Shown: piece by piece, positions 1-64,000 of the stretch
Numbering within the stretch: position 1 is the first letter of the stretch
Layout: the number at the start of each line of letters is the position of its first letter
Position numbers and translations under genes: made by a program
Notes under the pieces: generated by a model
Database searches by the model: none
What the model saw: the letters and a program-made list of their open reading frames with translations, nothing else
What the model was told of the DNA's origin: nothing
Origin: Candidatus Shapirobacteria bacterium
GTDB taxonomy: Bacteria > Patescibacteriota > Microgenomatia > UBA12405
Length of the DNA: 64,000 bases
NCBI GenBank assembly: GCA_016188545.1
Contig: JACPHO010000001.1
Location: forward strand, 483,324-547,323
Direction: 5' to 3'

Positions 1-215
1 ATTAGGTCAACAAAATATGACAATTCATCGATCTTTTCAGCGATAGCATCTGCAAAATAGACTTTATTTTTCCGCTTTAGGGTAGTGACTACATTAAGTA
101 GATCTATTGGAGGCAGTACTACACCAGCTCCAGCGCTGTACCCCAAGCCACCAGCCATATCGCGATTAATCGACTTATCCATTGATGGTGGATTTAGTAC
201 TAATATCCGTTTCAT
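1..215 (-). CDS. B12-binding-domain radical SAM protein, N-terminal fragment (gene continues beyond window start)
   Basis: Reverse translation from ATG at 213-215 gives MKRILVLNPPSMDKSINRDMAGGLGYSAGAGVVLPPIDLLNVVTTLKRKNKVYFADAIAE. This resembles the N-terminal cobalamin-binding module of class B radical SAM enzymes. It is not in the ORF track because it is truncated by the window edge. Confidence 0.4.
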   Translation of the reverse strand, partial: MKRILVLNPPSMDKSINRDMAGGLGYSAGAGVVLPPIDLLNVVTTLKRKNKVYFADAIAEKIDELSYFVDL

Positions 216-1930
216 TATTTTGGTTGTCCTTTTAGCTGTACTAACGCCTCTTGTGCTTGACGATACTGTGGATAAGCTTTAACTAACCTTTCAAGTACAT
301 CTATCGCTTGTTGAGTCTCGTTACGTTGTGACAGTACTACGGCCAAGATATAGTGAGTGGTTGGATCATTCGGATTTACCTGCAGCGCAGTCTTGGCGTG
401 GTTAAGGGCACTATCTAAGTCTTTTTCAATCAAGTCGATATTTATCAAGCTTAAGTATGTCTGGTACAAACTAGGATTATAGTACAGTGCAGTGTTGTAG
501 CTTTGTCGAGCCAGATCATTTCTTCCTATTTTAAAGAAAATATTCGCTCGGTTATGATAGGCATCCGCATAGTTTGGTTTAATTACTGTAGATTGAGAAA
601 ACCCCTTCACTGCATCATCGTACTGCTTAAGCTTATCGTAGTCATCCCCGATATTGTTCCAAGCGTTATGTGAGTTCGGAGACACTTGGCAGGTGTTAAC
701 CCACAACTTGTGATTTGTCGTCCAATCAATGTTTCGCAGCATTAGTCTGACACTAAAAAGTGACAATATTACCACCATAATTCCGCCCGTCATCAGCTTT
801 ACTTTTGTAGACATCTCCTGAAGAATTAAAGCTAAGAATAGACAAAATCCCAAGGAACCAAGATAAGCATACCTTTCCGCCACCAACCAGCTAACTTTTA
901 CTGGCATCATCGAGGGCAGAATCGCTACAAATATAAACATTAGTGCAAAAGCATGTCGCTTATCTTTCCAGGCAAAATAACCTATTAGTGCTAAGTAAGT
1001 TAGCAGTATTGCCCAATTTAACCAAATCGGGAAAACATACATGGTGTGATATAGAGTCAAGTCAATCGGCACCCACAAAAGTTGTAAGTACTTTGCCACT
1101 CCGGTAGGGTACTGAAAAAACGGATTATAAAACAGACTATCTGAAGCGTTTACACCAGCGTTAACTACACCTACCCTGGTCATAATATGGGGCCAAACAA
1201 TCACCGCAATTATAGCCATCGGAATTAAGGTTAAAGGCCAATACTTCCACCACTTGTTTCTTCGGATATCAATTCCCGCTAACCACAGATACAAGGGGAT
1301 TATTAAAAACAAAGAAAAAGGTCTGGGATTGTCAGTTAGGAAACCCAACACAAATGATCCGAATGTCCCAACTAAGTACCAGATGTTTTCTGTCTCAACA
1401 AATTTAACAAACCAAATCATCGATAAAAGCACATACATCGCAATCAGTAGATAAGGCTTTCCCGATATCCAAGTCACTGCTTCCACATGAATTGGATGGA
1501 CTGCAAACAAGCTCAAAGTGATCCACGCTACACCACGACCAAACAAGTGATAAATAAAAACAAATGCCAAGTAGCAAGTAATCAAATACAAGAACAAACT
1601 ATTCAAATGAAAGGGGAGCGGCACCACCCCAAACATCTTTGCCACCACACTATTTATAAAATAGGTCGAGGCCCCGCCACGAAATGCATATGACCACTTA
1701 GTTATTTCCGGATTATTAAGAATTGTGGCATAGTCATCTGAGACAAAAGCTGCATTCATTCCATTGGCAAATACCGCCACAACAGCCACAGTTATCATTA
1801 CCAAAAATATCCAATTTTCTTTGATTATTTTAATTATCTGCAAAGGCTCACCCCCAAATGCTGGACTCAAATTTACTCCCACCTTCAACTCAGAAAGCTT
1901 ACGTATCTTTTTTAGCCTTTTTTGAGACAT
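215..1930 (-). CDS. Polytopic membrane protein with C-terminal TPR repeats (putative PMT/GT-C-like glycosyltransferase)
   Basis: 571 aa with about 10 hydrophobic helices in the N-terminal 400 aa. The C-terminal region has clear TPR-like repeats (AYHNRANIFFKIGRNDLARQSYNTALYYNP ... ALQVNPNDPTTHYILAVVL). Confidence 0.55.
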   Translation of the reverse strand: MSQKRLKKIRKLSELKVGVNLSPAFGGEPLQIIKIIKENWIFLVMITVAVVAVFANGMNAAFVSDDYATILNNPEITKWSYAFRGGASTYFINSVVAKMFGVVPLPFHLNSLFLYLITCYLAFVFIYHLFGRGVAWITLSLFAVHPIHVEAVTWISGKPYLLIAMYVLLSMIWFVKFVETENIWYLVGTFGSFVLGFLTDNPRPFSLFLIIPLYLWLAGIDIRRNKWWKYWPLTLIPMAIIAVIVWPHIMTRVGVVNAGVNASDSLFYNPFFQYPTGVAKYLQLLWVPIDLTLYHTMYVFPIWLNWAILLTYLALIGYFAWKDKRHAFALMFIFVAILPSMMPVKVSWLVAERYAYLGSLGFCLFLALILQEMSTKVKLMTGGIMVVILSLFSVRLMLRNIDWTTNHKLWVNTCQVSPNSHNAWNNIGDDYDKLKQYDDAVKGFSQSTVIKPNYADAYHNRANIFFKIGRNDLARQSYNTALYYNPSLYQTYLSLINIDLIEKDLDSALNHAKTALQVNPNDPTTHYILAVVLSQRNETQQAIDVLERLVKAYPQYRQAQEALVQLKGQPK

Positions 1931-2013
1931 ATATTCATTTATTCTATTAGATTTTTTAAACTTGTGGACAGTTTAATCTCACTATGACAAAGGCGCATGT
2001 TTTTTTCTTTGGG

Positions 2014-2913
2014 TCATAGTTTCCACTTAGGAGTATATCCTAAATATCTCTTTGCCTTTTCGTATGTAAAGTTCATGTTTACCACTTCACCAAGACCAAA
2101 CAATCTAAGGCAAAATCGGGGGATTCTGATCTTTAGATAACTCTTTCCGCACCTCTTGGACATTTCTTCAAGATAATCACCAGTGGTAATACTTTCTCCA
2201 GATAATATATATTCTTCACCTAGTTTTCCTTTTTCCAGTGCCAGAATTATCCCCTCGGCTACATCACGAACCTCCACAAAATTCATAATCCGACCCCGAT
2301 CCCCTACAGCCGCCATCAATCCACCAGGGATCCCACCTCCCACATTGTTCCATAGCCATTTTATTATTGGGTTAGTCGTCATAAACTGTTCTCTCCCAAA
2401 AATCTCATGGTCAATTACTGTACTTGGCATTACCGTGATTACTTTTCGTTTTGAGTTACGGGTTAACTTCAATGCCAGAAGTTTTGAACGAATATATTTA
2501 TCAACTCCACCGCTTTTTTTAAGATCCCACTTTTCGTCCCTAGCATCTTTTCCGGTATCACTGTAAACCACTACGCTAGAAGCGAGCAGTAGTCGGCTAG
2601 TTTTTGGTGCTAATTTTAGTATTGTCTTTACACTATCTATATTTACGTCCTTAAATGTTTTCCAGGGAAGGCTACTATCCATTTCTACGGCCAAGTGGAT
2701 TATCCCATAAGTATTGGTAAACAATTTATATAGAATTTTATTATCATTTATATCTCCTCGGATAATCTCCAGTTTCTCATCCATTTGCCAATGAAAACTT
2801 GATTCATTCCTCACAAATGCCCGAACAATACAACCTCTCTCCAAAAGCTTTTTAACCACCACTTTTCCGATCACTCCGGATGCTCCAGTTACTGCCACAA
2901 TTCTTTTTTCCAT
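2014..2913 (-). CDS. NAD-dependent epimerase/dehydratase family protein (SDR)
   Basis: N-terminal Rossmann motif VAVTGASGVIGKVVVKKLLERG. Length 299 aa. Confidence 0.7.
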   Translation of the reverse strand: MEKRIVAVTGASGVIGKVVVKKLLERGCIVRAFVRNESSFHWQMDEKLEIIRGDINDNKILYKLFTNTYGIIHLAVEMDSSLPWKTFKDVNIDSVKTILKLAPKTSRLLLASSVVVYSDTGKDARDEKWDLKKSGGVDKYIRSKLLALKLTRNSKRKVITVMPSTVIDHEIFGREQFMTTNPIIKWLWNNVGGGIPGGLMAAVGDRGRIMNFVEVRDVAEGIILALEKGKLGEEYILSGESITTGDYLEEMSKRCGKSYLKIRIPRFCLRLFGLGEVVNMNFTYEKAKRYLGYTPKWKL

Positions 2914-2952
2914 TCCGTTATTTTAACTTAATTTTTTAAATCCATCACTTAA

Positions 2953-3026
2953 TGTTCTATGGCACTGAGCACTAGAGTTCTATCTTTCAAAAGTTCTATA
3001 GCTCTAACGTTCTATCGTTCTAACAT
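2953..3026 (+). repeat. Degenerate array of 8-bp subunits (GTTCTATG/TTCTATAG/CTCTAACG...), about 9 units, upstream of wzm
   Basis: Direct reading: gttctatggcactgagcactagagttctatctttcaaaagttctatagctctaacgttctatcgttctaaca. It belongs to the same family as the elements at 29-33 kb. Confidence 0.6.
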
Positions 3027-3039
3027 ATATAATAGATTC

Positions 3040-3840
3040 GTGATGTCTCTACTCAAAGAAGTTCGTGCAGTCGTCAAATGGCGAGAGCTGTTGTGGCAGA
3101 TGGTCAGCCGCGAGGTCATAGCCCGATACAAGCAGTCCATTCTCGGATATTTTTGGGTTATCCTAAACCCCCTAGCTCAGATGTTGGTCATGTCCTTTGC
3201 CTTCTCTATCATCATGCGCATTCCTACCAGCGCCTCATCCAATATCCCTTATTCAATTTTCCTATTTGTTGGTTTACTTCCCTGGACATTGTTTTCAAAC
3301 TCTCTCAGTTCTTCCTGTGCCTCTTTGGTTGGATCGGCACCACTTATTACCAAAATCTATTTTCCTCGAACAATTTTAGTTATCGCCACTACTATTGCCA
3401 AAATAATTGACTTCTTATTTGCCCTGTCGATTCTTGTTTTCTACATGGTCGCATACCAAATACCAATATCATTCAATATACTTTGGGTAATTCCAATTTT
3501 TATTATCCAACAAATATTTACTTTGGGATTATCACTCTTCTTAGCAGCAGCAAACCTACTATATAGAGATATTCAATATCTTTTAACACTGATACTTACA
3601 CTTTGGATGTACCTTACCCCTATTTTTTATCCTATAGATATTGTTCCAGAAAACTATCGATTTATTTTTCAGTTCAATCCTTTGACTGTAATAGTTAACG
3701 CTTATAGGCAAACTATCTTGGGTAATGGTGCTCCAAACTTTACAAGTTTATCTATTGCCTTTATTCTTTCGATTATTTCACTTTTAATAGGACTTTCATA
3801 TTTCAAATCCAGGGAAAAAATATTTGCAGATAATATTTAG
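3040..3840 (+). CDS. ABC-2 type polysaccharide/teichoic acid export permease (Wzm/TagG/KpsM family)
   Basis: LLKEVRAVVKWRELLWQMVSREVIARYKQSILGYFWVILNPL is the classic ABC-2 permease N-terminus. Six TM helices. Start moved to the internal Met; the upstream part of the track ORF covers the repeat array. Confidence 0.8.
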   Translation: MMSLLKEVRAVVKWRELLWQMVSREVIARYKQSILGYFWVILNPLAQMLVMSFAFSIIMRIPTSASSNIPYSIFLFVGLLPWTLFSNSLSSSCASLVGSAPLITKIYFPRTILVIATTIAKIIDFLFALSILVFYMVAYQIPISFNILWVIPIFIIQQIFTLGLSLFLAAANLLYRDIQYLLTLILTLWMYLTPIFYPIDIVPENYRFIFQFNPLTVIVNAYRQTILGNGAPNFTSLSIAFILSIISLLIGLSYFKSREKIFADNI

Positions 3841-3905
3841 TCACGTCATTGCGAGCAAAGGAATGAGTGTGACAATCTTTGGACCTCTGCCCATTACTAC
3901 ACAAA

Positions 3906-4088
3906 TCACTTTCCAAACAATATCCCATATTCGACATTACCTTCGTCAACTCTTATCTGTGCAATATCAATAGCATCACCAATATTATTCCCTTTCCCAA
4001 GTTTAGCAATCACTCTACCGTCACTTGCACAACGCTCCACAACAGTGAATCGCTTTCTAGATATGTAAATATAGTTATCTGTACTCAT
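3906..4088 (-). CDS. Small hypothetical protein immediately downstream of the Fic/Doc gene (possible partner)
   Basis: 60-aa ORF whose start abuts the stop of the Fic/Doc gene. No recognisable motif. Confidence 0.2.
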   Translation of the reverse strand: MSTDNYIYISRKRFTVVERCASDGRVIAKLGKGNNIGDAIDIAQIRVDEGNVEYGILFGK

Positions 4089-4089
4089 A

Positions 4090-5064
4090 TTACTTTATTA
4101 AATTGACCACCAGTTTTACTAAAATATCTTTCTCTTTAGGTTCACTAGTGGCTATTAAGAGTGCCAACGCCACCAAAGCACGATCATTAATTTTCTTTTG
4201 GCCTACTGTATTCAACAATAATTTGTTTTGATTTAAGTAATATACAAACAACATTGAACCAATCCGTTTATTACCGTCAATAAACGGATGATCTTTAATT
4301 ACCAAATAAAGCAGGTTCGCAGCTTTTTCCTCTATGCTTTTATATAAATACTTACCACCAAATGTCTGATCAATTGTTCCGATAACAGATTTCAACTTAT
4401 CACCATTCATCTGACCAAAAAATTCCGTCAACTTACCCTCATAGTTCCGTTTGATGCTTTCGATGAATTTGATAGCCATTGTATACGACAGCTCAAATCC
4501 TGTCTTGTAGCTTAGTTCTCCTAGTGTCAGCTTACCCTCATCGTATTTTGTTAAAAGATATATAGAATTTGTGTAATCAGAAATCAGTTCCAACATCGAA
4601 TCGATTTCACCTTTTAGCTGAGGAAGTTTGGACTTTGATGTAATCAAACCAACACTTTGCTTAAGCATCTCTAGTTGGTGATTCTGCTCAAGCAATCTTT
4701 TCTTGTTAACAACATATCCTTTTACTAAGTAATTTTTCAGTATCTTTGTAGCCCATATCCTAAACTTTGTACCTTGTACTGAATTAACCCTGTATCCCAC
4801 AGAAATAACCACGTCTAGGTTATAAAAATTAGTCAAGTAGCTCTTTCCGTCACCAGCAGTTATCCGGTATTTCCGGATAACTGACTTTCTATCTAGTTCT
4901 TTGTCATCAAAAACTTTTAAAGTATGTTCATTTATGGTTCGAACATCCTTACCAAATAGTTCCGCCATTTGTTTCTGACTAAGCCAAACTGTTTTTCCAT
5001 CAAAACTAACTCTGAGATCAATGTTTCCATTTGGTGATTTATATAACACAATTTTGTTTTTCAT
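4090..5064 (-). CDS. RhuM-family / Fic-Doc domain protein
   Basis: N-terminus MKNKIVLYKSPNGNIDLRVSFDGKTVWLSQKQMAELFGKDVRTINEH is typical of the RhuM virulence protein family. C-terminal HPFIDGNKRIGSML matches the Fic/Doc active-site motif HxFx(D/E)(G/A)N(G/K)R. The NKR form is the Doc-type variant. Confidence 0.7.
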   Translation of the reverse strand: MKNKIVLYKSPNGNIDLRVSFDGKTVWLSQKQMAELFGKDVRTINEHTLKVFDDKELDRKSVIRKYRITAGDGKSYLTNFYNLDVVISVGYRVNSVQGTKFRIWATKILKNYLVKGYVVNKKRLLEQNHQLEMLKQSVGLITSKSKLPQLKGEIDSMLELISDYTNSIYLLTKYDEGKLTLGELSYKTGFELSYTMAIKFIESIKRNYEGKLTEFFGQMNGDKLKSVIGTIDQTFGGKYLYKSIEEKAANLLYLVIKDHPFIDGNKRIGSMLFVYYLNQNKLLLNTVGQKKINDRALVALALLIATSEPKEKDILVKLVVNLIK

Positions 5065-5224
5065 AACTAATACTAAACCGAAGAATACCCGAAGTCAATA
5101 AACCAAACCCGAATCCATACCGAACTTGTTAAGATGTTAAAATGTTATGAACAATAGATTTGCCACACAACACACGCTAAGTAACAACCCATGAAAAATC
5201 AAACAACAAATCCACATCCAAACA

Positions 5225-5260
5225 CAGAACTTTGGAACGTTAGTTCTATGGATCTTTAGA
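5225..5260 (-). repeat. About 32-bp four-subunit repeat element, reverse orientation, immediately upstream of the four-helix-bundle gene
   Basis: Reverse complement reads ttctaaag atccatag aactaacg ttccaaag. Same architecture as the element at 5615-5649. Confidence 0.6.
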
Positions 5261-5620
5261 ATGAAATTTATAGACTTAAAAATCTGGGAAAAAAGTCATA
5301 AGCTGACGATTGAAATCTACAAACTCTGTAAAAAATTACCAAATACCGAAACGTTCGGAATAATATCACAGATTCAAAGATCGTCTTCATCGATCCCTGC
5401 CAACATTGCCGAAGGATTTGGAAGAAAAGGCAAGAAAGAGTTTATTCAATTTTTATACCAGGCGAAAGGATCACTTACCGAAACAGAATATTTTTTAATA
5501 TTAATCAAAGATCTAAATTATGTTGATAATATTGGAATCGAGAAATTAATATTTGAATACGAAATATTAGCTAAAATGCTAAACTCCTTTATCACTCAAC
5601 TCAAAGCAAAAAATGTCTAA
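5261..5620 (+). CDS. Four-helix-bundle protein (23S rRNA intervening-sequence protein / Avd-like family)
   Basis: 119 aa. KSHKLTIEIYKLCKKLP...FGIISQIQRSSSSIPANIAEGFGR...EFIQFLYQAKGSLTETEYFLIL matches the conserved TIGR02436/PF05635 four-helix-bundle pattern. Confidence 0.65.
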   Translation: MKFIDLKIWEKSHKLTIEIYKLCKKLPNTETFGIISQIQRSSSSIPANIAEGFGRKGKKEFIQFLYQAKGSLTETEYFLILIKDLNYVDNIGIEKLIFEYEILAKMLNSFITQLKAKNV

Positions 5621-6368
5621 AGATCTAAAGCCCCAACTCTCTAAAGCTCATGATCAAACGGTTATATCGTTTGATCATGTCACCAAAGATTTTTCCCGAA
5701 ACAATCAAAAAACTTTCAAAGAATTCCTTCCCGCCCTTTTCTATGGTGAAAAAACAGTCGACAGATTCACGGTTTTTAGCGATATCTCTTTTGAGATCAA
5801 AAAAGGGGAGTGTGTTGGTATTATCGGTCCAAACGGAAGTGGCAAATCAACTATTCTCAAACTCATTGCCGGTGTCATGAGTCCCAATAAAGGCAAAGTC
5901 CGTGTCCACGGTAAAGTCTCCCCCCTTATCGAGCTAGGAGCCGGTATGCACCCCGAACTTACCGGCAGGGAGAATGTCTATCTCAATGGCGCAATTTTAG
6001 GACTTAGCGGTCAGCAGATTAACAATAATTTTCAAAGTATTTTAGACTTTTCCGAACTATCCGAATTTATCGACCAACCTGTCAAACACTATAGTTCCGG
6101 CATGTACATGCGACTTGCTTTTAGTATTGCCATCCACGTTGATCCCGAGATACTTATCGTCGACGAAATTCTCGCAGTAGGAGACTCTGCTTTTCAGGCA
6201 AAGTGTTTTGCCAAAATGGAAGAATTCAAGAAAAACGGTGTAACCATAATTTTTGTCTCCCACTCAATGGAACACATAAAATCTTTTTGCAGTCGAGCTA
6301 TTTATCTTAATCAACACCAGATCCAGCATGATGGTCCCCCTGAAGCTGTCATATCTAAGTACTGCTAA
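5613..6368 (+). CDS. ABC transporter ATP-binding protein (Wzt/TagH-like) of the polysaccharide exporter
   Basis: Walker A GIIGPNGSGKST, signature YSSGMYMRLAF, Walker B ILIVDEILAVGD. Partner of the ABC-2 permease at 3040. Confidence 0.85.
   Translation: MSKDLKPQLSKAHDQTVISFDHVTKDFSRNNQKTFKEFLPALFYGEKTVDRFTVFSDISFEIKKGECVGIIGPNGSGKSTILKLIAGVMSPNKGKVRVHGKVSPLIELGAGMHPELTGRENVYLNGAILGLSGQQINNNFQSILDFSELSEFIDQPVKHYSSGMYMRLAFSIAIHVDPEILIVDEILAVGDSAFQAKCFAKMEEFKKNGVTIIFVSHSMEHIKSFCSRAIYLNQHQIQHDGPPEAVISKYC
5615..5649 (+). repeat. About 32-bp four-subunit repeat element at the 5' end of wzt
   Basis: tctaaag atctaaag ccccaact ctctaaag, encoding MSKDLKPQLSKA. It forms an imperfect inverted pair with the element at 5225-5260, flanking the four-helix-bundle gene. 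Confidence 0.6.
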
Positions 6369-6376
6369 AATAAACT

Positions 6377-6598
6377 ATGTCACACGACCGGATACTTACA
6401 AATCAACTTGATCCCAAACAGGCAATCACCATCATTAGTAGACTAACCCAGACCATAAACAAGCAAAACAAACAGCTGTTAATGGAAATTAACAACATCC
6501 AGCTACAAATATCTTATTTCGAAAATAATATTAAACTAATAAAATCATCAAAATATTACCATTTTATAAACTTTATAAAATCAACCATTCTCAGTTAA
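6377..6598 (+). CDS. Small hypothetical protein
   Basis: 73-aa ORF in a different frame from the downstream GT2. Coiled-coil-like and Asn/Ile rich. Weak. Confidence 0.2.
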   Translation: MSHDRILTNQLDPKQAITIISRLTQTINKQNKQLLMEINNIQLQISYFENNIKLIKSSKYYHFINFIKSTILS

Positions 6599-7908
6599 TG
6601 AAAAAGACGTTCACCCAGGTGTATTCTCAATACATTACTCAAAAGAAACTAAACGCTAGCCTCAAAAAAAAAATATGGCGTCTACGTACCCACCGCTTTA
6701 TCGCTTGGAATGACTTTAACAAGCTAACCTCCGTCATATCATTCAGATTGTGGCAACAGTACAATCACTTCAAAAAGTATCTTGTAAAACCGGTTTTTCT
6801 ATTCCCCTTTAAATCAATTTTCATCGTAGTTTACCTAGCCATCACCATCTGTCTATATTTTATATATAAGATATTCCACTTCTCATCCTCTTTTTTCTCA
6901 AAACCATTACCACTTTCATCACTCCAGGCCGAAATTGATGGTGTCAGTTTCATAATACCTACCTGGAACAAGGCAAAGATGGTTACCGACTGTGTCAAGA
7001 AACTGTCTTCTATTCTCGAAATAGAGTCGCCAAAAGTAAAAAAAGAAATCATTATCGTCAACAACGGTTCAGCCGATAATACAATCAAATCAATTACCTC
7101 GATCAATAGCTCAATTTCAATTAGATTAATCAATCTTCCCAAAAATGTCGGATTTGCCTCCGCCATTAATCTTGGAGTCATTGAATCCATGTACAACTAT
7201 ATCTATCTGATGAATAACGACATGATTCCCACCCCCACTTTTCTTTCGTCAATCATCAATTTTGCCCAAGCCAAAATTAACCAAGGCTCAAAATTCTTTG
7301 GCATATCATCTCAAATATTCTTTTTTGATAAGAACAAAAGACGGGAGGAATCGGGTAAAACATATATATATCCCTATTTTGGAATTATCCGCGCTGGTCA
7401 CATCGTCAACTCCAGCAACCTCCAAGACCCCTCGCCCACTTGTTATCCCGGGGGTGGTTCATCACTTCTCAACAAGCATATTTTTCAAAAACTTGGCGGC
7501 TACAATTCCACTATTTACCGGCCTATGTATTGTGAAGATTTGGACCAGGGATTTCTAGCATGGCAATACGGTTTTCCTTCATATTTTGTTCCCCAGTCAC
7601 ACATCATCCACCATCATCGTTCTAGTTCCAAGAAGCTAACTACCGACCCATCACATTATTTGTTCAAAAACTTACTCACATTTAGCCTTAAAAACATTAC
7701 CAGCTTCTCCCTCTTTCTAAAACATATTTTTTACTTTCCGATTTTATCCATAATAGACGATCATCATTTTAACTATCTACTTGGAGTGTTACCTATAATA
7801 CCGTCAATTTATCTCTACAAAGTTCGCTCGCTAAAATACAAATACATGCATCAAGACACCAGTCTATTTGACTTTATAAAATTTGAAGTAAAAAATGATC
7901 AATTCTAA
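6598..7908 (+). CDS. Glycosyltransferase family 2 (GT-A) with N-terminal membrane region
   Basis: FIIPTWNKAKMVTDCVKKLSS...IIIVNNGSADNT is the GT2 motif. Confidence 0.7.
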   Translation: MKKTFTQVYSQYITQKKLNASLKKKIWRLRTHRFIAWNDFNKLTSVISFRLWQQYNHFKKYLVKPVFLFPFKSIFIVVYLAITICLYFIYKIFHFSSSFFSKPLPLSSLQAEIDGVSFIIPTWNKAKMVTDCVKKLSSILEIESPKVKKEIIIVNNGSADNTIKSITSINSSISIRLINLPKNVGFASAINLGVIESMYNYIYLMNNDMIPTPTFLSSIINFAQAKINQGSKFFGISSQIFFFDKNKRREESGKTYIYPYFGIIRAGHIVNSSNLQDPSPTCYPGGGSSLLNKHIFQKLGGYNSTIYRPMYCEDLDQGFLAWQYGFPSYFVPQSHIIHHHRSSSKKLTTDPSHYLFKNLLTFSLKNITSFSLFLKHIFYFPILSIIDDHHFNYLLGVLPIIPSIYLYKVRSLKYKYMHQDTSLFDFIKFEVKNDQF

Positions 7909-9103
7909 AAAAAACAAACTTTTTTTGGCGGGTGGGGTATTCCCTTTTCCCAAAAGTAGTGGAGGTGCCACCCGCTTTTACCACACCATAAAGAACTTAA
8001 GCAAATATTTTGATATTTACCTCTTACTTTTCAAACCAAGTTACTATCGTCTATCACCAGCCGATACCCGCTTTCTAAAAAAGCACACTCGATATTACGA
8101 AATCATTGTTACAACTGATCACCAATCCCAGGACTCATTTTTTTCCACTACCAAACCATATTGGTTTTCCCCTTGGTACCATCCCGACGCTCTGTTGGCT
8201 ACTCGTCGGATCATATTCCAGAACAAAATTAAATTTGCTCAAATTGATACAACCCAAATAGCTTATCTCATCGACTCCATCCCCCGAACTGTTTTTTCGA
8301 TATTCGTTGCTTACGATATCTGCACTACTTCATTTATCCGTCGCCTAGCCGAAGTCAAAAATCTGAAAACATATATAGTTCATTACATCCGCTACCTTGA
8401 AATATATTTTTATGAACAAAAATATTTAAAGTTGTTTAACAAAATTGTAGTTATGTCGCCTGTTGACAGAAAAGAAGTCCGTCGTCTTTTCGGTGTTACC
8501 AACAGTATAAGCGTCCCGAACGGTATAGAATCAATCAACTTCCTCAATAAATCAGTTGACCCATCTCCCCTCAAAATTGGCTTGCTCGGGTCATTCAGCC
8601 ATCCTCCCAATCGTTTTGCTTTTTCTTACTTTTTGGAAAATATCGCTCCGCTTTTAAATAGACAGAAAATTAACTTTAATTTATATTTAGTCGGTAATAA
8701 TTCCACCCCTGAGATACAGAGTATAGTCAACAATATCTATCCTCAGATTTATTCCAAAATACATAACCTAGGGTTTATAAAAAGTACCAAAAGTGTCTTT
8801 AAAGGATTTGATTGTCTTTTTGCCCCCATATTTTCAGGTTCCGGTACCCGAGTCAAAATTATTGAGGCCCTCAGTTTTGGTATACCAGTTATCACCAGTC
8901 CCATTGGTGCCGAAGGCATCAAAACGAGCAACCCGTTTTTGACAGTGGCACACACTCCCCAAGAATACGTCAATGCTACCAAAAAGCTTGCATCCATCAA
9001 CGTTCCCTCAAACCTTATAAAGTTAAAAACATTTCTAAAGCCATTTCTTTGGTCAAGTATTTTTGACAAATACTATCAACAAGTCCACCACCACTTTAAA
9101 TGA
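7895..9103 (+). CDS. Glycosyltransferase family 4 (GT-B)
   Basis: C-terminal FAPIFSGSGTRVKIIEALSFGIPVITSPIGAEGI matches the GT4 EX7E region. Confidence 0.7.
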   Translation: MINSKKNKLFLAGGVFPFPKSSGGATRFYHTIKNLSKYFDIYLLLFKPSYYRLSPADTRFLKKHTRYYEIIVTTDHQSQDSFFSTTKPYWFSPWYHPDALLATRRIIFQNKIKFAQIDTTQIAYLIDSIPRTVFSIFVAYDICTTSFIRRLAEVKNLKTYIVHYIRYLEIYFYEQKYLKLFNKIVVMSPVDRKEVRRLFGVTNSISVPNGIESINFLNKSVDPSPLKIGLLGSFSHPPNRFAFSYFLENIAPLLNRQKINFNLYLVGNNSTPEIQSIVNNIYPQIYSKIHNLGFIKSTKSVFKGFDCLFAPIFSGSGTRVKIIEALSFGIPVITSPIGAEGIKTSNPFLTVAHTPQEYVNATKKLASINVPSNLIKLKTFLKPFLWSSIFDKYYQQVHHHFK

Positions 9104-10164
9104 GACCGTTTCAAACCAACCCCATAATTACTTACTCAAAAAAAACATTTATGGGGTTGTGGGATTTTATATCTAATCATAAAAGAATAAAGTTTCTTTT
9201 CGCACCTTCAAACGACACCATGGTCTACTGGATGTATCCAATTTATAAGAATCTACCAAATAGTTCATTCATTGTTTTTCCAAAAATTAATGAAAATGCT
9301 GAAAAGGTATTGCAGGATCTAAAACTAGATTACTATAAATACGAGGTTGGCATCACCAAACAAATACGACCTCAGATTGTCATCGTCGGCAATGACTGGG
9401 GTTGGTCAGAGATGGATCTAATTAAAGAGTGTCATGAGACTAGGATTACCACTGTTGGGATCATGGAAGGACTGTGTAAAATCGAAGAAATAATTCCCTA
9501 CAAAACAGTCGACTATTTTTTCTCACTTGGTGTTATTCCATCAAAAGACCTTCACTATTTAAAAAATAAAGTCAATACCGGTAATCCAAAATTCGACAAA
9601 ATTAAAAAAACACCATTTCCAAAAACCCAACGAGTGTTGATAAACTCAAATTTTGCCTACGGTAACCAAAAAGATAAGAGTCACATCTGGATTGGTGATA
9701 CTACAACAGTATGCAAAAAAAATTCAATCGATTTTTTAATTGCCAAGCACCCCCGAGATGAAGCTAAAATTAACAAAAGTTTGCCATCAGTTTTATCTAA
9801 CGCCTCAAAAATTTCCAAGTTAATCCGTAACAGCACCATTGTAATATCCAGGAGCAGCACCATCATTTACGAAGCGATAAAGGCAGGCAGAATTGTAATT
9901 GTCTACAACCTCTTTAATGAAACAATTGGCCCACTCGAACATCAAAAAAACAGTCACCTATTTTTCAAAACAAATTCAAAAACTCAACTTAATAACACCT
10001 TAAAACATGTTCTCCACTCACTAAAAAACTACGATTACACCATAAATAATCAAGAATACAACCTATTTATTAAAAACCATCTAACTACAAAATCCTCATC
10101 TGCGAAGCTATGTGTAAAGTATTTAAAAAAAATACTACAAAAAAAACTTCTTCAGTCTGGTTAA
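9100..10164 (+). CDS. Putative GT-B-like glycosyl/glycerophosphotransferase or capsule-biosynthesis-like protein
   Basis: C-terminal NSTIVISRSSTIIYEAIKAGRIVIVYN resembles the nucleotide-sugar binding half of TagF/Kps-type GT-B enzymes. Weak. Confidence 0.3.
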   Translation: MRPFQTNPIITYSKKTFMGLWDFISNHKRIKFLFAPSNDTMVYWMYPIYKNLPNSSFIVFPKINENAEKVLQDLKLDYYKYEVGITKQIRPQIVIVGNDWGWSEMDLIKECHETRITTVGIMEGLCKIEEIIPYKTVDYFFSLGVIPSKDLHYLKNKVNTGNPKFDKIKKTPFPKTQRVLINSNFAYGNQKDKSHIWIGDTTTVCKKNSIDFLIAKHPRDEAKINKSLPSVLSNASKISKLIRNSTIVISRSSTIIYEAIKAGRIVIVYNLFNETIGPLEHQKNSHLFFKTNSKTQLNNTLKHVLHSLKNYDYTINNQEYNLFIKNHLTTKSSSAKLCVKYLKKILQKKLLQSG

Positions 10165-11025
10165 CGGAAATATTTTTGTGCTATATTTAATTATTCTCGG
10201 CACCCGTGATTCGCGAACAACACCACTGTCAACCAACTTTAACAAATTGGTCTTTAGACACAATCTGTCGTATTCTTTTTTTAGCTCACCTTTTTTATAC
10301 AACACGTACCATGCCTTCCAGTGCCAACCAATGTTTGGATCGCCAAGAGGATTTTTCTCGTAGGAAGAGCCTCCATTTATCACTTTTTTTTCAAAATGAG
10401 CATACGATCTAATCGGAAAGTGGTGGATAAACAAATTTCTTAAAATCTGTTTTTCACTCATTTCAACATCTTTTACAAAATGATTACCATATGAAATTTT
10501 GCAAAACTTATTTGAAGTCACCACTTTAGGTGAGTATTCGTAGAGCAAAAACTTACTGCTTTTCATATCGTATAGACTATCGGGATATTTTAAAGGACAA
10601 GAAACAATGTATTTGAAATTGTCAAAATTAAAATCCAGAATCGTTTTTGTTGGTGGAGGAAGATAGTTAATTACATTAACATATCCAACACTATCTACTT
10701 GACCTATCAGTGTTTTTAAACTAGCATCCCTGCCTGCTGTCCACAACTCATCTGCATCAGAATGTATTAAATAGTCTGCACCATTTTCTATTTCAAGTTT
10801 TGCCATCCTACTTACCCACTTATCTTGCTCATAGGTATGTTTACTCTCAATTGTGTAGTCCAAATACTTCATCCTTTTATATTTTTCCAGAATCTCAACG
10901 GTTCCATCTACAGATCCGTTATCAGTTACTCTAATCCAATCAACACCCTGATTTAAATGATGACATATATTCGCCTCAAGGATATCCTCTTCATCCCGCA
11001 CCAACAAAGTCATTACCAGTTTCAT
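10135..11025 (-). CDS. Glycosyltransferase, GT-A fold (family 2-like)
   Basis: MKLVMTLLVRDEEDILEANICHHLNQGVDWIRVTDNGSVDGT matches the GT2 DXD region (HSDADELW). Confidence 0.55.
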   Translation of the reverse strand: MKLVMTLLVRDEEDILEANICHHLNQGVDWIRVTDNGSVDGTVEILEKYKRMKYLDYTIESKHTYEQDKWVSRMAKLEIENGADYLIHSDADELWTAGRDASLKTLIGQVDSVGYVNVINYLPPPTKTILDFNFDNFKYIVSCPLKYPDSLYDMKSSKFLLYEYSPKVVTSNKFCKISYGNHFVKDVEMSEKQILRNLFIHHFPIRSYAHFEKKVINGGSSYEKNPLGDPNIGWHWKAWYVLYKKGELKKEYDRLCLKTNLLKLVDSGVVRESRVPRIIKYSTKIFPLTRLKKFFL

Positions 11026-11040
11026 CTTCTCATTATATTA

Positions 11041-11937
11041 CTAAATATTAACCTGATCCTTATATAAGTACTGTTTTTCATAAATCTGAAAACAGTTTTG
11101 ACACAATTTCGGTGGAGTTCTATTTTCAATTTTACTCCTTAAATCATTATATTTTGAGTTAGTCCATATTTTCTCTAAACTAGATTCTAAAATATTTCCC
11201 ATAACACTTTGGCTAGTCAAATCATAACAACAAGGGACGACATCTCCATTCCACCTAATTGTCAATGTACTAATAATGTGATCACAAAAATTTGCTATCA
11301 GCTTACTTTTTGTCTTGTTTCTTCCGGGATATTCAGGCCACATATATGAATAATATGACTTAATTTCTATTTCGTCAGTCCAATCAGCAAATTTTTCAAG
11401 TATATTATTAGGCGAATAAATAACCTTTAAGTCTGTATTCCGACTCGGGACTTGAATATTATGAATAACAACTTCAACCTTTGAACCGCATTCTTTCTTT
11501 CTCTTAAGCAATTTAATAATTTGATTTGAAATCTGCAAAAAATCACTACCTCTTCTTATATTATTATTTTCGACGACAGACGAGCCATCTAGTGAAAATT
11601 CAATTCGAGACAATGGTGATAATAATATTTTTTCGATGATTTCATCAGTCATCAACGAACCATTTGTATTTAATTTGACAAACTCAGAAATAGTTGCCAC
11701 TTTATCTATCATGTAAAACAGATCTTTTGAAATTAATGGTTCTCCACCATGATAGAGTACAGCCGACTTAAATCTATAAATATTTATTTTGCTAAAGACC
11801 AAATCGAAAATTTGTCTCGACATAATACCTGCGCTTTTATTTAAACCAATTCCCACAGTACAATGCTGGCAACGAAAGTTACATAATCCGCTTGGTTCTA
11901 TTCTTATAACTATTGGCAGTATAAATTTTTTTTTCAT
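11041..11937 (-). CDS. Radical SAM protein
   Basis: CNFRCQHC is the CX3CX2C motif near the N-terminus. C-terminal Cys pairs suggest an auxiliary cluster. Confidence 0.75.
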   Translation of the reverse strand: MKKKFILPIVIRIEPSGLCNFRCQHCTVGIGLNKSAGIMSRQIFDLVFSKINIYRFKSAVLYHGGEPLISKDLFYMIDKVATISEFVKLNTNGSLMTDEIIEKILLSPLSRIEFSLDGSSVVENNNIRRGSDFLQISNQIIKLLKRKKECGSKVEVVIHNIQVPSRNTDLKVIYSPNNILEKFADWTDEIEIKSYYSYMWPEYPGRNKTKSKLIANFCDHIISTLTIRWNGDVVPCCYDLTSQSVMGNILESSLEKIWTNSKYNDLRSKIENRTPPKLCQNCFQIYEKQYLYKDQVNI

Positions 11938-12641
11938 CTTAGATGCAAAACGTGTGTATACGCTATTCCGTGACCATAATTATCACCCACAAGACCCAAT
12001 CCTTTAGTTGACCTTATTATCTTAAAACCGGATTTTTTTATTTTATCTACAAGTTTTTTCGGGGTCAAACTAACAGGATGCATTGGATTAGTTTCCTTAT
12101 GAATGTCGACCGATAGTAAAAATTCACCATCATCCTGCAAATACTTGTAGCAATTTTCCAAAACCTTATCTACATCAAACATATGGTCAAATACATTAAT
12201 ACACATAATAAATTTAACTGCACCTTCCAACTCTTTTATTGTCTTCTCAGCTGGTGCTGAAAATACTTTATAAGCATCATTCAAGTCATTCCAGGGTACA
12301 GTCTTAATAAAATCACTTCCCAGTGGTTCAATTCCTACAATCAAGGCATCGGTAAAAAACTTACTACGTAATTTTGAACCACATCCCAAGTCTATTATTA
12401 CCTGGCCTTTAAACATTGTTCTTTTGTACCCAAAACCTTCCATTAACTTTATTGTTTGTTCCATAAAACCTGCTGTATTCCGCCATTCATTCGTTTGATG
12501 AAAGATCAGTTCTCCCGGCTGAGCCTCCTTTTTCCAAGCTGTTTTTGCGATATTTTTCATAAATAATTCTACAACATCTGTTACTTTATACACAAATACA
12601 AGACAGTATCGGCATATAAAGTCGGGCTTTGAAAATACCAT
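11934..12641 (-). CDS. Class I SAM-dependent methyltransferase
   Basis: VIIDLGCGSKL glycine-rich motif I. Confidence 0.6.
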   Translation of the reverse strand: MVFSKPDFICRYCLVFVYKVTDVVELFMKNIAKTAWKKEAQPGELIFHQTNEWRNTAGFMEQTIKLMEGFGYKRTMFKGQVIIDLGCGSKLRSKFFTDALIVGIEPLGSDFIKTVPWNDLNDAYKVFSAPAEKTIKELEGAVKFIMCINVFDHMFDVDKVLENCYKYLQDDGEFLLSVDIHKETNPMHPVSLTPKKLVDKIKKSGFKIIRSTKGLGLVGDNYGHGIAYTHVLHLR

Positions 12642-14311
12642 GCCGCCGGATTTATTTTTACCTGGTCACAGTTTCGATTTTTGGTCCAATAAATTGATTT
12701 TAAATTCAACCATTGTGTGTTGCCTATCACCAAAATCTCACTTTCCTCGTCAACCTTTTTTAACAATGATTTAAAATCATCCGAAATCTGATTACTATTT
12801 GTCAGTTCATTGTATTTAGCTGTGTCAACCGCTTGAACTACCGATGCTCCATTCACGCTAGCCAGATAAGCCAAAAATGACTCCTGCCCACGATAGGCAA
12901 TAATCACCGTTCTCTTTTTATCCAATATCGATTTATAGCTATTTTCGATATCCTCCAACCTATCTTTACCAATTAATCGCCAACCATCAACATAATGTTT
13001 TATGAAGTAAGGCCTGTCGGCCGAACTCTTCAACCACTGTAAGTCGGGTCTCCATCCAAAATCAGTCGACACCGAATTAAAACACAAACCCACAAATATC
13101 AGCAACCACCACCAATATTTTTTAAACTTAAAATCATATTTAACTTTAAGTTCATTTATCAGGTACAACCAGTAGACAGCCACAAAAGTCAACAAATATC
13201 GTGAATATCCCATCAATACCGACCATAATAAATAACTAAAAACGAAAATGGCATATTTCCATTTTCGTTTTACCAACAACATCCACCACGACCACAAATA
13301 GGGGACTGCCCAAAAACTGGCAAAAAAGTACTTGGCATTATCATTTACCAAACCTTCTCCATATCTTAACGTAAACTGCCCAACAATCGGCCACAACAAA
13401 ACTTCCCACCAGTTTTGAGGTCCCCATCTTGCATCCTTAAAACTCGTCAAAGAGTAAAGTGGGGACTTAAAAAAACCGTTGTACAAAAACGAAATCGGGT
13501 TACCGGTATTAATATATGATGCTCCAAAAAAGATAAATATCGGTATCAAAAACAAAAACACCCAAATCCATTTAATATCTTTTTTCTTTTGCCAAACCAA
13601 ATACAAAAACAATGGCATCAAGACTATTCCTGCCGATTGTTTAATAATCATGGACAACAAACCGACAATCACCCCCAAAGTTCGATTTCCTTTATTAGTC
13701 GCCAACTGATAAAACATCTCTACTCCCAGCACCAACGTCAAAAAATCTACCATGAACGTCGTGTGTGTCGCCATCAAGTGGGGTACAAAAAAGACGTATA
13801 AAAATATTAAATCCCAAGCAATTTTTTTATTTTTATTTTTTTCAACATGCTTTAATCTCAAATTTATGGATATGTACCATCCAATCAACAAAATACCATT
13901 AACCAACAAACTCAAACGAAAACCCAAGATATTCAATAAAAATGGATATATCAGCTGAGCTACAGGATAAACATATGAACCGTAATCCAGAGGTAAAAAA
14001 TTTGTCGCCTGCCATAGGTTTTTCGCATATCCACCGACCTCCAAATGGAACGCAAAATCGTCGTAGACTGGATAATAAATCGGAAAACGGCTCAATAACA
14101 CTATCCACAATGGCACTGTCCACCAAAGGTCAATTAATCTAATTCTTTTGTACTTGTCAATGCCACATTTCCTTAAAACTCTCCACAAAATTAACCACAA
14201 TAACACCAAACTCCAGTTAAAAATATCTTTATCAATATCCGGGAAAACCGAAGCCATAGCCAAACCTACAACCCCAGACATCAAAAAACTGATATATATA
14301 GATCTCATCAC
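12581..14311 (-). CDS. Polytopic membrane protein, putative GT-C fold glycosyltransferase
   Basis: 576 aa with more than 10 TM helices. Early loop motif YDDFAFHLEVGGY resembles the GT-C acidic loop. C-terminal soluble domain. Confidence 0.4.
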   Translation of the reverse strand: MMRSIYISFLMSGVVGLAMASVFPDIDKDIFNWSLVLLWLILWRVLRKCGIDKYKRIRLIDLWWTVPLWIVLLSRFPIYYPVYDDFAFHLEVGGYAKNLWQATNFLPLDYGSYVYPVAQLIYPFLLNILGFRLSLLVNGILLIGWYISINLRLKHVEKNKNKKIAWDLIFLYVFFVPHLMATHTTFMVDFLTLVLGVEMFYQLATNKGNRTLGVIVGLLSMIIKQSAGIVLMPLFLYLVWQKKKDIKWIWVFLFLIPIFIFFGASYINTGNPISFLYNGFFKSPLYSLTSFKDARWGPQNWWEVLLWPIVGQFTLRYGEGLVNDNAKYFFASFWAVPYLWSWWMLLVKRKWKYAIFVFSYLLWSVLMGYSRYLLTFVAVYWLYLINELKVKYDFKFKKYWWWLLIFVGLCFNSVSTDFGWRPDLQWLKSSADRPYFIKHYVDGWRLIGKDRLEDIENSYKSILDKKRTVIIAYRGQESFLAYLASVNGASVVQAVDTAKYNELTNSNQISDDFKSLLKKVDEESEILVIGNTQWLNLKSIYWTKNRNCDQVKINPAAWYFQSPTLYADTVLYLCIK

Positions 14312-14322
14312 AACTTGACTTC

Positions 14323-15729
14323 ATGATATCATCACATCAAATGCTTTTCAGTTCAAATATATTTTTATTTGTTTTTCTGCCCTTAGTCTTAATCTCATAC
14401 TACTGTCTTCAAAAAATAGTCAAGCTGCCAATTATTTTTCTAAATCTTTTTCTAGTTTTTTGCAGTCTTTCTTTCTTTTATTGGGGAAGTGGTAAGTTCA
14501 TCATCGTTTTCTTTGGCTCAATAATATTCAACTTTATCTTTGGCCAACTAATTGGGAAATTGAATGCACTCAAGAAAAGCCTCCTTGCAACTGCCATAAT
14601 TATCAACCTGTCTCTTCTCGTGTATTTCAAGTATTTCAGCTTTTTCTACCAGCAATCATCTATTATTTTCGATTTAAACTTACCTCAAATTAATCCTATT
14701 TTTCTTCCCATCGGCATTTCCTTTTATACTTTTATGGCCATTTCCTACCTCGTTGATATCTATCAACAAAAGCAAAAACCAGCCAACATCATTAATTTTG
14801 CACTTTATATCAGCTTATTTCCCCACCTTGTCGCCGGCCCCATTGTTCGTTATCAAGAAATTGCCGACAAAATCAAAAAAAGACAACCAAACATCGACCA
14901 ATTTTTCGATGGACTCTGGCGATTTTCGATAGGTTTGGGAAAAAAAGTTATCATTGCCAACTCAGTTGGACAGCTGGCCGATAAAGTTTTTTCTCTTCCA
15001 CAAAACGAAATTGGCTCTGTATTAGCCATCCTGGGAATTCTTGCTTATACAATCCAAATATATTTTGATTTTTCCGGCTATTCCGATATGGCAATTGGTT
15101 TGGCATCTTTTTTTGGTTTTAGCTTTCCAGAAAATTTTAATAACCCATATCAGGCTACCTCAATCACCGATTTTTGGCGTCGCTGGCACATGTCTCTTTC
15201 GCGATTTTTCCGCGATTATCTTTACATTCCCCTTGGTGGCAGTCGCCTAGGATCAATCAGGACCTATTTCAATTTACTAATTGTATTCATACTCTGCGGT
15301 CTCTGGCACGGTGCTGCCTGGACCTTTGTAGTTTGGGGCTTATATCACGGTCTATTACTGGCTATCGAACGAATTGCTAAAAACAAATTTGGATTTGTGC
15401 CTAGTGGTAAGATATTTCAGTTAATAACTTTCTTACTCGTTTCGTTGGGTTGGATAATTTTCCGCTCGCCCAATTTTTCCTTTGCCATTTCATATATCAA
15501 TAATATATTTGCATTCTCTACCGCCCTACCCCAATTTTATACCCTCCGATATTTTGTTCCCAACAACATCGCCTTCTTTTTAGTACTGGGATTAGTCTTT
15601 TCTTTTGTTCCTCTTTCCAAACCAAAAAATACAATTGTTTGCGGGTTAATTGCAATATTTATATTAATTACCTCTTTGGCTTTTCTTTCCAAGACCTCAT
15701 TTACCCCATTTATTTATTTTCAATTTTAA
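14323..15729 (+). CDS. MBOAT family O-acyltransferase (AlgI/DltB-like)
   Basis: WRRWHMSLSRFFRDYLYIPLGGSR is the MBOAT signature, with the conserved His at WHGAAW. Confidence 0.85.
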   Translation: MISSHQMLFSSNIFLFVFLPLVLISYYCLQKIVKLPIIFLNLFLVFCSLSFFYWGSGKFIIVFFGSIIFNFIFGQLIGKLNALKKSLLATAIIINLSLLVYFKYFSFFYQQSSIIFDLNLPQINPIFLPIGISFYTFMAISYLVDIYQQKQKPANIINFALYISLFPHLVAGPIVRYQEIADKIKKRQPNIDQFFDGLWRFSIGLGKKVIIANSVGQLADKVFSLPQNEIGSVLAILGILAYTIQIYFDFSGYSDMAIGLASFFGFSFPENFNNPYQATSITDFWRRWHMSLSRFFRDYLYIPLGGSRLGSIRTYFNLLIVFILCGLWHGAAWTFVVWGLYHGLLLAIERIAKNKFGFVPSGKIFQLITFLLVSLGWIIFRSPNFSFAISYINNIFAFSTALPQFYTLRYFVPNNIAFFLVLGLVFSFVPLSKPKNTIVCGLIAIFILITSLAFLSKTSFTPFIYFQF

Positions 15730-16916
15730 TGTCATCCGTCATGTTTTGGCATAATTTAAAATTAATTCTAATATCTACATTAATTGGGAGTGTTTCTGTT
15801 TTTATCTTTCGTAAAAAAATTAATCAAAAAGTCTTATTCATCGCTATCTTTTTGTTACTGCTGGTTTTTCCACATATTCAGACTAAAACTAATATAATTA
15901 GATATCGACCATTAGAGGAAAACAGGAAAAAACTGACTATTCCTCCAGGTAACTTTATTACCGAAATATATAACAATCAAAAAATTTATACCCTTGCTTA
16001 CGAAAAATATTTTAATGACAACTACGGTTTACGCGACCTATTTATCCGTCTCAAAAACCAAATTGACTATTCTCTCTTTGGAGTTTCCGATGAAGTATTA
16101 TTGGGCAAAGATAACTGGCTATTTTACAAAAGCGTTGTCGAACGTGAAGAAATCCTGCTAGAACAACAAAGCGATGTTGATTTTCAAAATATCCAAGACA
16201 AGATCTTGGCATTAAACAAGTATTTCCAAGATCGAGGCATCCTGCTTGTCATGATGCCAGTCCCTATGAAGAATTCGGTCTATCCCGAGTATTACATCAA
16301 TCCCACCACTCGTCGACCCACCGTCACTAAGTTCGACAAGTTTATGACCTACCTCAAATCTCATCCGAAGATAAATACCATCGATGTTCCGGAAATTCTG
16401 TCAAAAAATAAGAACCAATACCAATTATTCTACAAAACAGATTTCCATTGGAACGATACTGCTGCCTATTTGATCTCTCAGGAGACCATCAAATCAATTA
16501 ATAAGTGGACAAATAACTCGACACCATGGATGTATCAATTGAACACTCGGGTTGACACCAATTTTGTCGGCGGTCAAACCAATTACCTAGCCACCTTGAC
16601 ATCCCCCAAAGAGGATGCCGTTCATGTAGCCAACTCTCCCAAAGGCTCAGTTCCAGATCCCGCCACCCCTAAGCCTTTTCTCTACTATTTTAAGTCACCT
16701 GTTACTAATCAAAAACTATTACCAAAGACCTTGTTTATCGGTAATTCCTACTTTCTCAACTTTCTCAACACCGGCATTATTGACCACTTTTCTGAGACTC
16801 TGATGATTCATAGCAACGACATGGCCAAAATCCCCTCAGCAGTACCCAAAGATGTCAAAATAGTTATCTGGCAACTAATCGAAGTTGATCTCCTCAAAGG
16901 ATTTCTGTTCAAATAA
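15729..16916 (+). CDS. AlgX/AlgJ/DHHW-like partner of MBOAT (SGNH-like acyl relay protein)
   Basis: TAATG overlap with the MBOAT stop. N-terminal TM anchor. KTDFHWNDTAAYLISQ resembles the DHHW/AlgJ motif. Confidence 0.5.
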   Translation: MSSVMFWHNLKLILISTLIGSVSVFIFRKKINQKVLFIAIFLLLLVFPHIQTKTNIIRYRPLEENRKKLTIPPGNFITEIYNNQKIYTLAYEKYFNDNYGLRDLFIRLKNQIDYSLFGVSDEVLLGKDNWLFYKSVVEREEILLEQQSDVDFQNIQDKILALNKYFQDRGILLVMMPVPMKNSVYPEYYINPTTRRPTVTKFDKFMTYLKSHPKINTIDVPEILSKNKNQYQLFYKTDFHWNDTAAYLISQETIKSINKWTNNSTPWMYQLNTRVDTNFVGGQTNYLATLTSPKEDAVHVANSPKGSVPDPATPKPFLYYFKSPVTNQKLLPKTLFIGNSYFLNFLNTGIIDHFSETLMIHSNDMAKIPSAVPKDVKIVIWQLIEVDLLKGFLFK

Positions 16917-18497
16917 ATGAAAATATCAAAATTTGAGATACTAACTATTTCTCTGCTATTTCTAATTACTTTTATTTTTCTTGCCAAAGCACTAAGTATT
17001 AATTGGTACAATGGTATGGGTGATAATGCCACATATGCCGATATTACCCAGACCATAGCCAAAACTGGCAAAACCCAAAGCCAAGTACTCTCCACCACCA
17101 TCGACTATATATTTAACCAAAAACTAGTTACTATCACTCCAGCTGAAATTATCAACTTAAAGCTAGAAACACACCTGTACAATCAAAACATTTTTAGATT
17201 TCATTTTACTCCGATCCAATACTTGTTTGCTTTACTATCAAAAATATTTCCCCTTCATATCTTATGGGAAAGCCTAACCGCCCTTTTTTATTTATCACTA
17301 CTATTTTTAACATATTTCTTGCTAAGAACAAAACAAATACCTATAGTTAGTGCCCTCATTTTAATCATTTTTATTTCTTTACATCCTGCCTGGAACATAT
17401 CTATCTTTGGTCAAATATATGTTGATAAAGTATTCTTATTGACAGCCACCATATTGCTATTTGCTCTAAGTCAAAAAAAACAATCCTTACTGCTCATCAC
17501 AGTATCCAGTCTAATTTCAGCTCTGATAATTGAAAAAACCGCTATTATCACCGGCATTCTTCTGATCTCATATTCACGATTATTTTGGAACCGGAAAAAT
17601 ACATCCTCTCAATTCAAAATATTTTTGTTGGGCTCAATTATCGGATTATATGGTTTTGTTATTGTCAGATTTTTTCTTGACAATAGTTACTACTCATCGT
17701 TTTTATCTTTGTCCTCCATCACTGGATTTGCTGACTATCTTTCTACTTACCCCAACGCCTATCAAAATCTTGTAACATTTTTGTTGATCAACGCTCCGTT
17801 TTTATTATTAGGATTTTTTGAATGGCGTGCTCTATTAATTGCCATTTTAATGATAATCCCCAACATCTTTGGCAATTTAGGTGGAGCCGAAAAAGTCGGC
17901 TGGGTAACCCACTATCACCTCATTTACTTTCCATTTCTCGTTTGGGCAGGAGTATTGGGCTACATCAATCTCCAAAAAAAATGGCTAAACAAATTTGGTA
18001 GATTGCTGTTAAACATAATTCTGATATCAACAACTATCATTTATGGCAATGTTTATAACCTAAAAACGTTTAAATTAAACCAAGATTCAATTACTAAAAC
18101 AGTTTATAGTTCTTGGCCAATGACAACCAGGACCATTTTAAGAGATTCAATTAATCCCCAGGGTAAATATCAACAACAAAAGCAACTCGAAAAATTTATT
18201 GCTGACAATATTCCTCTAAACTCAAAAGTTTCGGTTCCCGAAAACTTAATGATATATCTTTTTCAAAAAAATAGAGTTTATTACTACCCACTTGGCATTG
18301 ATGATGCCGACTATGCGGTGCTTCATGTTAACAAAAACGTTTCTCCATTTACATACTACGGAATATATACATTTATTGGCTCAGATAATAACACCAAAAT
18401 CGACAATATTCTTTTTGATAGAATGGTTAAACTCAAATATGACTTTAATCAATCCCTAATTTATAATGATGTTGCCATTATTAAACGAATCAAATAA
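16917..18497 (+). CDS. Polytopic membrane protein of unknown function
   Basis: 526 aa, about 12 TM helices, C-terminal soluble domain. Confidence 0.4.
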   Translation: MKISKFEILTISLLFLITFIFLAKALSINWYNGMGDNATYADITQTIAKTGKTQSQVLSTTIDYIFNQKLVTITPAEIINLKLETHLYNQNIFRFHFTPIQYLFALLSKIFPLHILWESLTALFYLSLLFLTYFLLRTKQIPIVSALILIIFISLHPAWNISIFGQIYVDKVFLLTATILLFALSQKKQSLLLITVSSLISALIIEKTAIITGILLISYSRLFWNRKNTSSQFKIFLLGSIIGLYGFVIVRFFLDNSYYSSFLSLSSITGFADYLSTYPNAYQNLVTFLLINAPFLLLGFFEWRALLIAILMIIPNIFGNLGGAEKVGWVTHYHLIYFPFLVWAGVLGYINLQKKWLNKFGRLLLNIILISTTIIYGNVYNLKTFKLNQDSITKTVYSSWPMTTRTILRDSINPQGKYQQQKQLEKFIADNIPLNSKVSVPENLMIYLFQKNRVYYYPLGIDDADYAVLHVNKNVSPFTYYGIYTFIGSDNNTKIDNILFDRMVKLKYDFNQSLIYNDVAIIKRIK

Positions 18498-18504
18498 ATA
18501 ATAT

Positions 18505-19194
18505 ATGAAATACACTGGCGATAACGTGCTTGATACTATGGCCAATTGCGCTATAAACAGAAACAATTCGATTTATAACTTAATTGTCAAATATTTTAAT
18601 ATAAATAATTTATCAAAGCCAAAATCAATTCTCGAATTTGGCGCCGGTAGAGGCGAATTTATTAACCGATTTCTAAAATTTAAAAACCTGACTACTTTTG
18701 CCACCGAACTTGACAAATCATATCTAAAACTACTTCAACAAAAACACAAATCCTATATCGACTTAATACAGATAACCCAAAAAATAGACTATATTTTTGC
18801 CAATGATGTGCTAGAACACAACAAAAACGATACTGAAATTTTAATACAAATGTTTCAAAAATTAACAACTGGTGGACGACTCTTTATTTATGTTCCAGCC
18901 CGACCTGAACTATATTCGATATTTGATAAAAACATTGGACATTATCGTCGTTACACTATCAAGGACTTAAGATCAAAAGCAATAAAAGCTGGTTTTACTA
19001 TCCAAAAAATACAATATCATGACTTTTTGGGTTATTTTGCCGCAGTTTTTAACAAGTTTACTTCAAACGGTGAATTAAATCCCAGTGCGGTTCATTTTTA
19101 TGACAAACAACTTTTCCCCATATCTCAGTTTATCGAAAAACTTTTCCCAGTTCCAATTGGTAAGAGCATTATGATGGTAGCTATCAAAAAATGA
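18505..19194 (+). CDS. Class I SAM-dependent methyltransferase
   Basis: ILEFGAGRGEF motif I, DVLEH post-I. Confidence 0.6.
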   Translation: MKYTGDNVLDTMANCAINRNNSIYNLIVKYFNINNLSKPKSILEFGAGRGEFINRFLKFKNLTTFATELDKSYLKLLQQKHKSYIDLIQITQKIDYIFANDVLEHNKNDTEILIQMFQKLTTGGRLFIYVPARPELYSIFDKNIGHYRRYTIKDLRSKAIKAGFTIQKIQYHDFLGYFAAVFNKFTSNGELNPSAVHFYDKQLFPISQFIEKLFPVPIGKSIMMVAIKK

Positions 19195-20141
19195 AAAAAA
19201 TATATAAAAGAATAAGTATTGTTATTCCCGCTTATAACGAAAGCAAAATTATCCTTGATTCTGCAACAAAAGTAGTTAAAGAAATTGTCGAAATTCAGAA
19301 GGAATCATTAGTTGATAGTTATGAAATAATTTTTGTTAACGATGGCAGTGAAGACAATACTTGGAGTAGTATACAAAAACTCCACCAACAAAATCCCAAT
19401 ATTCTAGGTATTAGCTTATCGCGAAATTTCGGACTGCAAATAGCCCTTACTGCAGGATTAAATAAAGCAAAAGGGGACTACACTGTCATGCTCGAATGTG
19501 ACCTTCAAGAACCTCCAAAACTAATCAAAAAAATGTTAATTCAGTTAGTTAAAACCAACAGTGACGTTGTTTATGGTCGCCGTACCAGTCGTTCAGAATC
19601 ACTACCCAAACAACTTATATTCAAACTTTTTCATTATGTTTATCACCACTTGAGTAAAAACGGACCACCGCAAAATGTAGGTACCTTTTCAATTATGAAT
19701 CGGCGTGCTCTAAACGCCATTCTTTCCTTCAAGGAAAAAAACAAGTATCTTCCGGGTCTCAGACATCTTATCGGCTACAAACAATCTTTTATCGACTACA
19801 AACGCCTCGATCGACACGATGGTCCACCTAAAATGACCACCTCAAAGCTTCTTGAACTAGCTTTTAACGCTGTTTTTTCATTTACTGATCTACCACTAAA
19901 AATCTGTTTTTATTTAGGAATAGCCGGAACTGTTTTTTCAATATTGATCGGATTATACGCTCTAGTCACTAGACTACTAAACTACCATGTCACTGTCGGC
20001 TGGAGCTCAACTCTCCTTAGCATTTATTTTTTTGGCAGTATCCAACTAATATTTTTGGGAGTTATTGGCCAATATATCTACAAAATTTATACCGAAGTCC
20101 AAAACCGACCAAGCTATTTTATATCTGACGAAATTAATTAA
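19191..20141 (+). CDS. Polyprenol-phosphate glycosyltransferase (GT2; DPM1/GtrB/ArnC-like) with C-terminal TM helices
   Basis: ISIVIPAYNES...IIFVNDGSEDNT, plus two C-terminal TM helices typical of GtrB-like enzymes. Confidence 0.75.
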   Translation: MKKIYKRISIVIPAYNESKIILDSATKVVKEIVEIQKESLVDSYEIIFVNDGSEDNTWSSIQKLHQQNPNILGISLSRNFGLQIALTAGLNKAKGDYTVMLECDLQEPPKLIKKMLIQLVKTNSDVVYGRRTSRSESLPKQLIFKLFHYVYHHLSKNGPPQNVGTFSIMNRRALNAILSFKEKNKYLPGLRHLIGYKQSFIDYKRLDRHDGPPKMTTSKLLELAFNAVFSFTDLPLKICFYLGIAGTVFSILIGLYALVTRLLNYHVTVGWSSTLLSIYFFGSIQLIFLGVIGQYIYKIYTEVQNRPSYFISDEIN

Positions 20142-20182
20142 TTTCGACTTTAAGAAAAAACCCCTCCCTTTTCATATATTAG

Positions 20183-21439
20183 TCATATCTCATCAAAGTT
20201 AGTATTTATTATCTCAATTTTTATATGTTCTGTTGCATAACGGTAAACCATCAAATGTCCCATACCAACATACCAAACATCTGTTCTGTTTTTAACATAA
20301 TCCAGGTGGAGAGGAAAATCACCATCAGCTCTCCATGAAACATTTTGTGGATGAAGCCCAAGGTGATATATCTTTCCGGCAGCATGGTCGCTGTCAAACT
20401 GGGCGTTCATCGTTGCCAGACTCACCGATTCTGCAAATGCGTATCGATCCCAATGCTCGTATAATCCACTTATCTCATCCCAAACAGGAAAAATACCTTC
20501 ATAAACATAAGTCCCAAAACCTGCGACGTTGGTTAAATATTTATATTCTCCAACTTTTGCCTGCATTACCTCGCTGTATTTACTAAGAGGAGTAATCCAT
20601 GCAAAAAGATATTCTTTCGAGCCTTTTTTATTCAGTGGTGGCATCGTAAGGTTATCCAATATCGTCTGCCTTGATTCACCAACATTAAAATCGTCGGACA
20701 TAGGTAAGTGTGACATAGAGTGTGAAGCTGGTTCAATATATCCGTTATCGATTTTCGACTGAATATTTTCCCAAGTCTCGGCTGTAAAATCTCCCATGTG
20801 AAAAAATCCCGCGGTAACCCAAACACCCTTAGAGGCAAAAGTATCACTGGCCGTCTCAAAGTCAGACAATTGGACCACTCCGCAGTCGTCCATCGTAAAA
20901 ACAGCTGCAGAAACCCGATTGTCATAATATTGAGTGAAATTCAAAAAGGTCACACCAGTCAACCCGTCTCCATTATTTCTGATAAATTTAACATAAAAAG
21001 AGTCGGACGTTTGGGGAAAAAGAATTGAAACATAGGCATATCCAAGTGTATAATCAAATCTGACAGCTTCAATACCATTAAAGATATCCGGCGAAGTTTT
21101 TTCTGTAAGTTGTATATAAGAGCCTCCGGGACTATCTTTCTTCCAAACCTGAATACCACTCGACGAAAGGGGAATTTGGAATTTGTAGGTAAGTGGATAA
21201 GTAAGTCCATAGTCAAATCTGGCTGTAGCATCAGCAACAATTCTAAATGTGGAGCCACGACTTATTAAAGAAGTTCGTTTATTGAAAAAAAAATAATAAA
21301 AGCCGAGAGAAAACATAGTCAACAATATCAAAATCAAGAAAATATACCCGAATAATTTTCTCCCTTGCTTCAAGATAATTATGTAATTTGATAAACTAAC
21401 AACTCCAAAAAATCTAATTACATTTCCTAAATATAACAA
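20183..21439 (-). CDS. Membrane-anchored polysaccharide deacetylase-like (CE4/NodB) protein
   Basis: N-terminal TM helix. FTMDDCG resembles NodB motif 1 (TFDDG) and ASHSMSH resembles motif 2 (H[ST]xxH). Confidence 0.45.
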   Translation of the reverse strand: MLYLGNVIRFFGVVSLSNYIIILKQGRKLFGYIFLILILLTMFSLGFYYFFFNKRTSLISRGSTFRIVADATARFDYGLTYPLTYKFQIPLSSSGIQVWKKDSPGGSYIQLTEKTSPDIFNGIEAVRFDYTLGYAYVSILFPQTSDSFYVKFIRNNGDGLTGVTFLNFTQYYDNRVSAAVFTMDDCGVVQLSDFETASDTFASKGVWVTAGFFHMGDFTAETWENIQSKIDNGYIEPASHSMSHLPMSDDFNVGESRQTILDNLTMPPLNKKGSKEYLFAWITPLSKYSEVMQAKVGEYKYLTNVAGFGTYVYEGIFPVWDEISGLYEHWDRYAFAESVSLATMNAQFDSDHAAGKIYHLGLHPQNVSWRADGDFPLHLDYVKNRTDVWYVGMGHLMVYRYATEHIKIEIINTNFDEI

Positions 21440-21476
21440 ACAACTAATAAATTATAACTTTAGACTTAAAGCAAAT

Positions 21477-22055
21477 TTAACTTGATTGATTCATTTCCTT
21501 TTCCCTAATCTTAACTTTCCTCGCTGGCACTCCAACCACAACACTGTATGGCTCGGTTGATTTGGTTACTACCGCTCCTGCCCCCACCACTGTTCCCTCC
21601 GCTAGTGTTACCCCAGGCATGATCACTGCATTTGCCCCAATCCAGACACCATCTTCGATCACAATCTTCTTTGGCTCAATTGGTTGGAGTGTCACTGGAA
21701 TTCTTCCATTAGAATATTGGTGCTCTCCACTTGAAATAACAATATTTGGACCAAGCAAGACGTCATTTCCAATTTCCACACCACCAATCGCATTAATATA
21801 GGTGTTTGAATTTACAGCAAAGTTTTTTCCACAACGCAACCGTTTACAATACACAAAAAATACGTTTGGTTGCACTATACAAAAAGATTCCAACTTACCA
21901 AACATTAATTTGTATAAACCAAACCGCAGTCCATAGCCAACTATCCCCGGCAAACCCCGAACCAACCACAATAGGTAACTTTCCAATTCCATGGTGACCA
22001 ACCCCATAATTCCATAGCTTTTAATCTTTGCCAGAAAATATTTTTGATCAGTCAT
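21477..22055 (-). CDS. Hexapeptide-repeat (LbH) sugar O-acetyltransferase
   Basis: IGNDVLLGPNIVI...IEDGVWIGANAVIMPGVTLAEGTVVGAGAVV hexapeptide repeats. Confidence 0.75.
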   Translation of the reverse strand: MTDQKYFLAKIKSYGIMGLVTMELESYLLWLVRGLPGIVGYGLRFGLYKLMFGKLESFCIVQPNVFFVYCKRLRCGKNFAVNSNTYINAIGGVEIGNDVLLGPNIVISSGEHQYSNGRIPVTLQPIEPKKIVIEDGVWIGANAVIMPGVTLAEGTVVGAGAVVTKSTEPYSVVVGVPARKVKIREKEMNQSS

Positions 22056-22060
22056 GAAGT

Positions 22061-22627
22061 CTAAATACCTACAAAATGTACACCAGAACCATCCATAACC
22101 TTTCGGACATTATCTGATATCAATCGTAGGGGAGTATAGACCATCAATCCCTCTGGAAGTTTGGAAAACCCACTCAAAAAGCTCAGCATTCTTTCTGGGT
22201 TATTACTAATTAAGCCCGGCACAAATCCATATTTCTTGCTTAAATAGAAAAAGTTTAGTAAGACACTTTTATTACCAAAAGCCAATGCCATATCTACCAT
22301 CTGATAGTGGAACACAAAATGGTTTGTTTTTTCTTTCTCCAACTGTTTCAATATTTCTAGTTCACACAATACCTTTACCCCAGCTGCAAAGTTCATCTTC
22401 AAGATACTCACGGCAAAAGGTAAATTGTTTAGTCCAAACCGAATAATGTTTAGGGGATTCAATGACAATGTTCTTTTCACAATCAACATGATTTGCGAAC
22501 TGCTAGTCATCTGGCGGGCAATTGCCGCCACATTTGGCACAATATAAGGATTTATAATCGACGTATTACCAGACTCAAAGTCAACGTATTTATACTTTTG
22601 GATAACATTGCTATTTTCAGTAATCAT
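22061..22627 (-). CDS. Hypothetical protein
   Basis: 188-aa ORF in operon context. No motif recognised. Confidence 0.3.
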   Translation of the reverse strand: MITENSNVIQKYKYVDFESGNTSIINPYIVPNVAAIARQMTSSSQIMLIVKRTLSLNPLNIIRFGLNNLPFAVSILKMNFAAGVKVLCELEILKQLEKEKTNHFVFHYQMVDMALAFGNKSVLLNFFYLSKKYGFVPGLISNNPERMLSFLSGFSKLPEGLMVYTPLRLISDNVRKVMDGSGVHFVGI

Positions 22628-22630
22628 ATT

Positions 22631-24535
22631 TTAATTTTGACTAACTTTATAACTTTCATGAATCATTGCCTCCGTACCTATAACCCACTTCAGGTTGTTT
22701 GCCACAACCTTTGTCTTAGTATCTTTCACATCTCTTATTGAATTTATAAAGAGATAGTCCTCCGTTGAGTACGCCTCGCCGCTAGCATCAGGATTTAACT
22801 CAAACATCCCCGGAACAACAGCCGGAAGATCCTTTTCTAAATAAGTCACTGACTTACCATTAGAAGTTATCGTTAAGGATTTCCCGTCACTAGTCACCAT
22901 GGCTTTCTCAAATTGAATTTCAAAAAGCATTTTGGGGATATCCACTCCTTTTACAGACCAAGATAAAAACATTTCGCCTACATATTCACCATAATCAAGG
23001 GTCAAGTTTGCCTCGTCATCTATAGTGGTCGAAAAAATCTTATCTATTTTTCCACTAATTGACTTTGGAACACCTAAAAGAAATGATGTCACACTGAATA
23101 AATGTGGACCGGGATTCATCAACACCCCACCACCAGACTTTGATCTGTTAAACATCCAACCTTTTTTTACTCCAAATACTTCACCATGCTCATAACTCGC
23201 TTTAAAAGATTTAATTTTCCCATAACTTTTCTTGTCGATTATTCGCTTAAACTCATTAATAGATCGTTTAAATAATAATGTATATCCGACAAAAACTTTA
23301 CCTGAATATTTTGATTCCAAAACTTTTAACTTATCTAGTTCAATAGAATTCATAGCTAACGGTTTTTCCACAAACACTGACAAACCCTTTTTTAGACATT
23401 TTTTAAGCAAATTTAGATGTGTGAAAGTTGGTGTCAATATAAAAACACCATCTAGTTTTTCACTATCCAGTGCAGTATCTAAATTATCATAAAAATTACC
23501 ACTTACTCCCATACTCTTTATAACTGGCCACGACTTCGTGTTGCTGTCGACCAATGCGGCAATTCTCACTCCCTTTATTGCACTTAAGGCAGCCAAATGC
23601 ATCATTCCCATTTTTCCCAGTCCTACCACTCCTATTTTAATATCATCACTCGAAAATACTTTTTTAAGTCCATCGTCAAAATTCATCGGTACAAGTTTAT
23701 ATTTTTTTACTATTGCCGATGCGTCACAATTCGTTGGCTGGGTTGAACCAAGAACATTATCAACATAAAAAGGTGGTGTCTTCATCCCCAACAGTTTAAA
23801 AAAATTTCCCGCCATCAACCCTATCCACACCGGAATATGTAACAGGGGATTCTTCCTTCCCAAATAACCCAATATTTTTGTATACAACTGGTTGTAACTA
23901 ACGCCCTCAAGACAACCAATGTCATAAACCACTTTGTTTGCCGCTCTGTCATTAACCACCAACTCCAAATACTTGCTCAAATCGTCAACATGAACTGGGT
24001 TTACCAAAATCTCACCATTACCAAACACTGGAATAAAAGGCAACATATTAACCATTCCCTTAATTTTGTTAAACAAGCCCTTATCACCCCCACCATACAC
24101 CAAACTCGGCTTCAGTATTACCCACTCAAGTTTTGATTGACTTACGATCTCGTCACTTTCTCCTTTGGTGATCGAATAGACACCCTTGTTTTTAATTTTT
24201 GTCGCCTGACTACTTATTTGTATAAATTTACTAACTTTTTTTGACTCGCATATTTCAACAAACTTTTTTGTCCCATCCACATTAACAAGTCGACTTAATT
24301 TTGGATCGTAGGGATTGGCAGCCAGATTTATAACGGTCGCCCCAACAGGGACAATCTTTTGAAGCGATCTTGAGTCTTGCAAGTCTCCCCAAACTACATT
24401 TACATTTTGACTCAACTCGAATCCAGGTATCACCCCAAATCGCACCATGGCATATATTTCATAACCTTGCCTCGCCAAATAATTTACCAAGTGCTGACCA
24501 ATAAAACCATTGGCTCCTGTAATAAAGATTTTCAT
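22631..24535 (-). CDS. Fusion protein: N-terminal NAD-dependent epimerase/dehydratase plus C-terminal Gfo/Idh/MocA oxidoreductase
   Basis: MKIFITGANGFIGQHLVNYLARQGY (SDR Rossmann motif) at the N-terminus. A second Rossmann motif IKIGVVGLGKMGMMHLAAL is typical of Gfo/Idh/MocA, at about residue 300. Confidence 0.65.
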   Translation of the reverse strand: MKIFITGANGFIGQHLVNYLARQGYEIYAMVRFGVIPGFELSQNVNVVWGDLQDSRSLQKIVPVGATVINLAANPYDPKLSRLVNVDGTKKFVEICESKKVSKFIQISSQATKIKNKGVYSITKGESDEIVSQSKLEWVILKPSLVYGGGDKGLFNKIKGMVNMLPFIPVFGNGEILVNPVHVDDLSKYLELVVNDRAANKVVYDIGCLEGVSYNQLYTKILGYLGRKNPLLHIPVWIGLMAGNFFKLLGMKTPPFYVDNVLGSTQPTNCDASAIVKKYKLVPMNFDDGLKKVFSSDDIKIGVVGLGKMGMMHLAALSAIKGVRIAALVDSNTKSWPVIKSMGVSGNFYDNLDTALDSEKLDGVFILTPTFTHLNLLKKCLKKGLSVFVEKPLAMNSIELDKLKVLESKYSGKVFVGYTLLFKRSINEFKRIIDKKSYGKIKSFKASYEHGEVFGVKKGWMFNRSKSGGGVLMNPGPHLFSVTSFLLGVPKSISGKIDKIFSTTIDDEANLTLDYGEYVGEMFLSWSVKGVDIPKMLFEIQFEKAMVTSDGKSLTITSNGKSVTYLEKDLPAVVPGMFELNPDASGEAYSTEDYLFINSIRDVKDTKTKVVANNLKWVIGTEAMIHESYKVSQN

Positions 24536-24617
24536 TTTTGTCCTATAAAAAATATTAGTTAATTTATATAACGACTCATTGTATCAATTTTTACGTCTTA
24601 CAAATCATAGTCAATAT

Positions 24618-25325
24618 TTATAGGTTTATCAAAGAGCTTTTATTCCTCCATCTCCAATAGGGGATTAGTAGCAAAACCTTAATACCATCCACAGGTGTAA
24701 AACAGTCTCTTTTCCTCTCTTTTTTCTTTGCGTAAATTGTTTCAACCACAATTTTTCGATAGTTCAAGCCATATTTCCACATATTACAAATCATCTCAGT
24801 CTCCACTCCATACCTGTGACTTGTCCAGACTACTTTACTATATGCTCTCTTAGTCATAGCCCGATATCCACACAACATGTCCTCAATTGTCTGACCATAT
24901 AGAATTGCCAAAACGACTCTTATCATCCAATTTCCAAACTTCCTAATCATTGTCATCTGCCCCTTATTTATCCGAACCCCAATTACTACTTCATCGCCAC
25001 TTTTAAGTGAGTCAACGAACTTGGAAATAAGTTTTGGATCATGTTGTCCATCAGCATCTATAAATATCACCGCCTCTGCTCCATTCTTCCAGGCTACCTT
25101 TGCGCCTGTTTTCATGGCCATTCCCTTCCCTTGATTAATATCGTGTTTAACTAAAGTTACTCGCTTGTTTTTATCAAAAGCATCTTTCAAGAGTATGTCA
25201 CATCCATCACTCGAACCATCATCCACTACGACCACTTTATTCTTGGAGTTAGCCAACACCGACATTACAGTTGACACTACTCGACTTTTTTCATTATAAA
25301 CAGGAATAACTACAAAAATATCCAT
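24618..25325 (-). CDS. GT2 polyprenol-phosphate sugar synthase (DPM-synthase-like)
   Basis: MDIFVVIPVYNEKSRV...VVVVDDGSSDG. Confidence 0.75.
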   Translation of the reverse strand: MDIFVVIPVYNEKSRVVSTVMSVLANSKNKVVVVDDGSSDGCDILLKDAFDKNKRVTLVKHDINQGKGMAMKTGAKVAWKNGAEAVIFIDADGQHDPKLISKFVDSLKSGDEVVIGVRINKGQMTMIRKFGNWMIRVVLAILYGQTIEDMLCGYRAMTKRAYSKVVWTSHRYGVETEMICNMWKYGLNYRKIVVETIYAKKKERKRDCFTPVDGIKVLLLIPYWRWRNKSSLINL

Positions 25326-25368
25326 AGACTACTTATATCACAATCAGCCATTTGTACTAAAATAGCTT

Positions 25369-26778
25369 GTGTTAAAAAATATCCACCTGGTCGGCATTGT
25401 CATCCTCGCTGGACTTTTTATCTTTCTTCGATTTTACAGCCTCAACAATTCTTTTTTCTTCCTCAATGATATGGGGCGCGACATGCTCGTACTCCAAAAA
25501 TGGCACGATACAGGTAAACCACCACTTCTGGGGCCCCAAACCAGTGTCATGCCATTTAACCAAAGTGCAGTGTACTTCTACCTTCTCTACCCGGGATTTT
25601 TATTATCCGGCGGACATCCCATCTCCTCTGTTTACACCTCAGCCGTATTTTACTTATCATTTCTCTTAGCTGGCTACTATTTTCTTCATAAAGACAAACG
25701 ACTACTCTCTACATTTCTGATTTCATTCTTATTACTTTCAATCCACCCCCAATACATCTTGCAAGGTCGATTTGTTTGGAACCCATCCTTTGTCACTCCC
25801 TTAGTGATTACTTCCGTTTTTGCATTTTATTTATTAATCCAAAAGTTCACGTTAAAAAAGTTGCTAGTATTCTCTTCTAGTACTGCACTAGCCATATCAA
25901 TTTCCTATTCTGTCACTCCATTACTTCTCTGTTTTTTTATCCTTTGGTTAATTATTGACCGTCAGCATTTTCTAAAATATTTTATATTCCTAATTGGATC
26001 GCTAATCGTATTAAATTTACCCACCATTTTCTTTGAGATAAGACACAACTTTCTCCTCACCACTTCAATGTTTACCAAAAGTCCACCTACAATTAGCGAT
26101 GTTGTATTACAGCAAAGATATTACGATTTAGCTCGTTTCGTATTCCCTACAAATAGCCAAAATTTGAGTACTTTTCTTTTGATTTTGTCTATCTTGACCT
26201 GTCTATACCTAGTAATCAAACACCGAAAAAATACCCATTCTCTCGTGTTTATATCCTCAACCCTTTATCTTCTAAATGCCCTAATTACCATGGTCTTTCC
26301 CTTCCCGATTCACTCTCACTACATTTTTGGATTCACATCACTAATATTTCTGGTAATTAGCACACTCCCGACGATTACTTCTGCTCTCATCGTATTTTTA
26401 TTTTTATATAACTATCTTCAACCAGCCCAACTTGAAACTTATTTTCAACCAGCACCTCGTACCTACAGTCAAATGGTCTCTTGCTATACCAGCTATTGCC
26501 ACCAATTCAAAGAACCAACATTTGTCAGTGTTCAATCGGGAATTCTCCCATTTCACAATGGCCCAGATCACCGTTATGCACTTTCCCGATCTGGTTGCAA
26601 AATCCTCGACATCGAAACCCAAAATGGAGCCAGCAAATACATGTCAGTCATCGTCGAGTCAAGCAACTTTGATACTAAAACCAACTATTACGAACTTGAT
26701 TTATTTGGCAAACACAAAGAAATAAATAGACTTAACTGTCAACCAAATCTCGAAGTAGTTACTCTCGAAAAAATTTAA
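25369..26778 (+). CDS. Polytopic membrane protein, putative GT-C glycosyltransferase (ArnT/PMT-like acceptor-side enzyme)
   Basis: 469 aa, more than 10 TM helices. Divergently adjacent to the DPM-synthase-like GT2. Confidence 0.4.
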   Translation: MLKNIHLVGIVILAGLFIFLRFYSLNNSFFFLNDMGRDMLVLQKWHDTGKPPLLGPQTSVMPFNQSAVYFYLLYPGFLLSGGHPISSVYTSAVFYLSFLLAGYYFLHKDKRLLSTFLISFLLLSIHPQYILQGRFVWNPSFVTPLVITSVFAFYLLIQKFTLKKLLVFSSSTALAISISYSVTPLLLCFFILWLIIDRQHFLKYFIFLIGSLIVLNLPTIFFEIRHNFLLTTSMFTKSPPTISDVVLQQRYYDLARFVFPTNSQNLSTFLLILSILTCLYLVIKHRKNTHSLVFISSTLYLLNALITMVFPFPIHSHYIFGFTSLIFLVISTLPTITSALIVFLFLYNYLQPAQLETYFQPAPRTYSQMVSCYTSYCHQFKEPTFVSVQSGILPFHNGPDHRYALSRSGCKILDIETQNGASKYMSVIVESSNFDTKTNYYELDLFGKHKEINRLNCQPNLEVVTLEKI

Positions 26779-26791
26779 TATTCCTAATACC

Positions 26792-27427
26792 TTATATTCT
26801 GCTTCCGCTATTACCCAGAATTACTTGACACTTATAGTCGTGCCACAGCCATCTACCTACATCACTCTGATCATTGGCATCGTTTGCCAATACTCTTTTA
26901 AGGTTCTTCAATAGAAGTTCTTTTGATTTTGTATTTGATTCCTCTGCTGTGTGACCTTTCAATAACGACAGTACTATTTGATTTGACGGTCCCAGAAATA
27001 GTGCCGCCACTGGATCCATCCATGATCGGGTAAAGTAAAACCTTGAAGTCTTGATAATATAATCATCAACATATCCAATAAATGCACCCACCCCTTCGGT
27101 TACCAAACGCTTCCCCAACTCCGAACCACAGCGACAACTCCTGGCAACAAACACTCTTGAATCAATCCTAAACCAGTTTGAGCTTATATCCAATAAAACT
27201 TCTTTATCGTGACCTGTTACCAAACCATAATCCCCATGTCCATTCACCCAGATTAAACCTGGCTTCTCCCTTTCTATGTAACTTTTAAAATTTTTTCGAT
27301 TTGCTTTCTTTTCTGCTAGATCAATTATCTGGAATGATTTTTTCTTGGCCACATCAATCACTTCTCTTGACCAGTAGTACAGGTAATTCAAGCCGTTGTC
27401 ATCATTCGGTCTAGTCACCAGAATCAT
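26792..27427 (-). CDS. Hypothetical protein with possible His/Cys dyad
   Basis: WVNGHGDYG ... VFVARSCRCGSELG loosely resembles the catalytic dyad arrangement of clan CD peptidases. Speculative. Confidence 0.3.
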   Translation of the reverse strand: MILVTRPNDDNGLNYLYYWSREVIDVAKKKSFQIIDLAEKKANRKNFKSYIEREKPGLIWVNGHGDYGLVTGHDKEVLLDISSNWFRIDSRVFVARSCRCGSELGKRLVTEGVGAFIGYVDDYIIKTSRFYFTRSWMDPVAALFLGPSNQIVLSLLKGHTAEESNTKSKELLLKNLKRVLANDANDQSDVGRWLWHDYKCQVILGNSGSRI

Positions 27428-27654
27428 ACAGTCTCAAGAATTTTATATATTTCTCCATTCACCAAATCACGCATAAAATCAGATTGAATCGTCACGATTT
27501 TTTTTCCTATCTCAGTTTCATTCTTAACATTTATTACCAAATCCTCTTTATTCAACGGAGCCTCACCACCAATAACCAACTCATAATCATCGTCATACGC
27601 CATGATCTTAGCCAGAACAATATTTTTTAAATCAGGATCTATTTTATTTTTCAT
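27424..27654 (-). CDS. Small hypothetical protein
   Basis: 76-aa ORF overlapping the neighbouring small ORF by 11 nt. Confidence 0.25.
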   Translation of the reverse strand: MKNKIDPDLKNIVLAKIMAYDDDYELVIGGEAPLNKEDLVINVKNETEIGKKIVTIQSDFMRDLVNGEIYKILETV

Positions 27655-27910
27655 CTATCTTTAAAAAACCCAATCTATCTAATATTTCTAGTCCCAGCAT
27701 ACCAACTTTCGTTTCACTCTCCACTTCCAGTTTCAAAACATTCCAACTAATCGGCTGACCATCAACTACCACAGCCACCTCGTTCCTAACCGGTATGGGT
27801 AAGTTAGCAAAAGTACGGAAAAATCGTGTCTTCAGTGACATTAACAAGATTATAACTCTTTTTTGCTTTTTTCCCACTCCCGACTCCAGCAGTCCCAAAG
27901 ATTTCTTCAA
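27644..27910 (-). CDS. Small hypothetical protein
   Basis: 88-aa ORF. Pairs with the 76-aa ORF. Confidence 0.25.
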   Translation of the reverse strand: MKKSLGLLESGVGKKQKRVIILLMSLKTRFFRTFANLPIPVRNEVAVVVDGQPISWNVLKLEVESETKVGMLGLEILDRLGFLKIDEK

Positions 27911-27947
27911 TCATTTATCAATCGTTGCGTCGGTGATAAGATGTCGA

Positions 27948-28883
27948 TTATTTCTTTACAAATATTAATAGCCCGCCGATCAAACTATTTATAACCGCCA
28001 GCACACCACCAAAGGTTGATACAAGCAGTACCTTTTCCGGAGCATACCCAAGCGGTACCAGGAAAAACAAAAACAAGTTTTCTCGAGCACCGAAGCCAGC
28101 CACCGATATTGGCAACAACAATATTAGCGATATCACCGGAATAAATATATATACCTGCAACAGGCTAATTCCTGCCCCAAAAACATTGCTATAAAACCAC
28201 ATCGGCATCATCCAAATTGGCTCTGCCAACAGCGACAATAAAAAGCAATGCAAAATTCTCCGGCGATTACCTTTCTTTAAAATATCCATTACTTGAATGC
28301 CTCGTCGAATCAGTTCAAATTTCGGCAAATACCTCTTTGCAAAATTTTCAAAATCAAAGTAAAAAACTACTACCAAAAATAAAATAGTTCCGACAAACAA
28401 CCCACCAAATACCAGTAATAATATCGGCGGGAACACATAACCCAAAGATTTTCCCAATAGTAGCGCTCCAAATCCCACAATCACAAAAGCCATCAGTCCG
28501 ATAATCCGATCTATCAGCACCGATGCCGCAATTTTTGATTTTGACAAATCAGGGTACTTACCCAAAAGCGGCACCCATTTAATTGCATCAGCCGCCAGAC
28601 CAGTTGGGAAAAATAGTCCATAAAATCCACCCAAATATGCTGCTCTCGTAAAATTCCAGTAATCTCTCCAACTAGTCTTGTCAAACAACAACCAACTCCA
28701 TCTAATCCCACCGATCAATGTAGTCATTACAAAGTACACAACCATCACCACCACAAACCAAGTCGGTACCATGGTAAATTCCCTGAAAAGATGAAGCACG
28801 TCTACCTTTCTAAACGCAAAATATATTAGTGCTATTGAAAGCACCGCCCTAAGCAACTCTGAGGACAATACTTTTTTGAGCAT
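27948..28883 (-). CDS. Flippase-like membrane protein (lysylphosphatidylglycerol-synthase TM-region family)
   Basis: MLKKVLSSELLRAVLSIALIYFAFRKVD start and 8 TM helices. Typical neighbour of polyprenol-P GT2 genes. Confidence 0.55.
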   Translation of the reverse strand: MLKKVLSSELLRAVLSIALIYFAFRKVDVLHLFREFTMVPTWFVVVMVVYFVMTTLIGGIRWSWLLFDKTSWRDYWNFTRAAYLGGFYGLFFPTGLAADAIKWVPLLGKYPDLSKSKIAASVLIDRIIGLMAFVIVGFGALLLGKSLGYVFPPILLLVFGGLFVGTILFLVVVFYFDFENFAKRYLPKFELIRRGIQVMDILKKGNRRRILHCFLLSLLAEPIWMMPMWFYSNVFGAGISLLQVYIFIPVISLILLLPISVAGFGARENLFLFFLVPLGYAPEKVLLVSTFGGVLAVINSLIGGLLIFVKK

Positions 28884-28906
28884 AATCGTAATCTATACTA
28901 TATCAA

Positions 28907-30121
28907 ATGGCCCGAATATTACTAATCACTCACATTTCCCCACCTGCCGTTGATGGTGGATCTAGAGTTATCCACAAAGTAGGGGAGTATCTTGAACGCA
29001 GTGGACATGAAGTAGCCTCACTCAGTAGTGACGCCAGCTCCACTGATGACTTCTCCCACCCGTATTCTAAAGTTCCAAAGCTCCAAAGTTCTAAAGCTCT
29101 ATATTTTCGTCTTCCTGTCTACACAATTTTTCACCGCCCATTAAAATTACTCTCTCGACTCCTTCCTATTTTTAATGTCTTCGCCAAAGGTCCTGTCTTT
29201 AAAATTATTCCCTTTTTAAAATTTTTGACTTTTTACCTCCGATTTAAGCCTGACTATATTATTGCCGGACCACTCCCAACCACCATCGCCCTCTATGCCA
29301 ATTTTCTAAAATTTCTATCTAAAACTCTAACGTTCCACAGTACTAAAGTTCTAATAAACTCTTCCTTTCATCCTACCGACAAAGATTTCCACAACCCACT
29401 TTTAATTCAAGCTCTCAAATCCTTCGATTTTCTCTGGACTCTAACCGACTATGAAACAAATTATTTTCATCAGCATTTTGGAATACCATTGTCCAAAATG
29501 ATAAACGTGGGTAATGGCGTCGATAGTTCCCTTTTAACTAAAGCTCCAAAGCTCCATAGTTCTAAAGCTCCAAAGCTCATTTTCCTTGGTTCTTTCGCCT
29601 CCCACAAAGGCATCGAAACTATTATTGATGCCTTTATTGTTTTAACTAAAGATCTAAAGTTCAAAAGTTCTAAAGAACTAACACTGACTCTTGCCGGTCA
29701 ACCCACTCTATATTCCTCATTTATCGAAAGTAAGATCAAAAAACTTCCACAAAAGGTTCGTTCTCGAATTAATGTAGTTTATAAATTCAAAACTAAAGAT
29801 CTAAAGTTCCTCCTCGACCAGAGCTCTGTCTTAATTTCTGCTTCATCCCAAGAAAGTTTTGGCATAGTCCTACTTGAGGCCATGGCCAGAGGTGTCCCCG
29901 TTATTGGCTCGGACATCCCCGCCACTTCCGAACTGATTCGTCGATCAGGTGCCGGCCTAACCTTTAAAACAGGAGATCCTGTCGATTTGGTTAAAAAAAT
30001 TATTTTTCTAAATATTTCCAAAGATCTAAAGCTCTATAGTTCCAAAGGGCGAAGCTATGCTTCCAATCATACTTGGGATAGAATAGGAGAGTCACTATGG
30101 CAAAAAATATCATCCTCATAA
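28907..30121 (+). CDS. Glycosyltransferase family 4 carrying six in-frame copies of the 8-bp-subunit repeat element
   Basis: ARILLITHISPPAVDGGS (GT4 N-terminus) and ESFGIVLLEAMARGVPVIGS (EX7E). Repeat-encoded inserts are SKVPKLQSSKAL, LTKAPKLHSSKAPKL, KDLKFKSSKELTL, KDLKF and KDLKLYSSKG. Confidence 0.75.
   Translation: MARILLITHISPPAVDGGSRVIHKVGEYLERSGHEVASLSSDASSTDDFSHPYSKVPKLQSSKALYFRLPVYTIFHRPLKLLSRLLPIFNVFAKGPVFKIIPFLKFLTFYLRFKPDYIIAGPLPTTIALYANFLKFLSKTLTFHSTKVLINSSFHPTDKDFHNPLLIQALKSFDFLWTLTDYETNYFHQHFGIPLSKMINVGNGVDSSLLTKAPKLHSSKAPKLIFLGSFASHKGIETIIDAFIVLTKDLKFKSSKELTLTLAGQPTLYSSFIESKIKKLPQKVRSRINVVYKFKTKDLKFLLDQSSVLISASSQESFGIVLLEAMARGVPVIGSDIPATSELIRRSGAGLTFKTGDPVDLVKKIIFLNISKDLKLYSSKGRSYASNHTWDRIGESLWQKISSS
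29065..29104 (+). repeat. 8-bp-subunit repeat element (5 units)
   Basis: ttctaaag ttccaaag ctccaaag ttctaaag ctctatat. Confidence 0.7.
29304..29358 (+). repeat. Degenerate 8-bp-subunit repeat element
   Basis: ttctaaaa tttctatc taaaactc taacgttc ... taaagttc taataaac. Confidence 0.45.
29536..29578 (+). repeat. 8-bp-subunit repeat element (5 units)
   Basis: aactaaag ctccaaag ctccatag ttctaaag ctccaaag. Confidence 0.7.
29644..29683 (+). repeat. 8-bp-subunit repeat element (4-5 units)
   Basis: aactaaag atctaaag ttcaaaag ttctaaag aactaaca. Confidence 0.7.
29791..29806 (+). repeat. 8-bp-subunit repeat, 2 units
   Basis: aactaaag atctaaag. Confidence 0.4.
30016..30047 (+). repeat. 8-bp-subunit repeat element (4 units)
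   Basis: ttccaaag atctaaag ctctatag ttccaaag. Confidence 0.7.
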
Positions 30122-30558
30122 TCGCTCTTGGCATATTTTCGTTCATTATATATCGAACTTTTTTCGTAAATATTCCTCTTCAAAAAGCCAATGTAAATAT
30201 AAAAGGCCAAGAATATACACTGGAAATCGCTTCGACTATATCTCAAAAATCAAAAGGTCTAATGAAACGAAATTCACTATGTTCAAACTGTGGCATGATC
30301 TTCGTCTCCGAAGCTCCTAGCGAACAAATCTTTTGGATGAAAAATACCCTAATTCCCCTTGATATTATTTTCCTTGATCCTGATGGAAAAGTTATCAATA
30401 TCGAGAGTGCTGTACCCCAACCATCTGTTCCCGATCTACAACTTAAGCTGTACCGTAGCACCGCACCGTCACAATTTGTCATCGAACTAAACAGTGGCGA
30501 AGCTAAAAAACTAAACCTTGTTCCAGGTGATGTAATTAATGTACCTTCTGGAATGTGA
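30097..30558 (+). CDS. DUF192 domain protein
   Basis: N-terminal TM helix. GMKRNSLCSNCGMIFVS...WMKNTLIPLDIIFLDPDGKVINI matches the conserved DUF192 (COG1430) core. Confidence 0.55.
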   Translation: MAKNIILIIALGIFSFIIYRTFFVNIPLQKANVNIKGQEYTLEIASTISQKSKGLMKRNSLCSNCGMIFVSEAPSEQIFWMKNTLIPLDIIFLDPDGKVINIESAVPQPSVPDLQLKLYRSTAPSQFVIELNSGEAKKLNLVPGDVINVPSGM

Positions 30559-31484
30559 CCAACAAACCAAAAGCTCTAAAGCTCCAAAGTTCTAAAGTCC
30601 CATACTTTAGTATTGTTATTCCCAACTACAACGGTGCTGCCTTTATAGAACCGTGTTTATTGGCTCTTAAAAAAGCCATATCCCAATGCCCTAGTTCACT
30701 TTTTGAAATAATCCTGGTCGATAACGGCTCCACTGACACAAGCACAGATATTTTTATCAAAGTTCTTAGTTCATTGAAAATTGAAAATTCCTGCCTGCCG
30801 GCAGGCAGGGTAAATTTGAAAATTATTCGTCTCCAGACGAATCATGGTTTTGCCACCGCAGTCAACAAAGGCATCGTCGCCTCAAAATACGATTATGTCT
30901 GTGTACTCAATAACGATCTAAACCTTGAACCAAACTGGTTTGATCATATTTCCAAAGCGATAACAAATAATCCCAATTTCTCAACTTTCTGTGGCACTGT
31001 ACTATCCTATGACGGATCAAAGATTGAGTCTCAAGGACTTCGCTATTTTATGTCTGGTCGCTGCGAAAACATAAATAATGGAAAGCCCTTCTCAACTAAA
31101 GTTCTAAAGCTCAAAAGTTCTAAAGTTCCAGTCTGGGGTAGCTCTGCCGCTGTAGTTGTCTACCAAAAGTCAGCCATAACCAAAGTCGGCCTGTTTGACG
31201 AATCATTCTTTGCTTATATTGAAGACGTTGATTTGGCTTATCGCCTCCAAAAAAGTGGCTTCAAAAGCTTACTAATCCCCAAGGCAATTTCCTATCATAT
31301 GGGTGGTCGAACCAGCGACAGTATGGGTACACTCCGCCAATACTACACCCTACGCAATTGGATAAAGTTAATTACAAAAAATTATTCAAAGAGAGAATTA
31401 GTTACCAACTTACCATCAATCTCGATCGAAAGACTACGCAATCTATCGTATTTGATCCGATCTTCTCTTATAATTAAACAATAA
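30555..31484 (+). CDS. Glycosyltransferase family 2
   Basis: YFSIVIPNYNGAAFIEPCLLAL...ILVDNGSTDTS. Contains an internal repeat-encoded STKVLKLKSSKVP. Confidence 0.75.
   Translation: MTNKPKALKLQSSKVPYFSIVIPNYNGAAFIEPCLLALKKAISQCPSSLFEIILVDNGSTDTSTDIFIKVLSSLKIENSCLPAGRVNLKIIRLQTNHGFATAVNKGIVASKYDYVCVLNNDLNLEPNWFDHISKAITNNPNFSTFCGTVLSYDGSKIESQGLRYFMSGRCENINNGKPFSTKVLKLKSSKVPVWGSSAAVVVYQKSAITKVGLFDESFFAYIEDVDLAYRLQKSGFKSLLIPKAISYHMGGRTSDSMGTLRQYYTLRNWIKLITKNYSKRELVTNLPSISIERLRNLSYLIRSSLIIKQ
30566..30597 (+). repeat. 8-bp-subunit repeat element (4 units) spanning the start of the downstream GT2
   Basis: accaaaag ctctaaag ctccaaag ttctaaag. Encodes KPKALKLQSSKVP at the GT2 N-terminus. Confidence 0.7.
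31094..31125 (+). repeat. 8-bp-subunit repeat element (4 units) inside the GT2
   Basis: aactaaag ttctaaag ctcaaaag ttctaaag. Confidence 0.7.
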
Positions 31485-31487
31485 TAT

Positions 31488-32630
31488 ATGATTATCGGTA
31501 TTGACGTTTCCGCAATTCCCTATGGCACCGGAGTCAGTAATTACACTTCAAATCTGGTCCGTAACCTTGTTTTAATAGATCATAAAAATCAATACAAACT
31601 GTTTTTCTCCTCACTTCGCCAACCGCTACCTCTAGAAATTAGTGAGCTAATTAAATACAAAAACGTCACCATATACCATCATTACTTACCACCAACTCTT
31701 CTATCATATCTTTGGAATGATCTTCATATACTTCCAATTGAAATGTTTATTGGTCGCTGCGACGTGTTTCACACCTGGGACTGGACTCATCCTCCCACAA
31801 CCAAAGCTAAGACCATCACCACTGTCCACGACTTTGTACCTTTTCTATTTCCAGAAGATCAACACCCCCGTACAATTGCTACTTTTAAAAAGAAACTCTC
31901 ACATGCTGCCCGGGAATGTCTCCATTTTATCTGTGTTTCTCAAAGCACCAAAGATGACCTAACTCGGATTTTCCCAGGCATTAGTCTCGATAAAATATCT
32001 GTCATTTATGAAGCTGCTGAAAAAAAGTTTGACCAATTTCACAAACTGTCTCTAAAAGATCGTCAACAAAAAATTGCCAAAATTCACCAACAATACGGGT
32101 TATCTAACTTTATTCTAACCCAAGGCACTCGTGAGCCCCGTAAAAATTTGCACCGACTTATCAAAGCTTTTACTTTATTCAAAAAAGAGCATCCCACCTC
32201 AAAAGTCGAACTGGCCATCTCCGGAAAGTACGGCTGGGGAGAAGATGTCTCTCCACCGGGGGACAACTCCGTCAAAGTACTTGGCTATATTCCTGAAAAA
32301 GATTTGGTAGCCCTCCATGCCAGTGCCCTTTGCCTGGCATACCCCAGTACTTACGAAGGTTTTGGTTTGCCCATTATCAAATCGATGAAGGTTGGTACTC
32401 CGGTCATCACTAGTAACCTCTCCTCACTCGCTGAAGTCGCCGGACTGGCTGCTCTCCTTGTCAACCCCACTAGCACCAAGGAACTAACCGACGCTATTAC
32501 CAAAATCGTTAATTCACCCACACTTAGGAGAACCCTTATAAATCGAGGTTACCGCCAAGCAGCCAAATTTTCTTGGACTAAAACCGCTTCACAAACCCTG
32601 GCAATTTATGAAAAAGTCGCCTCACAATAA
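31488..32630 (+). CDS. Glycosyltransferase family 4
   Basis: MIIGIDVSAIPYGTGVSNYT N-terminus. EGFGLPIIKSMKVGTPVITSNLSSLAEV (EX7E). Confidence 0.8.
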   Translation: MIIGIDVSAIPYGTGVSNYTSNLVRNLVLIDHKNQYKLFFSSLRQPLPLEISELIKYKNVTIYHHYLPPTLLSYLWNDLHILPIEMFIGRCDVFHTWDWTHPPTTKAKTITTVHDFVPFLFPEDQHPRTIATFKKKLSHAARECLHFICVSQSTKDDLTRIFPGISLDKISVIYEAAEKKFDQFHKLSLKDRQQKIAKIHQQYGLSNFILTQGTREPRKNLHRLIKAFTLFKKEHPTSKVELAISGKYGWGEDVSPPGDNSVKVLGYIPEKDLVALHASALCLAYPSTYEGFGLPIIKSMKVGTPVITSNLSSLAEVAGLAALLVNPTSTKELTDAITKIVNSPTLRRTLINRGYRQAAKFSWTKTASQTLAIYEKVASQ

Positions 32631-32653
32631 TATGTTAAGCAAATAATTATTAT

Positions 32654-32685
32654 TTCTAAAGATCTATAGCACTAAAGCTCTAGAG
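32654..32685 (+). repeat. 8-bp-subunit repeat element (4 units), intergenic
   Basis: ttctaaag atctatag cactaaag ctctagag, just upstream of the GT4 start at 32695. Confidence 0.7.
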
Positions 32686-32694
32686 CACCAATCA

Positions 32695-33804
32695 ATGAAC
32701 ATTGGAATAGATGCCAACGAAGCCAACCTGACCGTCCGTGTCGGAGTCGGTCAGTATGCATTCAATGTCATTTGGGAACTTTACCGTCAGGACCAAAAAA
32801 ATACTTATCATGTTTACTTAAAACAACCACCCCTCTTAGATATGCCTGTGCAAAGGGAAAACTGGCACTATCACGTCTTTGGTCCGCAAAAGTTATGGAC
32901 TATTATCGGTCTACCTCTAAGGCTCTTCACTCAATCAATAAAACTGGATATCTTCTGGTCACCTAGTCATTATTCACCACGATTTTCCCCGGTTCCCACC
33001 ATTCCTACCATTCATGACTTGGGTTACCTCCAATCCCTTGATCAGTTTAATTCTAAAGATATCTATCAACTAGTAAATTGGACTAAGCATTCACTTTACA
33101 AAGCCCACCACATCGTGGCCGTCTCCGAATTTACCAAGAGTGAAATCAATCGTATCTATAATATTGATTTAAAAAAGATAACTGTAGTACCCAATGGAGT
33201 AGGGGAAATCCCGATTACTTCTGACAAAGATTTTAGTAATGTGAAGAAAAAATTCGGCATTGCCAATCCATACTTCCTCTATCTAGGAACCCTCAAACCA
33301 AACAAGAACATTCCATTCCTAATAAATTCCTTCTCTGAATTTCTAAAGCTCCAAAGCTCTAAAGTTCACCAGTACCAATTAGTTATCGCCGGTAAAAAAG
33401 GCTGGCAGTACGATTCTATTTTTTCTCAGGTAACCGCAAGAGAATTGGAAAAATCTGTCATCTTTACCGATTATATTAGTGAACTAGAAAAGTGGACACT
33501 CTATAAAAACGCCATCGCATCGGTACTTCCTAGCACCTACGAAGGTTTTGGTATTCCAGCCATAGAGAGCCAAAAGTCAAAAGTTCCCGTCATCGCCAGT
33601 GACATTCCCTCATACCGAGAAGTTCTTTTAGATTCTGCCATTATTATTGACCCGACTAGTACTTCTTCCCTAACCCAAGCCATGATCGATATCCAATCCC
33701 CGCCACTTCGCAAAAAACTAATAGTCCTGGGAACAATCCAAGCCAACCATTACACCTGGGCAGCTTCAGCCCAAAAGCTTATTAAGACGTTCAATAAGGT
33801 ATAA
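32695..33804 (+). CDS. Glycosyltransferase family 4
   Basis: MNIGIDANEANLTVRVGVGQYAF. EGFGIPAIESQKSKVPVIASDIPSYREV. Contains repeat-encoded EFLKLQSSKVH. Confidence 0.75.
   Translation: MNIGIDANEANLTVRVGVGQYAFNVIWELYRQDQKNTYHVYLKQPPLLDMPVQRENWHYHVFGPQKLWTIIGLPLRLFTQSIKLDIFWSPSHYSPRFSPVPTIPTIHDLGYLQSLDQFNSKDIYQLVNWTKHSLYKAHHIVAVSEFTKSEINRIYNIDLKKITVVPNGVGEIPITSDKDFSNVKKKFGIANPYFLYLGTLKPNKNIPFLINSFSEFLKLQSSKVHQYQLVIAGKKGWQYDSIFSQVTARELEKSVIFTDYISELEKWTLYKNAIASVLPSTYEGFGIPAIESQKSKVPVIASDIPSYREVLLDSAIIIDPTSTSSLTQAMIDIQSPPLRKKLIVLGTIQANHYTWAASAQKLIKTFNKV
33341..33364 (+). repeat. 8-bp-subunit repeat element (3 units) inside the GT4
   Basis: ttctaaag ctccaaag ctctaaag. Confidence 0.65.
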
Positions 33805-33811
33805 TTCAACT

Positions 33812-34405
33812 ATGAATGAGTACGTTGGTCAAAAAGTAAATTTGAGCAACATTATCCCCAAAACTATCAATCGTCTGATGACTATTGGATTAGAGTTTTG
33901 GCTCTACATCCTCCGCCTTGTTGGTTATATCCCTAGTCATCTTATTCGCAAATTTTTCTACAACCTCTCGGGAATGGATCTCCCCCTCGACTCCACCATT
34001 CACCTCGGAGCCAATTTTTTTAATCCTAGTGGTATTAAGATCGGTCATGATTCCATCATTGGTAGTCGTTGTTTTCTCGACGGCCGGGCAGCCCTCACTA
34101 TCGGCAACCACAGTAGTCTGGCATCTGAGGTCATGATCTACAACGACGAACACAACATCCACTCCAATACCTACGATAATTCATTCGGCCCAGTTACTAT
34201 CGGCGATTATGTCTTTGTCGGACCCCGTTCGATTATTTTACCTAACGTTACTATTGGTAACGGCGCAGTTATTGCTGCCGGAGCAGTGGTAACAAAAGAT
34301 GTCCCAGCTTTTGAAGTATGGGGCGGAGTCCCTGCCAAAAAGATCTCCGATCGTCGCATAAAAAAACCCAGTTACAACCTTGGACGAGTGATGCTCTTTC
34401 AATAA
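33812..34405 (+). CDS. Hexapeptide-repeat acyl/acetyltransferase
   Basis: IGHDSIIGSRCFLDGRAALTIGNHSSLASEVMI...IGDYVFVGPRSIILPNVTIGNGAVIAAGAVV. Confidence 0.75.
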   Translation: MNEYVGQKVNLSNIIPKTINRLMTIGLEFWLYILRLVGYIPSHLIRKFFYNLSGMDLPLDSTIHLGANFFNPSGIKIGHDSIIGSRCFLDGRAALTIGNHSSLASEVMIYNDEHNIHSNTYDNSFGPVTIGDYVFVGPRSIILPNVTIGNGAVIAAGAVVTKDVPAFEVWGGVPAKKISDRRIKKPSYNLGRVMLFQ

Positions 34406-34406
34406 C

Positions 34407-34946
34407 ATGAATAAAGTTCTGATAATCTTTTTGGTATTTTTCAATATATTAGCTGTCGCTTATTTGTCGGTTCCTCTTCCGCACATTCCTGAGCTCACTA
34501 ATTCAGTCCGCTCAACGCTCCCTGGTGACACTACTCAGCTAGTAAATGTCTCTGGTTTCTTTACCAACCTTTCTCGAACAGAAGTGATTACTTTCTACAA
34601 AGCCAACCTTAATGGCCCAATGCGAATTCAACTAAATCACCCTCCCGAAAAGTCTAAAGAAGTCATCACCGATACCATTCAAAGCTATTATCTCGAAGAA
34701 TTTGTCTTTCCTTTCAAAGGCTCAGTTTTTATCAATGGCTACGATTGGCAAAATGATGTCTTCACCAAACCGGAAAAGCGTATCGCCAACAAATTGATCT
34801 ATAACGGGGCAGAGTACCAATCAAAAATTACCGTCAAAACATACCCCACCACCCTCCCGCAGAGATTGATTGGATTTTTTGGAAGCGAACTATTATTACT
34901 CGCCATTTTTTGGTGTTATCGCAGTTTCCTCACAAAACATGAATAA
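34407..34946 (+). CDS. Hypothetical membrane-anchored protein
   Basis: N- and C-terminal hydrophobic helices. No motif. Confidence 0.3.
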   Translation: MNKVLIIFLVFFNILAVAYLSVPLPHIPELTNSVRSTLPGDTTQLVNVSGFFTNLSRTEVITFYKANLNGPMRIQLNHPPEKSKEVITDTIQSYYLEEFVFPFKGSVFINGYDWQNDVFTKPEKRIANKLIYNGAEYQSKITVKTYPTTLPQRLIGFFGSELLLLAIFWCYRSFLTKHE

Positions 34947-35829
34947 ACCCATCCTCTCAATCATCATCGTCAACTGGAATACTGCCGATATTACCGTCGA
35001 TTGTATCAAGTCTATATTTACCGATAAGGGTCTAAAAGAGACCCCTTACGAGATAATCATGGTCGACAATGCCAGCACCGATGATAGTGTTGCTAAGGTA
35101 AAAAAACTCAAAGGACCAATTAAAATAATAGTCAATAAAGAAAACATTGGTTTTGGTCGAGCCAACAACCAAGGTTTAGAAATCTCCCAAGGAAATTATA
35201 TTCTCCTCCTTAATACTGACACTCTCATTCTTCATAGTGCCATTAGCCAGTCGCTTGATTGGCTTAGTAGCCACCCCGAGAGTTATGGTTGCACCGCCCA
35301 GCTTCTCAATAAAGACAAAACCATCCAACCCAGCGGCGGTTACTTTCCCAACATTAGGAATATCTCTTCTCTGCTACTCCATCTGGACGACCTGCCTTTT
35401 GTTAATTCCCTAACTCCCCCTTACCACCCACATTCTCCCGACTTTTATACTCATGACAAATACTATCTCAAAGATCATCCCCAAGATTGGGTAACCGGTG
35501 CATTTATGTTGGTGCGTCGCGAAATGATTACCAAGGTCAGAGGTTTCAATCCGGACTTTTTTATGTACGGGGAAGAAATGGAAATGTGTTACCGCATCCA
35601 CCAACAGTTTCCCACCCTTCAACTTTGGTATCTAGTCAGTCCCCAAATAATTCACTTGGGCGGAGCCTCTTCTACCAGTAAACAAATTATTTATGACCGG
35701 GAATATGAAGGTATCATCATGTTTTTCCGAATGCATCGATCCCGTCTTGAACAGTGGCTTTTAAAATACCTCATATCCATCAATCGTTTTCTCCAGTTAC
35801 ATCTTTACAAATATTTACGCCGTGTTTAA
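34939..35829 (+). CDS. Glycosyltransferase family 2
   Basis: MNKPILSIIIVNWNTADITVDCIKSI...IIMVDNASTDDS. Start set at the internal ATG, which overlaps the upstream stop. Confidence 0.75.
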   Translation: MNKPILSIIIVNWNTADITVDCIKSIFTDKGLKETPYEIIMVDNASTDDSVAKVKKLKGPIKIIVNKENIGFGRANNQGLEISQGNYILLLNTDTLILHSAISQSLDWLSSHPESYGCTAQLLNKDKTIQPSGGYFPNIRNISSLLLHLDDLPFVNSLTPPYHPHSPDFYTHDKYYLKDHPQDWVTGAFMLVRREMITKVRGFNPDFFMYGEEMEMCYRIHQQFPTLQLWYLVSPQIIHLGGASSTSKQIIYDREYEGIIMFFRMHRSRLEQWLLKYLISINRFLQLHLYKYLRRV

Positions 35830-37204
35830 AAGATTCTCTATTCTACGCCCCATCTTAGCGGTACTGATTATTTTCATTCCTCTGTATCCAAAATTTCCTC
35901 TGGCCTCAGTCACCGGCACTTATGTTGCTATCCGTTTGGACGATATTATCGTCAGTGTGGCCCTTCTATTTTGGCTTATTTATCAAATTCGCCACAAATT
36001 TCCAGTATTACGCGAACCGGTTACCAAGCTTTTTGTCGCCTATCTTTTGGCCATAATTATAAGTTTTGTCAATGCCTATTTCATCAATCAAACCGAACCT
36101 ACCAATATTCTATTGTTCCATTTACTTCGCCGCTTTGAATACATCTCTTTGTTTTTCTTAACTATTTCTACCACCAAAGAATACCCTCACCTCAGAGAAT
36201 TCTATATATTCCTTGCCTTGGCCACAGCCGGTGTACTGGCTTACGGATTTGGTCAAAAATATTATAGTCTGCCAGTCATCTCCACCATGAATTCCGAGTT
36301 TAGTAAAGGTCAACTACTCCAAATGGACAACTGGACCAGAATTAGTTCGACATTTGCCGGACACTATGACCTGGCAGCTTTTTTAAGTATCGTTCTGGTC
36401 TTAATCGGGGGAGTTATCATTACTCAAAAGAACATATGGTTAAAGATTATCAATATAATTCTATGGCTTTTATCTTTCCAGGTTCTAACCCTAACTGCTT
36501 CCAGAGTCTCAATTTTTGCTTTCTACGGTGGCATGTGTTTGGCAATACTTTTACTTAAAAAATATTTTTGGATTGTCCCGGTTACCATTGTTTTTGCTTT
36601 TAGCCTCTCCAACTCCAAGGATCTCAATCAACGACTTCTCGCCACCATTCCTGCTCTAAAAAATCAATTCTTCCCACTCCCAAAACCAACCGCCACCCCC
36701 GTCCTCGTCGTCCTTCCAACCACTCCGCCAGTAGCTGTAGTCGTCACCCCTATTATCGTTAAGATAACTCCACTCCCAACTATTATCCGCAAAGGTCCGA
36801 TTGAAGAGCAAATCCCCATAGACACCGACGTTGGAGTTGCCCGTTCTGGTGAAATTCGTTTCAACGCCGAATGGCCCCGGGCAATTACTGCCTTTAAGAA
36901 GAACGTCCTCTTTGGTACCGGCCTTGGTTCCATCACTTTAGCTACTGACAATGATTATCTGCGCTTATTGGGTGAAAGCGGCTCAGTCGGGTTTATTACA
37001 TTTATGTTAATTTTTGTGTACTTTACCATCCGTACAATCAAAAACCGCTCCAGTCCTGCCATAATTTTCTTCGCTGCCATGATTACCTTTATGATCAATG
37101 CCACTCTAATTGACGTCTTTGAGGCATCAAAAGCCGCCTATTTATTTTGGATCATGATGGGTTTCTATTACCAGGTCTTAAACCAAAAAAAAGTTACTAA
37201 ATGA
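35822..37204 (+). CDS. O-antigen ligase / polymerase-like (Wzy_C family) membrane protein with Pro/Thr/Val-rich linker
   Basis: About 10 TM helices. Low-complexity linker PKPTATPVLVVLPTTPPVAVVVTPIIVKITPLPT. C-terminal TM helices. Confidence 0.5.
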   Translation: MFKRFSILRPILAVLIIFIPLYPKFPLASVTGTYVAIRLDDIIVSVALLFWLIYQIRHKFPVLREPVTKLFVAYLLAIIISFVNAYFINQTEPTNILLFHLLRRFEYISLFFLTISTTKEYPHLREFYIFLALATAGVLAYGFGQKYYSLPVISTMNSEFSKGQLLQMDNWTRISSTFAGHYDLAAFLSIVLVLIGGVIITQKNIWLKIINIILWLLSFQVLTLTASRVSIFAFYGGMCLAILLLKKYFWIVPVTIVFAFSLSNSKDLNQRLLATIPALKNQFFPLPKPTATPVLVVLPTTPPVAVVVTPIIVKITPLPTIIRKGPIEEQIPIDTDVGVARSGEIRFNAEWPRAITAFKKNVLFGTGLGSITLATDNDYLRLLGESGSVGFITFMLIFVYFTIRTIKNRSSPAIIFFAAMITFMINATLIDVFEASKAAYLFWIMMGFYYQVLNQKKVTK

Positions 37205-38658
37205 AAAAAGTATTAGTATCGTTTGTTCTACTTTTTGGCCTCCTTCTTCGTCTTTACAAAGTCAACGAACCCATCGCCGACTGGCACTCCCACCGCCAAA
37301 CCGATACAGTAGCAGTTACTCAAATTTTCGCTAATCATGGTTTTGATTTTCTCCACCCCCAATACTTTGACATTTCCTCTACCCAGTCTGGTAAAGAAAA
37401 TCCACAAGGGTATCGTATGGTTGAAGCCCCCATCTACAACTCCCTATCTCTTTGGCTTTCCAATCTTACGGGTATAAACGTCACCCTCGCTTCCAGACTC
37501 ATATCCATCATCCTGTCACTTGGCAGTGGTCTTCTAATATTCTTAATTGTGCACAGGTTCACTTCCCAGTACTTGGCAGCTCTGTTTAGTCTAGCCCTTT
37601 TTATGTTCTTGCCATTTAATGTTTTCTATTCGCGAGTCACCCTTCCCGAACCAACTGCTGTGTTTTTCATGCTCCTTTCTCTTTACTTATTTTCTGATCA
37701 CCTATTATTTTCGGGGGTAGCTCTGGCTATATCACTTCTAGTCAAGCCATACACCGGCATTATTCTATTCCCCACTTTACTTACCATTATTTTGACGCAT
37801 AAATCCAAATATTTTACTCACAAGCATTTACTGAATTTGGTTATCTTTTCTCTTATTGCCCTAATCCCTTTTGCTCTATGGCGTGGGTGGATATCTCAGT
37901 TTCCTGAAGGTATTCCCAGTAGTAATTGGCTACTAAACAATGGCGTCACTACCACCTTTCCCGCTTGGTTCCACGGATATAATCTTAGTTTTCTAAATAA
38001 ACTAATCGCCTTTCGACCTCACTGGTGGCAGTGGTTATTTCAAGAAAGACTAAGTATACTTATCCTCGGTAACTTCGGAGTAATTCCCATTTTCTTAGGT
38101 CTAGCATATCAGAAAAAATTTTCTCAGCCGATAGCTCTTAGCCTAGTCGCCGGAATATTACTTTATTTCATTTTTATTGCACAAGGTAATATTCAACACG
38201 ATTACTATCAAACCCTAATCATTCCGTCTCTGGCGATTCTTGGTGGCATAGGCTACTTTTATATTTCACAATATATTTTTAGTTCTATTCCGCTTAGGGT
38301 AATTGTTATTGGCGCGCTATTTATATTCTCCAGTTATTTTTCTCTTTATAAGGTAAAAGACTACTACCGTATCAACAATCCGACTATTATCACTGCTGGT
38401 AATGACGCTCAAAAACTTCTTCCGGTAGACAGTCTTTTAATTGCCCCAAACAACGGCGACACCACCCTTCTCTATCACACAGGTTTTTTTGGATGGCCTA
38501 CTGAGATCTATGATATCGATACTAAGGTCAAAGAATTTTCACCCCGGCCGGTCTTTCTTCTATCTCTCAATTATGATAAATATACCAATGCATTGATTGC
38601 CAAATATCCCGTAGTAGTCAAAAATGATAGTTATATTATTCTAAAACTCTCTCCATGA
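37201..38658 (+). CDS. GT-C fold glycosyltransferase (ArnT/PMT, GT39/83-like)
   Basis: N-terminal MKKVLVSFVLLFGLLLRLYKVNEPIADWHSHRQTDT pattern and more than 10 TM helices, typical of the ArnT/PMT_2 family. Confidence 0.55.
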   Translation: MKKVLVSFVLLFGLLLRLYKVNEPIADWHSHRQTDTVAVTQIFANHGFDFLHPQYFDISSTQSGKENPQGYRMVEAPIYNSLSLWLSNLTGINVTLASRLISIILSLGSGLLIFLIVHRFTSQYLAALFSLALFMFLPFNVFYSRVTLPEPTAVFFMLLSLYLFSDHLLFSGVALAISLLVKPYTGIILFPTLLTIILTHKSKYFTHKHLLNLVIFSLIALIPFALWRGWISQFPEGIPSSNWLLNNGVTTTFPAWFHGYNLSFLNKLIAFRPHWWQWLFQERLSILILGNFGVIPIFLGLAYQKKFSQPIALSLVAGILLYFIFIAQGNIQHDYYQTLIIPSLAILGGIGYFYISQYIFSSIPLRVIVIGALFIFSSYFSLYKVKDYYRINNPTIITAGNDAQKLLPVDSLLIAPNNGDTTLLYHTGFFGWPTEIYDIDTKVKEFSPRPVFLLSLNYDKYTNALIAKYPVVVKNDSYIILKLSP

Positions 38659-39869
38659 TCCGAAAAAAGCGAAATATCCTCGTGATCACTCCCTATATTC
38701 CCAGACTTAACCAAAGTGGTGGCCAACGTCATTCCTTTTTCACACTCAAATACTTATCTAAGACCAACAATATCACCCTTATCTGTTATAGCCGTAACGA
38801 TGAAGGTTTAAGCGATCTAAAACAATATTGTCAAAAAGTAATTCTAATCAAAAGAGGTCCTACTTGGAGTCTAAAAAACATCCTTATAACCGGGTTTAGC
38901 TGGTACCCATTTCTACTGGTCAATTACATAAATGCCGATCTAAAATCGGCCATTGAAAATGAAATTAACACCAAGAAATATGATGTTATTCACTGCGATT
39001 GTCTTTACCCAATTTTAAACATCCCTGAAGTAAAAATTCCTACCATTCTGGTTGACGTTACTATCGAGTACGCCATCTACGAACATTTTGTCCGTTCCCT
39101 TTCTGGCTGGAAAAAACTAGTAGCCCCACTACTTTGGATCGATGTCTTAAAACTAAAATACTGGGAAACCAGGTTTTGGAAACAGACTCATACAGTTATG
39201 ATGTTTAGCCAAGAAGATCGCGAGTTTGTCATCAAGGCTACCGGTCGCAAAGATATTCATGTCTTTGAAGACGGAGTCGATCCAGAACACTTTGACTTAC
39301 CCCAAAAGACACCTCGATCGAGTTATCCCTCGATTCTTTCCGGAGCTTCAAATATGAAGTGGATGCAAAACAGAGAATCAGCCGAAATTATTCTTCGTGA
39401 TTATTGGCCAAAAATCAAGGCAAAATACCCCACCGCCAAATTTTATATAGTCGGTCGTAACTCAGCCGACTTTTTTGGCCACCTCAACTCAAAAGATATT
39501 ATCGTCACCGAAGCAGATTCAGTTGGACCACACGATCTCCAGTACTATTATGAGCATTGTTGGCTTCTTCTCGCTCCCATGGGAAGCGGTGGAGGCACTC
39601 GTAACAAATTCCTCGAGGGGATGACTTTTAGAATCCCTGTTATAACCAATCCAGAAGGTGGCATGGGTAATATTAAAATAACCAATTACCAAGATGCTAT
39701 CGTCTGTGACAAAAAAGAAATTCTTAAAAATGTTTACAAATTATTCGACGATCATAAATATCGTCAACAAATGGGGGAGTCCGCTAGGAAATTGATAAAA
39801 ACAGATTATTCTTTTGAAACTAGTGTTAAAAAGCTCAACCAGATTTATGAAACCATTACCAAAAAATAA
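38655..39869 (+). CDS. Glycosyltransferase family 4
   Basis: RNILVITPYIPRLNQSGGQRHSF N-terminus. C-terminal GGGTRNKFLEGMTFRIPVITN. Confidence 0.7.
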   Translation: MIRKKRNILVITPYIPRLNQSGGQRHSFFTLKYLSKTNNITLICYSRNDEGLSDLKQYCQKVILIKRGPTWSLKNILITGFSWYPFLLVNYINADLKSAIENEINTKKYDVIHCDCLYPILNIPEVKIPTILVDVTIEYAIYEHFVRSLSGWKKLVAPLLWIDVLKLKYWETRFWKQTHTVMMFSQEDREFVIKATGRKDIHVFEDGVDPEHFDLPQKTPRSSYPSILSGASNMKWMQNRESAEIILRDYWPKIKAKYPTAKFYIVGRNSADFFGHLNSKDIIVTEADSVGPHDLQYYYEHCWLLLAPMGSGGGTRNKFLEGMTFRIPVITNPEGGMGNIKITNYQDAIVCDKKEILKNVYKLFDDHKYRQQMGESARKLIKTDYSFETSVKKLNQIYETITKK

Positions 39870-40791
39870 ACTACCAGTTTTATCTGTCATCATTCTCGAT
39901 TACAATGCTCTGACTTATCTTCAGAAATTGTTCGAATCGATATGCCGTTCCGTTTTAACCTCACAAATAGAAGTTATTTTGGTCGACAATGCCAGCGCTG
40001 ACAACTCACTGGAAATACTAAAAAAAACTAAGTACTCACATCCCAAAATTAACTTTAAATATCTCCAAAACGGCCACAATATTGGTTTTGCAGCAGGGAA
40101 TAATCGAGCAGTTGATATTACCGACCCAGCTTCCAAGTACATCCTTTTTCTAAACCCCGACACCTCAGTTGATCCAGATACTTTTCAAGGAATGATCGAT
40201 TATCTTGATAAACACCCCAAAATTGATACTGCCACTTGTCACGTAACTCTAGCGCTCACCGGACAACTCCAGCCAGAATGTCACCGTGGTTTTCCCACAC
40301 CTTGGAATTCGTTTTGTCATTTTTTCTTACCTTTTATGTCTCGACTTTTCCCTAAAGTAGCTATATTTAATGGCTACCTTCTCGGACATCAGGACTATTC
40401 CAAAGTCCAACCTATAGATTGCTGTGTTGGTGCTTTTTACATGCTTCGCCGACCAGTAGGTGATAAGATTGGTTGGTGGAATGAAAAGTATTTTATGTAT
40501 GGTGAAGATCTCGACATCTGTTATAAAGTCAAAAAAGCTGGATATAACTTATTCTTTATCCCGTTTTACAAAATAAACCATTACCAAGGCGTTTCCTCAG
40601 GTATAAAAAAAACCAAGTCAGCCGCTAGTCGCGAGACGCGTGTTCGTTCTACCAAAGCCACCACCAATGCTATGCGAGTTTTTTATCAGGAAAACCTCCT
40701 GGGCGACTATCCAGTATTTATGCACCCAACTATCAAGCTTGGAATCTCATTTTTAGAATTCTATCGGGTCTTTAAAGCCCGTTATTTATAA
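39847..40791 (+). CDS. Glycosyltransferase family 2
   Basis: LSVIILDYNALTYLQKLFESI...VILVDNASADNS. Confidence 0.75.
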   Translation: MKPLPKNKLPVLSVIILDYNALTYLQKLFESICRSVLTSQIEVILVDNASADNSLEILKKTKYSHPKINFKYLQNGHNIGFAAGNNRAVDITDPASKYILFLNPDTSVDPDTFQGMIDYLDKHPKIDTATCHVTLALTGQLQPECHRGFPTPWNSFCHFFLPFMSRLFPKVAIFNGYLLGHQDYSKVQPIDCCVGAFYMLRRPVGDKIGWWNEKYFMYGEDLDICYKVKKAGYNLFFIPFYKINHYQGVSSGIKKTKSAASRETRVRSTKATTNAMRVFYQENLLGDYPVFMHPTIKLGISFLEFYRVFKARYL

Positions 40792-40792
40792 A

Positions 40793-41923
40793 ATGCCTTC
40801 AAAGAATCATCCTCACATCGTTATCGACGCTCGTCTCTACGGACCACGACATACCGGTCTGGGCAGATATACAAAAAACCTACTAATTGCTCTGACCAAT
40901 CTTCCCGAATTTGATCGTTACCGCTTTACTCTGATTATCTACCCCGAACTAAAGACGGAAATCAAAAAAGATTTGGGTAACAAATTTGAATACCATGTCA
41001 CCCATATTCGTCACTATACTTTTGCAGAACAATTTTTCCTACCAGCTATTCTCTGGTCACTTCAACCATCACTTGTTCATTTCACTCACCTTGATAAACC
41101 CATTCTCTACTTCGGAAAATCAGTAGTTACTGTCCATGATCTTATCCGCCACTTTAGTAAGGGCTCAGACACCACTACTCGTTCACCGCTCCTATACTGG
41201 CCAAAATATTGGGGATATTTGCTAATGTCATCTTTTATAATCAGATTCAATCACCTTATAGTTCCCAGTGACTTTTGGAGAAACTATATTATCGACTATT
41301 ACAAAGTCACTCCATCACGTATTGTGACTACACACGAAGCCGTTGACCCATCCATTATTGCCCCACGTCAAAAGTTATCAACGCCACCTCAGAATTATCT
41401 ACTTTATACCGGCAATCTTTATCCTCATAAAAACATAGAGATTGTTTTTAAGGCACTCCAAAAATTACCCTCACTCAAACTAAAAATTATTTGTGCCCGT
41501 GATGTCTTTCATGAAAGAGCAGTCAAACTTACATCCAAACTAGGGCTGACAAAGCAAGTTGAATTTCTGGGTTATGTTCCTGATGAAGAGTTTATAAACG
41601 TCTATCAAAAAGCCCTGGCTCTGGTCCACCCTGCATTTCTTGAAGGCTTTTCCTTGACTGGGTTGGAAGCCATGTCTCTAGGTACTCCGGTTATTGCCGC
41701 TAACAGTAGCTGCCTTCCGGAAATATACGAAAAGTCAGTACTCTACTTTGACCCCAAAGACCCAGACGAACTAGTCAAGACTATCAAGCGACTTCAAAAA
41801 AGTCCCACTCTACGAAAAAAACTAATTAGTCTTGGGTACAGTCAAGTTGCCAAATATTCTTGGACCAAGACATCAACCAAAACCTTGAGTTTTTATCACC
41901 AAATTCTGACTAGTCGCCAATGA
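40793..41923 (+). CDS. Glycosyltransferase family 4
   Basis: HIVIDARLYGPRHTGLGRYTKNL. EGFSLTGLEAMSLGTPVIAANSSCLPEI. Confidence 0.8.
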   Translation: MPSKNHPHIVIDARLYGPRHTGLGRYTKNLLIALTNLPEFDRYRFTLIIYPELKTEIKKDLGNKFEYHVTHIRHYTFAEQFFLPAILWSLQPSLVHFTHLDKPILYFGKSVVTVHDLIRHFSKGSDTTTRSPLLYWPKYWGYLLMSSFIIRFNHLIVPSDFWRNYIIDYYKVTPSRIVTTHEAVDPSIIAPRQKLSTPPQNYLLYTGNLYPHKNIEIVFKALQKLPSLKLKIICARDVFHERAVKLTSKLGLTKQVEFLGYVPDEEFINVYQKALALVHPAFLEGFSLTGLEAMSLGTPVIAANSSCLPEIYEKSVLYFDPKDPDELVKTIKRLQKSPTLRKKLISLGYSQVAKYSWTKTSTKTLSFYHQILTSRQ

Positions 41924-41982
41924 CCGACATTCTACAACTGGTTAAATAAAAAATATAATATGACTTATTATTCTTTTTAACA

Positions 41983-43068
41983 TTGAACAAATTAAAAATT
42001 GCTATTTTTTATGATTGGTTAAATAACTGGGGAGGTGCCGAGCGTGTCCTTTTAAATCTATTAACTCTTTATCCACAAGCCGAAATATATACTCTAGTTC
42101 ACGATCCCAAGAAAACATCATGGCTACCGAGTCATTTTAAAATTCACACATCATTTTTAAACAAACTGCCCTTTTCTAAAACAAATCCAATTTTTTACAC
42201 ACCTCTATACAACTTTGCCATCGAACAATTTGATTTTTCATCATACGATATTGTCATCTCCACTACCACTACAGTCGGCCATGGCCTACTAACTTCTCCT
42301 CAGACTTTGTTTGTTTGTTACTTTCATAATATAAACCGTTATGTCTACTACACACCCGGAGTTTACCAACTCCTCATCCCACTTTTGGCTTTATATAAAA
42401 AAATTGATCAAGTCCTAATTCGTCGCCCAGATGCCTATTTTTGCAACTCTCAAACAGTCGCAAAAAGGCTCCAAAAGGCTTACGGTATCAATCCAATCAT
42501 CATCAATCCTGGCATCAATCTATCCCACTTTACCACTCCCTTGGTTAAGTCAAATTCAGAATCTTATTTTCTAATTGTCGGCCGCCAAGTACCCCATAAA
42601 AAAATTGATATCGCCATCAAGTGTTTTGAAAATAATCCGTCATTGAAACTTATCATCGCAGGTTCCGGACGTGATCATTCCCGACTGACAAAGCTAGCTT
42701 TGCGTTGTCGAAACATTCAATTTATAGACCAACCGTCAGACCAGGAACTCTTGAATTTGTATCAAAACGCTTCGGCCTTAATTTGTCCCCAATATGAAGA
42801 TTATGGTCTTACTCCTATCGAGGCTCAGGCCTGTGGCACACCTGTAATCGCTTACGGGAGGGGAGGCAATCTTGAAACAACTATTAAAAATAAAACCGCT
42901 GTCTATTTTTACCACCAAACCCCAGTATCGCTCCAAATTGCTATTAAAAAATTTCAACAAAAACGATTTGATCCCTTTGTCTGTCAACAGAACACACTTA
43001 GGTTCACCGATAATACATTTATGCTAAACTTTAGCGACCAACTACAAAAACTATGGACAAAAAAATGA
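41983..43068 (+). CDS. Glycosyltransferase family 4
   Basis: MNKLKIAIFYDWLNNWGGAERVLLNL. YGLTPIEAQACGTPVIAYGRGGNLET. Confidence 0.7.
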   Translation: MNKLKIAIFYDWLNNWGGAERVLLNLLTLYPQAEIYTLVHDPKKTSWLPSHFKIHTSFLNKLPFSKTNPIFYTPLYNFAIEQFDFSSYDIVISTTTTVGHGLLTSPQTLFVCYFHNINRYVYYTPGVYQLLIPLLALYKKIDQVLIRRPDAYFCNSQTVAKRLQKAYGINPIIINPGINLSHFTTPLVKSNSESYFLIVGRQVPHKKIDIAIKCFENNPSLKLIIAGSGRDHSRLTKLALRCRNIQFIDQPSDQELLNLYQNASALICPQYEDYGLTPIEAQACGTPVIAYGRGGNLETTIKNKTAVYFYHQTPVSLQIAIKKFQQKRFDPFVCQQNTLRFTDNTFMLNFSDQLQKLWTKK

Positions 43069-44150
43069 ACCATTACATTCTGATTATGTGTGGTGGTAGT
43101 GGCCCCAGGCTTTGGCCTCTCTCCCGCGCTACCCGTCCCAAACAATTCCTCCAACTTTTCGGTGATAACTCACTTATTAAAGATACCTACAACCGTTTTA
43201 AGAAATTTATTCCTGTCAAAAATATTTTTTTTATAAGTCATCAAAAATACCTCGAAGAACTCAAGCAAGAGTTTGGCAAGTCAGTCCCTAGTCAAAACTA
43301 TATTTCCGAGCCAGAGAAAAAGAATACTGCGATGGCAATACTTTATGGGACCACAATAATAAAAAAGCTCAATCCCAACGCAGTCATCTCAGCAGTACCC
43401 TCTGACCACTTCATTAAACAGGGGAGTAACTTTCAAAAAGACCTAAGTAAAGCAGCTAAAATCGCCACTGACACCGACAATATTGTCACTATCGGCATCC
43501 ACCCCACATATCCCAATCCTGGATTTGGTTATATTTTACATGGCTCCGGTAAAACCGAACTTCAAACAGTCAATCGTTTTGTCGAAAAACCATCTGTTAT
43601 AGATGCGCAGATTCTTATCCGCAAAGATGCTTTTTGGAATTCTGGTATGTACACTTTTAGACCAGATGTACTTATCCAGGAACTACACACTCACTCACCA
43701 GAATACCGACCGATTATTGATGCCCTAAACATTTCTACTTCAGTCGTTACCGCCCGAAAAATTTACAAACTCTCACCCACATTAGCTATCGACAAGGCAG
43801 TCTCAGAAAAGACCAAAAACCTAGTCATCTTCAAAGCATCTTTTGACTGGAGCGATGTTGGCGAGTGGAATGCCATCTGGCAACATCTCCAACCCCAACC
43901 AGAAGGCTTAAGCCTTCTAAACAATCAAGGAAATTATGTGTCAGTAAATAGTAAAAACTGCCTTGTCTACGGCGACAAGAAGAAATTAACGGGACTAGTT
44001 GGACTAAATAATTTAGCAATCATTGATACCCCGGACAGCCTGTTAGTTTGTAACCTCCATGATAGTTTTTCGGTACGTGAACTGGTTAAAAAAATTGTCG
44101 AGGACCCTAAGTTAAAAAAATATTTTTTGACAAATTATGACCGCAAATAA
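43053..44150 (+). CDS. manC: Mannose-1-phosphate guanylyltransferase (GDP-mannose pyrophosphorylase)
   Basis: ILIMCGGSGPRLWPLSRATRPKQFLQLFGDNSLIKDTYNRF matches the ManC/CpsB N-terminal nucleotidyltransferase signature. Confidence 0.8.
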   Translation: MDKKMNHYILIMCGGSGPRLWPLSRATRPKQFLQLFGDNSLIKDTYNRFKKFIPVKNIFFISHQKYLEELKQEFGKSVPSQNYISEPEKKNTAMAILYGTTIIKKLNPNAVISAVPSDHFIKQGSNFQKDLSKAAKIATDTDNIVTIGIHPTYPNPGFGYILHGSGKTELQTVNRFVEKPSVIDAQILIRKDAFWNSGMYTFRPDVLIQELHTHSPEYRPIIDALNISTSVVTARKIYKLSPTLAIDKAVSEKTKNLVIFKASFDWSDVGEWNAIWQHLQPQPEGLSLLNNQGNYVSVNSKNCLVYGDKKKLTGLVGLNNLAIIDTPDSLLVCNLHDSFSVRELVKKIVEDPKLKKYFLTNYDRK

Positions 44151-44823
44151 TCCCCAAAAACCATTCTATAAGACGAGAATATTTCTTTTTAACGTCGCCA
44201 AGAGAACCATCGACATTATCTCTTCCATCCTAGTACTCACTTTACTGTCTCCTATACTAATTGTCGTGGGAATACTTATTCGACTTACTTCAGAAGGGCC
44301 AGCACTACTTCGTCAAAGACGAGTCGGCAACAATGGTGAATTTATAATGTACAAATTCCGATCCATGTACAACGGCTCCAAATATAAAAATGATATGGAC
44401 GCTTTTCTAAGAGACAACTATCCCGTACTTTGGGAACAATATATCCGTGACGACTGGAAACTACCAATCAATATTGATCCACGGATTACACCTATCGGTA
44501 AGTTTATCCGTAAAACATCAATAGATGAAATGGCCCAATTCATCAATGTTCTAAAAGGCGAAATGAGCTTAGTCGGCCCCCGAGCTTACCGCAAAGAAGA
44601 ACTCGAACAATATGAGAAAAAATATCCAAATGCCAAAGCAAATATTGCCATAATTCGTACTGCCAAACCAGGCATAACTGGCCTCTGGCAAACGTCAGGT
44701 CGCAACGACATGAGCTTCGAACAACGAGCCCAACTCGATGCCAACTACATTAAGAATCGATCCATGCGACAGGAGATATTCATCATCTTCAAAACTCCCT
44801 TTAAAATGATCTCCAGCTGGTAA
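44137..44823 (+). CDS. Undecaprenyl-phosphate sugar-1-phosphate transferase (initiating bacterial sugar transferase, WbaP/PglC family)
   Basis: Single N-terminal TM helix, then EMSLVGPRAYRKEEL...KPGITGLWQTSGRNDMSFEQRAQLDANY. This is the conserved PHPT catalytic domain. Confidence 0.85.
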   Translation: MTANNPQKPFYKTRIFLFNVAKRTIDIISSILVLTLLSPILIVVGILIRLTSEGPALLRQRRVGNNGEFIMYKFRSMYNGSKYKNDMDAFLRDNYPVLWEQYIRDDWKLPINIDPRITPIGKFIRKTSIDEMAQFINVLKGEMSLVGPRAYRKEELEQYEKKYPNAKANIAIIRTAKPGITGLWQTSGRNDMSFEQRAQLDANYIKNRSMRQEIFIIFKTPFKMISSW

Positions 44824-44851
44824 AATCCTCTTTTTTTCTATAAACTAGACT

Positions 44852-46852
44852 ATGACTGATATTCCTCCCATCATTAAAAGCAGTGCTCCGGAAGCTAGAA
44901 TCCCAGCAACTACATCTACTGCTACACCTTATAGTTCACCATTGGACATGTCAAAGAATACCAAAAAAACGAACAAAGCTCTGAAGATTTTCATATCTGT
45001 CCTTTCTGTTCTTTTAATAGTGATCACCATAGCCGGTACTGCCGGGTTCTTTTTAGTTTATGTTCCTGGTAAAAAACTTTATTCCCAAGCCATGGACCTC
45101 AAAGAGGATGCCAAATTACTCCAAGATGCCGTAGCCCAAAAAGATTTAAAGAAAACCCAAACCGAAATCGACAATCTCAAAAACAAAATCAAATTACTCG
45201 ATGTTTCACTTAGTCGTTTTGCCTATCTTTCCGCTATTACTCGTGCCAAAGATTATTACGCCGATGCCAAGCGAATGATCTCAGTTAGCCTTGAAGGCCT
45301 TGATACTGGTACAGTACTTATTCAAACCATTGAGCCATACCAAGACTTTTTAGGTCTCAAAGGAACAGCCACTAGCAGTGCCAAAACCACCGAAGACCGG
45401 ATAACATTTCTGACCAACTCAATTGAAAGTTTGGTACCACATCTTGATACTATCGACAAGAAAATATCAAACATCACCACTACTTTAGAAGAAATTGATA
45501 TCAACCGCTATCCTACTGAGTACCAAGGAATTGCTATTCATGACAAGTTCAATCAGTTAACATCCACCTTAGAGCTAGTTAAAAAATATTTGGACAACGG
45601 AAAACCAATTCTTTCCAAGACCTCATGGCTCTTAGGTAAAGACAAGCCTCGTAGTTACTTAGTTATCTTCCAAAATGAGGGGGAGCTCCGACCTAGCGGT
45701 GGATTTTGGACTGCATACGCGACCATTAAAATGGACAAGGGTAAGGTTGTCCCAGGTCCAGCCAGTAACATCTACGATCTTGATGACAAGCTCCAATCTG
45801 TAGTCCCAGCCCCTCGTCTAATCAAGTCTTATCATATCAACGTACCTTACCTTAACCTTCGCGATAGCAACCTTTCCCCTGATTTTCCAGTCGATGCCAA
45901 GATATTCTTAGAGACGTACTACAAAACAATGGGTAAAAAGGACACCTTCGATGCTGTCGTCGCCCTTGACACCAATGTCTTAGTCGACCTAGTCAGTGTA
46001 CTTGGAAAACTTGATACTCGTGTCGGTACATTTACCACCGAACCTGATAAGCGTTGTGACGGCTGTCCTAAGATTATCTATGACCTTGAGTGGATTTCCG
46101 GAAGACCCCGTAACTATATCGAGAAAAACCGAAAAGACTTCTTAGCACCACTGATGCAAGCCTTACTTAGCAATGCGCTAGGTTCTGAGAAAACTAAAAT
46201 CCCACTTCTAGGCGAAGCATTTTTCAATAATGTCAATGAAAAACACATCCTCTTCTACTTCCCAGATGAAGAACTCCAAAAGTCAGCCTCTCTCATCAAT
46301 ATCACTGGTAATATCACTCAAAGTGATGCCAACACAGATTATTTCCATCTGAACGATGCCAACTTTGCCTCTGCTAAAAGTAATATTTTTATCAGACAGA
46401 AAATAAAACATGAGATTACTGTCACTGGTGACAAAGTCGAACACAAAGTAACTACGACTTACACCAACCCTAGCGCTGGCTCAAACTGCAATCTTGAAAA
46501 AGGTGACTTATGTCTTAACGCTCCCAAGTACCGCGACCTCTTCCGTTTCTATGTACCCAAAGGTAGTGAGCTGATTAAGATGACCGGATCTGAAGTGGAA
46601 CCACTAGTCTACGAAGAACTTGGCAAAACAGTCTTTGAAGGCTTTTATGGAGACAAATATCCTCTCTATGCCAAGTCGAGTAGCAAGACGACAGTAAACT
46701 ACAAAAGTAGTGTCAAGATGTCACCTAGTTACAGTCTATTGCTCCAAAAACAACCAGGCACAAAACCCATCGACTATGAAGTCTGGGTCAACGGCAAACA
46801 AAAGGATACTTTTGTGTGGAACAGTGACAAGACACTCAAAATTACTCCCTAA
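44852..46852 (+). CDS. Large membrane-anchored extracytoplasmic protein of unknown function (DUF4012-like)
   Basis: 666 aa. N-terminal TM helix at residues 50-75, coiled-coil segment, large soluble domain. The DUF4012 assignment is from memory of the architecture only. Confidence 0.35.
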   Translation: MTDIPPIIKSSAPEARIPATTSTATPYSSPLDMSKNTKKTNKALKIFISVLSVLLIVITIAGTAGFFLVYVPGKKLYSQAMDLKEDAKLLQDAVAQKDLKKTQTEIDNLKNKIKLLDVSLSRFAYLSAITRAKDYYADAKRMISVSLEGLDTGTVLIQTIEPYQDFLGLKGTATSSAKTTEDRITFLTNSIESLVPHLDTIDKKISNITTTLEEIDINRYPTEYQGIAIHDKFNQLTSTLELVKKYLDNGKPILSKTSWLLGKDKPRSYLVIFQNEGELRPSGGFWTAYATIKMDKGKVVPGPASNIYDLDDKLQSVVPAPRLIKSYHINVPYLNLRDSNLSPDFPVDAKIFLETYYKTMGKKDTFDAVVALDTNVLVDLVSVLGKLDTRVGTFTTEPDKRCDGCPKIIYDLEWISGRPRNYIEKNRKDFLAPLMQALLSNALGSEKTKIPLLGEAFFNNVNEKHILFYFPDEELQKSASLINITGNITQSDANTDYFHLNDANFASAKSNIFIRQKIKHEITVTGDKVEHKVTTTYTNPSAGSNCNLEKGDLCLNAPKYRDLFRFYVPKGSELIKMTGSEVEPLVYEELGKTVFEGFYGDKYPLYAKSSSKTTVNYKSSVKMSPSYSLLLQKQPGTKPIDYEVWVNGKQKDTFVWNSDKTLKITP

Positions 46853-47412
46853 TGCCTCGCTATCTCACTACCAAGGCCATAGTAGTTAACCACCGACGGT
46901 CACTTGAGTCAGATGAAGTCATTACTCTTTTAACCGAATCTCTGGGAAAAGTGGTGGTGAATGCCAAAGGTGTTAAGTCCAATAAAAGCCATCGGCAGGG
47001 GAGTCTAGAACTAGGGAACCTTATTAAAACTCAACTGTATGAAAAAAACGACCGCTATTGGCTCGCCGATACTGTCGTTTTAAAACACACCCTTTTGTTG
47101 ACCAAAAGTCTGACTCAACTGAATTTGATTTTTTATTTTTTAGAAATAACCAATCATTTTATTGCCGAAAATCAGCACCTTGATAATGTCTTTTCTATAA
47201 CCTGCGCTCTACTCGAGTCAGTCAACAAAAACGATTTTGCAACACTAATTCGACATGAGATCCAGCTTTTGGAAGCATTAGGTTTTGGCGTCCCAGAACC
47301 AATTACTCTTAGCTATCAAAAACAGGACTATCCTGAAAGTCAAAAACAAATTAAATTATTTTTAGAATCGATCATCGAGCGACCGCTTCACAGTAGCAAG
47401 CTCTTTAAATAA
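46852..47412 (+). CDS. recO: DNA repair protein RecO (short form)
   Basis: N-terminal OB-fold pattern TKAIVVNHRRSLESDEVITLLTESLGKVVVNAKGVKS. Firmicute-like recO-glyQS synteny. Confidence 0.5.
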   Translation: MPRYLTTKAIVVNHRRSLESDEVITLLTESLGKVVVNAKGVKSNKSHRQGSLELGNLIKTQLYEKNDRYWLADTVVLKHTLLLTKSLTQLNLIFYFLEITNHFIAENQHLDNVFSITCALLESVNKNDFATLIRHEIQLLEALGFGVPEPITLSYQKQDYPESQKQIKLFLESIIERPLHSSKLFK

Positions 47413-47578
47413 GCACTCCTTTCGAGTTCTGCTATAATTCAATATCAAAGTAGGGGATTGGCTCCCTATTTAACAACCAAGATTAAGTGGTTCAGTGAAT
47501 ACTGAACAATTAGGGTGGAACCCCTCCGAAAGCTTTCGGAGGCCCTAAATTATATTTATCATTTATAATTTAGGCACT
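47413..47578 (+). promoter_or_regulatory. T-box riboswitch leader (glyQS-type) with putative -10 box and terminator/sequestering hairpin
   Basis: Conserved T-box sequence AATTAGGGTGGAACC at 47508-47522. Immediately followed by perfect palindrome CCTCCGAAAG/CTTTCGGAGG (47523-47542). Upstream stem TAGGG-GATTGGCT-CCCTA carries a GGC (Gly) codon in the loop. TATAAT at 47436-47441. Confidence 0.55.
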
Positions 47579-48910
47579 ATGAGCACAAACCAAAACGATC
47601 TGACCGCCAACATTGTTTCACTTTGTAAACGCCGAGGGATTATCTTTCAAAACTCTGAAATCTATGGAGGAGTCCAGGGTTTCTATGACTATGGTCCCAT
47701 AGGTTCTATCATGAAAAAGAATTGGAAAGACCTTTGGATCCGTTCAAATGTCACCACTCGCCCGGATGTTGTTATGATTGACGGGACTATCATTACCCAC
47801 CCTCGTGTTTGGGAAGCTTCCGGTCATGTCAAAAATTTCGGTGACGAGTTAGTGGAGTGTAAATCATGCCACAAACGATTTCGACCAGACCTAATCGATA
47901 ATGCACCAAAGTGTCCCGAGTGTGGTGGAGAATTTACTACACCTAGAAAATACAATATTCTTTTCCACACTGAAATAGGGGTTATAGAAGGTGAAAAGAT
48001 GGCAGCCTATCTCCGTGGAGAGGCTTGTCAAACTATCTATCTCGATTTTAAAAACGTTGTTAACTCTTGTCGCGTCAAAATTCCTTTTGGCATAGCCCAG
48101 ATCGGAAAAGCCTTCCGCAATGAGATAACTCCCAAAAACTTTCTCTATCGCACCCGCGAATTCGAACAATGGGACATCCAATATTTCACCCACCCTTCTG
48201 AAATGGATAAATGGTACGAGTATTGGAAACAAGACAGAATGGATTGGTATCTCAAACTGTTTAATAAAAAAGATAGTTTGCGTTTCCGTGCTCATGGGGA
48301 TGATGAACTAATCTTTTATGCCAAAAAAGCATTTGACATTGAGTACAACGCTCCATGGGGATGGGCCGAAATGGAGGGAATTCACTGGCGTTCAGATTAT
48401 GATTTGACTCAACACAGCAAATTTAGTGGTCAGGACCTCACCTATCTCGATCCAGTCACTCACGAAAAGTATTTGCCACACATTGTTGAAACATCTGGAG
48501 GAGTCGACCGCTCATTATTCTTCCTACTCCTCGATGCCTATCAGGAAGAAAAACTCGAGAGTGGTGACATCCGTACAGTATTAAAAATCAATCCGCTAGT
48601 TTCCGCCTATAAAGTGGCAATTTTCCCACTAGCATCCAACAAACCAGAACTAGTCAGCAAAGCCCAAGATCTGTGGAAAACACTTTCTAAAAAATACTCT
48701 GTCGATTTCGATGATAGCAGTAATATTGGTAAAAAATATCGCCGACAAGACGAGATTGGAACACCATGGTGTGCAGTGGTCGACTTCCAAACCTTGGAAG
48801 ATAATACCGTCTCTATCCGCAATCGGGATACCATGATCCAATCCAGAATAAAGTTAGACGAAGTTGACAAGTGGTTATCAACCCAACTAAACTCCATATA
48901 TGAGAAATAA
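47579..48910 (+). CDS. glyQS: Glycine--tRNA ligase, homodimeric class II type
   Basis: VSLCKRRGIIFQNSEIYGGVQGFYDYGPIGSIMKKNW and the zinc-knuckle CKSCHKRFRPD...CPECGG are characteristic of GlyQS. Confidence 0.9.
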   Translation: MSTNQNDLTANIVSLCKRRGIIFQNSEIYGGVQGFYDYGPIGSIMKKNWKDLWIRSNVTTRPDVVMIDGTIITHPRVWEASGHVKNFGDELVECKSCHKRFRPDLIDNAPKCPECGGEFTTPRKYNILFHTEIGVIEGEKMAAYLRGEACQTIYLDFKNVVNSCRVKIPFGIAQIGKAFRNEITPKNFLYRTREFEQWDIQYFTHPSEMDKWYEYWKQDRMDWYLKLFNKKDSLRFRAHGDDELIFYAKKAFDIEYNAPWGWAEMEGIHWRSDYDLTQHSKFSGQDLTYLDPVTHEKYLPHIVETSGGVDRSLFFLLLDAYQEEKLESGDIRTVLKINPLVSAYKVAIFPLASNKPELVSKAQDLWKTLSKKYSVDFDDSSNIGKKYRRQDEIGTPWCAVVDFQTLEDNTVSIRNRDTMIQSRIKLDEVDKWLSTQLNSIYEK

Positions 48911-49538
48911 AATTACCTACTATTCCCTTATCTTAGCGTCAGCACTTCTGCTGTCTGCTTGTACTCCAAAAAATAAAGCCCCGGTCGTCGTTCCGACTCC
49001 AACACCTAAGCTAATTGAAATACCTGTAAGTGAAAGACCAATAATCAATCTCACACCAAGGGAAGATGGCCATATGCTTTTCTTAAAGATCTCTGAAATT
49101 CCCAAAAGTGTAGCTTCCATCGAGTACGAGCTGATCTATTCAGCAAAGGACGAATCAGTCGAAATCGAAAAAGGGCTCGGTGACACGATTAAAGATGTTA
49201 GTGGAAGTATTGAGCGTAAATTATTACTAGGTACAGAAAGTTGTACCAATGGTTGTAAGTACAAATATGATGAGGGTGTTGGTGGTGGCACAATTTCGCT
49301 AAAATTTTTTAACAGTAATGGACAGATGTCCACCTACGAATCTTCATTCAACCTAAAATCTACTGCTCAACTGAAGAAAGATCAGGTATTCAAACTAACT
49401 ACTGATAGTTTTGAAGTTCCACTTCCAGCCAAACTTACCGGTAGCAACTACTTCACACTTATCAAACAGTTCCGCGGGGGTTACTCTGTTTTTAGTAGTG
49501 GTACCAGTCCACTCGCAGGTGACTACCCCAAGCCCTAA
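48900..49538 (+). CDS. Lipoprotein of unknown function
   Basis: Signal peptide with lipobox MRNKITYYSLILASALLLSAC-TPK. Confidence 0.5.
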   Translation: MRNKITYYSLILASALLLSACTPKNKAPVVVPTPTPKLIEIPVSERPIINLTPREDGHMLFLKISEIPKSVASIEYELIYSAKDESVEIEKGLGDTIKDVSGSIERKLLLGTESCTNGCKYKYDEGVGGGTISLKFFNSNGQMSTYESSFNLKSTAQLKKDQVFKLTTDSFEVPLPAKLTGSNYFTLIKQFRGGYSVFSSGTSPLAGDYPKP

Positions 49539-50425
49539 TGGAATATCACGTCCCAGTGTTGCTCAACGAAGTTTTAGACCTGCTTTCTGTAAAGCTGGGT
49601 AACATTTATATTGACGGTACTCTAGGTAACGGCGGTCATACTCTAGAAATTCTCAAGAAAGGCGGTGAAGTATATGGAATTGACAGTGACCAAAATAATC
49701 TTGACTTAGCCACGTCAAGGATAGTCGACTCAGGCTATGCGGTTCATTTCCACCCTATCAAGGGTAACTTTACTGACCTTAAACAGATAATTAGTAAAAA
49801 TATCAGTTCCCCAATACACGGAATACTTCTAGATCTGGGATTAAGTTCAAATCAGCAAAAGGCATCTGGTCGCGGTTTCTCTTTTAATGACGAGCAGTCG
49901 CTTGATATGAGACTTGACCCAGCCACACAAGAACTAACAGCAGAGAAAATAATCAATACCTATTCTTTTGAGCAACTTTTCAACATATTTTCTAAGATTG
50001 CTCAAGAGAAATTAAGTAAACCTCTCGCTCAAAAAATCATCACCAAAAGAAAGTCATCTCCCATCAAAGATGGCGCTACCTTAGCCAAAATTATCCGCGA
50101 TGCTTATCTTGCAAAAGGTATCCGAACCAAGATCGATCCTAGTACCAAAATATTTATGGCTCTCAGAATAGTCGTCAATCAAGAATTTGAAAACCTCAAA
50201 CAATTTTTGGATTCAACACTCCACACTCCTTCCTTAAATAATGCCACTGTTTGCATAATCTCTTTTCATTCTGGAGAAGACCGAATTGTTAAGCAGTTCA
50301 TCCGAGAACACCATCCGAGTCTCATTACTTCCCATTCGTCAAAAGCCATTACTGCTACCCACAAAGAAACGGCGGTAAACCCACTCAGTAGGTCAGCCGT
50401 CCTCAGATCATATAGAATAAATTAA
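49538..50425 (+). CDS. rsmH: 16S rRNA (cytosine1402-N4)-methyltransferase RsmH (MraW)
   Basis: MEYHVPVLLNEVLDLL...YIDGTLGNGGHT. First gene of the dcw cluster. Confidence 0.9.
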   Translation: MEYHVPVLLNEVLDLLSVKLGNIYIDGTLGNGGHTLEILKKGGEVYGIDSDQNNLDLATSRIVDSGYAVHFHPIKGNFTDLKQIISKNISSPIHGILLDLGLSSNQQKASGRGFSFNDEQSLDMRLDPATQELTAEKIINTYSFEQLFNIFSKIAQEKLSKPLAQKIITKRKSSPIKDGATLAKIIRDAYLAKGIRTKIDPSTKIFMALRIVVNQEFENLKQFLDSTLHTPSLNNATVCIISFHSGEDRIVKQFIREHHPSLITSHSSKAITATHKETAVNPLSRSAVLRSYRIN

Positions 50426-50682
50426 TGTATAACATTGTTCTTTTAGTTTTTACGATAATCTGTTTTCTCCTCCAAGTCGGCTTTTCTATTTTTTACTCGA
50501 TTAATATCGTTGATATTAGCAATGAGGCCAACCAAGTCCAAAAAAAACTTGAAACTAGCCAAATTGAATTGCAGTTATTAAAAGCCAAATACTTGGAACA
50601 AAGTTCCCTCATGGTTATTCAAAAAGACCCCTCTACTAAGAGTCTTCTACCAATTACCAAAACCGTTACTATTAATCCATGA
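50425..50682 (+). CDS. ftsL: Cell division protein FtsL-like (small bitopic membrane protein)
   Basis: 85 aa with TM helix plus coiled coil. Positioned between rsmH and ftsI. Confidence 0.5.
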   Translation: MYNIVLLVFTIICFLLQVGFSIFYSINIVDISNEANQVQKKLETSQIELQLLKAKYLEQSSLMVIQKDPSTKSLLPITKTVTINP

Positions 50683-52295
50683 TTCCTGATCGCCAAAAAA
50701 CAGTAGTCCTGACTTTAGCCCTCTGCTATCTGGCGGTTGTAGTGAAACTTTTTTACATCCAGATCATAAAATATCCAGAATTATCACGACAGTTATTATC
50801 ACAAAATTTTAAAACGACCACTATCAAGCCAGAAATGGGCAGTATTCTGGACAGTCAAGGTAAGCCGCTCGTTTCTTATCAAACATTTTTCCAAGCCAGT
50901 ATTTACAAACCAGATCTCAAAACAAAAACTGACGCCCTTACTCCACTGCTGGTATCTAAAAACCCACAACTGCCCCAGTCCGACATAGACAAGCTAACTA
51001 AGTTTGTCCAAAACGACAAACAAAAATGGCTGAGTCTCTCTGGATTGTTTGACCTGCGTCAATCCAAAGAGGTTGATGATCCCGGTATAGTCTTTACAAA
51101 AGTAAGTCAACCAATATTTACAGAAAAAAATCTTGGCGACATTTTTTTGGGATCTAGTGGACTCGCCGGCTACTACAAAAGACAACTCTCCGGGAAGGTA
51201 GGATTTTCATGGGAAACCAAAGACGCTGTCGGTAACACTATTCTTACTCATCCAGGCTGGATAATTGACCCCGTTAAAGGTAGCGACATCCCCACTTATG
51301 TCAATCGACAAATTCAATACCTGACAGAAACTACTCTGGCGGAAGGGATCAAACAGTTTTCCGCCGATTCCGGAGAAATACTTATAATAGATCCCAGTAC
51401 TGGCGGTATTATCGCCATGAGTGCTCAAACAGCATCTAGTAGTACAGAAGCGACCTCGAGTGCAGAGGCCACCGCCAGTGCCACCATTTTACATTCAAAC
51501 CCCATCATTGCCAATTTATTTGAACCAGGATCAATTGTCAAACCTTTAATCATGACTCTGGCACTTGATTCGGACTCTATAAAACCTGATTTTATCTGTA
51601 CTAAGTGCGATCGTCCCCACCAAATCGGCCAATATGCCGTTAGTAACTGGGACAGTAATTTTCATGCCAACTCGGATTTAAAGGATATTATCAAGAACTC
51701 TGACAACATCGGAATGAGTTATATCATCAAAGATGTGGGGCTCGAAAAATTTCAAAAATATTTCAAACTGTTAGGACTCGATCGAAAAACCGGTATCGAT
51801 CTACCAGGAGAAGCTAGGCCACTCCTGAAAAGCTATTGGCCTGAAATAGACTTAGCTACGGCTTCTTTTGGACAAGGTTTTGCGGTCACTCAAGTCCAAA
51901 TGCTGACTGCCTTTAACACCATCGCCAATAACGGGGTTCGAGTCGGTCCCCACTTTAGACAGGACCAAAAAACTATTTCCACCAAGGTGTACGAAGCCAA
52001 GTCTGTCGAGCTCATAAAAGACATTCTCCGTTATGGAGTTGAGAACGGGGCAGTCGCAAAGTTTAAACCAGATTCTCTTGAAGTTTGTGGAAAAAGTGGA
52101 ACTTCACAAGTTGCAGTAAAGGGAGGATATTCTGACACATCAACCATCGCTTCCTACATTGGATTTAGCCCCTGTAAAAATCCCGAATTTACAATGATCG
52201 TCACAATCCACAACCCAAGAACATCACCTTGGGGCTCCAGCACTGCAGCTCCAATCTGGTATAAAATAGCGGGAAAACTACCGTCTCTGTTATAA
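50679..52295 (+). CDS. ftsI: Penicillin-binding protein / peptidoglycan D,D-transpeptidase FtsI
   Basis: SxxK (GSIVKPL), SxN (KNSDNIG) and KTG (CGKSGTS) motifs. N-terminal TM. Confidence 0.85.
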   Translation: MIPDRQKTVVLTLALCYLAVVVKLFYIQIIKYPELSRQLLSQNFKTTTIKPEMGSILDSQGKPLVSYQTFFQASIYKPDLKTKTDALTPLLVSKNPQLPQSDIDKLTKFVQNDKQKWLSLSGLFDLRQSKEVDDPGIVFTKVSQPIFTEKNLGDIFLGSSGLAGYYKRQLSGKVGFSWETKDAVGNTILTHPGWIIDPVKGSDIPTYVNRQIQYLTETTLAEGIKQFSADSGEILIIDPSTGGIIAMSAQTASSSTEATSSAEATASATILHSNPIIANLFEPGSIVKPLIMTLALDSDSIKPDFICTKCDRPHQIGQYAVSNWDSNFHANSDLKDIIKNSDNIGMSYIIKDVGLEKFQKYFKLLGLDRKTGIDLPGEARPLLKSYWPEIDLATASFGQGFAVTQVQMLTAFNTIANNGVRVGPHFRQDQKTISTKVYEAKSVELIKDILRYGVENGAVAKFKPDSLEVCGKSGTSQVAVKGGYSDTSTIASYIGFSPCKNPEFTMIVTIHNPRTSPWGSSTAAPIWYKIAGKLPSLL

Positions 52296-52309
52296 TTCCT
52301 ATGCACTAA

Positions 52310-53587
52310 ATGACCCCTCAAACTGTAAAGATCTATATTCAAAAACTCAAAAATATTTTTTGGCATTTACCTAAAAGTATTTTTTTTAATTTTTACTATG
52401 GTTTTCCTTCCCGGAAACTCACTTTAGTTGCTGTAACCGGAACCGACGGAAAGACCACTACAGTCAACCTCCTTCATGAACTTCTACTCCAGTCCGGTGT
52501 AAAGGTGGGTTCTATATCTACCCTAGGCGCCAAGATTGGCGAAAAAAATACTAGCGTCGGTCTTCACACCACCTCTCCCGATTCCAAAGTTGTCCAAGAG
52601 ATGTTTAAGAAAATGGTGGAGCAGGGCATTACTCATGCAGTTATTGAAGTCACTGCGCACGCCATCGACCAATATCGTTTTTGGGGGTGTCACTTTGAAG
52701 TTGCTCTTATAACCAATACTTCACACGAACACTTAGACGACTTTTTTGATATGGCTCATTACATTAGTACTAAAGCTAAACTGTTTACCCAAGCTACTCA
52801 CAACATCCTCAACAAGGACGACCCATCATACAAAGTAGTTACCGACCTAAATCCTAAAAATCTAACAACTTATAGTACAAAGGAAAAAGCAGACTATAGA
52901 GCTGCAGAAATAAAGCTAACTCCCACCAAATTAAGTTTTTATATCAACAAAACCCTAATCAATACTGATAGTAACTATCTTTACCAGGTATCAAATATCC
53001 TGGCCGCCTTCGCAGCCGCAAATATTTTAAATATATCCGTAGAAATATTTAAAAAAGTAGTCCGTCAATTTCCGTCAATGCAAGGCCGTCGTGAAGAAGT
53101 TAAAAACGATCTTGGTATCCGTTGTATAGTTGACTTTGCCCACACCCCTGCAGCCATCTCATCTACTCTTGAAACTATCCGAGCCACTTCTAAGGGTAAA
53201 AATATAATTATATTCGGAGCTACTGGTGGACGAGACCAAAGTAAGCGGCCGATTATGGGAAAAATTGTCTCCGAACTTGCCGATATTGCCATTATAACCG
53301 CCGACGACACTCGTCATGAAAAGATAGAAGTAATCAACAAGCAAATTATTAGCGGTATCGATCAATCTCGTGTAAAAAGTAAGAAATTCAGTTACCACAA
53401 CATTCCTGGACGTCAGGACGCATTTAACTACGCCCTAAAGATAGCTCAACCAGGTGATACTGTCATTGCCTGTGGCAAGGGACATGAAAACACCATTCTT
53501 CACGGCAATACTGAGTACCCCTGGTCCGAGTCCGAAGCTTTTAGAACTGCCCTACGTCATCGCAATCAAAATAATGGCAACATATAA
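52310..53587 (+). CDS. murE: UDP-N-acetylmuramoyl-L-alanyl-D-glutamate--diamino acid ligase MurE with atypical specificity motif
   Basis: LVAVTGTDGKTTT P-loop. Position after ftsI. The DNPR/DDPx specificity motif region reads ITADDTRHE. Confidence 0.7.
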   Translation: MTPQTVKIYIQKLKNIFWHLPKSIFFNFYYGFPSRKLTLVAVTGTDGKTTTVNLLHELLLQSGVKVGSISTLGAKIGEKNTSVGLHTTSPDSKVVQEMFKKMVEQGITHAVIEVTAHAIDQYRFWGCHFEVALITNTSHEHLDDFFDMAHYISTKAKLFTQATHNILNKDDPSYKVVTDLNPKNLTTYSTKEKADYRAAEIKLTPTKLSFYINKTLINTDSNYLYQVSNILAAFAAANILNISVEIFKKVVRQFPSMQGRREEVKNDLGIRCIVDFAHTPAAISSTLETIRATSKGKNIIIFGATGGRDQSKRPIMGKIVSELADIAIITADDTRHEKIEVINKQIISGIDQSRVKSKKFSYHNIPGRQDAFNYALKIAQPGDTVIACGKGHENTILHGNTEYPWSESEAFRTALRHRNQNNGNI

Positions 53588-54167
53588 CCTCGACCAACTT
53601 CCAACCATCGACCAATCTTATGAGCAAGGGATGCTTCCCCAAAGAAATGATAAAACAAAATTCTATAAAGACACCAGTGGGCGCTGCAATCTAGCCAACT
53701 ATTCACTAAGTTCAGAAAACCGGCGTATTCTTCGCAAAACCGATCAATATACCTGCCGCTCTCTTCCGCTTTGCGAGTTTGAATATACCCCTTTAATACA
53801 AAAACAAATTTATAATTGGATAAAATTACTCGGCTGGGATTTTCCCATAAGCTCAGTCAAGACTATTTTTAACTCTCATATCTTTAATCATCTGGACATT
53901 TGGCAAGATGGCGAAAAAGTTATCGCCTACTCTATTTGCTACACTTCACCTCACATCTCTCACATTGCCTATGTCTTCTACGACCCACAATACTCCCACG
54001 GGGACTTACCAATCAGACTAGTCCTCCAATTCGTCATCAATAGTTACGAACAACATCGTAAGTACTGCTATTTAGGAAGATTTTCAGGCGAGGTCGGTTA
54101 CTATAAAAGGAACATGCCCGGATTCGAACACTTTCAAGACGGTGTTTGGGTAAAGTTTAAAAAATAA
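53574..54167 (+). CDS. Arginyl/leucyl-tRNA--protein transferase-like (ATE/Bpt C-terminal domain) protein
   Basis: HISHIAYVFYDPQYSHGDLPIRLVLQFVINSYEQHRKYCYLGRF matches the ATE_C consensus (...YxFYDP...LG...L..I.....YLYLGY). Start set at MATYNL, overlapping the murE end. Confidence 0.45.
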   Translation: MATYNLDQLPTIDQSYEQGMLPQRNDKTKFYKDTSGRCNLANYSLSSENRRILRKTDQYTCRSLPLCEFEYTPLIQKQIYNWIKLLGWDFPISSVKTIFNSHIFNHLDIWQDGEKVIAYSICYTSPHISHIAYVFYDPQYSHGDLPIRLVLQFVINSYEQHRKYCYLGRFSGEVGYYKRNMPGFEHFQDGVWVKFKK

Positions 54168-54168
54168 T

Positions 54169-55476
54169 ATGAGAATTCACATACTGGCTATTGTCGGAAA
54201 AATGACAACACCGTTGGCTGTCGAACTTCAGAGATTGGGTCACACTGTCACCGGTTCTGATCAAGATAAAATATATCCACCAGCTAGTACCACTCTAGAA
54301 AAAAACTCCATATCAGTAAACACCAGGACTATCGATAAAAATATAGATCTTGTTATAGTCGGTTCTTCTTATACTCACTTTACAAGATGCGTCCAAGAGT
54401 TAGCGCAAGCCAAAAAACTTGGTATTCCTTTTATTCCAGCAACTGAATATTTAGCGAATATGCTAGTCAAACAAAATTCAATTGTCGTGGCCGGGTCTTT
54501 CGGCAAGACGACCATAACAGCACTCCTAGCTTTTCTTTTTGACAAACTAGGACTCGATCCAAGCTATTGTTTTGGCGAAAAAATAATCAACAACCTTCCC
54601 TCAGTTCACTCCTCAAATTCAGACTGGTCAATTATTGAAGGCGACGAGTCTATCAACGGTCTCGACACAAAAGCAAAATTCTTTTCATACGGTCCAAAAT
54701 ATCTCATTCTCACTTCAGTTGGTTGGGAGCACAAAGATTCTTATCCGACCCAGGAAGCCAACCAGCAGGCATTTTCAGACCTACTAAGTTTAGTCCCTCC
54801 TGATGGGATAGTTGTCTACAACCCAGAGGATAGTGGCATAAATCAGATTTTTTCTTCCACAAAAGCTACTACGGTTCCGTACGAAAATTTTAGTTTCGAT
54901 ACTTCACTTATTGGTATGCACAATAATCAAAACATTCGTGCCGCCCTTACCCTTATTAAGGCATTAAAACTTGACCTCCAAAGGGCAATCGAATTAATAC
55001 CCACCTTTTTGGGAGTAGAACGACGACTCCAAATTATTTCCAAAACTTCAAACATAACAATAATAGATGACTACGCTCAGTCTGCCATCAGAGTTAACAC
55101 AGCCATAAATTCCATTCGCGAAACTTTTCCATCAGCTGCTATAAAAGTTTTTTTTGAACCTCACGCCTCATTTCTCCAAAGTGTTTCCGGTTTGAATGGT
55201 TTCAAAGATGCTTTTTCTACATGTTCAGAAGTTATACTTTCCCAAATTAATTATCGCAAATCCATAAAAGGTGACCGAGTTACTGCACGTAGTTTTACTG
55301 ATGAGATAGGGGATTCACTCAAATACATTCCCATCTACGAGGACATATTCCAGCATTTTAAGAATTCACTAAAACCAGGTGATATTTTAATTCATTTTAG
55401 TTCAGGAGGTCTTGATGGACTCAATACGCTAAAGCGTCTAGTCTCCCACTTCAACCCTGAAATACCATATACTTAA
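54169..55476 (+). CDS. Mur ligase, Mpl/MurC-like (UDP-N-acetylmuramate--L-Ala or --tripeptide ligase)
   Basis: MRIHILAIVGKMTTPLAVELQRLGHTVTGSDQDKIYPPASTTLEK is close to the E. coli Mpl N-terminus (MRIHILGICGTFMGG...GHEVTGSD...YPPMSTLLEK). P-loop VVAGSFGKTTIT. Confidence 0.7.
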   Translation: MRIHILAIVGKMTTPLAVELQRLGHTVTGSDQDKIYPPASTTLEKNSISVNTRTIDKNIDLVIVGSSYTHFTRCVQELAQAKKLGIPFIPATEYLANMLVKQNSIVVAGSFGKTTITALLAFLFDKLGLDPSYCFGEKIINNLPSVHSSNSDWSIIEGDESINGLDTKAKFFSYGPKYLILTSVGWEHKDSYPTQEANQQAFSDLLSLVPPDGIVVYNPEDSGINQIFSSTKATTVPYENFSFDTSLIGMHNNQNIRAALTLIKALKLDLQRAIELIPTFLGVERRLQIISKTSNITIIDDYAQSAIRVNTAINSIRETFPSAAIKVFFEPHASFLQSVSGLNGFKDAFSTCSEVILSQINYRKSIKGDRVTARSFTDEIGDSLKYIPIYEDIFQHFKNSLKPGDILIHFSSGGLDGLNTLKRLVSHFNPEIPYT

Positions 55477-55484
55477 GTGTCTTT

Positions 55485-56519
55485 ATGATTCATCTTTACC
55501 TAGGACTTCTCTTATTCTCTTTCCTCACCAACAGCATTTTGGTGATTCCTTTCATCAACCTTCTATATAAACTAAAATTTCAACGACAAGAACAAACCAC
55601 TCTTGATTTTCAAAACAAGCACACCACAGTCTTTGACAAATACCACAGCCAGAAGTCAGGCACTCCCGTTGGAGGAGGACTGTTAATTATTTTTACAGTA
55701 TCTGTCCTATTCGCGTTCCTATTCCCAATTCTCAAGTTTTCCAACATTTATATTTCCAGTAACTACAAAATAGACAACGAAATTCTGATCATTTTTTTTA
55801 CTTTTGTCAGTTTCGCTGTTCTAGGTTTATACGATGATGTTCTAAAATTTTTTAACTTCGAAAAAACGGGATTCTTTGGGCTAAAAATGTTACACAAGTT
55901 GATACTCCAAATACTTCTTGCCTTCTCGATTTCTGTCTACCTTTATCTTAACTTGGGCATAAGTTTTGTATATATCCCCTTTGTTGGAGCAGTTGCTCTG
56001 GGTTGGTTTTCTGTACCGCTCTATACAATAATTATTGCCGGATTCGCCAACTTTTTCAATATTAGTGATGGACTCGACGGTCTTTCCTGCGGTCTACTAA
56101 TGATTGCCCTTTTTGCCTTCTGGTTTCTTTCCAATGCCTCCCTTGATACACCCATCTCTTTATTTTTAGCTCTATGGCTTGGCGCGCTTATCGCTTTTTT
56201 ATATTTCAATATTTATCCAGCCCGCATCTGGTTAGGAGATGTTGGCTCACTTTCATTTGGTGCCACATTTGCCCTCATCGCAATTATTCTGGGTAAACTC
56301 GTCCCTCTAATGATTGTCGGCGCCCCTTTTATTATTGAAGGCTTAAGCAGTGCCGTTCAGATAATTAGTAAAAGCTACTTTCATAAAAAGATTTTTCCAG
56401 CAGCGCCCATCCACCTAACACTTCAGAAAAACGGCTGGGAAGAGCCAAAAATTGTTTTTAGAGCTTGGCTTGCCGGTATAATATTAGCTATTTTTGGTCT
56501 ATGGCTGGGGATAAATTAG
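55485..56519 (+). CDS. mraY: Phospho-N-acetylmuramoyl-pentapeptide transferase MraY
   Basis: NFFNISDGLDGLSCG (NxxNxxDGxDGL), DDVLKF, about 10 TM helices. Confidence 0.9.
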   Translation: MIHLYLGLLLFSFLTNSILVIPFINLLYKLKFQRQEQTTLDFQNKHTTVFDKYHSQKSGTPVGGGLLIIFTVSVLFAFLFPILKFSNIYISSNYKIDNEILIIFFTFVSFAVLGLYDDVLKFFNFEKTGFFGLKMLHKLILQILLAFSISVYLYLNLGISFVYIPFVGAVALGWFSVPLYTIIIAGFANFFNISDGLDGLSCGLLMIALFAFWFLSNASLDTPISLFLALWLGALIAFLYFNIYPARIWLGDVGSLSFGATFALIAIILGKLVPLMIVGAPFIIEGLSSAVQIISKSYFHKKIFPAAPIHLTLQKNGWEEPKIVFRAWLAGIILAIFGLWLGIN

Positions 56520-57043
56520 CGCTTCTAAAACTGGAAATCCAAAAATATCTTGGTATTCCTTATTTCACCAATAAGGGTAAATTTAAAACAACTGGTTCTA
56601 ATGTTTTTGTTGGTAAAGGCACAGCCAAAGAAATTGCTCTGGAAACAATCAATTTAGCCAATCAACAAAATATTAAACTATTGGAACTATCCGCCGACCG
56701 CATCTATAATTTTCAGAAAAAAAACCACCTTGGCATCGATTGTTCTGGTTTAGCGTGCCATTTGCTCAATTTTTATTTCGATACCAAATTAGACCCACGC
56801 CGCACATCTGCACAGATGCTGACCTCATCGCCACTTTCACAAGAAATTGAAGACCCCACAACCGGCGACCTAGTCCAACAAAAGAACGGTAAGCATCTAT
56901 TGTTTATCGTCGAAAAAGACGGCAATATAATCAACTATATCGATAGTAGTTTCGAAGGCAGAGGAGTTCGTTACGGGAGTTTCAATATCAACAACCCAGT
57001 TTTCAAACACGACGGTTTTTTCCGTCTACTTCTCCTCAATTAG
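56501..57043 (+). CDS. NlpC/P60 family peptidoglycan endopeptidase
   Basis: LGIPYFTNKGKF and GIDCSGLACHLLNFYF match the catalytic Cys motif GxDCSGL. Downstream His in GKHLLF. Start uncertain: the first in-frame Met after mraY is used. Confidence 0.55.
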   Translation: MAGDKLALLKLEIQKYLGIPYFTNKGKFKTTGSNVFVGKGTAKEIALETINLANQQNIKLLELSADRIYNFQKKNHLGIDCSGLACHLLNFYFDTKLDPRRTSAQMLTSSPLSQEIEDPTTGDLVQQKNGKHLLFIVEKDGNIINYIDSSFEGRGVRYGSFNINNPVFKHDGFFRLLLLN

Positions 57044-57193
57044 TTCGCGATAAGTCAAGGGTTCTAAAGATTGTATTTCTACTTCAGTTCCACACTCACT
57101 ACATTCCAAAATATCACCAACTACCATTCCCTCAATTTGAGGTATTTCACTATTACAATCCGGACAAGTAATTTTTAAGTTCGCATCAGCCAT
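57029..57193 (-). CDS. LysW-like zinc-ribbon amino-group carrier protein (55 aa)
   Basis: Reverse-strand translation: MADANLKITCPDCNSEIPQIEGMVVGDILECSECGTEVEIQSLEPLTYRELIEEK. Matches the LysW core CPxC...GE(L/I)(V/L)xCxxCGxE(L/V)E(V/I)xxL(D/E)PL. Below the 60-aa threshold of the ORF track. Confidence 0.55.
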
Positions 57194-57226
57194 AATTATT
57201 GGTTAAAATATAACTAAACCTATTAT

Positions 57227-58027
57227 ATGACACCACTCAATTGTTTTGACGATATCTATTTTAAACGTGAAGACGAGTCAGTTACTGGCTCCGCCAAAGA
57301 TAGAGCCATTCCTTATCAGATCGACAACTTAATCGCCCAAGGGTTCTCATCTGCAGTAATTTCTTCCACTGGAAATGCTGCTATTGCTGCACAATATTAT
57401 TGCAATCTAAAAAAGATTCCCTTAACCGTGTTTGTTTCTCCTCACACACCCCAGTCCAAACTCTCCCTTATTAATAATTACCAAACAACACTTAAACCAG
57501 TTTCCGATGCCATTAAGTACTCCAAGGCTAATAAAAGCTACTTACTACGCCAGTCAACTGACGAGTCGGCACTAATAGGGTATAGCTATCTTGGTAGTGA
57601 AATTATTGAACAAGTACCCGATGTTACCAGTATCTTTTTCCCCGTGGGAAGTGGGGCCACTTTAGTTGGAGTATCTTCTGCAATACCTAAAAATGTCAAA
57701 ATATTTGCCATCCAATCTGCTTACAACTGTCCCATTACTAAAGAACTTGACCCTGGCTTTATCCAAGAACCTATTAATATAACCGACGCCCTAACCGCCA
57801 AATATGTCCCACTCAAACCACGTGTACATAATGTTCTGAAAGCCACTGGTGGAACGGGACAAGTTGTATCAAATCAAGAAATCATGGATGCTCAAAATAA
57901 GCTAGAAAGTTTTGGGGTGCGCTGTTCTTATGAAGGGGGACTAACCTTAGCTGGGCTATTCAAAGCAAAATCCTTATTTGATATCGGACCAAAACCACTA
58001 GTTATTATCACTGGCACCAAAAGATGA
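57227..58027 (+). CDS. PLP-dependent fold-type II enzyme, cysteine synthase (CysK/CysM)/threonine synthase-like
   Basis: YFKREDESVTGSAKDRAI matches the PLP-lysine motif of CysM (NPAGSVKDRAA). Gly-rich loop FFPVGSGATLVG. At 266 aa it is shorter than typical members. Confidence 0.6.
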   Translation: MTPLNCFDDIYFKREDESVTGSAKDRAIPYQIDNLIAQGFSSAVISSTGNAAIAAQYYCNLKKIPLTVFVSPHTPQSKLSLINNYQTTLKPVSDAIKYSKANKSYLLRQSTDESALIGYSYLGSEIIEQVPDVTSIFFPVGSGATLVGVSSAIPKNVKIFAIQSAYNCPITKELDPGFIQEPINITDALTAKYVPLKPRVHNVLKATGGTGQVVSNQEIMDAQNKLESFGVRCSYEGGLTLAGLFKAKSLFDIGPKPLVIITGTKR

Positions 58028-59151
58028 CCAAGATTGAAAATTATTTAAATACCCTCCCTTACCACTTTTATTTTTTGGTGGTCGATAACTTTCTAGATAT
58101 CAATCTACCAAATCTAACTAACTTCGTCTCGATATCGCCAAAAACACTTGGCATCCAGCTTGAACAAAAAAATTCTGGCAGATTGCTTTCCCATCCCGAG
58201 TGCATCAGTTTCATAAAAACTCACACCCCCAAAGGACTTACCCCAGCAATTATTCCATTTAAACCATCACCAAAGATTGATCTGGTCTGTCAACAGAACG
58301 GTTGGGTTAACATCAGCAATCCCAGCAAATTAAATCGTTTTTTCGAAGACAAGATCCTGTTTTCAAAACTATTAGACGAACACTTCCTCCCCCAAATACC
58401 TCACACTATCACCACTTTTACAAAAGACAATTTCGCGGTCGCACAGGAGCAGTATGGCTCCTTGTTAGTAGTCCAGACCCATTTTGGTTGGGCGGGCAAT
58501 AGCTCCCACCTCTCCGATGACTTTAGTAGCTTATCGACCAAAATTGCTATTGATACTCCTATAAAAATATCTCCATTCCTCACCGGCACTTCTCTAATAA
58601 ATAACTGCTGTCTTACTCCACAAGGTCTTGTCCAAAGCCCTCCAGGACTTCAGTACACCGGTATCTCTGCTTTATCTAAAAATCCACTTGCTACCACCGG
58701 CCGACAATGGCCTTCGCACTCGGGCTCTAATATTAATGACCAGATTAAAAAAATAACCATCAATTTTAGTGAAGTTCTAAAATCCAAAGGCTACTTAGGT
58801 TTTTTTGGGTTAGATTTTTTTGTTAATGAAGACAAAGTTTTTTTGTTGGAATGTAACCCAAGGCTAACTGCTTCTTTTTCCTTCTATACTGCAATAGAAA
58901 AAAATAGTAACTATGAACCCCTATTTTTTTATCACCTGCTTTCATTTTTACCCAGCACTTATCCCATAAACCAAATTGAACAAAACCGACGGTTCACAGA
59001 CTCTACTATTGTTGGTTCTGAAATAACCCTCAAGAGTGAAGAGGGGAATACCATCAAAAAATACAACGCCTTTATAGACTTTGCACCTGAAGGTGACCCT
59101 ACAAAAATTGATCAAATAGTTTTGAGTGAGGTACTAAATGAAGTCATCTAA
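58024..59151 (+). CDS. ATP-grasp superfamily ligase of unknown specificity
   Basis: GFFGLDFFVNEDKVFLLECNPRLTASF is the ATP-grasp C-terminal catalytic motif (ExNxR). The central SLLVVQTHFGWAGNSSHL is a probable ATP-binding loop. No Ddl N-terminal motif. Confidence 0.6.
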   Translation: MTKIENYLNTLPYHFYFLVVDNFLDINLPNLTNFVSISPKTLGIQLEQKNSGRLLSHPECISFIKTHTPKGLTPAIIPFKPSPKIDLVCQQNGWVNISNPSKLNRFFEDKILFSKLLDEHFLPQIPHTITTFTKDNFAVAQEQYGSLLVVQTHFGWAGNSSHLSDDFSSLSTKIAIDTPIKISPFLTGTSLINNCCLTPQGLVQSPPGLQYTGISALSKNPLATTGRQWPSHSGSNINDQIKKITINFSEVLKSKGYLGFFGLDFFVNEDKVFLLECNPRLTASFSFYTAIEKNSNYEPLFFYHLLSFLPSTYPINQIEQNRRFTDSTIVGSEITLKSEEGNTIKKYNAFIDFAPEGDPTKIDQIVLSEVLNEVI

Positions 59152-60262
59152 GTTCATTTTTTTAGTATCCATATTATTAACAATTGGGCTGGTTTTTATT
59201 TCAATCTCTTCCATAACTGAAGCCAGTAATACTGTTGGAGACAAATTCTTTTTTATAAAAAAACAGCTCCTTTGGTCACTCGTTGGGGTTGCCTCTTTTA
59301 GCCTTGCCTCCACCATTCCCTTGTCCCTCATCAAAAAATTTGCCACGCCTTTATATATAATCTCCACTGCCTTGCTTGCAATTATCTTAATACCCAGTCT
59401 GAGTAACAGCGCTTTAGGTGCGAGGCGGTGGTTGGATCTGGGAATAGTTGGCATACAACCATCTGAAATATTTAAGCTTGCTGCTATTATTTTCTTCGCC
59501 AACGTTTTTTCTCAAGAAAAATACCGCCATCTAAAATATCTAGTTTTATTTTTAACCGTTCCACTTTCATTAGTTGTTCTCGAGCCAAATATGAGCACTG
59601 CTATTCTTATAGCTGCCATTACCATTACTATTTTCTATTTAGCCAATGGCAACCTCACTAGCATTATTGCGATTTGTTCTGTAGCCATGATGATCAGCAC
59701 TCTGCTAATCGTTATTTCTCCATACCGCAAAGCCCGTTTTGACCAAACTTCGTATCATTCAAATCAGATGACTCTCACTCTCACTTCAGGTCAGTTGGCC
59801 GGTAAGGGCTTTGCAAACTCAGATCAAAAATATCGTTATCTACCCAAAATATCTACTGATTCAATTCTTGCTGTTATCGGCGAAGAAACCGGCTTCATAG
59901 GAGTTAGTTTGATAGTAGGTTTGTATTACATCTTAGTTAGTGACATTTTTACTCTCAGTACTTTTCAGGTCAAATATAGTTTTAAGTACCTACTGATACT
60001 GGGCATTGGCTGTTGGATTGCCTACCAAAGTCTTATCAATATGGCCACAGTAGTTTCTCTCATTCCACTCACCGGAGTCACCTTACCACTTATTTCATAT
60101 GGAGGATCATCCCTGATAACTATTCTTTTTGGGCTTGGTCTCATCAACAACTTGATATACTCAACTAGATATGAAGATCAGCAAGACCATCATCATAACC
60201 GGAACTCATCACACACCAGCTATCGAGCTCATAAACCATCTCAAAAAAGATCCGGAAGTTAA
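59138..60262 (+). CDS. ftsW: SEDS family peptidoglycan glycosyltransferase FtsW
   Basis: About 10 TM helices. KQLLWSLVG...GARRWLDLG...ISTDSILAVIGEETGFIG. Confidence 0.85.
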   Translation: MKSSKFIFLVSILLTIGLVFISISSITEASNTVGDKFFFIKKQLLWSLVGVASFSLASTIPLSLIKKFATPLYIISTALLAIILIPSLSNSALGARRWLDLGIVGIQPSEIFKLAAIIFFANVFSQEKYRHLKYLVLFLTVPLSLVVLEPNMSTAILIAAITITIFYLANGNLTSIIAICSVAMMISTLLIVISPYRKARFDQTSYHSNQMTLTLTSGQLAGKGFANSDQKYRYLPKISTDSILAVIGEETGFIGVSLIVGLYYILVSDIFTLSTFQVKYSFKYLLILGIGCWIAYQSLINMATVVSLIPLTGVTLPLISYGGSSLITILFGLGLINNLIYSTRYEDQQDHHHNRNSSHTSYRAHKPSQKRSGS

Positions 60263-61244
60263 CTGGAAAATAGTCTATGTCGCTCATCAGTATAAGACCG
60301 AAACACACCTTCTTCACACCATAATTCCCAAACTAAAAGTGGAATTCTTTAATCTTGACTGTGGTAAGTTTGATCGCAAAAATCTGGACATAACCTTGAT
60401 GGGTATTCCTAAGATCATTAAAGCGTTTTTTACATCCCTCTCTCTTCTAAAAAATCTCCAGCCTCAAATAGTCGTTTCTTTTGGTGGTTATGTTTCTGTC
60501 CCAGTTGTTATTGCTACATATTTCAATAAGATTCCCTCGATTACTCACGAACAGACAGTTACCAATAGTCTAGCAACCAAAATCAACAGTTACTTTGCCA
60601 CAAAAGTAGCCCTTTCATTTGATAATGTCACTCAAAAAAAACAATTACCTGTCAAAAAAACTGTCGTCACCGGTAATCTTTTAAGACAGGAAATCTTTAA
60701 CACTACATCAACAAATTATAAGAATACCACCCATCCAATAATTTATTTTACTGGCGGCAACCAAGGATCAATTTTTCTAAACGAGTTAATATATCAACTC
60801 GTCCCACTGTTAGGTAACAAATATACAGTCATTCACCAAACTGGGAAAAATAATAATCAAGTACTTCAAGACGAGTTGACCAAAAAATACAAATACATTT
60901 CATCTGAGTTTATCGAGAGTGAAGATATTGGCTGGGTTCTAAGCAACGCCGACGTTATTGTCAGTCGATCTGGTGCCAATATTTGCCAAGAAATAGATAC
61001 CCTCGACAAAAAAGCACTATTGATTCCCCATCCCTTCACCCAACAAAACGAGCAGCAGCTAAATGCACTCTGGTTACAAAACCATCACCCTAAGTCGATT
61101 AAGATAGTTTCACAACCAAACGCCAGTCCATCAACGATACTCGAAACCATCAACGAACTTGTAACCACTATTCACACCTCACACCCCAAAAAGTTACCCC
61201 TTATTCACCCATTATATAAACTAGTTCATGAAATATCTCTCTAA
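60171..61244 (+). CDS. murG: Undecaprenyldiphospho-muramoylpentapeptide beta-N-acetylglucosaminyltransferase MurG
   Basis: IIITGTHHTPAIEL (the GGTGGH-like G-loop), FGGYVSVPVVIA, C-terminal HQTGK. The 92-nt overlap with ftsW is unresolved. Confidence 0.8.
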   Translation: MKISKTIIITGTHHTPAIELINHLKKDPEVNWKIVYVAHQYKTETHLLHTIIPKLKVEFFNLDCGKFDRKNLDITLMGIPKIIKAFFTSLSLLKNLQPQIVVSFGGYVSVPVVIATYFNKIPSITHEQTVTNSLATKINSYFATKVALSFDNVTQKKQLPVKKTVVTGNLLRQEIFNTTSTNYKNTTHPIIYFTGGNQGSIFLNELIYQLVPLLGNKYTVIHQTGKNNNQVLQDELTKKYKYISSEFIESEDIGWVLSNADVIVSRSGANICQEIDTLDKKALLIPHPFTQQNEQQLNALWLQNHHPKSIKIVSQPNASPSTILETINELVTTIHTSHPKKLPLIHPLYKLVHEISL

Positions 61245-61605
61245 ATATTTCTTCACCATTCCCATTATATTTCTAACATTTCAGCTAATTTATCTACTCG
61301 GGATTACCCTAAAACCTCAGATAACGCCCTATTCAGACAACAACCGTTATCTGACAGATCTCACCAACACTCTTCGGCTAAGCAAGTTGCAATACCAACA
61401 ACTAAATTTTTTTGATCACCGTAACGAAGTCGAAATGATTATCATCGACCAGCCCAACCACAGCTTTAAAACCATAATTTCAACCCAACTCCCCCCCCTT
61501 TCCCAAGTTGCTGCCTTACAAAAACTCATAAAAATCGCTAATATTGAGGGTAAGGAGTTATCATTCGTTGATCTAAGCTCCCGCCGTCCATATGCAACAT
61601 TCTAA
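61228..61605 (+). CDS. FtsQ/DivIB-like small membrane protein (reduced)
   Basis: 125 aa with N-terminal TM. Position between murG and ftsA. Confidence 0.35.
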   Translation: MKYLSKYFFTIPIIFLTFQLIYLLGITLKPQITPYSDNNRYLTDLTNTLRLSKLQYQQLNFFDHRNEVEMIIIDQPNHSFKTIISTQLPPLSQVAALQKLIKIANIEGKELSFVDLSSRRPYATF

Positions 61606-62839
61606 AATCATTTGTGGAATAGATATCGGAACTTCAAAAGTTACCACCATTGTTGGGCAATTTTTTGAGGTCGAAGATCGTTTTAATGTTATCGCAGTAG
61701 CTTCCACTCCAGCTTCAGGTTTTCGCAAAGGTCAGATAATAAATCTCGATCAAGCCACTCAAACAATTACTCAAAGTATAGAATCAGCTGAAAGAATGGC
61801 TGGTTTTCAGTTAAAAAGTGCTCATGTTTCTATCTCTGCACCTCATATTGAATCAGTAAATTCACAAGGTGTTGTGGCTGTTAGTACGCCGAATGGCGAG
61901 ATCACTCATGGTGATATTACTCGAGTCATTGAAGCAGCGCAAGCCGTCACTCTACCCGCAGGCAAAGAACTTATCCACACCATACCCCGACGTTACACCG
62001 TTGATGGCCAGGAAGGAGTTATCGACCCCATCGGTATGAATGGCGTTCGACTCGAGCTAGAATCACATCTTATTTTGGCATCGAGCCCCAGTCTAAAAAA
62101 TCTTTACAAATGTCTCGAAGAGGTTGGTATTGATACCGACTCTTTGGTTTTCTCTGGTTTAGCCACTGCTAAAGCAGCTTTGACCAACACCGAAAAAGAA
62201 CTAGGTGTCGCCCTAATTGATATTGGCGGCAGTGTTACTTCACTAACTATCTACACCGAAGGCTCGCCAGTCTACTCTTCTGTAATTCCGGTCGGGGCCA
62301 ACAACGTCACCAACGACCTGGCTATCGGTCTTCGACTTTCCATCGAAGATGCTGACAAAATAAAACTCAAAATTAATAAAATCGTCGAAGCCAAAAAGCT
62401 CGAAGATGATGTTGATCTTTCTGTGTTTGGCATACTTTCCGAGGAAAAACACAAAATCTCTCTTCAAACCGCAGTAAATGGGATCATTAAGCCTCGACTT
62501 GAAGAGCTGTTTACCCTTATCTATGACCAAATCGAAACAAGTGGTTTCTCAGCATTGATTCCTGCAGGTGTCGTCATTACCGGTGGTGGAGCTCAAACAA
62601 TTAACGCCAAAGATATCTGTTCCAAAGTTATCCCACTTCCTCTGAGAGTAGCTTCTCCTCCAAAGCTTGGAGGGATTGTCGATGATATACTTAACCCGAG
62701 TTATACAAGTTCTATTGGTTTACTTATGTATGGCTTAGAACAAACCACTCAATCAGGTAACTCCAATAAAAAAAATAAAACCAATGTTAGTGGTTTGTTC
62801 AATAAAATTAAAAGCCTGATCGAACCTCTCTTACCTTAA
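61592..62839 (+). CDS. ftsA: Cell division protein FtsA
   Basis: ICGIDIGTSKVTTIVGQ (actin-fold phosphate-1), DIGGSVTSL, VITGGGAQ. Confidence 0.9.
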   Translation: MQHSKIICGIDIGTSKVTTIVGQFFEVEDRFNVIAVASTPASGFRKGQIINLDQATQTITQSIESAERMAGFQLKSAHVSISAPHIESVNSQGVVAVSTPNGEITHGDITRVIEAAQAVTLPAGKELIHTIPRRYTVDGQEGVIDPIGMNGVRLELESHLILASSPSLKNLYKCLEEVGIDTDSLVFSGLATAKAALTNTEKELGVALIDIGGSVTSLTIYTEGSPVYSSVIPVGANNVTNDLAIGLRLSIEDADKIKLKINKIVEAKKLEDDVDLSVFGILSEEKHKISLQTAVNGIIKPRLEELFTLIYDQIETSGFSALIPAGVVITGGGAQTINAKDICSKVIPLPLRVASPPKLGGIVDDILNPSYTSSIGLLMYGLEQTTQSGNSNKKNKTNVSGLFNKIKSLIEPLLP

Positions 62840-62846
62840 CAACATC

Positions 62847-63146
62847 CTAAATACTCACTTCCGCTTTTTTTGACAAACCGCTTAACATATTATCCAAGTC
62901 AGCTCTTTTTCCAACTGCCAAAACACCTCTGTTTCCACCTACTTCCAGACTCTCAAGAAACATCGTTCCACCACCACTCTGAATCGCAACATCCGATAAC
63001 ATATCAACAAGTTTTTCCAACCTCATTCCGCCCCTGACAACTACAAACTCATGACAAGCAGTTACTTGTTCCCCAGCTGGTAATTGAGAAACTAGTTTTT
63101 GTTTTAGAAGCCATGCTTCTTCAGCATTCATGAGTTTAACAGCCAT
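62847..63146 (-). CDS. Hypothetical small protein on opposite strand between ftsA and ftsZ
   Basis: 99-aa ORF with genome-typical codon usage (A/T-rich third positions). FVVVRGGMRLEKLVDMLSD...GVLAVGKRADL. No family recognised. Confidence 0.3.
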   Translation of the reverse strand: MAVKLMNAEEAWLLKQKLVSQLPAGEQVTACHEFVVVRGGMRLEKLVDMLSDVAIQSGGGTMFLESLEVGGNRGVLAVGKRADLDNMLSGLSKKAEVSI

Positions 63147-63227
63147 AGATAATTATACCCCATAATAATTAAAAGTAAATTCATTAGGTTTTTATCTGCT
63201 CCCCGATTAATTTAGTATAATGAACCC

Positions 63228-64000
63228 ATGGCTCTTATTAAAAATCTCGCAGGTCAATTTGCCCGTCTCAAAGTAATCGGAATCGGTGGTGGTGGTAACA
63301 ATGCCATCAACTCCATGATCGCCGAAGATAATATCAAAGGTGTTGATTTTATTGCCGTAAATACTGATTCCCAAGCACTCCTCAACTCACTGGCTCCCAT
63401 CAAAATCCAAATTGGTGAAAAACTTACCAAAGGTTTGGGAGCAGGGGGCAATCCTTCCGTTGGGTCAGAAGCAGCCAAGGAATCACATGATCGCATTAAA
63501 GACGCCCTAGAGGGCACTGACATGGTTTTTATAACTGGTGGTATGGGTGGTGGTACTTGTACTGGAGCCGCCCCAGTCATCGCTGAAATTGCCAAAAAGG
63601 AAATTGGCGCCTTGACCATAGCAGTTGTCACCAAGCCATTCCTTTTTGAAGGTACAAGGCGCATGACCAACGCCGAAGAAGGAATCTCTCACCTCAAACA
63701 AAACGTCGATACTCTGATCGTCATTCCCAACCAAAAAGTCATGGAGGTAGTCAACGATAAAGCCACCCTACTAGAAGCATTCAAGATCGCTGATTCAGTA
63801 CTCAACAAAGGTACTAAGGCAATAGCCGATCTCATCACTACACCCGGACTTATCAATCTTGATTTTGCTGATATCAAAACCATCATGAGTAATGCCGGTT
63901 CTGCGCTCATGGGAGTCGGAGAGGCAGAGGGAGTTGATCGCGCTCGGGCAGCAGTTAGTGCCGCTGTTGATTCACCCTTAGTTGAGGTAAATATTGATGG
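63228..64000 (+). CDS. ftsZ: Cell division GTPase FtsZ (3' partial, runs off window)
   Basis: MALIKNLAGQFARLKVIGIGGGGNNAINSMI...AVNTDSQAL...GLGAGGNP...ITGGMGGGTGTGAAPVIAEIAK. Not in the ORF track because there is no stop within the window. Confidence 0.9.
   Translation, partial: MALIKNLAGQFARLKVIGIGGGGNNAINSMIAEDNIKGVDFIAVNTDSQALLNSLAPIKIQIGEKLTKGLGAGGNPSVGSEAAKESHDRIKDALEGTDMVFITGGMGGGTCTGAAPVIAEIAKKEIGALTIAVVTKPFLFEGTRRMTNAEEGISHLKQNVDTLIVIPNQKVMEVVNDKATLLEAFKIADSVLNKGTKAIADLITTPGLINLDFADIKTIMSNAGSALMGVGEAEGVDRARAAVSAAVDSPLVEVNID

What the first reader, a model, noticed from the sequence alone, without database searches (positions are those of the whole stretch)
52310..55476. Only two Mur ligases in the dcw cluster: MurE with atypical DDTR motif and an Mpl-like ligase in the murF slot. 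murD, murC and ddl absent from their usual positions
In the standard order murE is followed by murF, and murD sits after mraY. Here murE is followed after the ATE-like ORF by a ligase whose N-terminus is strikingly Mpl/MurC-like (MRIHIL...GHTVTGSD...YPPASTTLEK) rather than MurF-like. The mraY-ftsW interval holds the LysW/PLP/ATP-grasp trio instead of murD. The MurE region corresponding to the DNPR (DAP) or DDPx (Lys) selectivity motif reads DDTR. Together this hints at a non-standard stem peptide or precursor assembly route, possibly salvage-type tripeptide ligation combined with novel side-chain chemistry. The missing genes may simply be elsewhere in the genome.
Basis: partly seen in the sequence, partly recalled or inferred. 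Interest (0 to 1): 0.6.

Follow-up and report, generated by a model that had tools for sequence, protein, structure and literature searches.

The report
Rewired peptidoglycan precursor genes, Shapirobacteria
In this tiny uncultured bacterium and its relatives, the cell-wall gene cluster has lost the usual enzymes for the first two amino acids of the wall peptide, and in their place has an Mpl-like ligase, a tRNA-dependent amino-acid transferase and a small carrier-protein module, which suggests (unproven) a different way of starting the wall peptide.

Summary
The window (Candidatus Shapirobacteria, CPR) has only two Mur ligases in its dcw cluster. One is a MurE that lacks domain 1 and reads DDTR at the DNPR site. 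The other is a 435-aa MurC/Mpl-family ligase ("MurC*") that fails both the murC and mpl cut-offs but carries Mpl-type signature motifs.

The order FtsI-MurE-ATE-like-MurC*-(MurA)-MraY-P60-like-LysW-like(-)-PLP enzyme-ATP-grasp-FtsW recurs in 110 related loci. Sister lineages have canonical MurE-MurC-MurB-MurA-MurF-MraY-MurD-FtsW, yet share the domain-1-less MurE and an [E/D]DPR motif. The MurE oddities are therefore lineage traits, not part of the rewiring.

Other lineages with ATE-like+MurC* keep MurB, Ddl and MurF in the cluster. MurD is the one step never encoded there. In Gottesmanbacteria, MurD sits inside the P60/LysW/PLP/ATP-grasp module.

Best reading (about 0.4): the ATE-fold transferase makes an L-Ala-D-Glu-type dipeptide and MurC* ligates it to UDP-MurNAc, replacing MurC+MurD. 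MurE and MurF then act as usual, and murF, ddl and murB lie elsewhere in the genome.

Main rival: all canonical genes are elsewhere and the new genes only decorate the peptide. Absence of murD from the genome could not be tested.

The parts
52310..53587 (+). murE lacking domain 1 (425 aa). P-loop GTDGKT at aa 44-49.
   Evidence: TIGR01085 324.6 bits, above cut-off 257.3. Alignments begin at profile position ~94. PDB alignments run from residue 28-29 to MurE residues 94-138. Homologues in 70 loci have the P-loop at aa 35-66.
53303..53314 (+). DDTR motif at the DNPR / DDPR selectivity site of MurE
   Evidence: Aligned to DNPR (2wtz, 8g6p, 7d27) and DDPR (4bub). DDTR in 66 of 70 Shapirobacteria MurE and DDPR in L071. 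EDPR/DDPR in sister lineages.
53574..54167 (+). ATE-fold aminoacyl-tRNA transferase-like protein (197 aa). Overlaps the murE stop by 14 nt and ends 1 nt before MurC*.
   Evidence: NCBIfam arginyltransferase E=3e-8, far below cut-off. Pfam ATE_C 22.8 bits, below 25. AlphaFold pLDDT 93.8. Foldseek top hits are ATE1 (E=1e-8, TMq 0.64-0.73), then MprF and FemX. 552 homologues at 55-65% identity. Fused to MurC* in L071/P0362.
54169..55476 (+). MurC* : MurC/Mpl-family UDP-MurNAc ligase of a third subfamily (435 aa). Mpl-type motifs: IYPPAST 54271-54291, GDESINGLDTKAKFF 54640-54684, EPHASF 55156-55173, SSGG 55399-55410.
   Evidence: Pfam Mur_ligase N, M and C domains. murC 204 bits (below 335) and mpl 154 bits (below 389). 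PDB: Mpl 3hn7 is best, 122 bits as a single sequence and 195 as a profile, against MurC 178. NJ tree: own clade outside canonical MurC (98%). Motifs. Model pLDDT 92.8 with MurC/Mpl fold.
55485..56519 (+). mraY
   Evidence: Pfam Glycos_transf_4; TIGR00445 155.7 bits.
56501..57043 (+). NlpC/P60-like cytoplasmic protein (about 180 aa) with a DCSG cysteine motif at 56738-56749
   Evidence: Pfam NLPC_P60 19.7 bits, below 23. Conserved in all loci. Homologues lie next to MurD in Gottesmanbacteria and after MraY in L169 (HMM E=1e-27 to 1e-30).
57026..57193 (-). LysW-like zinc-ribbon carrier protein (55 aa) with invariant C-terminal EEK
   Evidence: Pfam Zn_ribbon_LysW 38.5 bits, above 27. TIGR01206 31.3 bits, below 53.2. 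Alignment of about 60 homologues. Same gene and strand in L164-L169 and Gottesmanbacteria.
57227..58027 (+). Fold-type II PLP enzyme (266 aa) of the Ser/Asp racemase and Thr dehydratase group
   Evidence: Pfam PALP 131 bits. Profile against PDB: Thr dehydratase, Ser racemase and Asp racemase at 1e-16 to 1e-12.
58024..59151 (+). ATP-grasp ligase (375 aa) of an uncharacterised family
   Evidence: Pfam ATP-grasp_3 25.7 bits; PRK06524 86.6 bits, below 684. Only the ATP-grasp core matches PDB entries.
59138..61244 (+). ftsW and murG, the downstream canonical membrane steps
   Evidence: TIGR02614 273 bits; TIGR01133 179 bits.

Best explanation
The window carries a lineage-wide, rewired version of the cytoplasmic peptidoglycan pathway. 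Canonical MurC (adds L-Ala) and MurD (adds D-Glu) have been displaced.

Proposed mechanism (inferred, not shown):
1. D-Glu, or a close analogue, is made with the help of the P60-like / LysW-like / PLP-enzyme / ATP-grasp module. The ATP-grasp enzyme would tether Glu to the carrier's invariant C-terminal Lys, the PLP enzyme would racemise it, and the P60-like peptidase would release the product.
2. The ATE-fold transferase puts L-Ala from Ala-tRNA on the free alpha-amino group of that Glu. This is the same chemistry ATE1/Bpt perform on N-terminal Glu/Asp.
3. The Mpl-like ligase MurC* attaches the resulting dipeptide to UDP-MurNAc in one step.
4. MurE (DDTR, probably adding Lys or Orn) and MurF then act as usual.

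In this genome murF, ddl, murB and murA are simply encoded elsewhere.

Shown: gene content, conservation, co-occurrence, folds and motifs.
Inferred: substrates, order of steps, and absence of murD from the genome.
For: 1. Co-occurrence. Among loci spanning murE to ftsW, 79 of 79 with MurC* have the PLP/ATP-grasp module and no MurD. 77 have a separate ATE-like gene and one has it fused. Of 7 loci with canonical MurC, none has ATE-like or the module and 4 have MurD.
2. Slot-for-slot replacement. Sister order is MurE-MurC-MurB-MurA-MurF-MraY-MurD-FtsW, confirmed by NCBIfam (MurC 374, MurB 318, MurD 376 bits, all above cut-off). Here the order is MurE-ATE-MurC*-(MurA)-MraY-P60/LysW/PLP/ATP-grasp-FtsW.
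3. L169 keeps MurB, MurA, Ddl, MurF and MraY together with ATE-like, MurC* and the module, so MurD is the only canonical step without a gene there. L164, L166 and L168 keep MurF.
4. MurE and MurF are retained while MurC and MurD are lost. This fits a ligase that adds residues 1+2 as a unit, not a tripeptide.
5. MurC* has Mpl-specific signatures and lacks the MurC (A/S)RE L-Ala-site motif. Its best solved relative is Mpl. It lies outside the canonical MurC clade, which has 98% bootstrap.
6. The ATE-like protein has a confident aminoacyl-tRNA-transferase fold, with ATE1 as top match. It is more conserved than MurC* and is fused to the N-terminus of MurC* through a Pro/Ser linker in L071/P0362.
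7. In Gottesmanbacteria the order is P60-like-MurD-LysW(-)-PLP-ATP-grasp (MurD 221.7 bits, above 211.95). This ties the module to the D-Glu step.
8. Precedent for a variant D-Glu step exists: MurD2/MurL.
Against: - Absence of murD from any of these genomes was not tested. Only about 10 kb on each side of the cluster (64 kb in the window) could be read.
- Three sister loci with canonical MurC lack both murD and murF in the cluster with nothing in their place. murA has moved out of the cluster in the window clade. Relocation is therefore common.
- The MurC*-bearing lineages may descend from one ancestor, so the perfect co-occurrence may reflect few independent events.
- The only known role of tRNA-dependent transferases in peptidoglycan is side-chain branching (FemX), which would also fit a gene placed right after murE.
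- HMM scores put MurC* nearer murC (204) than mpl (154). The fold search cannot separate the two.
- Psychrobacter Mpl uses L-Ala-D-Glu poorly.
- The carrier-protein steps are pure inference. The P60-like gene is missing from the cluster in L164-L168.
Confidence: 0.4

Rival explanations
1. Ordinary pathway with scattered genes. murD, murF, ddl and murB are all elsewhere in the genome. MurC* is a fast-evolving functional MurC that adds a single residue (L-Ala, Gly or Ser). The ATE-like enzyme is a FemX analogue that adds a tRNA-borne amino acid to the side-chain amine of residue 3. The PLP enzyme plus ATP-grasp act like the racemase/D-aspartate ligase pairs of enterococci and lactococci, adding a D-amino acid branch or decorating D-Glu.
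For: - Relocation is documented: murA in 11 of 65 loci and in the window. murD and murF are missing without replacement in L145, L153 and L156. murF is present or absent among MurC* lineages.
- The ATE-like gene directly follows murE, and FemX is among its structural matches.
- The non-DAP motif of MurE fits a Lys/Orn-type wall, which typically carries branches.
- MurC* scores higher on the murC model than on mpl and occupies the murC slot.
- In Gottesmanbacteria the module coexists with MurD.
Against: - It does not explain why canonical MurC is replaced by a ligase with Mpl signatures exactly and only where the ATE-like gene appears.
- It does not explain why MurD, alone among the steps, is never in such a cluster even when MurB, Ddl and MurF are.
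- It does not explain the ATE-like::MurC* fusion.
- MurC* lacks the MurC L-Ala-site motif.
Confidence: 0.33
2. The ATP-grasp enzyme, helped by the LysW-like protein, the PLP racemase and the P60-like protein, is itself the MurD substitute. It adds D-Glu, or another residue 2, to UDP-MurNAc-X made by MurC*. The ATE-like enzyme is a branch-adding transferase.
For: - The module sits exactly in the murD slot in every MurC* lineage.
- ATP-grasp enzymes use the same acyl-phosphate chemistry as Mur ligases, and LysX-type ATP-grasp enzymes bind Glu or aminoadipate (own knowledge).
- The PLP enzyme is nearest to Ser/Asp racemases.
Against: - Gottesmanbacteria have MurD and the whole module side by side, so the module does not by itself make MurD redundant.
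- It is the ATE-like/MurC* pair, not the module, that is known to coincide with MurD loss.
- It gives no explanation for the Mpl-like change in MurC*.
Confidence: 0.15
3. Salvage. MurC* is a true Mpl that re-attaches scavenged host-derived tri/tetrapeptides to UDP-MurNAc, so MurC and MurD are dispensable.
For: - Mpl-like motifs, and Mpl is the best solved relative.
- CPR bacteria are scavengers (own knowledge).
Against: - MurE is retained and conserved in all 110+ loci (TIGR01085 above cut-off). It would be redundant if tripeptides were attached.
- MurC* fails the mpl cut-off (154 against 389) and lacks the full (S/T)AFFDKRSK and GI(C/G)GTFM motifs.
- It gives no role to the ATE-like gene that is always adjacent.
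Confidence: 0.05

Closest known systems
[quoted passage not shown]
   Same: Three-domain MurC/Mpl fold. N-terminal GSD..YPPxS motif. Insertion after E-x-DE ending K-x-KF. EP-x-xxx with an extra residue. C-terminal S-[SN]-G-G. Best PDB sequence match.
   Different: About 27% identity. 154 bits against a cut-off of 389. Incomplete FFDKRSK and Gly-loop motifs. HHP replaced by QS. Sits in the dcw cluster in the murC slot as the only UDP-binding ligase, so it is biosynthetic rather than a recycling accessory. MurE is retained, which argues for a shorter peptide substrate.
MurC (UDP-MurNAc:L-Ala ligase)
   Same: Same fold (TMq 0.80-0.83 to E. coli and H. influenzae MurC). Same genomic slot as MurC in sister lineages. 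Highest NCBIfam score.
   Different: 204 bits against a cut-off of 335. Lies outside the clade that unites sister-lineage and E. coli MurC (98% bootstrap). 21-24% identity to sister MurC. Lacks the (A/S)RE region and the GAG C-terminal motif.
MurE of Thermotoga maritima (LD-lysine ligase, 4bub) and other Lys-type MurE
   Same: Second motif residue is Asp instead of Asn (DDPR against DDTR). Strong overall similarity (174 bits).
   Different: Has no domain 1, the uridine-binding domain (PMC3829189). Thr replaces Pro. Both traits are shared, or nearly so, with sister lineages that have a canonical pathway.
ATE1 / bacterial Bpt arginyl- or leucyl-tRNA-protein transferases
   Same: Predicted fold. 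Weak profile match to the ATE_C core, including the SxxAYxFYDP and YLG...YK motifs. These enzymes transfer an aminoacyl group from tRNA to the alpha-amine of N-terminal Asp/Glu (own knowledge).
   Different: Only the C-terminal GNAT-like domain is present (197 aa, no ATE_N). Below all curated cut-offs. No sequence-level PDB hit. Always encoded between murE and MurC*, and once fused to MurC*.
FemX/FemABX/MurM tRNA-dependent peptidoglycan branch transferases
   Same: Same superfold. The only known tRNA-dependent step in peptidoglycan precursor synthesis.
   Different: FemX has two GNAT-like domains (about 335 aa) and ranks below ATE1 and MprF in the fold search. There is no sequence similarity.
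MurD2/MurL alternative D-Glu route of Xanthomonas (PMC8788868)
   Same: A lineage-restricted replacement of the D-Glu step of stem-peptide synthesis, found through missing genes.
   Different: MurD2 is still a MurD homologue acting on UDP-MurNAc-L-Ala. Here no MurD homologue is in the cluster and the enzyme families are unrelated.
LysW/LysX (ArgW/ArgX) amino-group carrier protein systems
   Same: A small zinc-ribbon protein passing the Pfam LysW domain cut-off, next to an ATP-grasp ligase.
   Different: C-terminus is EEK instead of EDWGE. No kinase, reductase or aminotransferase genes. The ATP-grasp enzyme is not LysX-like by sequence. The genomic context is cell division and cell wall.
Racemase + ATP-grasp D-aspartate ligase pairs (E. 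faecium, L. lactis; own knowledge)
   Same: An adjacent amino-acid racemase-like gene and ATP-grasp ligase linked to peptidoglycan precursor modification.
   Different: The racemase there is PLP-independent. There is no carrier protein or P60-like partner, and the genes are not in the murD slot.

Membership tests
MurE (TIGR01085) | Whole-protein score above the curated cut-off | tested here: met
   324.6 bits against 257.3. The equivalog NF001126 scores 337, below its cut-off of 373.
MurE (TIGR01085) | Three-domain architecture with an N-terminal uridine-binding domain 1 | tested here: not met
   Alignments start at residue ~27, matching profile position 94 and PDB residues 94-138. ftsI ends 15 nt upstream.
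MurE, meso-DAP-adding type | DNPR motif | tested here: not met
   DDTR at the aligned position.
Mpl (TIGR01081) | Whole-protein score above the curated cut-off | tested here: not met
   154.2 bits against 388.7.
Mpl | (S/T)AFFDKRSK motif and GI(C/G)GTFM loop (Das 2011) | tested here: inconclusive
   The insertion has Mpl length but reads INGLDTKAKFF. The loop reads AIVGKMT. YPPxS and S-S-G-G are present.
Mpl | Ligates a pre-formed peptide to UDP-MurNAc | not testable with these tools
   Requires an enzyme assay.
MurC (TIGR01082) | Whole-protein score above the curated cut-off | tested here: not met
   204.2 bits against 335.1. Sister-lineage MurC scores 373.9.
MurC | Groups with bona fide MurC in a tree | tested here: not met
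   NJ tree with 100 bootstraps. Canonical MurC clade has 98% support and MurC* lies outside it.
ATE / Bpt arginyl(leucyl)transferase | Pfam ATE_C or NCBIfam score above cut-off | tested here: not met
   PF04377 22.8 bits, below 25. NF002346 33 bits, below 170.
ATE / Bpt arginyl(leucyl)transferase | ATE-type GNAT-like fold | tested here: met
   Model pLDDT 93.8. ATE1 structures are the top hits, E=1e-8 and TMq up to 0.73.
ATE / Bpt arginyl(leucyl)transferase | N-terminal ATE_N domain | tested here: not met
   The 197-aa protein matches only profile positions ~80-246.
LysW amino-group carrier protein | Zinc-ribbon globular domain (PF21344) | tested here: met
   38.5 bits against 27.
LysW amino-group carrier protein | Equivalog score, and a C-terminal EDWGE tail with the attachment Glu | tested here: not met
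   TIGR01206 31.3 bits, below 53.2. The C-terminus is invariantly EEK.
NlpC/P60 peptidase | Pfam score above cut-off and a Cys-His catalytic pair | tested here: inconclusive
   19.7 bits, below 23. A DCSG cysteine and a downstream GKH histidine are conserved in homologues.
D-Ala-D-Ala ligase (Ddl) | Dala_Dala_lig_N/C domains in the cluster's ATP-grasp protein | tested here: not met
   Only a weak ATP-grasp_3 match. No Ddl among the PDB profile hits. A real Ddl coexists with this ATP-grasp protein in L169.

The most novel reading that the evidence does not exclude
A large clade of Microgenomates (Shapirobacteria and several unnamed relatives) has no MurC or MurD. It starts the stem peptide in reverse. 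A carrier-protein module supplies D-Glu, an ATE-type enzyme adds L-Ala from Ala-tRNA to it, and an Mpl-derived ligase attaches the finished dipeptide to UDP-MurNAc. This would be the first tRNA-dependent step in the main chain of the peptidoglycan stem peptide, and the first biosynthetic (non-recycling) use of an Mpl-type ligase.
Probability: 0.38. Interest if true: 0.88.

Novelty: new variant of a known kind. Interest (0 to 1): 0.72.

Why it matters
- The MurC-MurD-MurE-MurF relay is treated as universal in wall-bearing bacteria and is a drug-target paradigm. A widespread lineage that replaces the first two ligases would add a second natural exception after MurD2/MurL.
- It would extend ATE/Bpt-type tRNA-dependent transferases from protein degradation signals to wall synthesis.
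- It would give a function to an uncharacterised LysW-like, ATP-grasp, PLP-enzyme and P60-like gene set.
- It would also explain why automated pathway reconstructions call peptidoglycan synthesis incomplete in these CPR genomes.
- Even if murD turns out to be elsewhere, three findings stand: the tight ATE-like/MurC* pair, a third MurC/Mpl subfamily, and functional domain-1-less MurE and N-truncated MurF in genomes with an otherwise canonical pathway.

Tried and rejected
1. Domain-1-less MurE as evidence for a non-nucleotide substrate. Rejected: sister lineages with canonical MurC, MurD and MurF have the same truncated MurE.
2. DDTR as a marker of the rewiring. Rejected: it is a variant of the clade-wide [E/D]DPR motif.
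3. ATP-grasp as Ddl. Rejected: no Ddl domains, and a true Ddl coexists with it in L169.
4. Finding the rest of the genome.
   - The look-up of encoding contigs returned only a 1.8-kb contig for MurC* and nothing for FtsA or FtsQ.
   - The single genome-contig scan went on loci around MurC*.
   - Loci with relocated murA showed no mur neighbours.
   - murD, murF, murB and ddl elsewhere in the genome therefore stay untested.
5. Profile search of the ATE-like family against PDB sequences found nothing. Only the fold search worked.
6. The fold search of the MurC* model did not separate MurC from Mpl, because domain orientation dominates the TM score.
8. Literature searches for CPR or Shapirobacteria Mur ligases, ATE-like plus Mur ligase, and LysW plus peptidoglycan found no description of this arrangement.
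9. The promoter/terminator scan of the cluster gave nothing above shuffled expectation.

Full report
WHAT IS IN THE WINDOW

The window is low-GC DNA (about 0.38). The second ligase is identical to NCBI protein HYV64_03105 of a Candidatus Shapirobacteria MAG (Microgenomates, CPR), whose longest contig is 563,806 bp.

On the + strand lie rsmH, ftsL, ftsI, murE (52310-53587), an ATE-like ORF (true start ATG 53574, 197 aa) and a MurC/Mpl-family ligase (54169-55476). After these come mraY, a weak NlpC/P60-like ORF, a 55-aa LysW-like ORF on the minus strand (57026-57193), a fold-type II PLP enzyme, an ATP-grasp protein, ftsW, murG, ftsQ, ftsA and the start of ftsZ.

All other ORFs of 100 aa or more in the 64 kb were scanned. 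They are mostly glycosyltransferases and contain no further Mur ligase, MurB, Ddl or racemase.

THE TWO LIGASES

MurE passes the murE subfamily cut-off (324.6 against 257.3). Every alignment starts at residue ~27, opposite position ~94 of the profiles and residues 94-138 of solved MurEs. Domain 1, which holds the uridine site (PMC3829189), is therefore absent. DDTR aligns exactly with DNPR of DAP-adding enzymes and with DDPR of the Thermotoga LD-lysine ligase.

The second ligase, here called MurC*, has all three Mur domains. It fails both murC (204 against 335) and mpl (154 against 389). Its best solved relative is the Psychrobacter Mpl, as a single sequence (122 bits against at most 87 for MurC) and as a family profile (195 against 178).

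In an NJ tree it forms its own clade. That clade lies outside the group that joins sister-lineage MurC with E. coli MurC (98% bootstrap) and outside E. coli Mpl. The Mpl one was checked by its 456-bit match to 3hn7.

A motif alignment shows four Mpl-type features shared by MurC* and Mpl but absent from canonical MurC, including that of close relatives:
- GSD..IYPPxS near the N-terminus.
- An insertion after E-x-DE that ends K-x-KF.
- An extra residue in EPHASF.
- A C-terminal SSGG.

The MurC (A/S)RE region is also missing. The AlphaFold model (pLDDT 92.8) has the MurC/Mpl fold but does not discriminate between the two.

CONSERVATION

A scan of species-representative genomes gave 80 loci and a metagenome scan seeded with MurA gave 80 more. 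Of these, 110 loci (1.72 Mb) are of the Shapirobacteria type.

They share the order RecO-GlyRS-lipoprotein-RsmH-FtsL-FtsI-MurE-ATE-like-MurC*-(MurA)-MraY-P60-like-LysW-like(-)-PLP-ATP-grasp-FtsW-MurG-FtsQ-FtsA-FtsZ. 68 of them contain every gene from FtsI to FtsW.

Canonical MurC, MurB, MurD, MurF, Ddl and Alr queries taken from sister lineages hit nothing except MurE and MurC* themselves. DDTR is present in 66 of 70 MurEs. MurA (NF006873, 414 bits) lies between MurC* and MraY in 54 of 65 loci but not in the window clade.

SISTER LINEAGES: THE KEY COMPARISON

Loci with the same upstream synteny but MurA only 43-48% identical show MurE-MurC-MurB-MurA-MurF-MraY-MurD-FtsW. MurC (374 bits), MurB (318) and MurD (376) are all above cut-off.

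Their MurE is also domain-1-less (P-loop at aa 34-52) and reads EDPR or DDPR. Their MurF is N-truncated too. The MurE peculiarities are therefore clade traits compatible with a canonical pathway, and they do not argue for a non-nucleotide substrate.

Three other sister loci (L145, L153, L156) have MurE-YvcK-MurC-MurB-MurA-MraY-FtsW, with neither MurD nor MurF and nothing in their place. Relocation out of the cluster does happen.

WIDER DISTRIBUTION OF THE NEW GENES

A search seeded with the PLP enzyme of an intermediate contig, followed by context look-ups, showed further lineages:
- L164, L166 and L168: MurE-ATE-like-MurC*-MurA-MurF-MraY-LysW(-)-PLP-ATP-grasp-FtsW.
- L167: the same without MurF.
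- L169: MurE-ATE-like-MurC*-MurB-MurA-Ddl-MurF-MraY-P60-like-LysW(-)-PLP-ATP-grasp-FtsW.

HMM tests confirm these identities. The ligases next to the ATE-like gene score higher on the MurC* model (344-394 bits) than on the sister MurC model (253-299). They fail the murC cut-off (243-255).

In two Gottesmanbacteria the order is P60-like-MurD-LysW(-)-PLP-ATP-grasp, outside a dcw context. MurD there scores 221.7 bits, above 211.95. Every LysW-like protein ends in EEK.

Across loci spanning murE to ftsW, the pattern is as follows:
- MurC* loci: 79 of 79 have the module and no MurD. 77 have a separate ATE-like gene, one has it fused (L071), and one is unclear.
- Canonical MurC loci: 0 of 7 have the ATE-like gene or the module.

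THE ATE-LIKE PROTEIN

It falls below all curated cut-offs and is invisible to a sequence profile search of the PDB. Its model is confident (pLDDT 93.8).

The model's best structural matches are ATE1 from human and yeasts. Next come the aminoacyl-phosphatidylglycerol synthase domain of MprF, and FemX. All of these are aminoacyl-tRNA transferases.

The family is small: 229 representatives among 1.84 billion. It is highly conserved at 55-65% identity. In L071/P0362 it is fused through a Pro/Ser-rich linker to the N-terminus of MurC*.

INTERPRETATION

An aminoacyl-tRNA transferase can only acylate a free amine. In stem-peptide synthesis that leaves two options. One is the side-chain amine of residue 3, the FemX role. 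The other is the alpha-amine of a free or carrier-bound amino acid or peptide, that is, assembly in the reverse direction.

The second option explains the following together:
- Canonical MurC and MurD are lost from these clusters.
- MurE, MurF, Ddl, MurB and MurA are kept in relatives.
- The UDP-binding ligase changes to an Mpl-like one.
- The ATE-like gene is always adjacent to that ligase and is once fused to it.
- The known acceptor preference of ATE/Bpt enzymes is N-terminal Glu/Asp (own knowledge).

The link between MurD and the P60/LysW/PLP/ATP-grasp module in Gottesmanbacteria suggests the module serves the D-Glu step. My proposal for it is inference from family chemistry only. The ATP-grasp enzyme would tether Glu to the carrier's terminal Lys, the PLP enzyme (nearest to Ser/Asp racemases) would racemise it, the ATE-like enzyme would add L-Ala, and the P60-like peptidase would release the product.

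I put about 0.4 on the dipeptide route. I put about 0.33 on the ordinary pathway with scattered genes and accessory enzymes, about 0.15 on the ATP-grasp module replacing MurD directly, and about 0.05 on tripeptide salvage. Whichever holds, murF, ddl and murB of this genome are most likely elsewhere.

LIMITS

The remainder of the genome could not be read, so absence of murD is not shown. The lineages carrying MurC* may stem from a single ancestor, so the co-occurrence counts are not independent events. The tree is NJ with few Mpl sequences. No paper in the searchable library describes this arrangement. The nearest published parallel is the MurD2/MurL route (PMC8788868).

Noticed in passing
window 57026-57193 (-); also L164:9794-9952, L166:9830-9982, L167:9822-9974, L168:9817-9969, L169:9754-9930, and the gaps L163:9760-10000 and L165:9830-10000: The LysW-like gene is on the minus strand inside an otherwise + strand operon in every lineage. 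In the window its 3' end overlaps the 3' end of the P60-like gene by 18 nt, and its start is 33 nt from the PLP-enzyme start. The C-terminus is invariantly ...EEK, not the EDWGE of true LysW.
   Followed up: partly
L003:9571-10899 and 53 other loci; absent between window 55476 and 55485: murA sits between MurC* and mraY in 54 of 65 Shapirobacteria loci but has left the cluster in the window clade. Relocated copies (L093, L094, L112, L113, L116, L121) stand alone among pilin, pyruvate kinase and ABC-transporter genes.
   Followed up: yes
L147:6492-7754, L147:11317-12567 and equivalents in L122-L158: Domain-1-less MurE (400-440 aa) and N-terminally truncated MurF (about 410-420 aa, profile match from position ~64) are general in this Microgenomates group. 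This holds even where MurC, MurB and MurD are canonical, so these truncated ligases presumably work on UDP-MurNAc-peptides without their usual N-terminal domains.
   Followed up: partly
L071:9341-11278 (= P0362, 645 aa): Natural fusion of the ATE-like domain to the N-terminus of MurC* through a PSPSVPSPSVPSPSTPS linker. The MurE of the same locus reads DDPR instead of DDTR.
   Followed up: partly
P0409 (809 aa, from the representative library): A distant ATE-like domain (residues 29-217) fused to a PEP-utilising / PPDK-like protein with a phosphohistidine swivel motif. Its context is unknown.
   Followed up: no
L145:6443-7444, L153:6474-7451, L156:6595-7581: A second type of sister lineage has a YvcK (CofD-related, UDP-GlcNAc-binding) gene between murE and murC. 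It has no murD or murF in the cluster, and nothing replaces them.
   Followed up: partly
L081:8572-13697: An inverted murA plus four further minus-strand ORFs (235-347 aa) are inserted between MurC* and mraY in one Shapirobacteria-type locus.
   Followed up: no
window 54169-55476, aa 300-305 (nt 55066-55083): The MurC* family reads DD[YF]AQS where both MurC and Mpl keep DD[YF][AG]HHP. The two histidines conserved in the known enzymes are lost across the whole family.
   Followed up: no
window 1-46852: A very large surface-glycan region. It holds at least 15 glycosyltransferases, an MBOAT plus AlgX-like acyltransferase pair, a radical SAM/SPASM enzyme, methyltransferases, Wzy-like and PMT-like membrane proteins, LPG_synthase_TM, DUF4012, a sugar transferase and a nucleotidyl transferase.
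   Followed up: no
window 4090-5620: A RhuM/Fic-domain ORF (4090-5064, -) lies next to a 23S rRNA intervening-sequence protein ORF (5261-5620, +), which precedes the ABC transporter ATPase.
   Followed up: no

What the first reader, a model, noticed from the sequence alone, without database searches (positions are those of the whole stretch)
57029..59151. LysW-like carrier protein, CysK-like PLP enzyme and ATP-grasp ligase inserted in the dcw cluster between mraY and ftsW
Canonical dcw clusters have murD between mraY and ftsW. This locus instead carries an unannotated 55-aa ORF on the minus strand whose zinc ribbon matches the LysW/ArgW amino-group carrier proteins almost residue for residue (CPDC...GDILECSECGTEVEIQSLEPL). 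It is divergent from a fold-II PLP beta-replacement-type enzyme (GSAKDRA lysine motif, CysM/SbnA-like) and an ATP-grasp ligase (ECNPR). LysW-type carriers are loaded by RimK/LysX-type ATP-grasp ligases. CysM-like enzymes can use protein carriers (CysO) or O-phosphoserine (SbnA, making a 2,3-diaminopropionate precursor). Inference: a carrier-protein-based route to a non-canonical (di)amino acid, or an ATP-grasp side-chain ligation for the peptidoglycan stem peptide, encoded where the cell needs it. The LysW-like protein ends in -EEK rather than the canonical C-terminal Glu, so the mechanism may differ.
Basis: partly seen in the sequence, partly recalled or inferred. Interest (0 to 1): 0.85.

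Follow-up and report, generated by a model that had tools for sequence, protein, structure and literature searches.

The report
LysW-like carrier module at murD slot
A group of ultrasmall (CPR, Microgenomates) bacteria carries, where the cell-wall gene murD normally sits, a conserved and uncharacterised four-gene set: a tiny LysW-type carrier protein ending in lysine, an ATP-grasp ligase, a PLP enzyme and a cytoplasmic P60-type peptidase. It probably makes or installs a cell-wall peptide building block by a route not described before.

Summary
The 55-aa minus-strand ORF (57026-57193) is a real gene under purifying selection. It is a LysW-fold zinc ribbon (Pfam PF21344 above threshold, 50% identical to Thermococcus LysW). 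It is divergent from a fold-II PLP enzyme and an ATP-grasp ligase, between mraY and ftsW. The order mraY, P60-like, lysW(-), PLP, ATP-grasp recurs in 61 of 61 related genomes, and ftsW follows in 77 of 77.

- The PLP enzyme is not specifically CysK/SbnA-like.
- The ATP-grasp is neither LysX/RimK-type nor Ddl. Its nearest folds are biotin carboxylase, PurK, amino-acid and peptide ligases, BesA and PylC.
- A cytoplasmic NlpC/P60 homologue is a fourth member. It is fused to the ATP-grasp in some lineages, as is the PLP enzyme.
- The carrier's C-terminal -E-E-K is a hallmark, with K in 91 of 91 genes.

In other Microgenomates the module wraps a divergent MurD. In that MurD's nearest relatives the same slot holds glutamate racemase.

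Best reading, inferred at about 0.35: the module processes stem-peptide residue 2 on a carrier. L-Glu is tethered to the carrier lysine, racemised and released as D-Glu. The small protein is not a LysW equivalog. I found no description of this module.

The parts
56501..57043 (+). Cytoplasmic NlpC/P60-like cysteine peptidase or amidase, about 180 aa from the conserved ATG. The mechanical ORF starts at TTG 56465. This is the fourth member of the module.
   Evidence: Pfam PF00877 gives E=7.5e-4 for the window protein, below the gathering score, but 21 of 29 family members match, best 1.8e-6. The GIDCSG cysteine and a G-x-H histidine are invariant and align with the Spr/MepS catalytic residues. 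No N-terminal hydrophobic segment is visible (read from the sequence). It precedes lysW in 61 of 61 loci. Canonical P60 domains are fused to the ATP-grasp in P0299 and P0314.
57026..57193 (-). LysW-fold zinc-ribbon protein, 55 aa, net charge about -10, with four Cys and a C-terminus of ...ELIEEK. Proposed carrier protein.
   Evidence: PF21344 38.5 bits, above the gathering score of 27. TIGR01206 31.3 bits, below the cut-off of 53.2. PDB LysW hits at 7.8e-7 and 2e-6. Coding signature by codon position. C-terminal K in 91 of 91 distinct genes and E-E-K in nearly all, including lineages only about 45% identical.
57227..58027 (+). Short (266 aa) fold-type II PLP enzyme with the Schiff-base lysine in GSAKDR, an S-S-T-G-N-A-A loop and an invariant R-Q-S-T-D motif.
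58024..59151 (+). ATP-grasp ligase of a distinct, uncharacterised family, 375 aa, with Mg/ATP motif E-C-N-P-R.
55485..56519 (+). mraY, upstream boundary of the slot (context).
   Evidence: PF00953 E=2.2e-28.
59138..60262 (+). ftsW, downstream boundary (context). Its start overlaps the ATP-grasp stop by 14 bases.
   Evidence: PF01098 E=2.1e-77. ftsW follows the ATP-grasp in 77 of 77 loci.

Best explanation
The locus is a four-gene module (P60-like peptidase, LysW-fold carrier, fold-II PLP enzyme, ATP-grasp ligase) built into the peptidoglycan-precursor operon of Microgenomates. It serves stem-peptide position 2, the D-glutamate step.

Proposed mechanism. The anatomy is shown; the chemistry is inferred.
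1. The acidic zinc-ribbon protein is a carrier whose working group is the epsilon-amine of its invariant C-terminal lysine. Canonical LysW uses a C-terminal glutamate carboxyl instead.
2. The ATP-grasp phosphorylates a side-chain carboxyl of a free amino acid, most likely the gamma-carboxyl of L-Glu. It joins it to that lysine, as PylC acylates Lys-N-epsilon and BesA makes gamma-glutamyl amides.
3. The tethered residue keeps a free alpha-amino acid end, which fold-II PLP chemistry requires. The PLP enzyme inverts it from L to D, as PLP-dependent Ser and Asp racemases do.
4. The P60-like enzyme belongs to a family whose classic bond is gamma-D-Glu-Lys/DAP. It cleaves the isopeptide, releasing D-Glu for MurD and regenerating the carrier.

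The net effect is an ATP-driven, stereo-gated replacement for glutamate racemase. In genomes without murD the module may hand D-Glu on more directly.
For: Shown:
- The module is real and fixed. mraY, P60, lysW(-), PLP and ATP-grasp occur in that order in 61 of 61 loci, and ftsW follows in 77 of 77, among 124 relatives found in GTDB species genomes.
- The four genes belong together. They stay adjacent when the set lies outside dcw (L085, L087, L089 and about 20 metagenome contigs).
- Natural fusions exist: ATP-grasp with P60 (P0299, P0314), and PLP with ATP-grasp (P0300, L063).
- The tail is functional. C-terminal K occurs in 91 of 91 genes and EEK in nearly all, across lineages about 45% identical.
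- LysW fold.
- Link to position 2. In one arrangement a divergent MurD (TIGR01087 153-188 bits, below the cut-off of 212) sits inside the module, between P60 and lysW, on every contig long enough to show it. In the window and in L088 the module fills the canonical murD slot (mraY to ftsW). L088, and L086 with a different arrangement, hold murA, murB, a murC-like gene, ddl and murF (plus murE in L086) but no murD. In the nearest relatives of that divergent MurD, the mraY-murD slot holds glutamate racemase: L125 by profile (TIGR00067 220 bits, above the cut-off of 147), L111 and L127 by tblastn.
- No murI occurs in the window or in any module locus.

Inferred:
- Fold-II PLP enzymes need a free alpha-amino group, so a carrier-bound substrate must be held by a carboxyl. 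That explains Lys replacing Glu at the tail.
- The loop residue aligned with the serine-racemase si-face base is Ser or Thr in all members (S-[ST]-G-N).
Against: - No step has been tested biochemically.
- The PLP enzyme cannot be assigned a reaction. Threonine synthase, dehydratases, racemases and beta-replacement enzymes are equally close, and S/T-G-N also occurs in CysK and threonine synthase.
- A plain racemase would be enough to make D-Glu, so the need for a carrier, ATP and a peptidase is argued, not shown.
- A fold-II PLP glutamate racemase is not known.
- Whole genomes could not be read, so the absence of murI, murD or dat from module-bearing genomes is unverified. A paper on one complete Microgenomates genome only says that peptidoglycan pathways are 'essentially complete' (PMC7143001).
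- The positional argument (murI slot versus module slot) is circumstantial.
- The ATP-grasp could instead extend the C-terminal carboxylate, or act on free substrates.
Confidence: 0.35

Rival explanations
1. The enzymes act on free substrates. The PLP enzyme is a racemase or other amino-acid-modifying enzyme acting on a free amino acid. The ATP-grasp ligates the product onto a peptidoglycan precursor side chain or another amino acid, like the Enterococcus D-aspartate ligase Aslfm with its racemase, or a Ddl/VanA-type dipeptide ligase. The zinc ribbon is only an accessory or scaffolding subunit.
Against: This does not explain the residue-level invariance of the -EEK end (91 of 91 K), which in LysW proteins is the working part. 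It does not explain a cytoplasmic P60 peptidase fused to the ligase. Bona fide Ddl co-occurs, so the ATP-grasp is not Ddl.
Confidence: 0.2
2. The carrier acts as nucleophile (CysO/CysM- or SbnA-like; the first reader's idea). The PLP enzyme forms an aminoacrylate from O-phosphoserine or O-phosphohomoserine. The carrier's lysine epsilon-amine, or a group the ATP-grasp installs on the tail, adds to it. This builds a non-canonical diamino-dicarboxylic acid for the stem peptide, which the P60-like enzyme then releases.
Against: If the product includes the encoded lysine, the carrier is consumed once per product, which is implausible for bulk cell-wall synthesis. The comparative link is to MurD and MurI (position 2), not to MurE or diamino acids. 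Similarity to CysM and SbnA is no better than to dehydratases and racemases.
Confidence: 0.12
3. MurD bypass or salvage. The ATP-grasp, like an L-amino-acid ligase, makes a free dipeptide such as L-Ala-D-Glu (or a longer peptide), with D-Glu supplied by the PLP enzyme. The Mpl-like MurC homologue loads the peptide onto UDP-MurNAc. The P60-like enzyme trims scavenged host muropeptides, in an LdcA-like role.
For: The MurC-like ligase scores almost equally as MurC and Mpl (235 against 221 bits in L086; 204 against 154 in the window), all below the cut-offs. No murD occurs in the type A and B clusters. The ATP-grasp resembles dipeptide-forming ligases. MepS-type P60 enzymes have LD-carboxypeptidase activity (names).
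Against: In the arrangement outside dcw the module is tied to a MurD-like ligase rather than to the Mpl-like one. There is no role for the invariant carrier tail. murE is retained.
Confidence: 0.12
4. Reversible tail modification with a regulatory role. The ATP-grasp adds residues to the acidic C-terminus of the zinc-ribbon protein, as RimK does on S6 or tubulin tyrosine ligase on -EE. The papain-like P60 enzyme removes them, as vasohibin does. The modification modulates a division or cell-wall protein.
For: The combination of an acidic tail, an ATP-grasp and a cysteine peptidase mirrors those cycles (established knowledge). The ligase-peptidase fusions resemble glutathionylspermidine synthetase/amidase.
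Confidence: 0.08
5. Ordinary LysW/ArgW amino-group carrier pathway for lysine or arginine/ornithine biosynthesis that happens to lie in the dcw cluster.
For: LysW-fold match.
Against: Below the LysW equivalog cut-offs (31.3 against 53.2, and 26.7 against 75). The C-terminus is Lys, not Glu. The ligase is not LysX or ArgX. The called genes and profile hits at these loci include no LysZ, LysY, LysJ or LysK.
Confidence: 0.02

Closest known systems
LysW/ArgW amino-group carrier protein system (Thermus, Sulfolobus, Thermococcus; Streptomyces AmCP pathways)
   Same: A small, very acidic Cys4 zinc-ribbon protein of the same fold (PF21344; 50% identity to Thermococcus LysW over 46 residues). It has a flexible, conserved C-terminal tail and is encoded next to an ATP-grasp ligase and tailoring enzymes.
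   Different: The tail ends in invariant Lys, not Glu, and is about five residues shorter by my reading of the alignments. The ligase is from a different ATP-grasp clade, not RimK/LysX. There is no LysZ, LysY, LysJ or LysK. The partners are a fold-II PLP enzyme and a P60 peptidase. The context is peptidoglycan precursor synthesis. Canonical LysW holds the substrate's amino group, whereas here the chemistry implies holding a carboxyl.
CysO-CysM-Mec+ (Mycobacterium) protein-bound cysteine synthesis
   Same: A small carrier whose C-terminus is the reactive group, a fold-II PLP enzyme acting with it, an ATP-using activating enzyme and a dedicated hydrolase that releases the product.
   Different: CysO is a ubiquitin-like beta-grasp protein with a Gly-Gly thiocarboxylate. 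Its activator is an adenylating enzyme and its protease is a JAMM metalloenzyme. No sulfur chemistry is indicated here.
Glutamate racemase MurI with MurD (canonical D-Glu supply and addition)
   Same: Same genomic slot. The module lies between mraY and ftsW or wraps a MurD-like ligase, and relatives have mraY-murI-...-murD-ftsW. The proposed product (D-Glu) is the same.
   Different: MurI is a single cofactor-independent enzyme. The module has four proteins and uses PLP, ATP and a carrier. The functional equivalence is inferred, not shown.
Lys-N-epsilon and gamma-glutamyl forming ATP-grasp ligases: PylC, D-aspartate ligase Aslfm, BesA, PGM1-type peptide ligases
   Different: There is no detectable sequence relationship beyond the fold. 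The proposed acceptor here is a protein-borne C-terminal lysine.
Glutathionylspermidine synthetase/amidase and the RimK or TTL-vasohibin cycles
   Same: An ATP-grasp-type ligase paired, and sometimes fused, with a papain-like cysteine amidase acting on the same amide bond. The target tail is acidic.
   Different: Those systems lack a PLP enzyme and a zinc-ribbon carrier and have no cell-wall context.

Membership tests
LysW/ArgW amino-group carrier protein | Cys4 zinc-ribbon globular domain of the LysW fold | tested here: met
   PF21344 38.5 bits against a gathering score of 27. PDB LysW 5k2m_E at E=7.8e-7 and 3wwl at 2e-6. Four Cys conserved.
LysW/ArgW amino-group carrier protein | Scores as a LysW equivalog (TIGR01206 / NF041070) | tested here: not met
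   31.3 bits against a cut-off of 53.2, and 26.7 against 75.
LysW/ArgW amino-group carrier protein | C-terminal Glu (EDWGE-type tail) whose gamma-carboxyl receives the substrate amino group | tested here: not met
   The tail is ...E-L-[IV]-E-E-K. The terminal residue is Lys in 91 of 91 distinct genes.
LysW/ArgW amino-group carrier protein | Partner ligase of the RimK/LysX/ArgX clade | tested here: not met
LysW/ArgW amino-group carrier protein | Neighbouring LysZ/LysY/LysJ/LysK-type kinase, reductase, aminotransferase and deacylase | tested here: not met
   No gene with a Pfam family of those types among the called genes of L001-L004 and L085-L089, and none among the window ORFs profiled. The other loci were mapped only with the window's dcw genes.
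LysW/ArgW amino-group carrier protein | Covalent loading of a substrate on the tail | not testable with these tools
   Needs mass spectrometry of the protein after incubation with the ATP-grasp, ATP and amino acids.
CysK/CysM/SbnA beta-replacement PLP enzymes | Fold-type II PLP enzyme with the Schiff-base lysine motif | tested here: met
   PF00291 E=5.9e-38. G-S-x-K-D-R conserved in all homologues.
CysK/CysM/SbnA beta-replacement PLP enzymes | Family-level profile match (TIGR01136 cysKM, TIGR03945 SbnA) or closest structural neighbour | tested here: not met
D-alanine--D-alanine ligase (Ddl) | Ddl profile or domain match, and being the only such ligase in the cluster | tested here: not met
MurD (UDP-MurNAc-L-Ala:D-Glu ligase) | Mur-ligase three-domain protein between mraY and ftsW | tested here: not met
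   No Mur-ligase domain in the three genes. No MurD homologue in the window beyond weak paralogue hits to the murC-like gene.
NlpC/P60 peptidases (for the upstream fourth gene) | Catalytic Cys in a D-C-S-G motif plus a downstream His | tested here: met
   G-I-D-C-S-G and G-x-H are invariant in 29 aligned members and align with Spr/MepS.
NlpC/P60 peptidases (for the upstream fourth gene) | Pfam PF00877 at the gathering threshold | tested here: inconclusive
   The window protein scores 19.9 bits against 23. 21 of 29 members match at E<0.01, best 1.8e-6. Canonical P60 domains are fused to the ATP-grasp in P0299 and P0314.

The most novel reading that the evidence does not exclude
A LysW-fold protein has been turned from an amino-group carrier into a carboxyl-group carrier. 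The epsilon-amine of its invariant C-terminal lysine is acylated by a new ATP-grasp family. A fold-II PLP enzyme stereo-inverts the protein-tethered glutamate, and a cytoplasmic P60 isopeptidase releases D-Glu. In genomes without murD, the D-Glu may pass directly into the UDP-MurNAc-L-Ala pathway. This would be a non-orthologous, ATP-driven replacement of glutamate racemase, and possibly of MurD, across a major CPR class. Together with a MurE lacking its UDP-binding domain and a tRNA-dependent ATE/Fem-like transferase, it would indicate a re-wired peptidoglycan precursor pathway.
Probability: 0.25. Interest if true: 0.9.

Novelty: new variant of a known kind. Interest (0 to 1): 0.77.

Why it matters
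Peptidoglycan precursor synthesis (MurA-F, MurI, Alr, Ddl) is regarded as nearly invariant across bacteria and is a major antibiotic target. Here a whole class of uncultivated bacteria places an uncharacterised carrier-protein module in the murD/murI position of the dcw operon.

If the module supplies or installs residue 2, three things follow:
- It would be a new way to make a D-amino acid.
- It would be the first use of a LysW-type carrier in cell-wall synthesis, and the first with a lysine working end.
- It would affect metabolic reconstructions that score CPR genomes for 'missing' murI or murD.

The proposal is directly testable with four small soluble proteins. It also gives a function-based handle on about 2,000 clusters of unannotated ATP-grasp proteins.

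Tried and rejected
- Canonical LysW lysine/arginine pathway. Rejected on profile cut-offs, the tail residue, the ligase clade and the missing partner genes.
- ATP-grasp as Ddl. Rejected because real Ddl and MurF lie next to the module in L086 and L088.
- ATP-grasp as simple MurD replacement. Weakened because a MurD-like ligase co-occurs inside the module in another arrangement.
- Sequence search of the ATP-grasp against PDB found nothing better than E=0.006.
- The promoter/terminator scan around lysW gave fewer promoter-like sites than shuffles, so it is uninformative.
The afdb50 fold library was unavailable. Multimer prediction was not possible.
- I could not read whole genomes, so the presence of murD, murF, ddl, murI or alr elsewhere in module-bearing genomes is unknown. 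Extending the source contig upstream showed only glycosyltransferase and radical-SAM genes, and the ftsA look-up found nothing.
- Six literature searches found no description of this module. The library is partial, so this is not proof of novelty.
Full report
**What is in the window.** Positions 49.5-64 kb hold a dcw-type operon on the + strand. In order it contains:
- rsmH
- ftsL
- a PBP transpeptidase
- a MurE-type ligase
- a ~200-aa ATE_C-like protein
- a MurC/Mpl-like ligase
- mraY
- a ~180-aa NlpC/P60-like protein
- a 55-aa ORF on the minus strand
- a 266-aa PLP enzyme
- a 375-aa ATP-grasp protein
- ftsW, murG, ftsQ and ftsA

 The three ORFs of the finding are exactly where stated, and the quoted motifs are present. 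Genes are tightly packed. The PLP stop overlaps the ATP-grasp start (ATGA). The ATP-grasp end overlaps ftsW by 14 bases. The lysW-like gene overlaps the 3' end of the P60-like gene by 18 bases and is only 33 bases from the PLP start. It is therefore encoded antisense inside an otherwise unidirectional operon.

**Is the small ORF real, and is it LysW-like?** It is both.
- Pfam Zn_ribbon_LysW matches at E=9.2e-10, 38.5 bits against a gathering score of 27.
- phmmer against PDB sequences finds Thermococcus kodakarensis LysW (5k2m_E, E=7.8e-7) and Thermus LysW (3wwl, 2e-6). By my count, 23 of 46 aligned residues are identical to the former.
- Across 75 distinct homologous genes the mean entropy by codon position is 0.54/0.22/1.32, the signature of a protein-coding gene in this frame.

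It does not reach the LysW equivalog cut-offs: TIGR01206 scores 31.3 against 53.2, and NF041070 scores 26.7 against 75.

**Conservation.**
- The ATP-grasp has 521 detected homologues. Nearly all named ones are from Shapirobacteria, Woesebacteria or 'Microgenomates group'.
- A scan of one genome per GTDB species found 124 relatives, and I fetched the best 80.
- Mapping the window's proteins onto these loci and four others gives mraY, P60-like, lysW(-), PLP and ATP-grasp in that order and orientation in 61 of 61 loci with enough upstream sequence.
- ftsW lies immediately downstream in 77 of 77.

**The tail.** The C-terminus ...E-L-[I/V]-E-E-K is nearly invariant among the close homologues. More distant Microgenomates, whose carrier is only about 45% identical, end in ...L-E-E-E-K. 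Over 91 distinct genes the last residue is always Lys, and 83 of 91 end in IEEK, VEEK or EEEK. In LysW proteins the tail is the working part. Here it is conserved to the residue but ends in an amine-bearing residue instead of the glutamate that defines LysW chemistry.

**The ATP-grasp.** It matches only generic ATP-grasp models:
- PF02655 scores 25.7 bits.
- NCBIfam PRK06524 'biotin carboxylase' scores 86.6 bits against a cut-off of 684.
- The RimK family scores 21.7 bits against a cut-off of 143.

From established knowledge of these enzymes, the top group phosphorylates a small carboxylate and passes it to an amine on the other substrate. In PylC that amine is a lysine epsilon-amine, and in PGM1 it is a peptide amine. 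LysX, RimK and TTL instead activate a protein carboxyl.

**The PLP enzyme.**
- PF00291 matches at E=5.9e-38, with the Schiff-base lysine in GSAKDR.
- The best NCBIfam hits are archaeal-type threonine synthases and Ser/Thr dehydratases, all far below their cut-offs. SbnA and CysK models score lower.
- PDB sequence and profile searches put serine racemase, threonine dehydratases and threonine synthase first.
- The AF2 model has pLDDT 91.

The label 'CysK-like' is therefore not specifically supported, and the reaction cannot be read from the fold. The loop aligned with the S-S-G-N loop of serine racemases is S-T-G-N-A-A in the window's clade and S-S-G-N-A-A in the other lineages. That is compatible with a two-base racemase but is not diagnostic.

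**A fourth member and natural fusions.** The ~180-aa protein upstream is a remote NlpC/P60 homologue.
- 21 of 29 members match PF00877.
- The G-I-D-C-S-G cysteine and a histidine are invariant and align with Spr/MepS.
- No signal peptide is evident.

 An exhaustive profile search with the ATP-grasp alignment found 2,144 cluster representatives at E<=1e-3. Among them P0299 and P0314 are ATP-grasp proteins with a C-terminal canonical P60 domain. P0300 is a threonine-synthase-like PLP domain fused to the ATP-grasp. In locus L063 the PLP and ATP-grasp genes form one 609-aa ORF. The functional unit is therefore P60-like, carrier, PLP enzyme and ATP-grasp together.

**Other arrangements and the link to MurD and MurI.** The ~440-aa relatives of the ATP-grasp occur in Gottesmanbacteria, Woesebacteria, CPR3 and other Microgenomates. 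Three arrangements appear.
- *Type A* (the window): murE, ATE-like, murC-like, (murA), mraY, [module], ftsW.
- *Type B*:
  - L088: ATE-like, murC-like, murB, murA, ddl, murF, mraY, [module], ftsW.
  - L086: murA, murE, ATE-like, murC-like, [P60, lysW, PLP], methyltransferase, murB, [ATP-grasp], ddl, murF, mraY, ftsW.
  - These clusters gather nearly every cytoplasmic peptidoglycan gene except murD and the racemases.
- *Type C* (L085, L087, L089): P60-like, MurD-like ligase, lysW(-), PLP, ATP-grasp, lying away from dcw.

A metagenome scan with the MurD-like alignment returned 42 loci. Every close relative (47% identity or more, about 20 contigs) is in the type C arrangement. Remote relatives (27-33% identity) are ordinary murD genes in murE, murF, mraY, murD, ftsW, murG, murC clusters. 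The module-linked MurD scores 153-188 bits on TIGR01087, below the cut-off of 212.

Three of the nearer ordinary relatives (L125, L111, L127) have the order mraY, murI..., murD. In L125 and L111 a PgeF-like gene lies between murI and murD, and ftsW follows murD. The L125 proteins pass their cut-offs: glutamate racemase 220 bits against 147, and MurD 261 against 212. No murI homologue occurs in the window or in any module-bearing locus. The window also lacks murD, murF, ddl, murA and murB homologues.

**Interpretation.**

*Shown:*
- A fixed four-gene module with a LysW-fold protein whose invariant feature is a C-terminal Lys.
- Ligase-peptidase and PLP-ligase fusions.
- Constant association with peptidoglycan precursor genes, specifically with the murD position or a MurD-like ligase.
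- Glutamate racemase in the corresponding slot of relatives.

*Inferred:* fold-II PLP enzymes act on substrates with a free alpha-amino group. A carrier-bound substrate must therefore be tethered by a carboxyl to an amine on the carrier. That gives a rationale for Lys replacing Glu at the tail, and it fits the structural affinities of the ATP-grasp. A side-chain-tethered Glu or Asp leaves racemisation as the natural PLP reaction. NlpC/P60 enzymes classically cleave gamma-D-Glu-Lys/DAP bonds.

The resulting scheme has three steps:
1. ATP-dependent gamma-glutamylation of the carrier lysine.
2. L-to-D inversion of the tethered residue.
3. D-specific release of D-Glu for MurD.

This accounts for all four proteins and for the genomic link to MurD and MurI. 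I rate the general claim (carrier-based processing of a stem-peptide building block) at about 0.5, and the specific D-Glu scheme at about 0.25-0.35.

Whether module-bearing genomes truly lack murI or murD could not be checked, because only +/-10 kb around each hit is readable. A published complete Microgenomates genome is merely described as having 'essentially complete' peptidoglycan pathways (PMC7143001).

**Rivals.**
- Free-substrate racemase plus D-amino-acid ligase, with the zinc ribbon as an accessory subunit.
- A MurD bypass, in which the ATP-grasp makes a dipeptide that the Mpl-like ligase loads.
- A RimK/TTL-type tail modification cycle.
- The canonical LysW pathway, which is effectively excluded.

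The first does not explain the invariant tail or the fused peptidase. The second would consume the carrier or lacks a link to position 2. The third ignores the tail and the type C arrangement. The fourth leaves the PLP enzyme without a role.

**Novelty.** Six full-text searches combining LysW, amino-group carrier, CPR, Patescibacteria, Microgenomates, Mur ligases, ATP-grasp and peptidoglycan found no description of this module. The genes carry only generic names in public records ('ATP-grasp domain-containing protein', 'PLP-dependent lyase/thiolase'). The small gene is not even called in some records, for example L088.

The closest known system is the LysW/ArgW carrier pathway. This locus shares the carrier fold and the carrier-plus-ATP-grasp logic, but it fails the defining features of that family (terminal Glu, LysX-type ligase, LysZ/Y/J/K partners). 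I class it as a new variant of a known kind. It would be close to categorically new if the lysine-amine carrier chemistry is confirmed.

Noticed in passing
window 52310-53587 (+): The MurE-type ligase passes the TIGR01085 cut-off (324.6 against 257.3) but aligns only from model position ~74-100 onward. It lacks the whole N-terminal UDP-binding domain 1. There is no room for that domain, because the PBP gene ends at 52295. The same truncation is seen in relatives (400-461 aa, and L086 at 406 aa).
   Followed up: partly
window 53574-54167 (+): A ~200-aa homologue of arginyl/leucyl-tRNA-protein transferases (ATE_C E=1.5e-4; arginyltransferase NF002346 E=6e-8) lies between murE and the murC-like gene. 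It is conserved in the same place in type A and B clusters (L086, L088). It is possibly a Fem-like tRNA-dependent transferase acting on the stem peptide.
   Followed up: partly
window 54169-55476 (+): The only full three-domain Mur ligase in the cluster scores as MurC (204 bits) and Mpl (154 bits), both below their cut-offs. It sits where murF normally lies. In L086 its orthologue scores almost equally as MurC and Mpl (235 against 221). The 64-kb window has no murF, ddl, murD, murA, murB or murI homologue.
   Followed up: partly
window 57026-57226: The lysW-like gene is antisense inside the operon. It has an 18-base convergent overlap with the P60-like gene and only 33 bases to the divergent PLP start (median 47 bases in relatives). 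Its promoter must therefore lie within the PLP gene, and the dcw transcript must read through its antisense strand.
   Followed up: partly
P0299, P0314, P0300; L063:1826-3652: Natural fusion proteins occur in other lineages: ATP-grasp with a C-terminal NlpC/P60 domain (634 and 672 aa), a threonine-synthase-like PLP domain with the ATP-grasp (680 aa), and a 609-aa PLP-ATP-grasp ORF in L063.
   Followed up: partly
L088:8778-8950 (-): A lysW-like ORF (...DPLEISLIEEEK) is present but not among the called genes of that public record. The small carrier gene is easily missed by gene callers.
   Followed up: yes
L125:4810-8011: In a related lineage the mraY-murD interval holds glutamate racemase, a 546-aa amidohydrolase of the PRK09061 family (N-acyl-D-amino-acid-deacylase-like, by my reading of the family) and a PgeF-like peptidoglycan editing factor. 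L111 has murI and the PgeF-like gene in the same place, and L127 has murI.
   Followed up: partly
window 1-64000: GC skew is strongly negative on the + strand over the whole window (-0.06 to -0.37 per 2 kb), with almost all genes on the + strand. This recalls the strand compositional disparity reported for a complete Microgenomates genome (PMC7143001). ARAGORN finds no tRNA gene in the 64 kb.
   Followed up: no
window 28907-46852 and upstream contig (L132): A large envelope-polysaccharide region contains at least nine glycosyltransferases, a hexapeptide acyltransferase, an O-antigen-ligase-like protein, a PMT-like protein, a sugar nucleotidyltransferase, a Bac_transf priming transferase and a DUF4012 protein. 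Beyond the window start lie several radical-SAM/B12-binding proteins and methyltransferases.
   Followed up: no
L002/L003:7656-7964 (-): In a Woesebacteria-labelled lineage a MazG-like pyrophosphohydrolase gene is inserted directly downstream of lysW on the minus strand, between it and the P60-like gene.
   Followed up: no
loci L007, L011, L015 and many others: Many GTDB representative records carrying this Microgenomates-type cluster are titled 'uncultured Gammaproteobacteria bacterium'. One protein is labelled Candidatus Methanoperedens and another Clostridia. These are probably mislabelled or mis-binned records.
   Followed up: no
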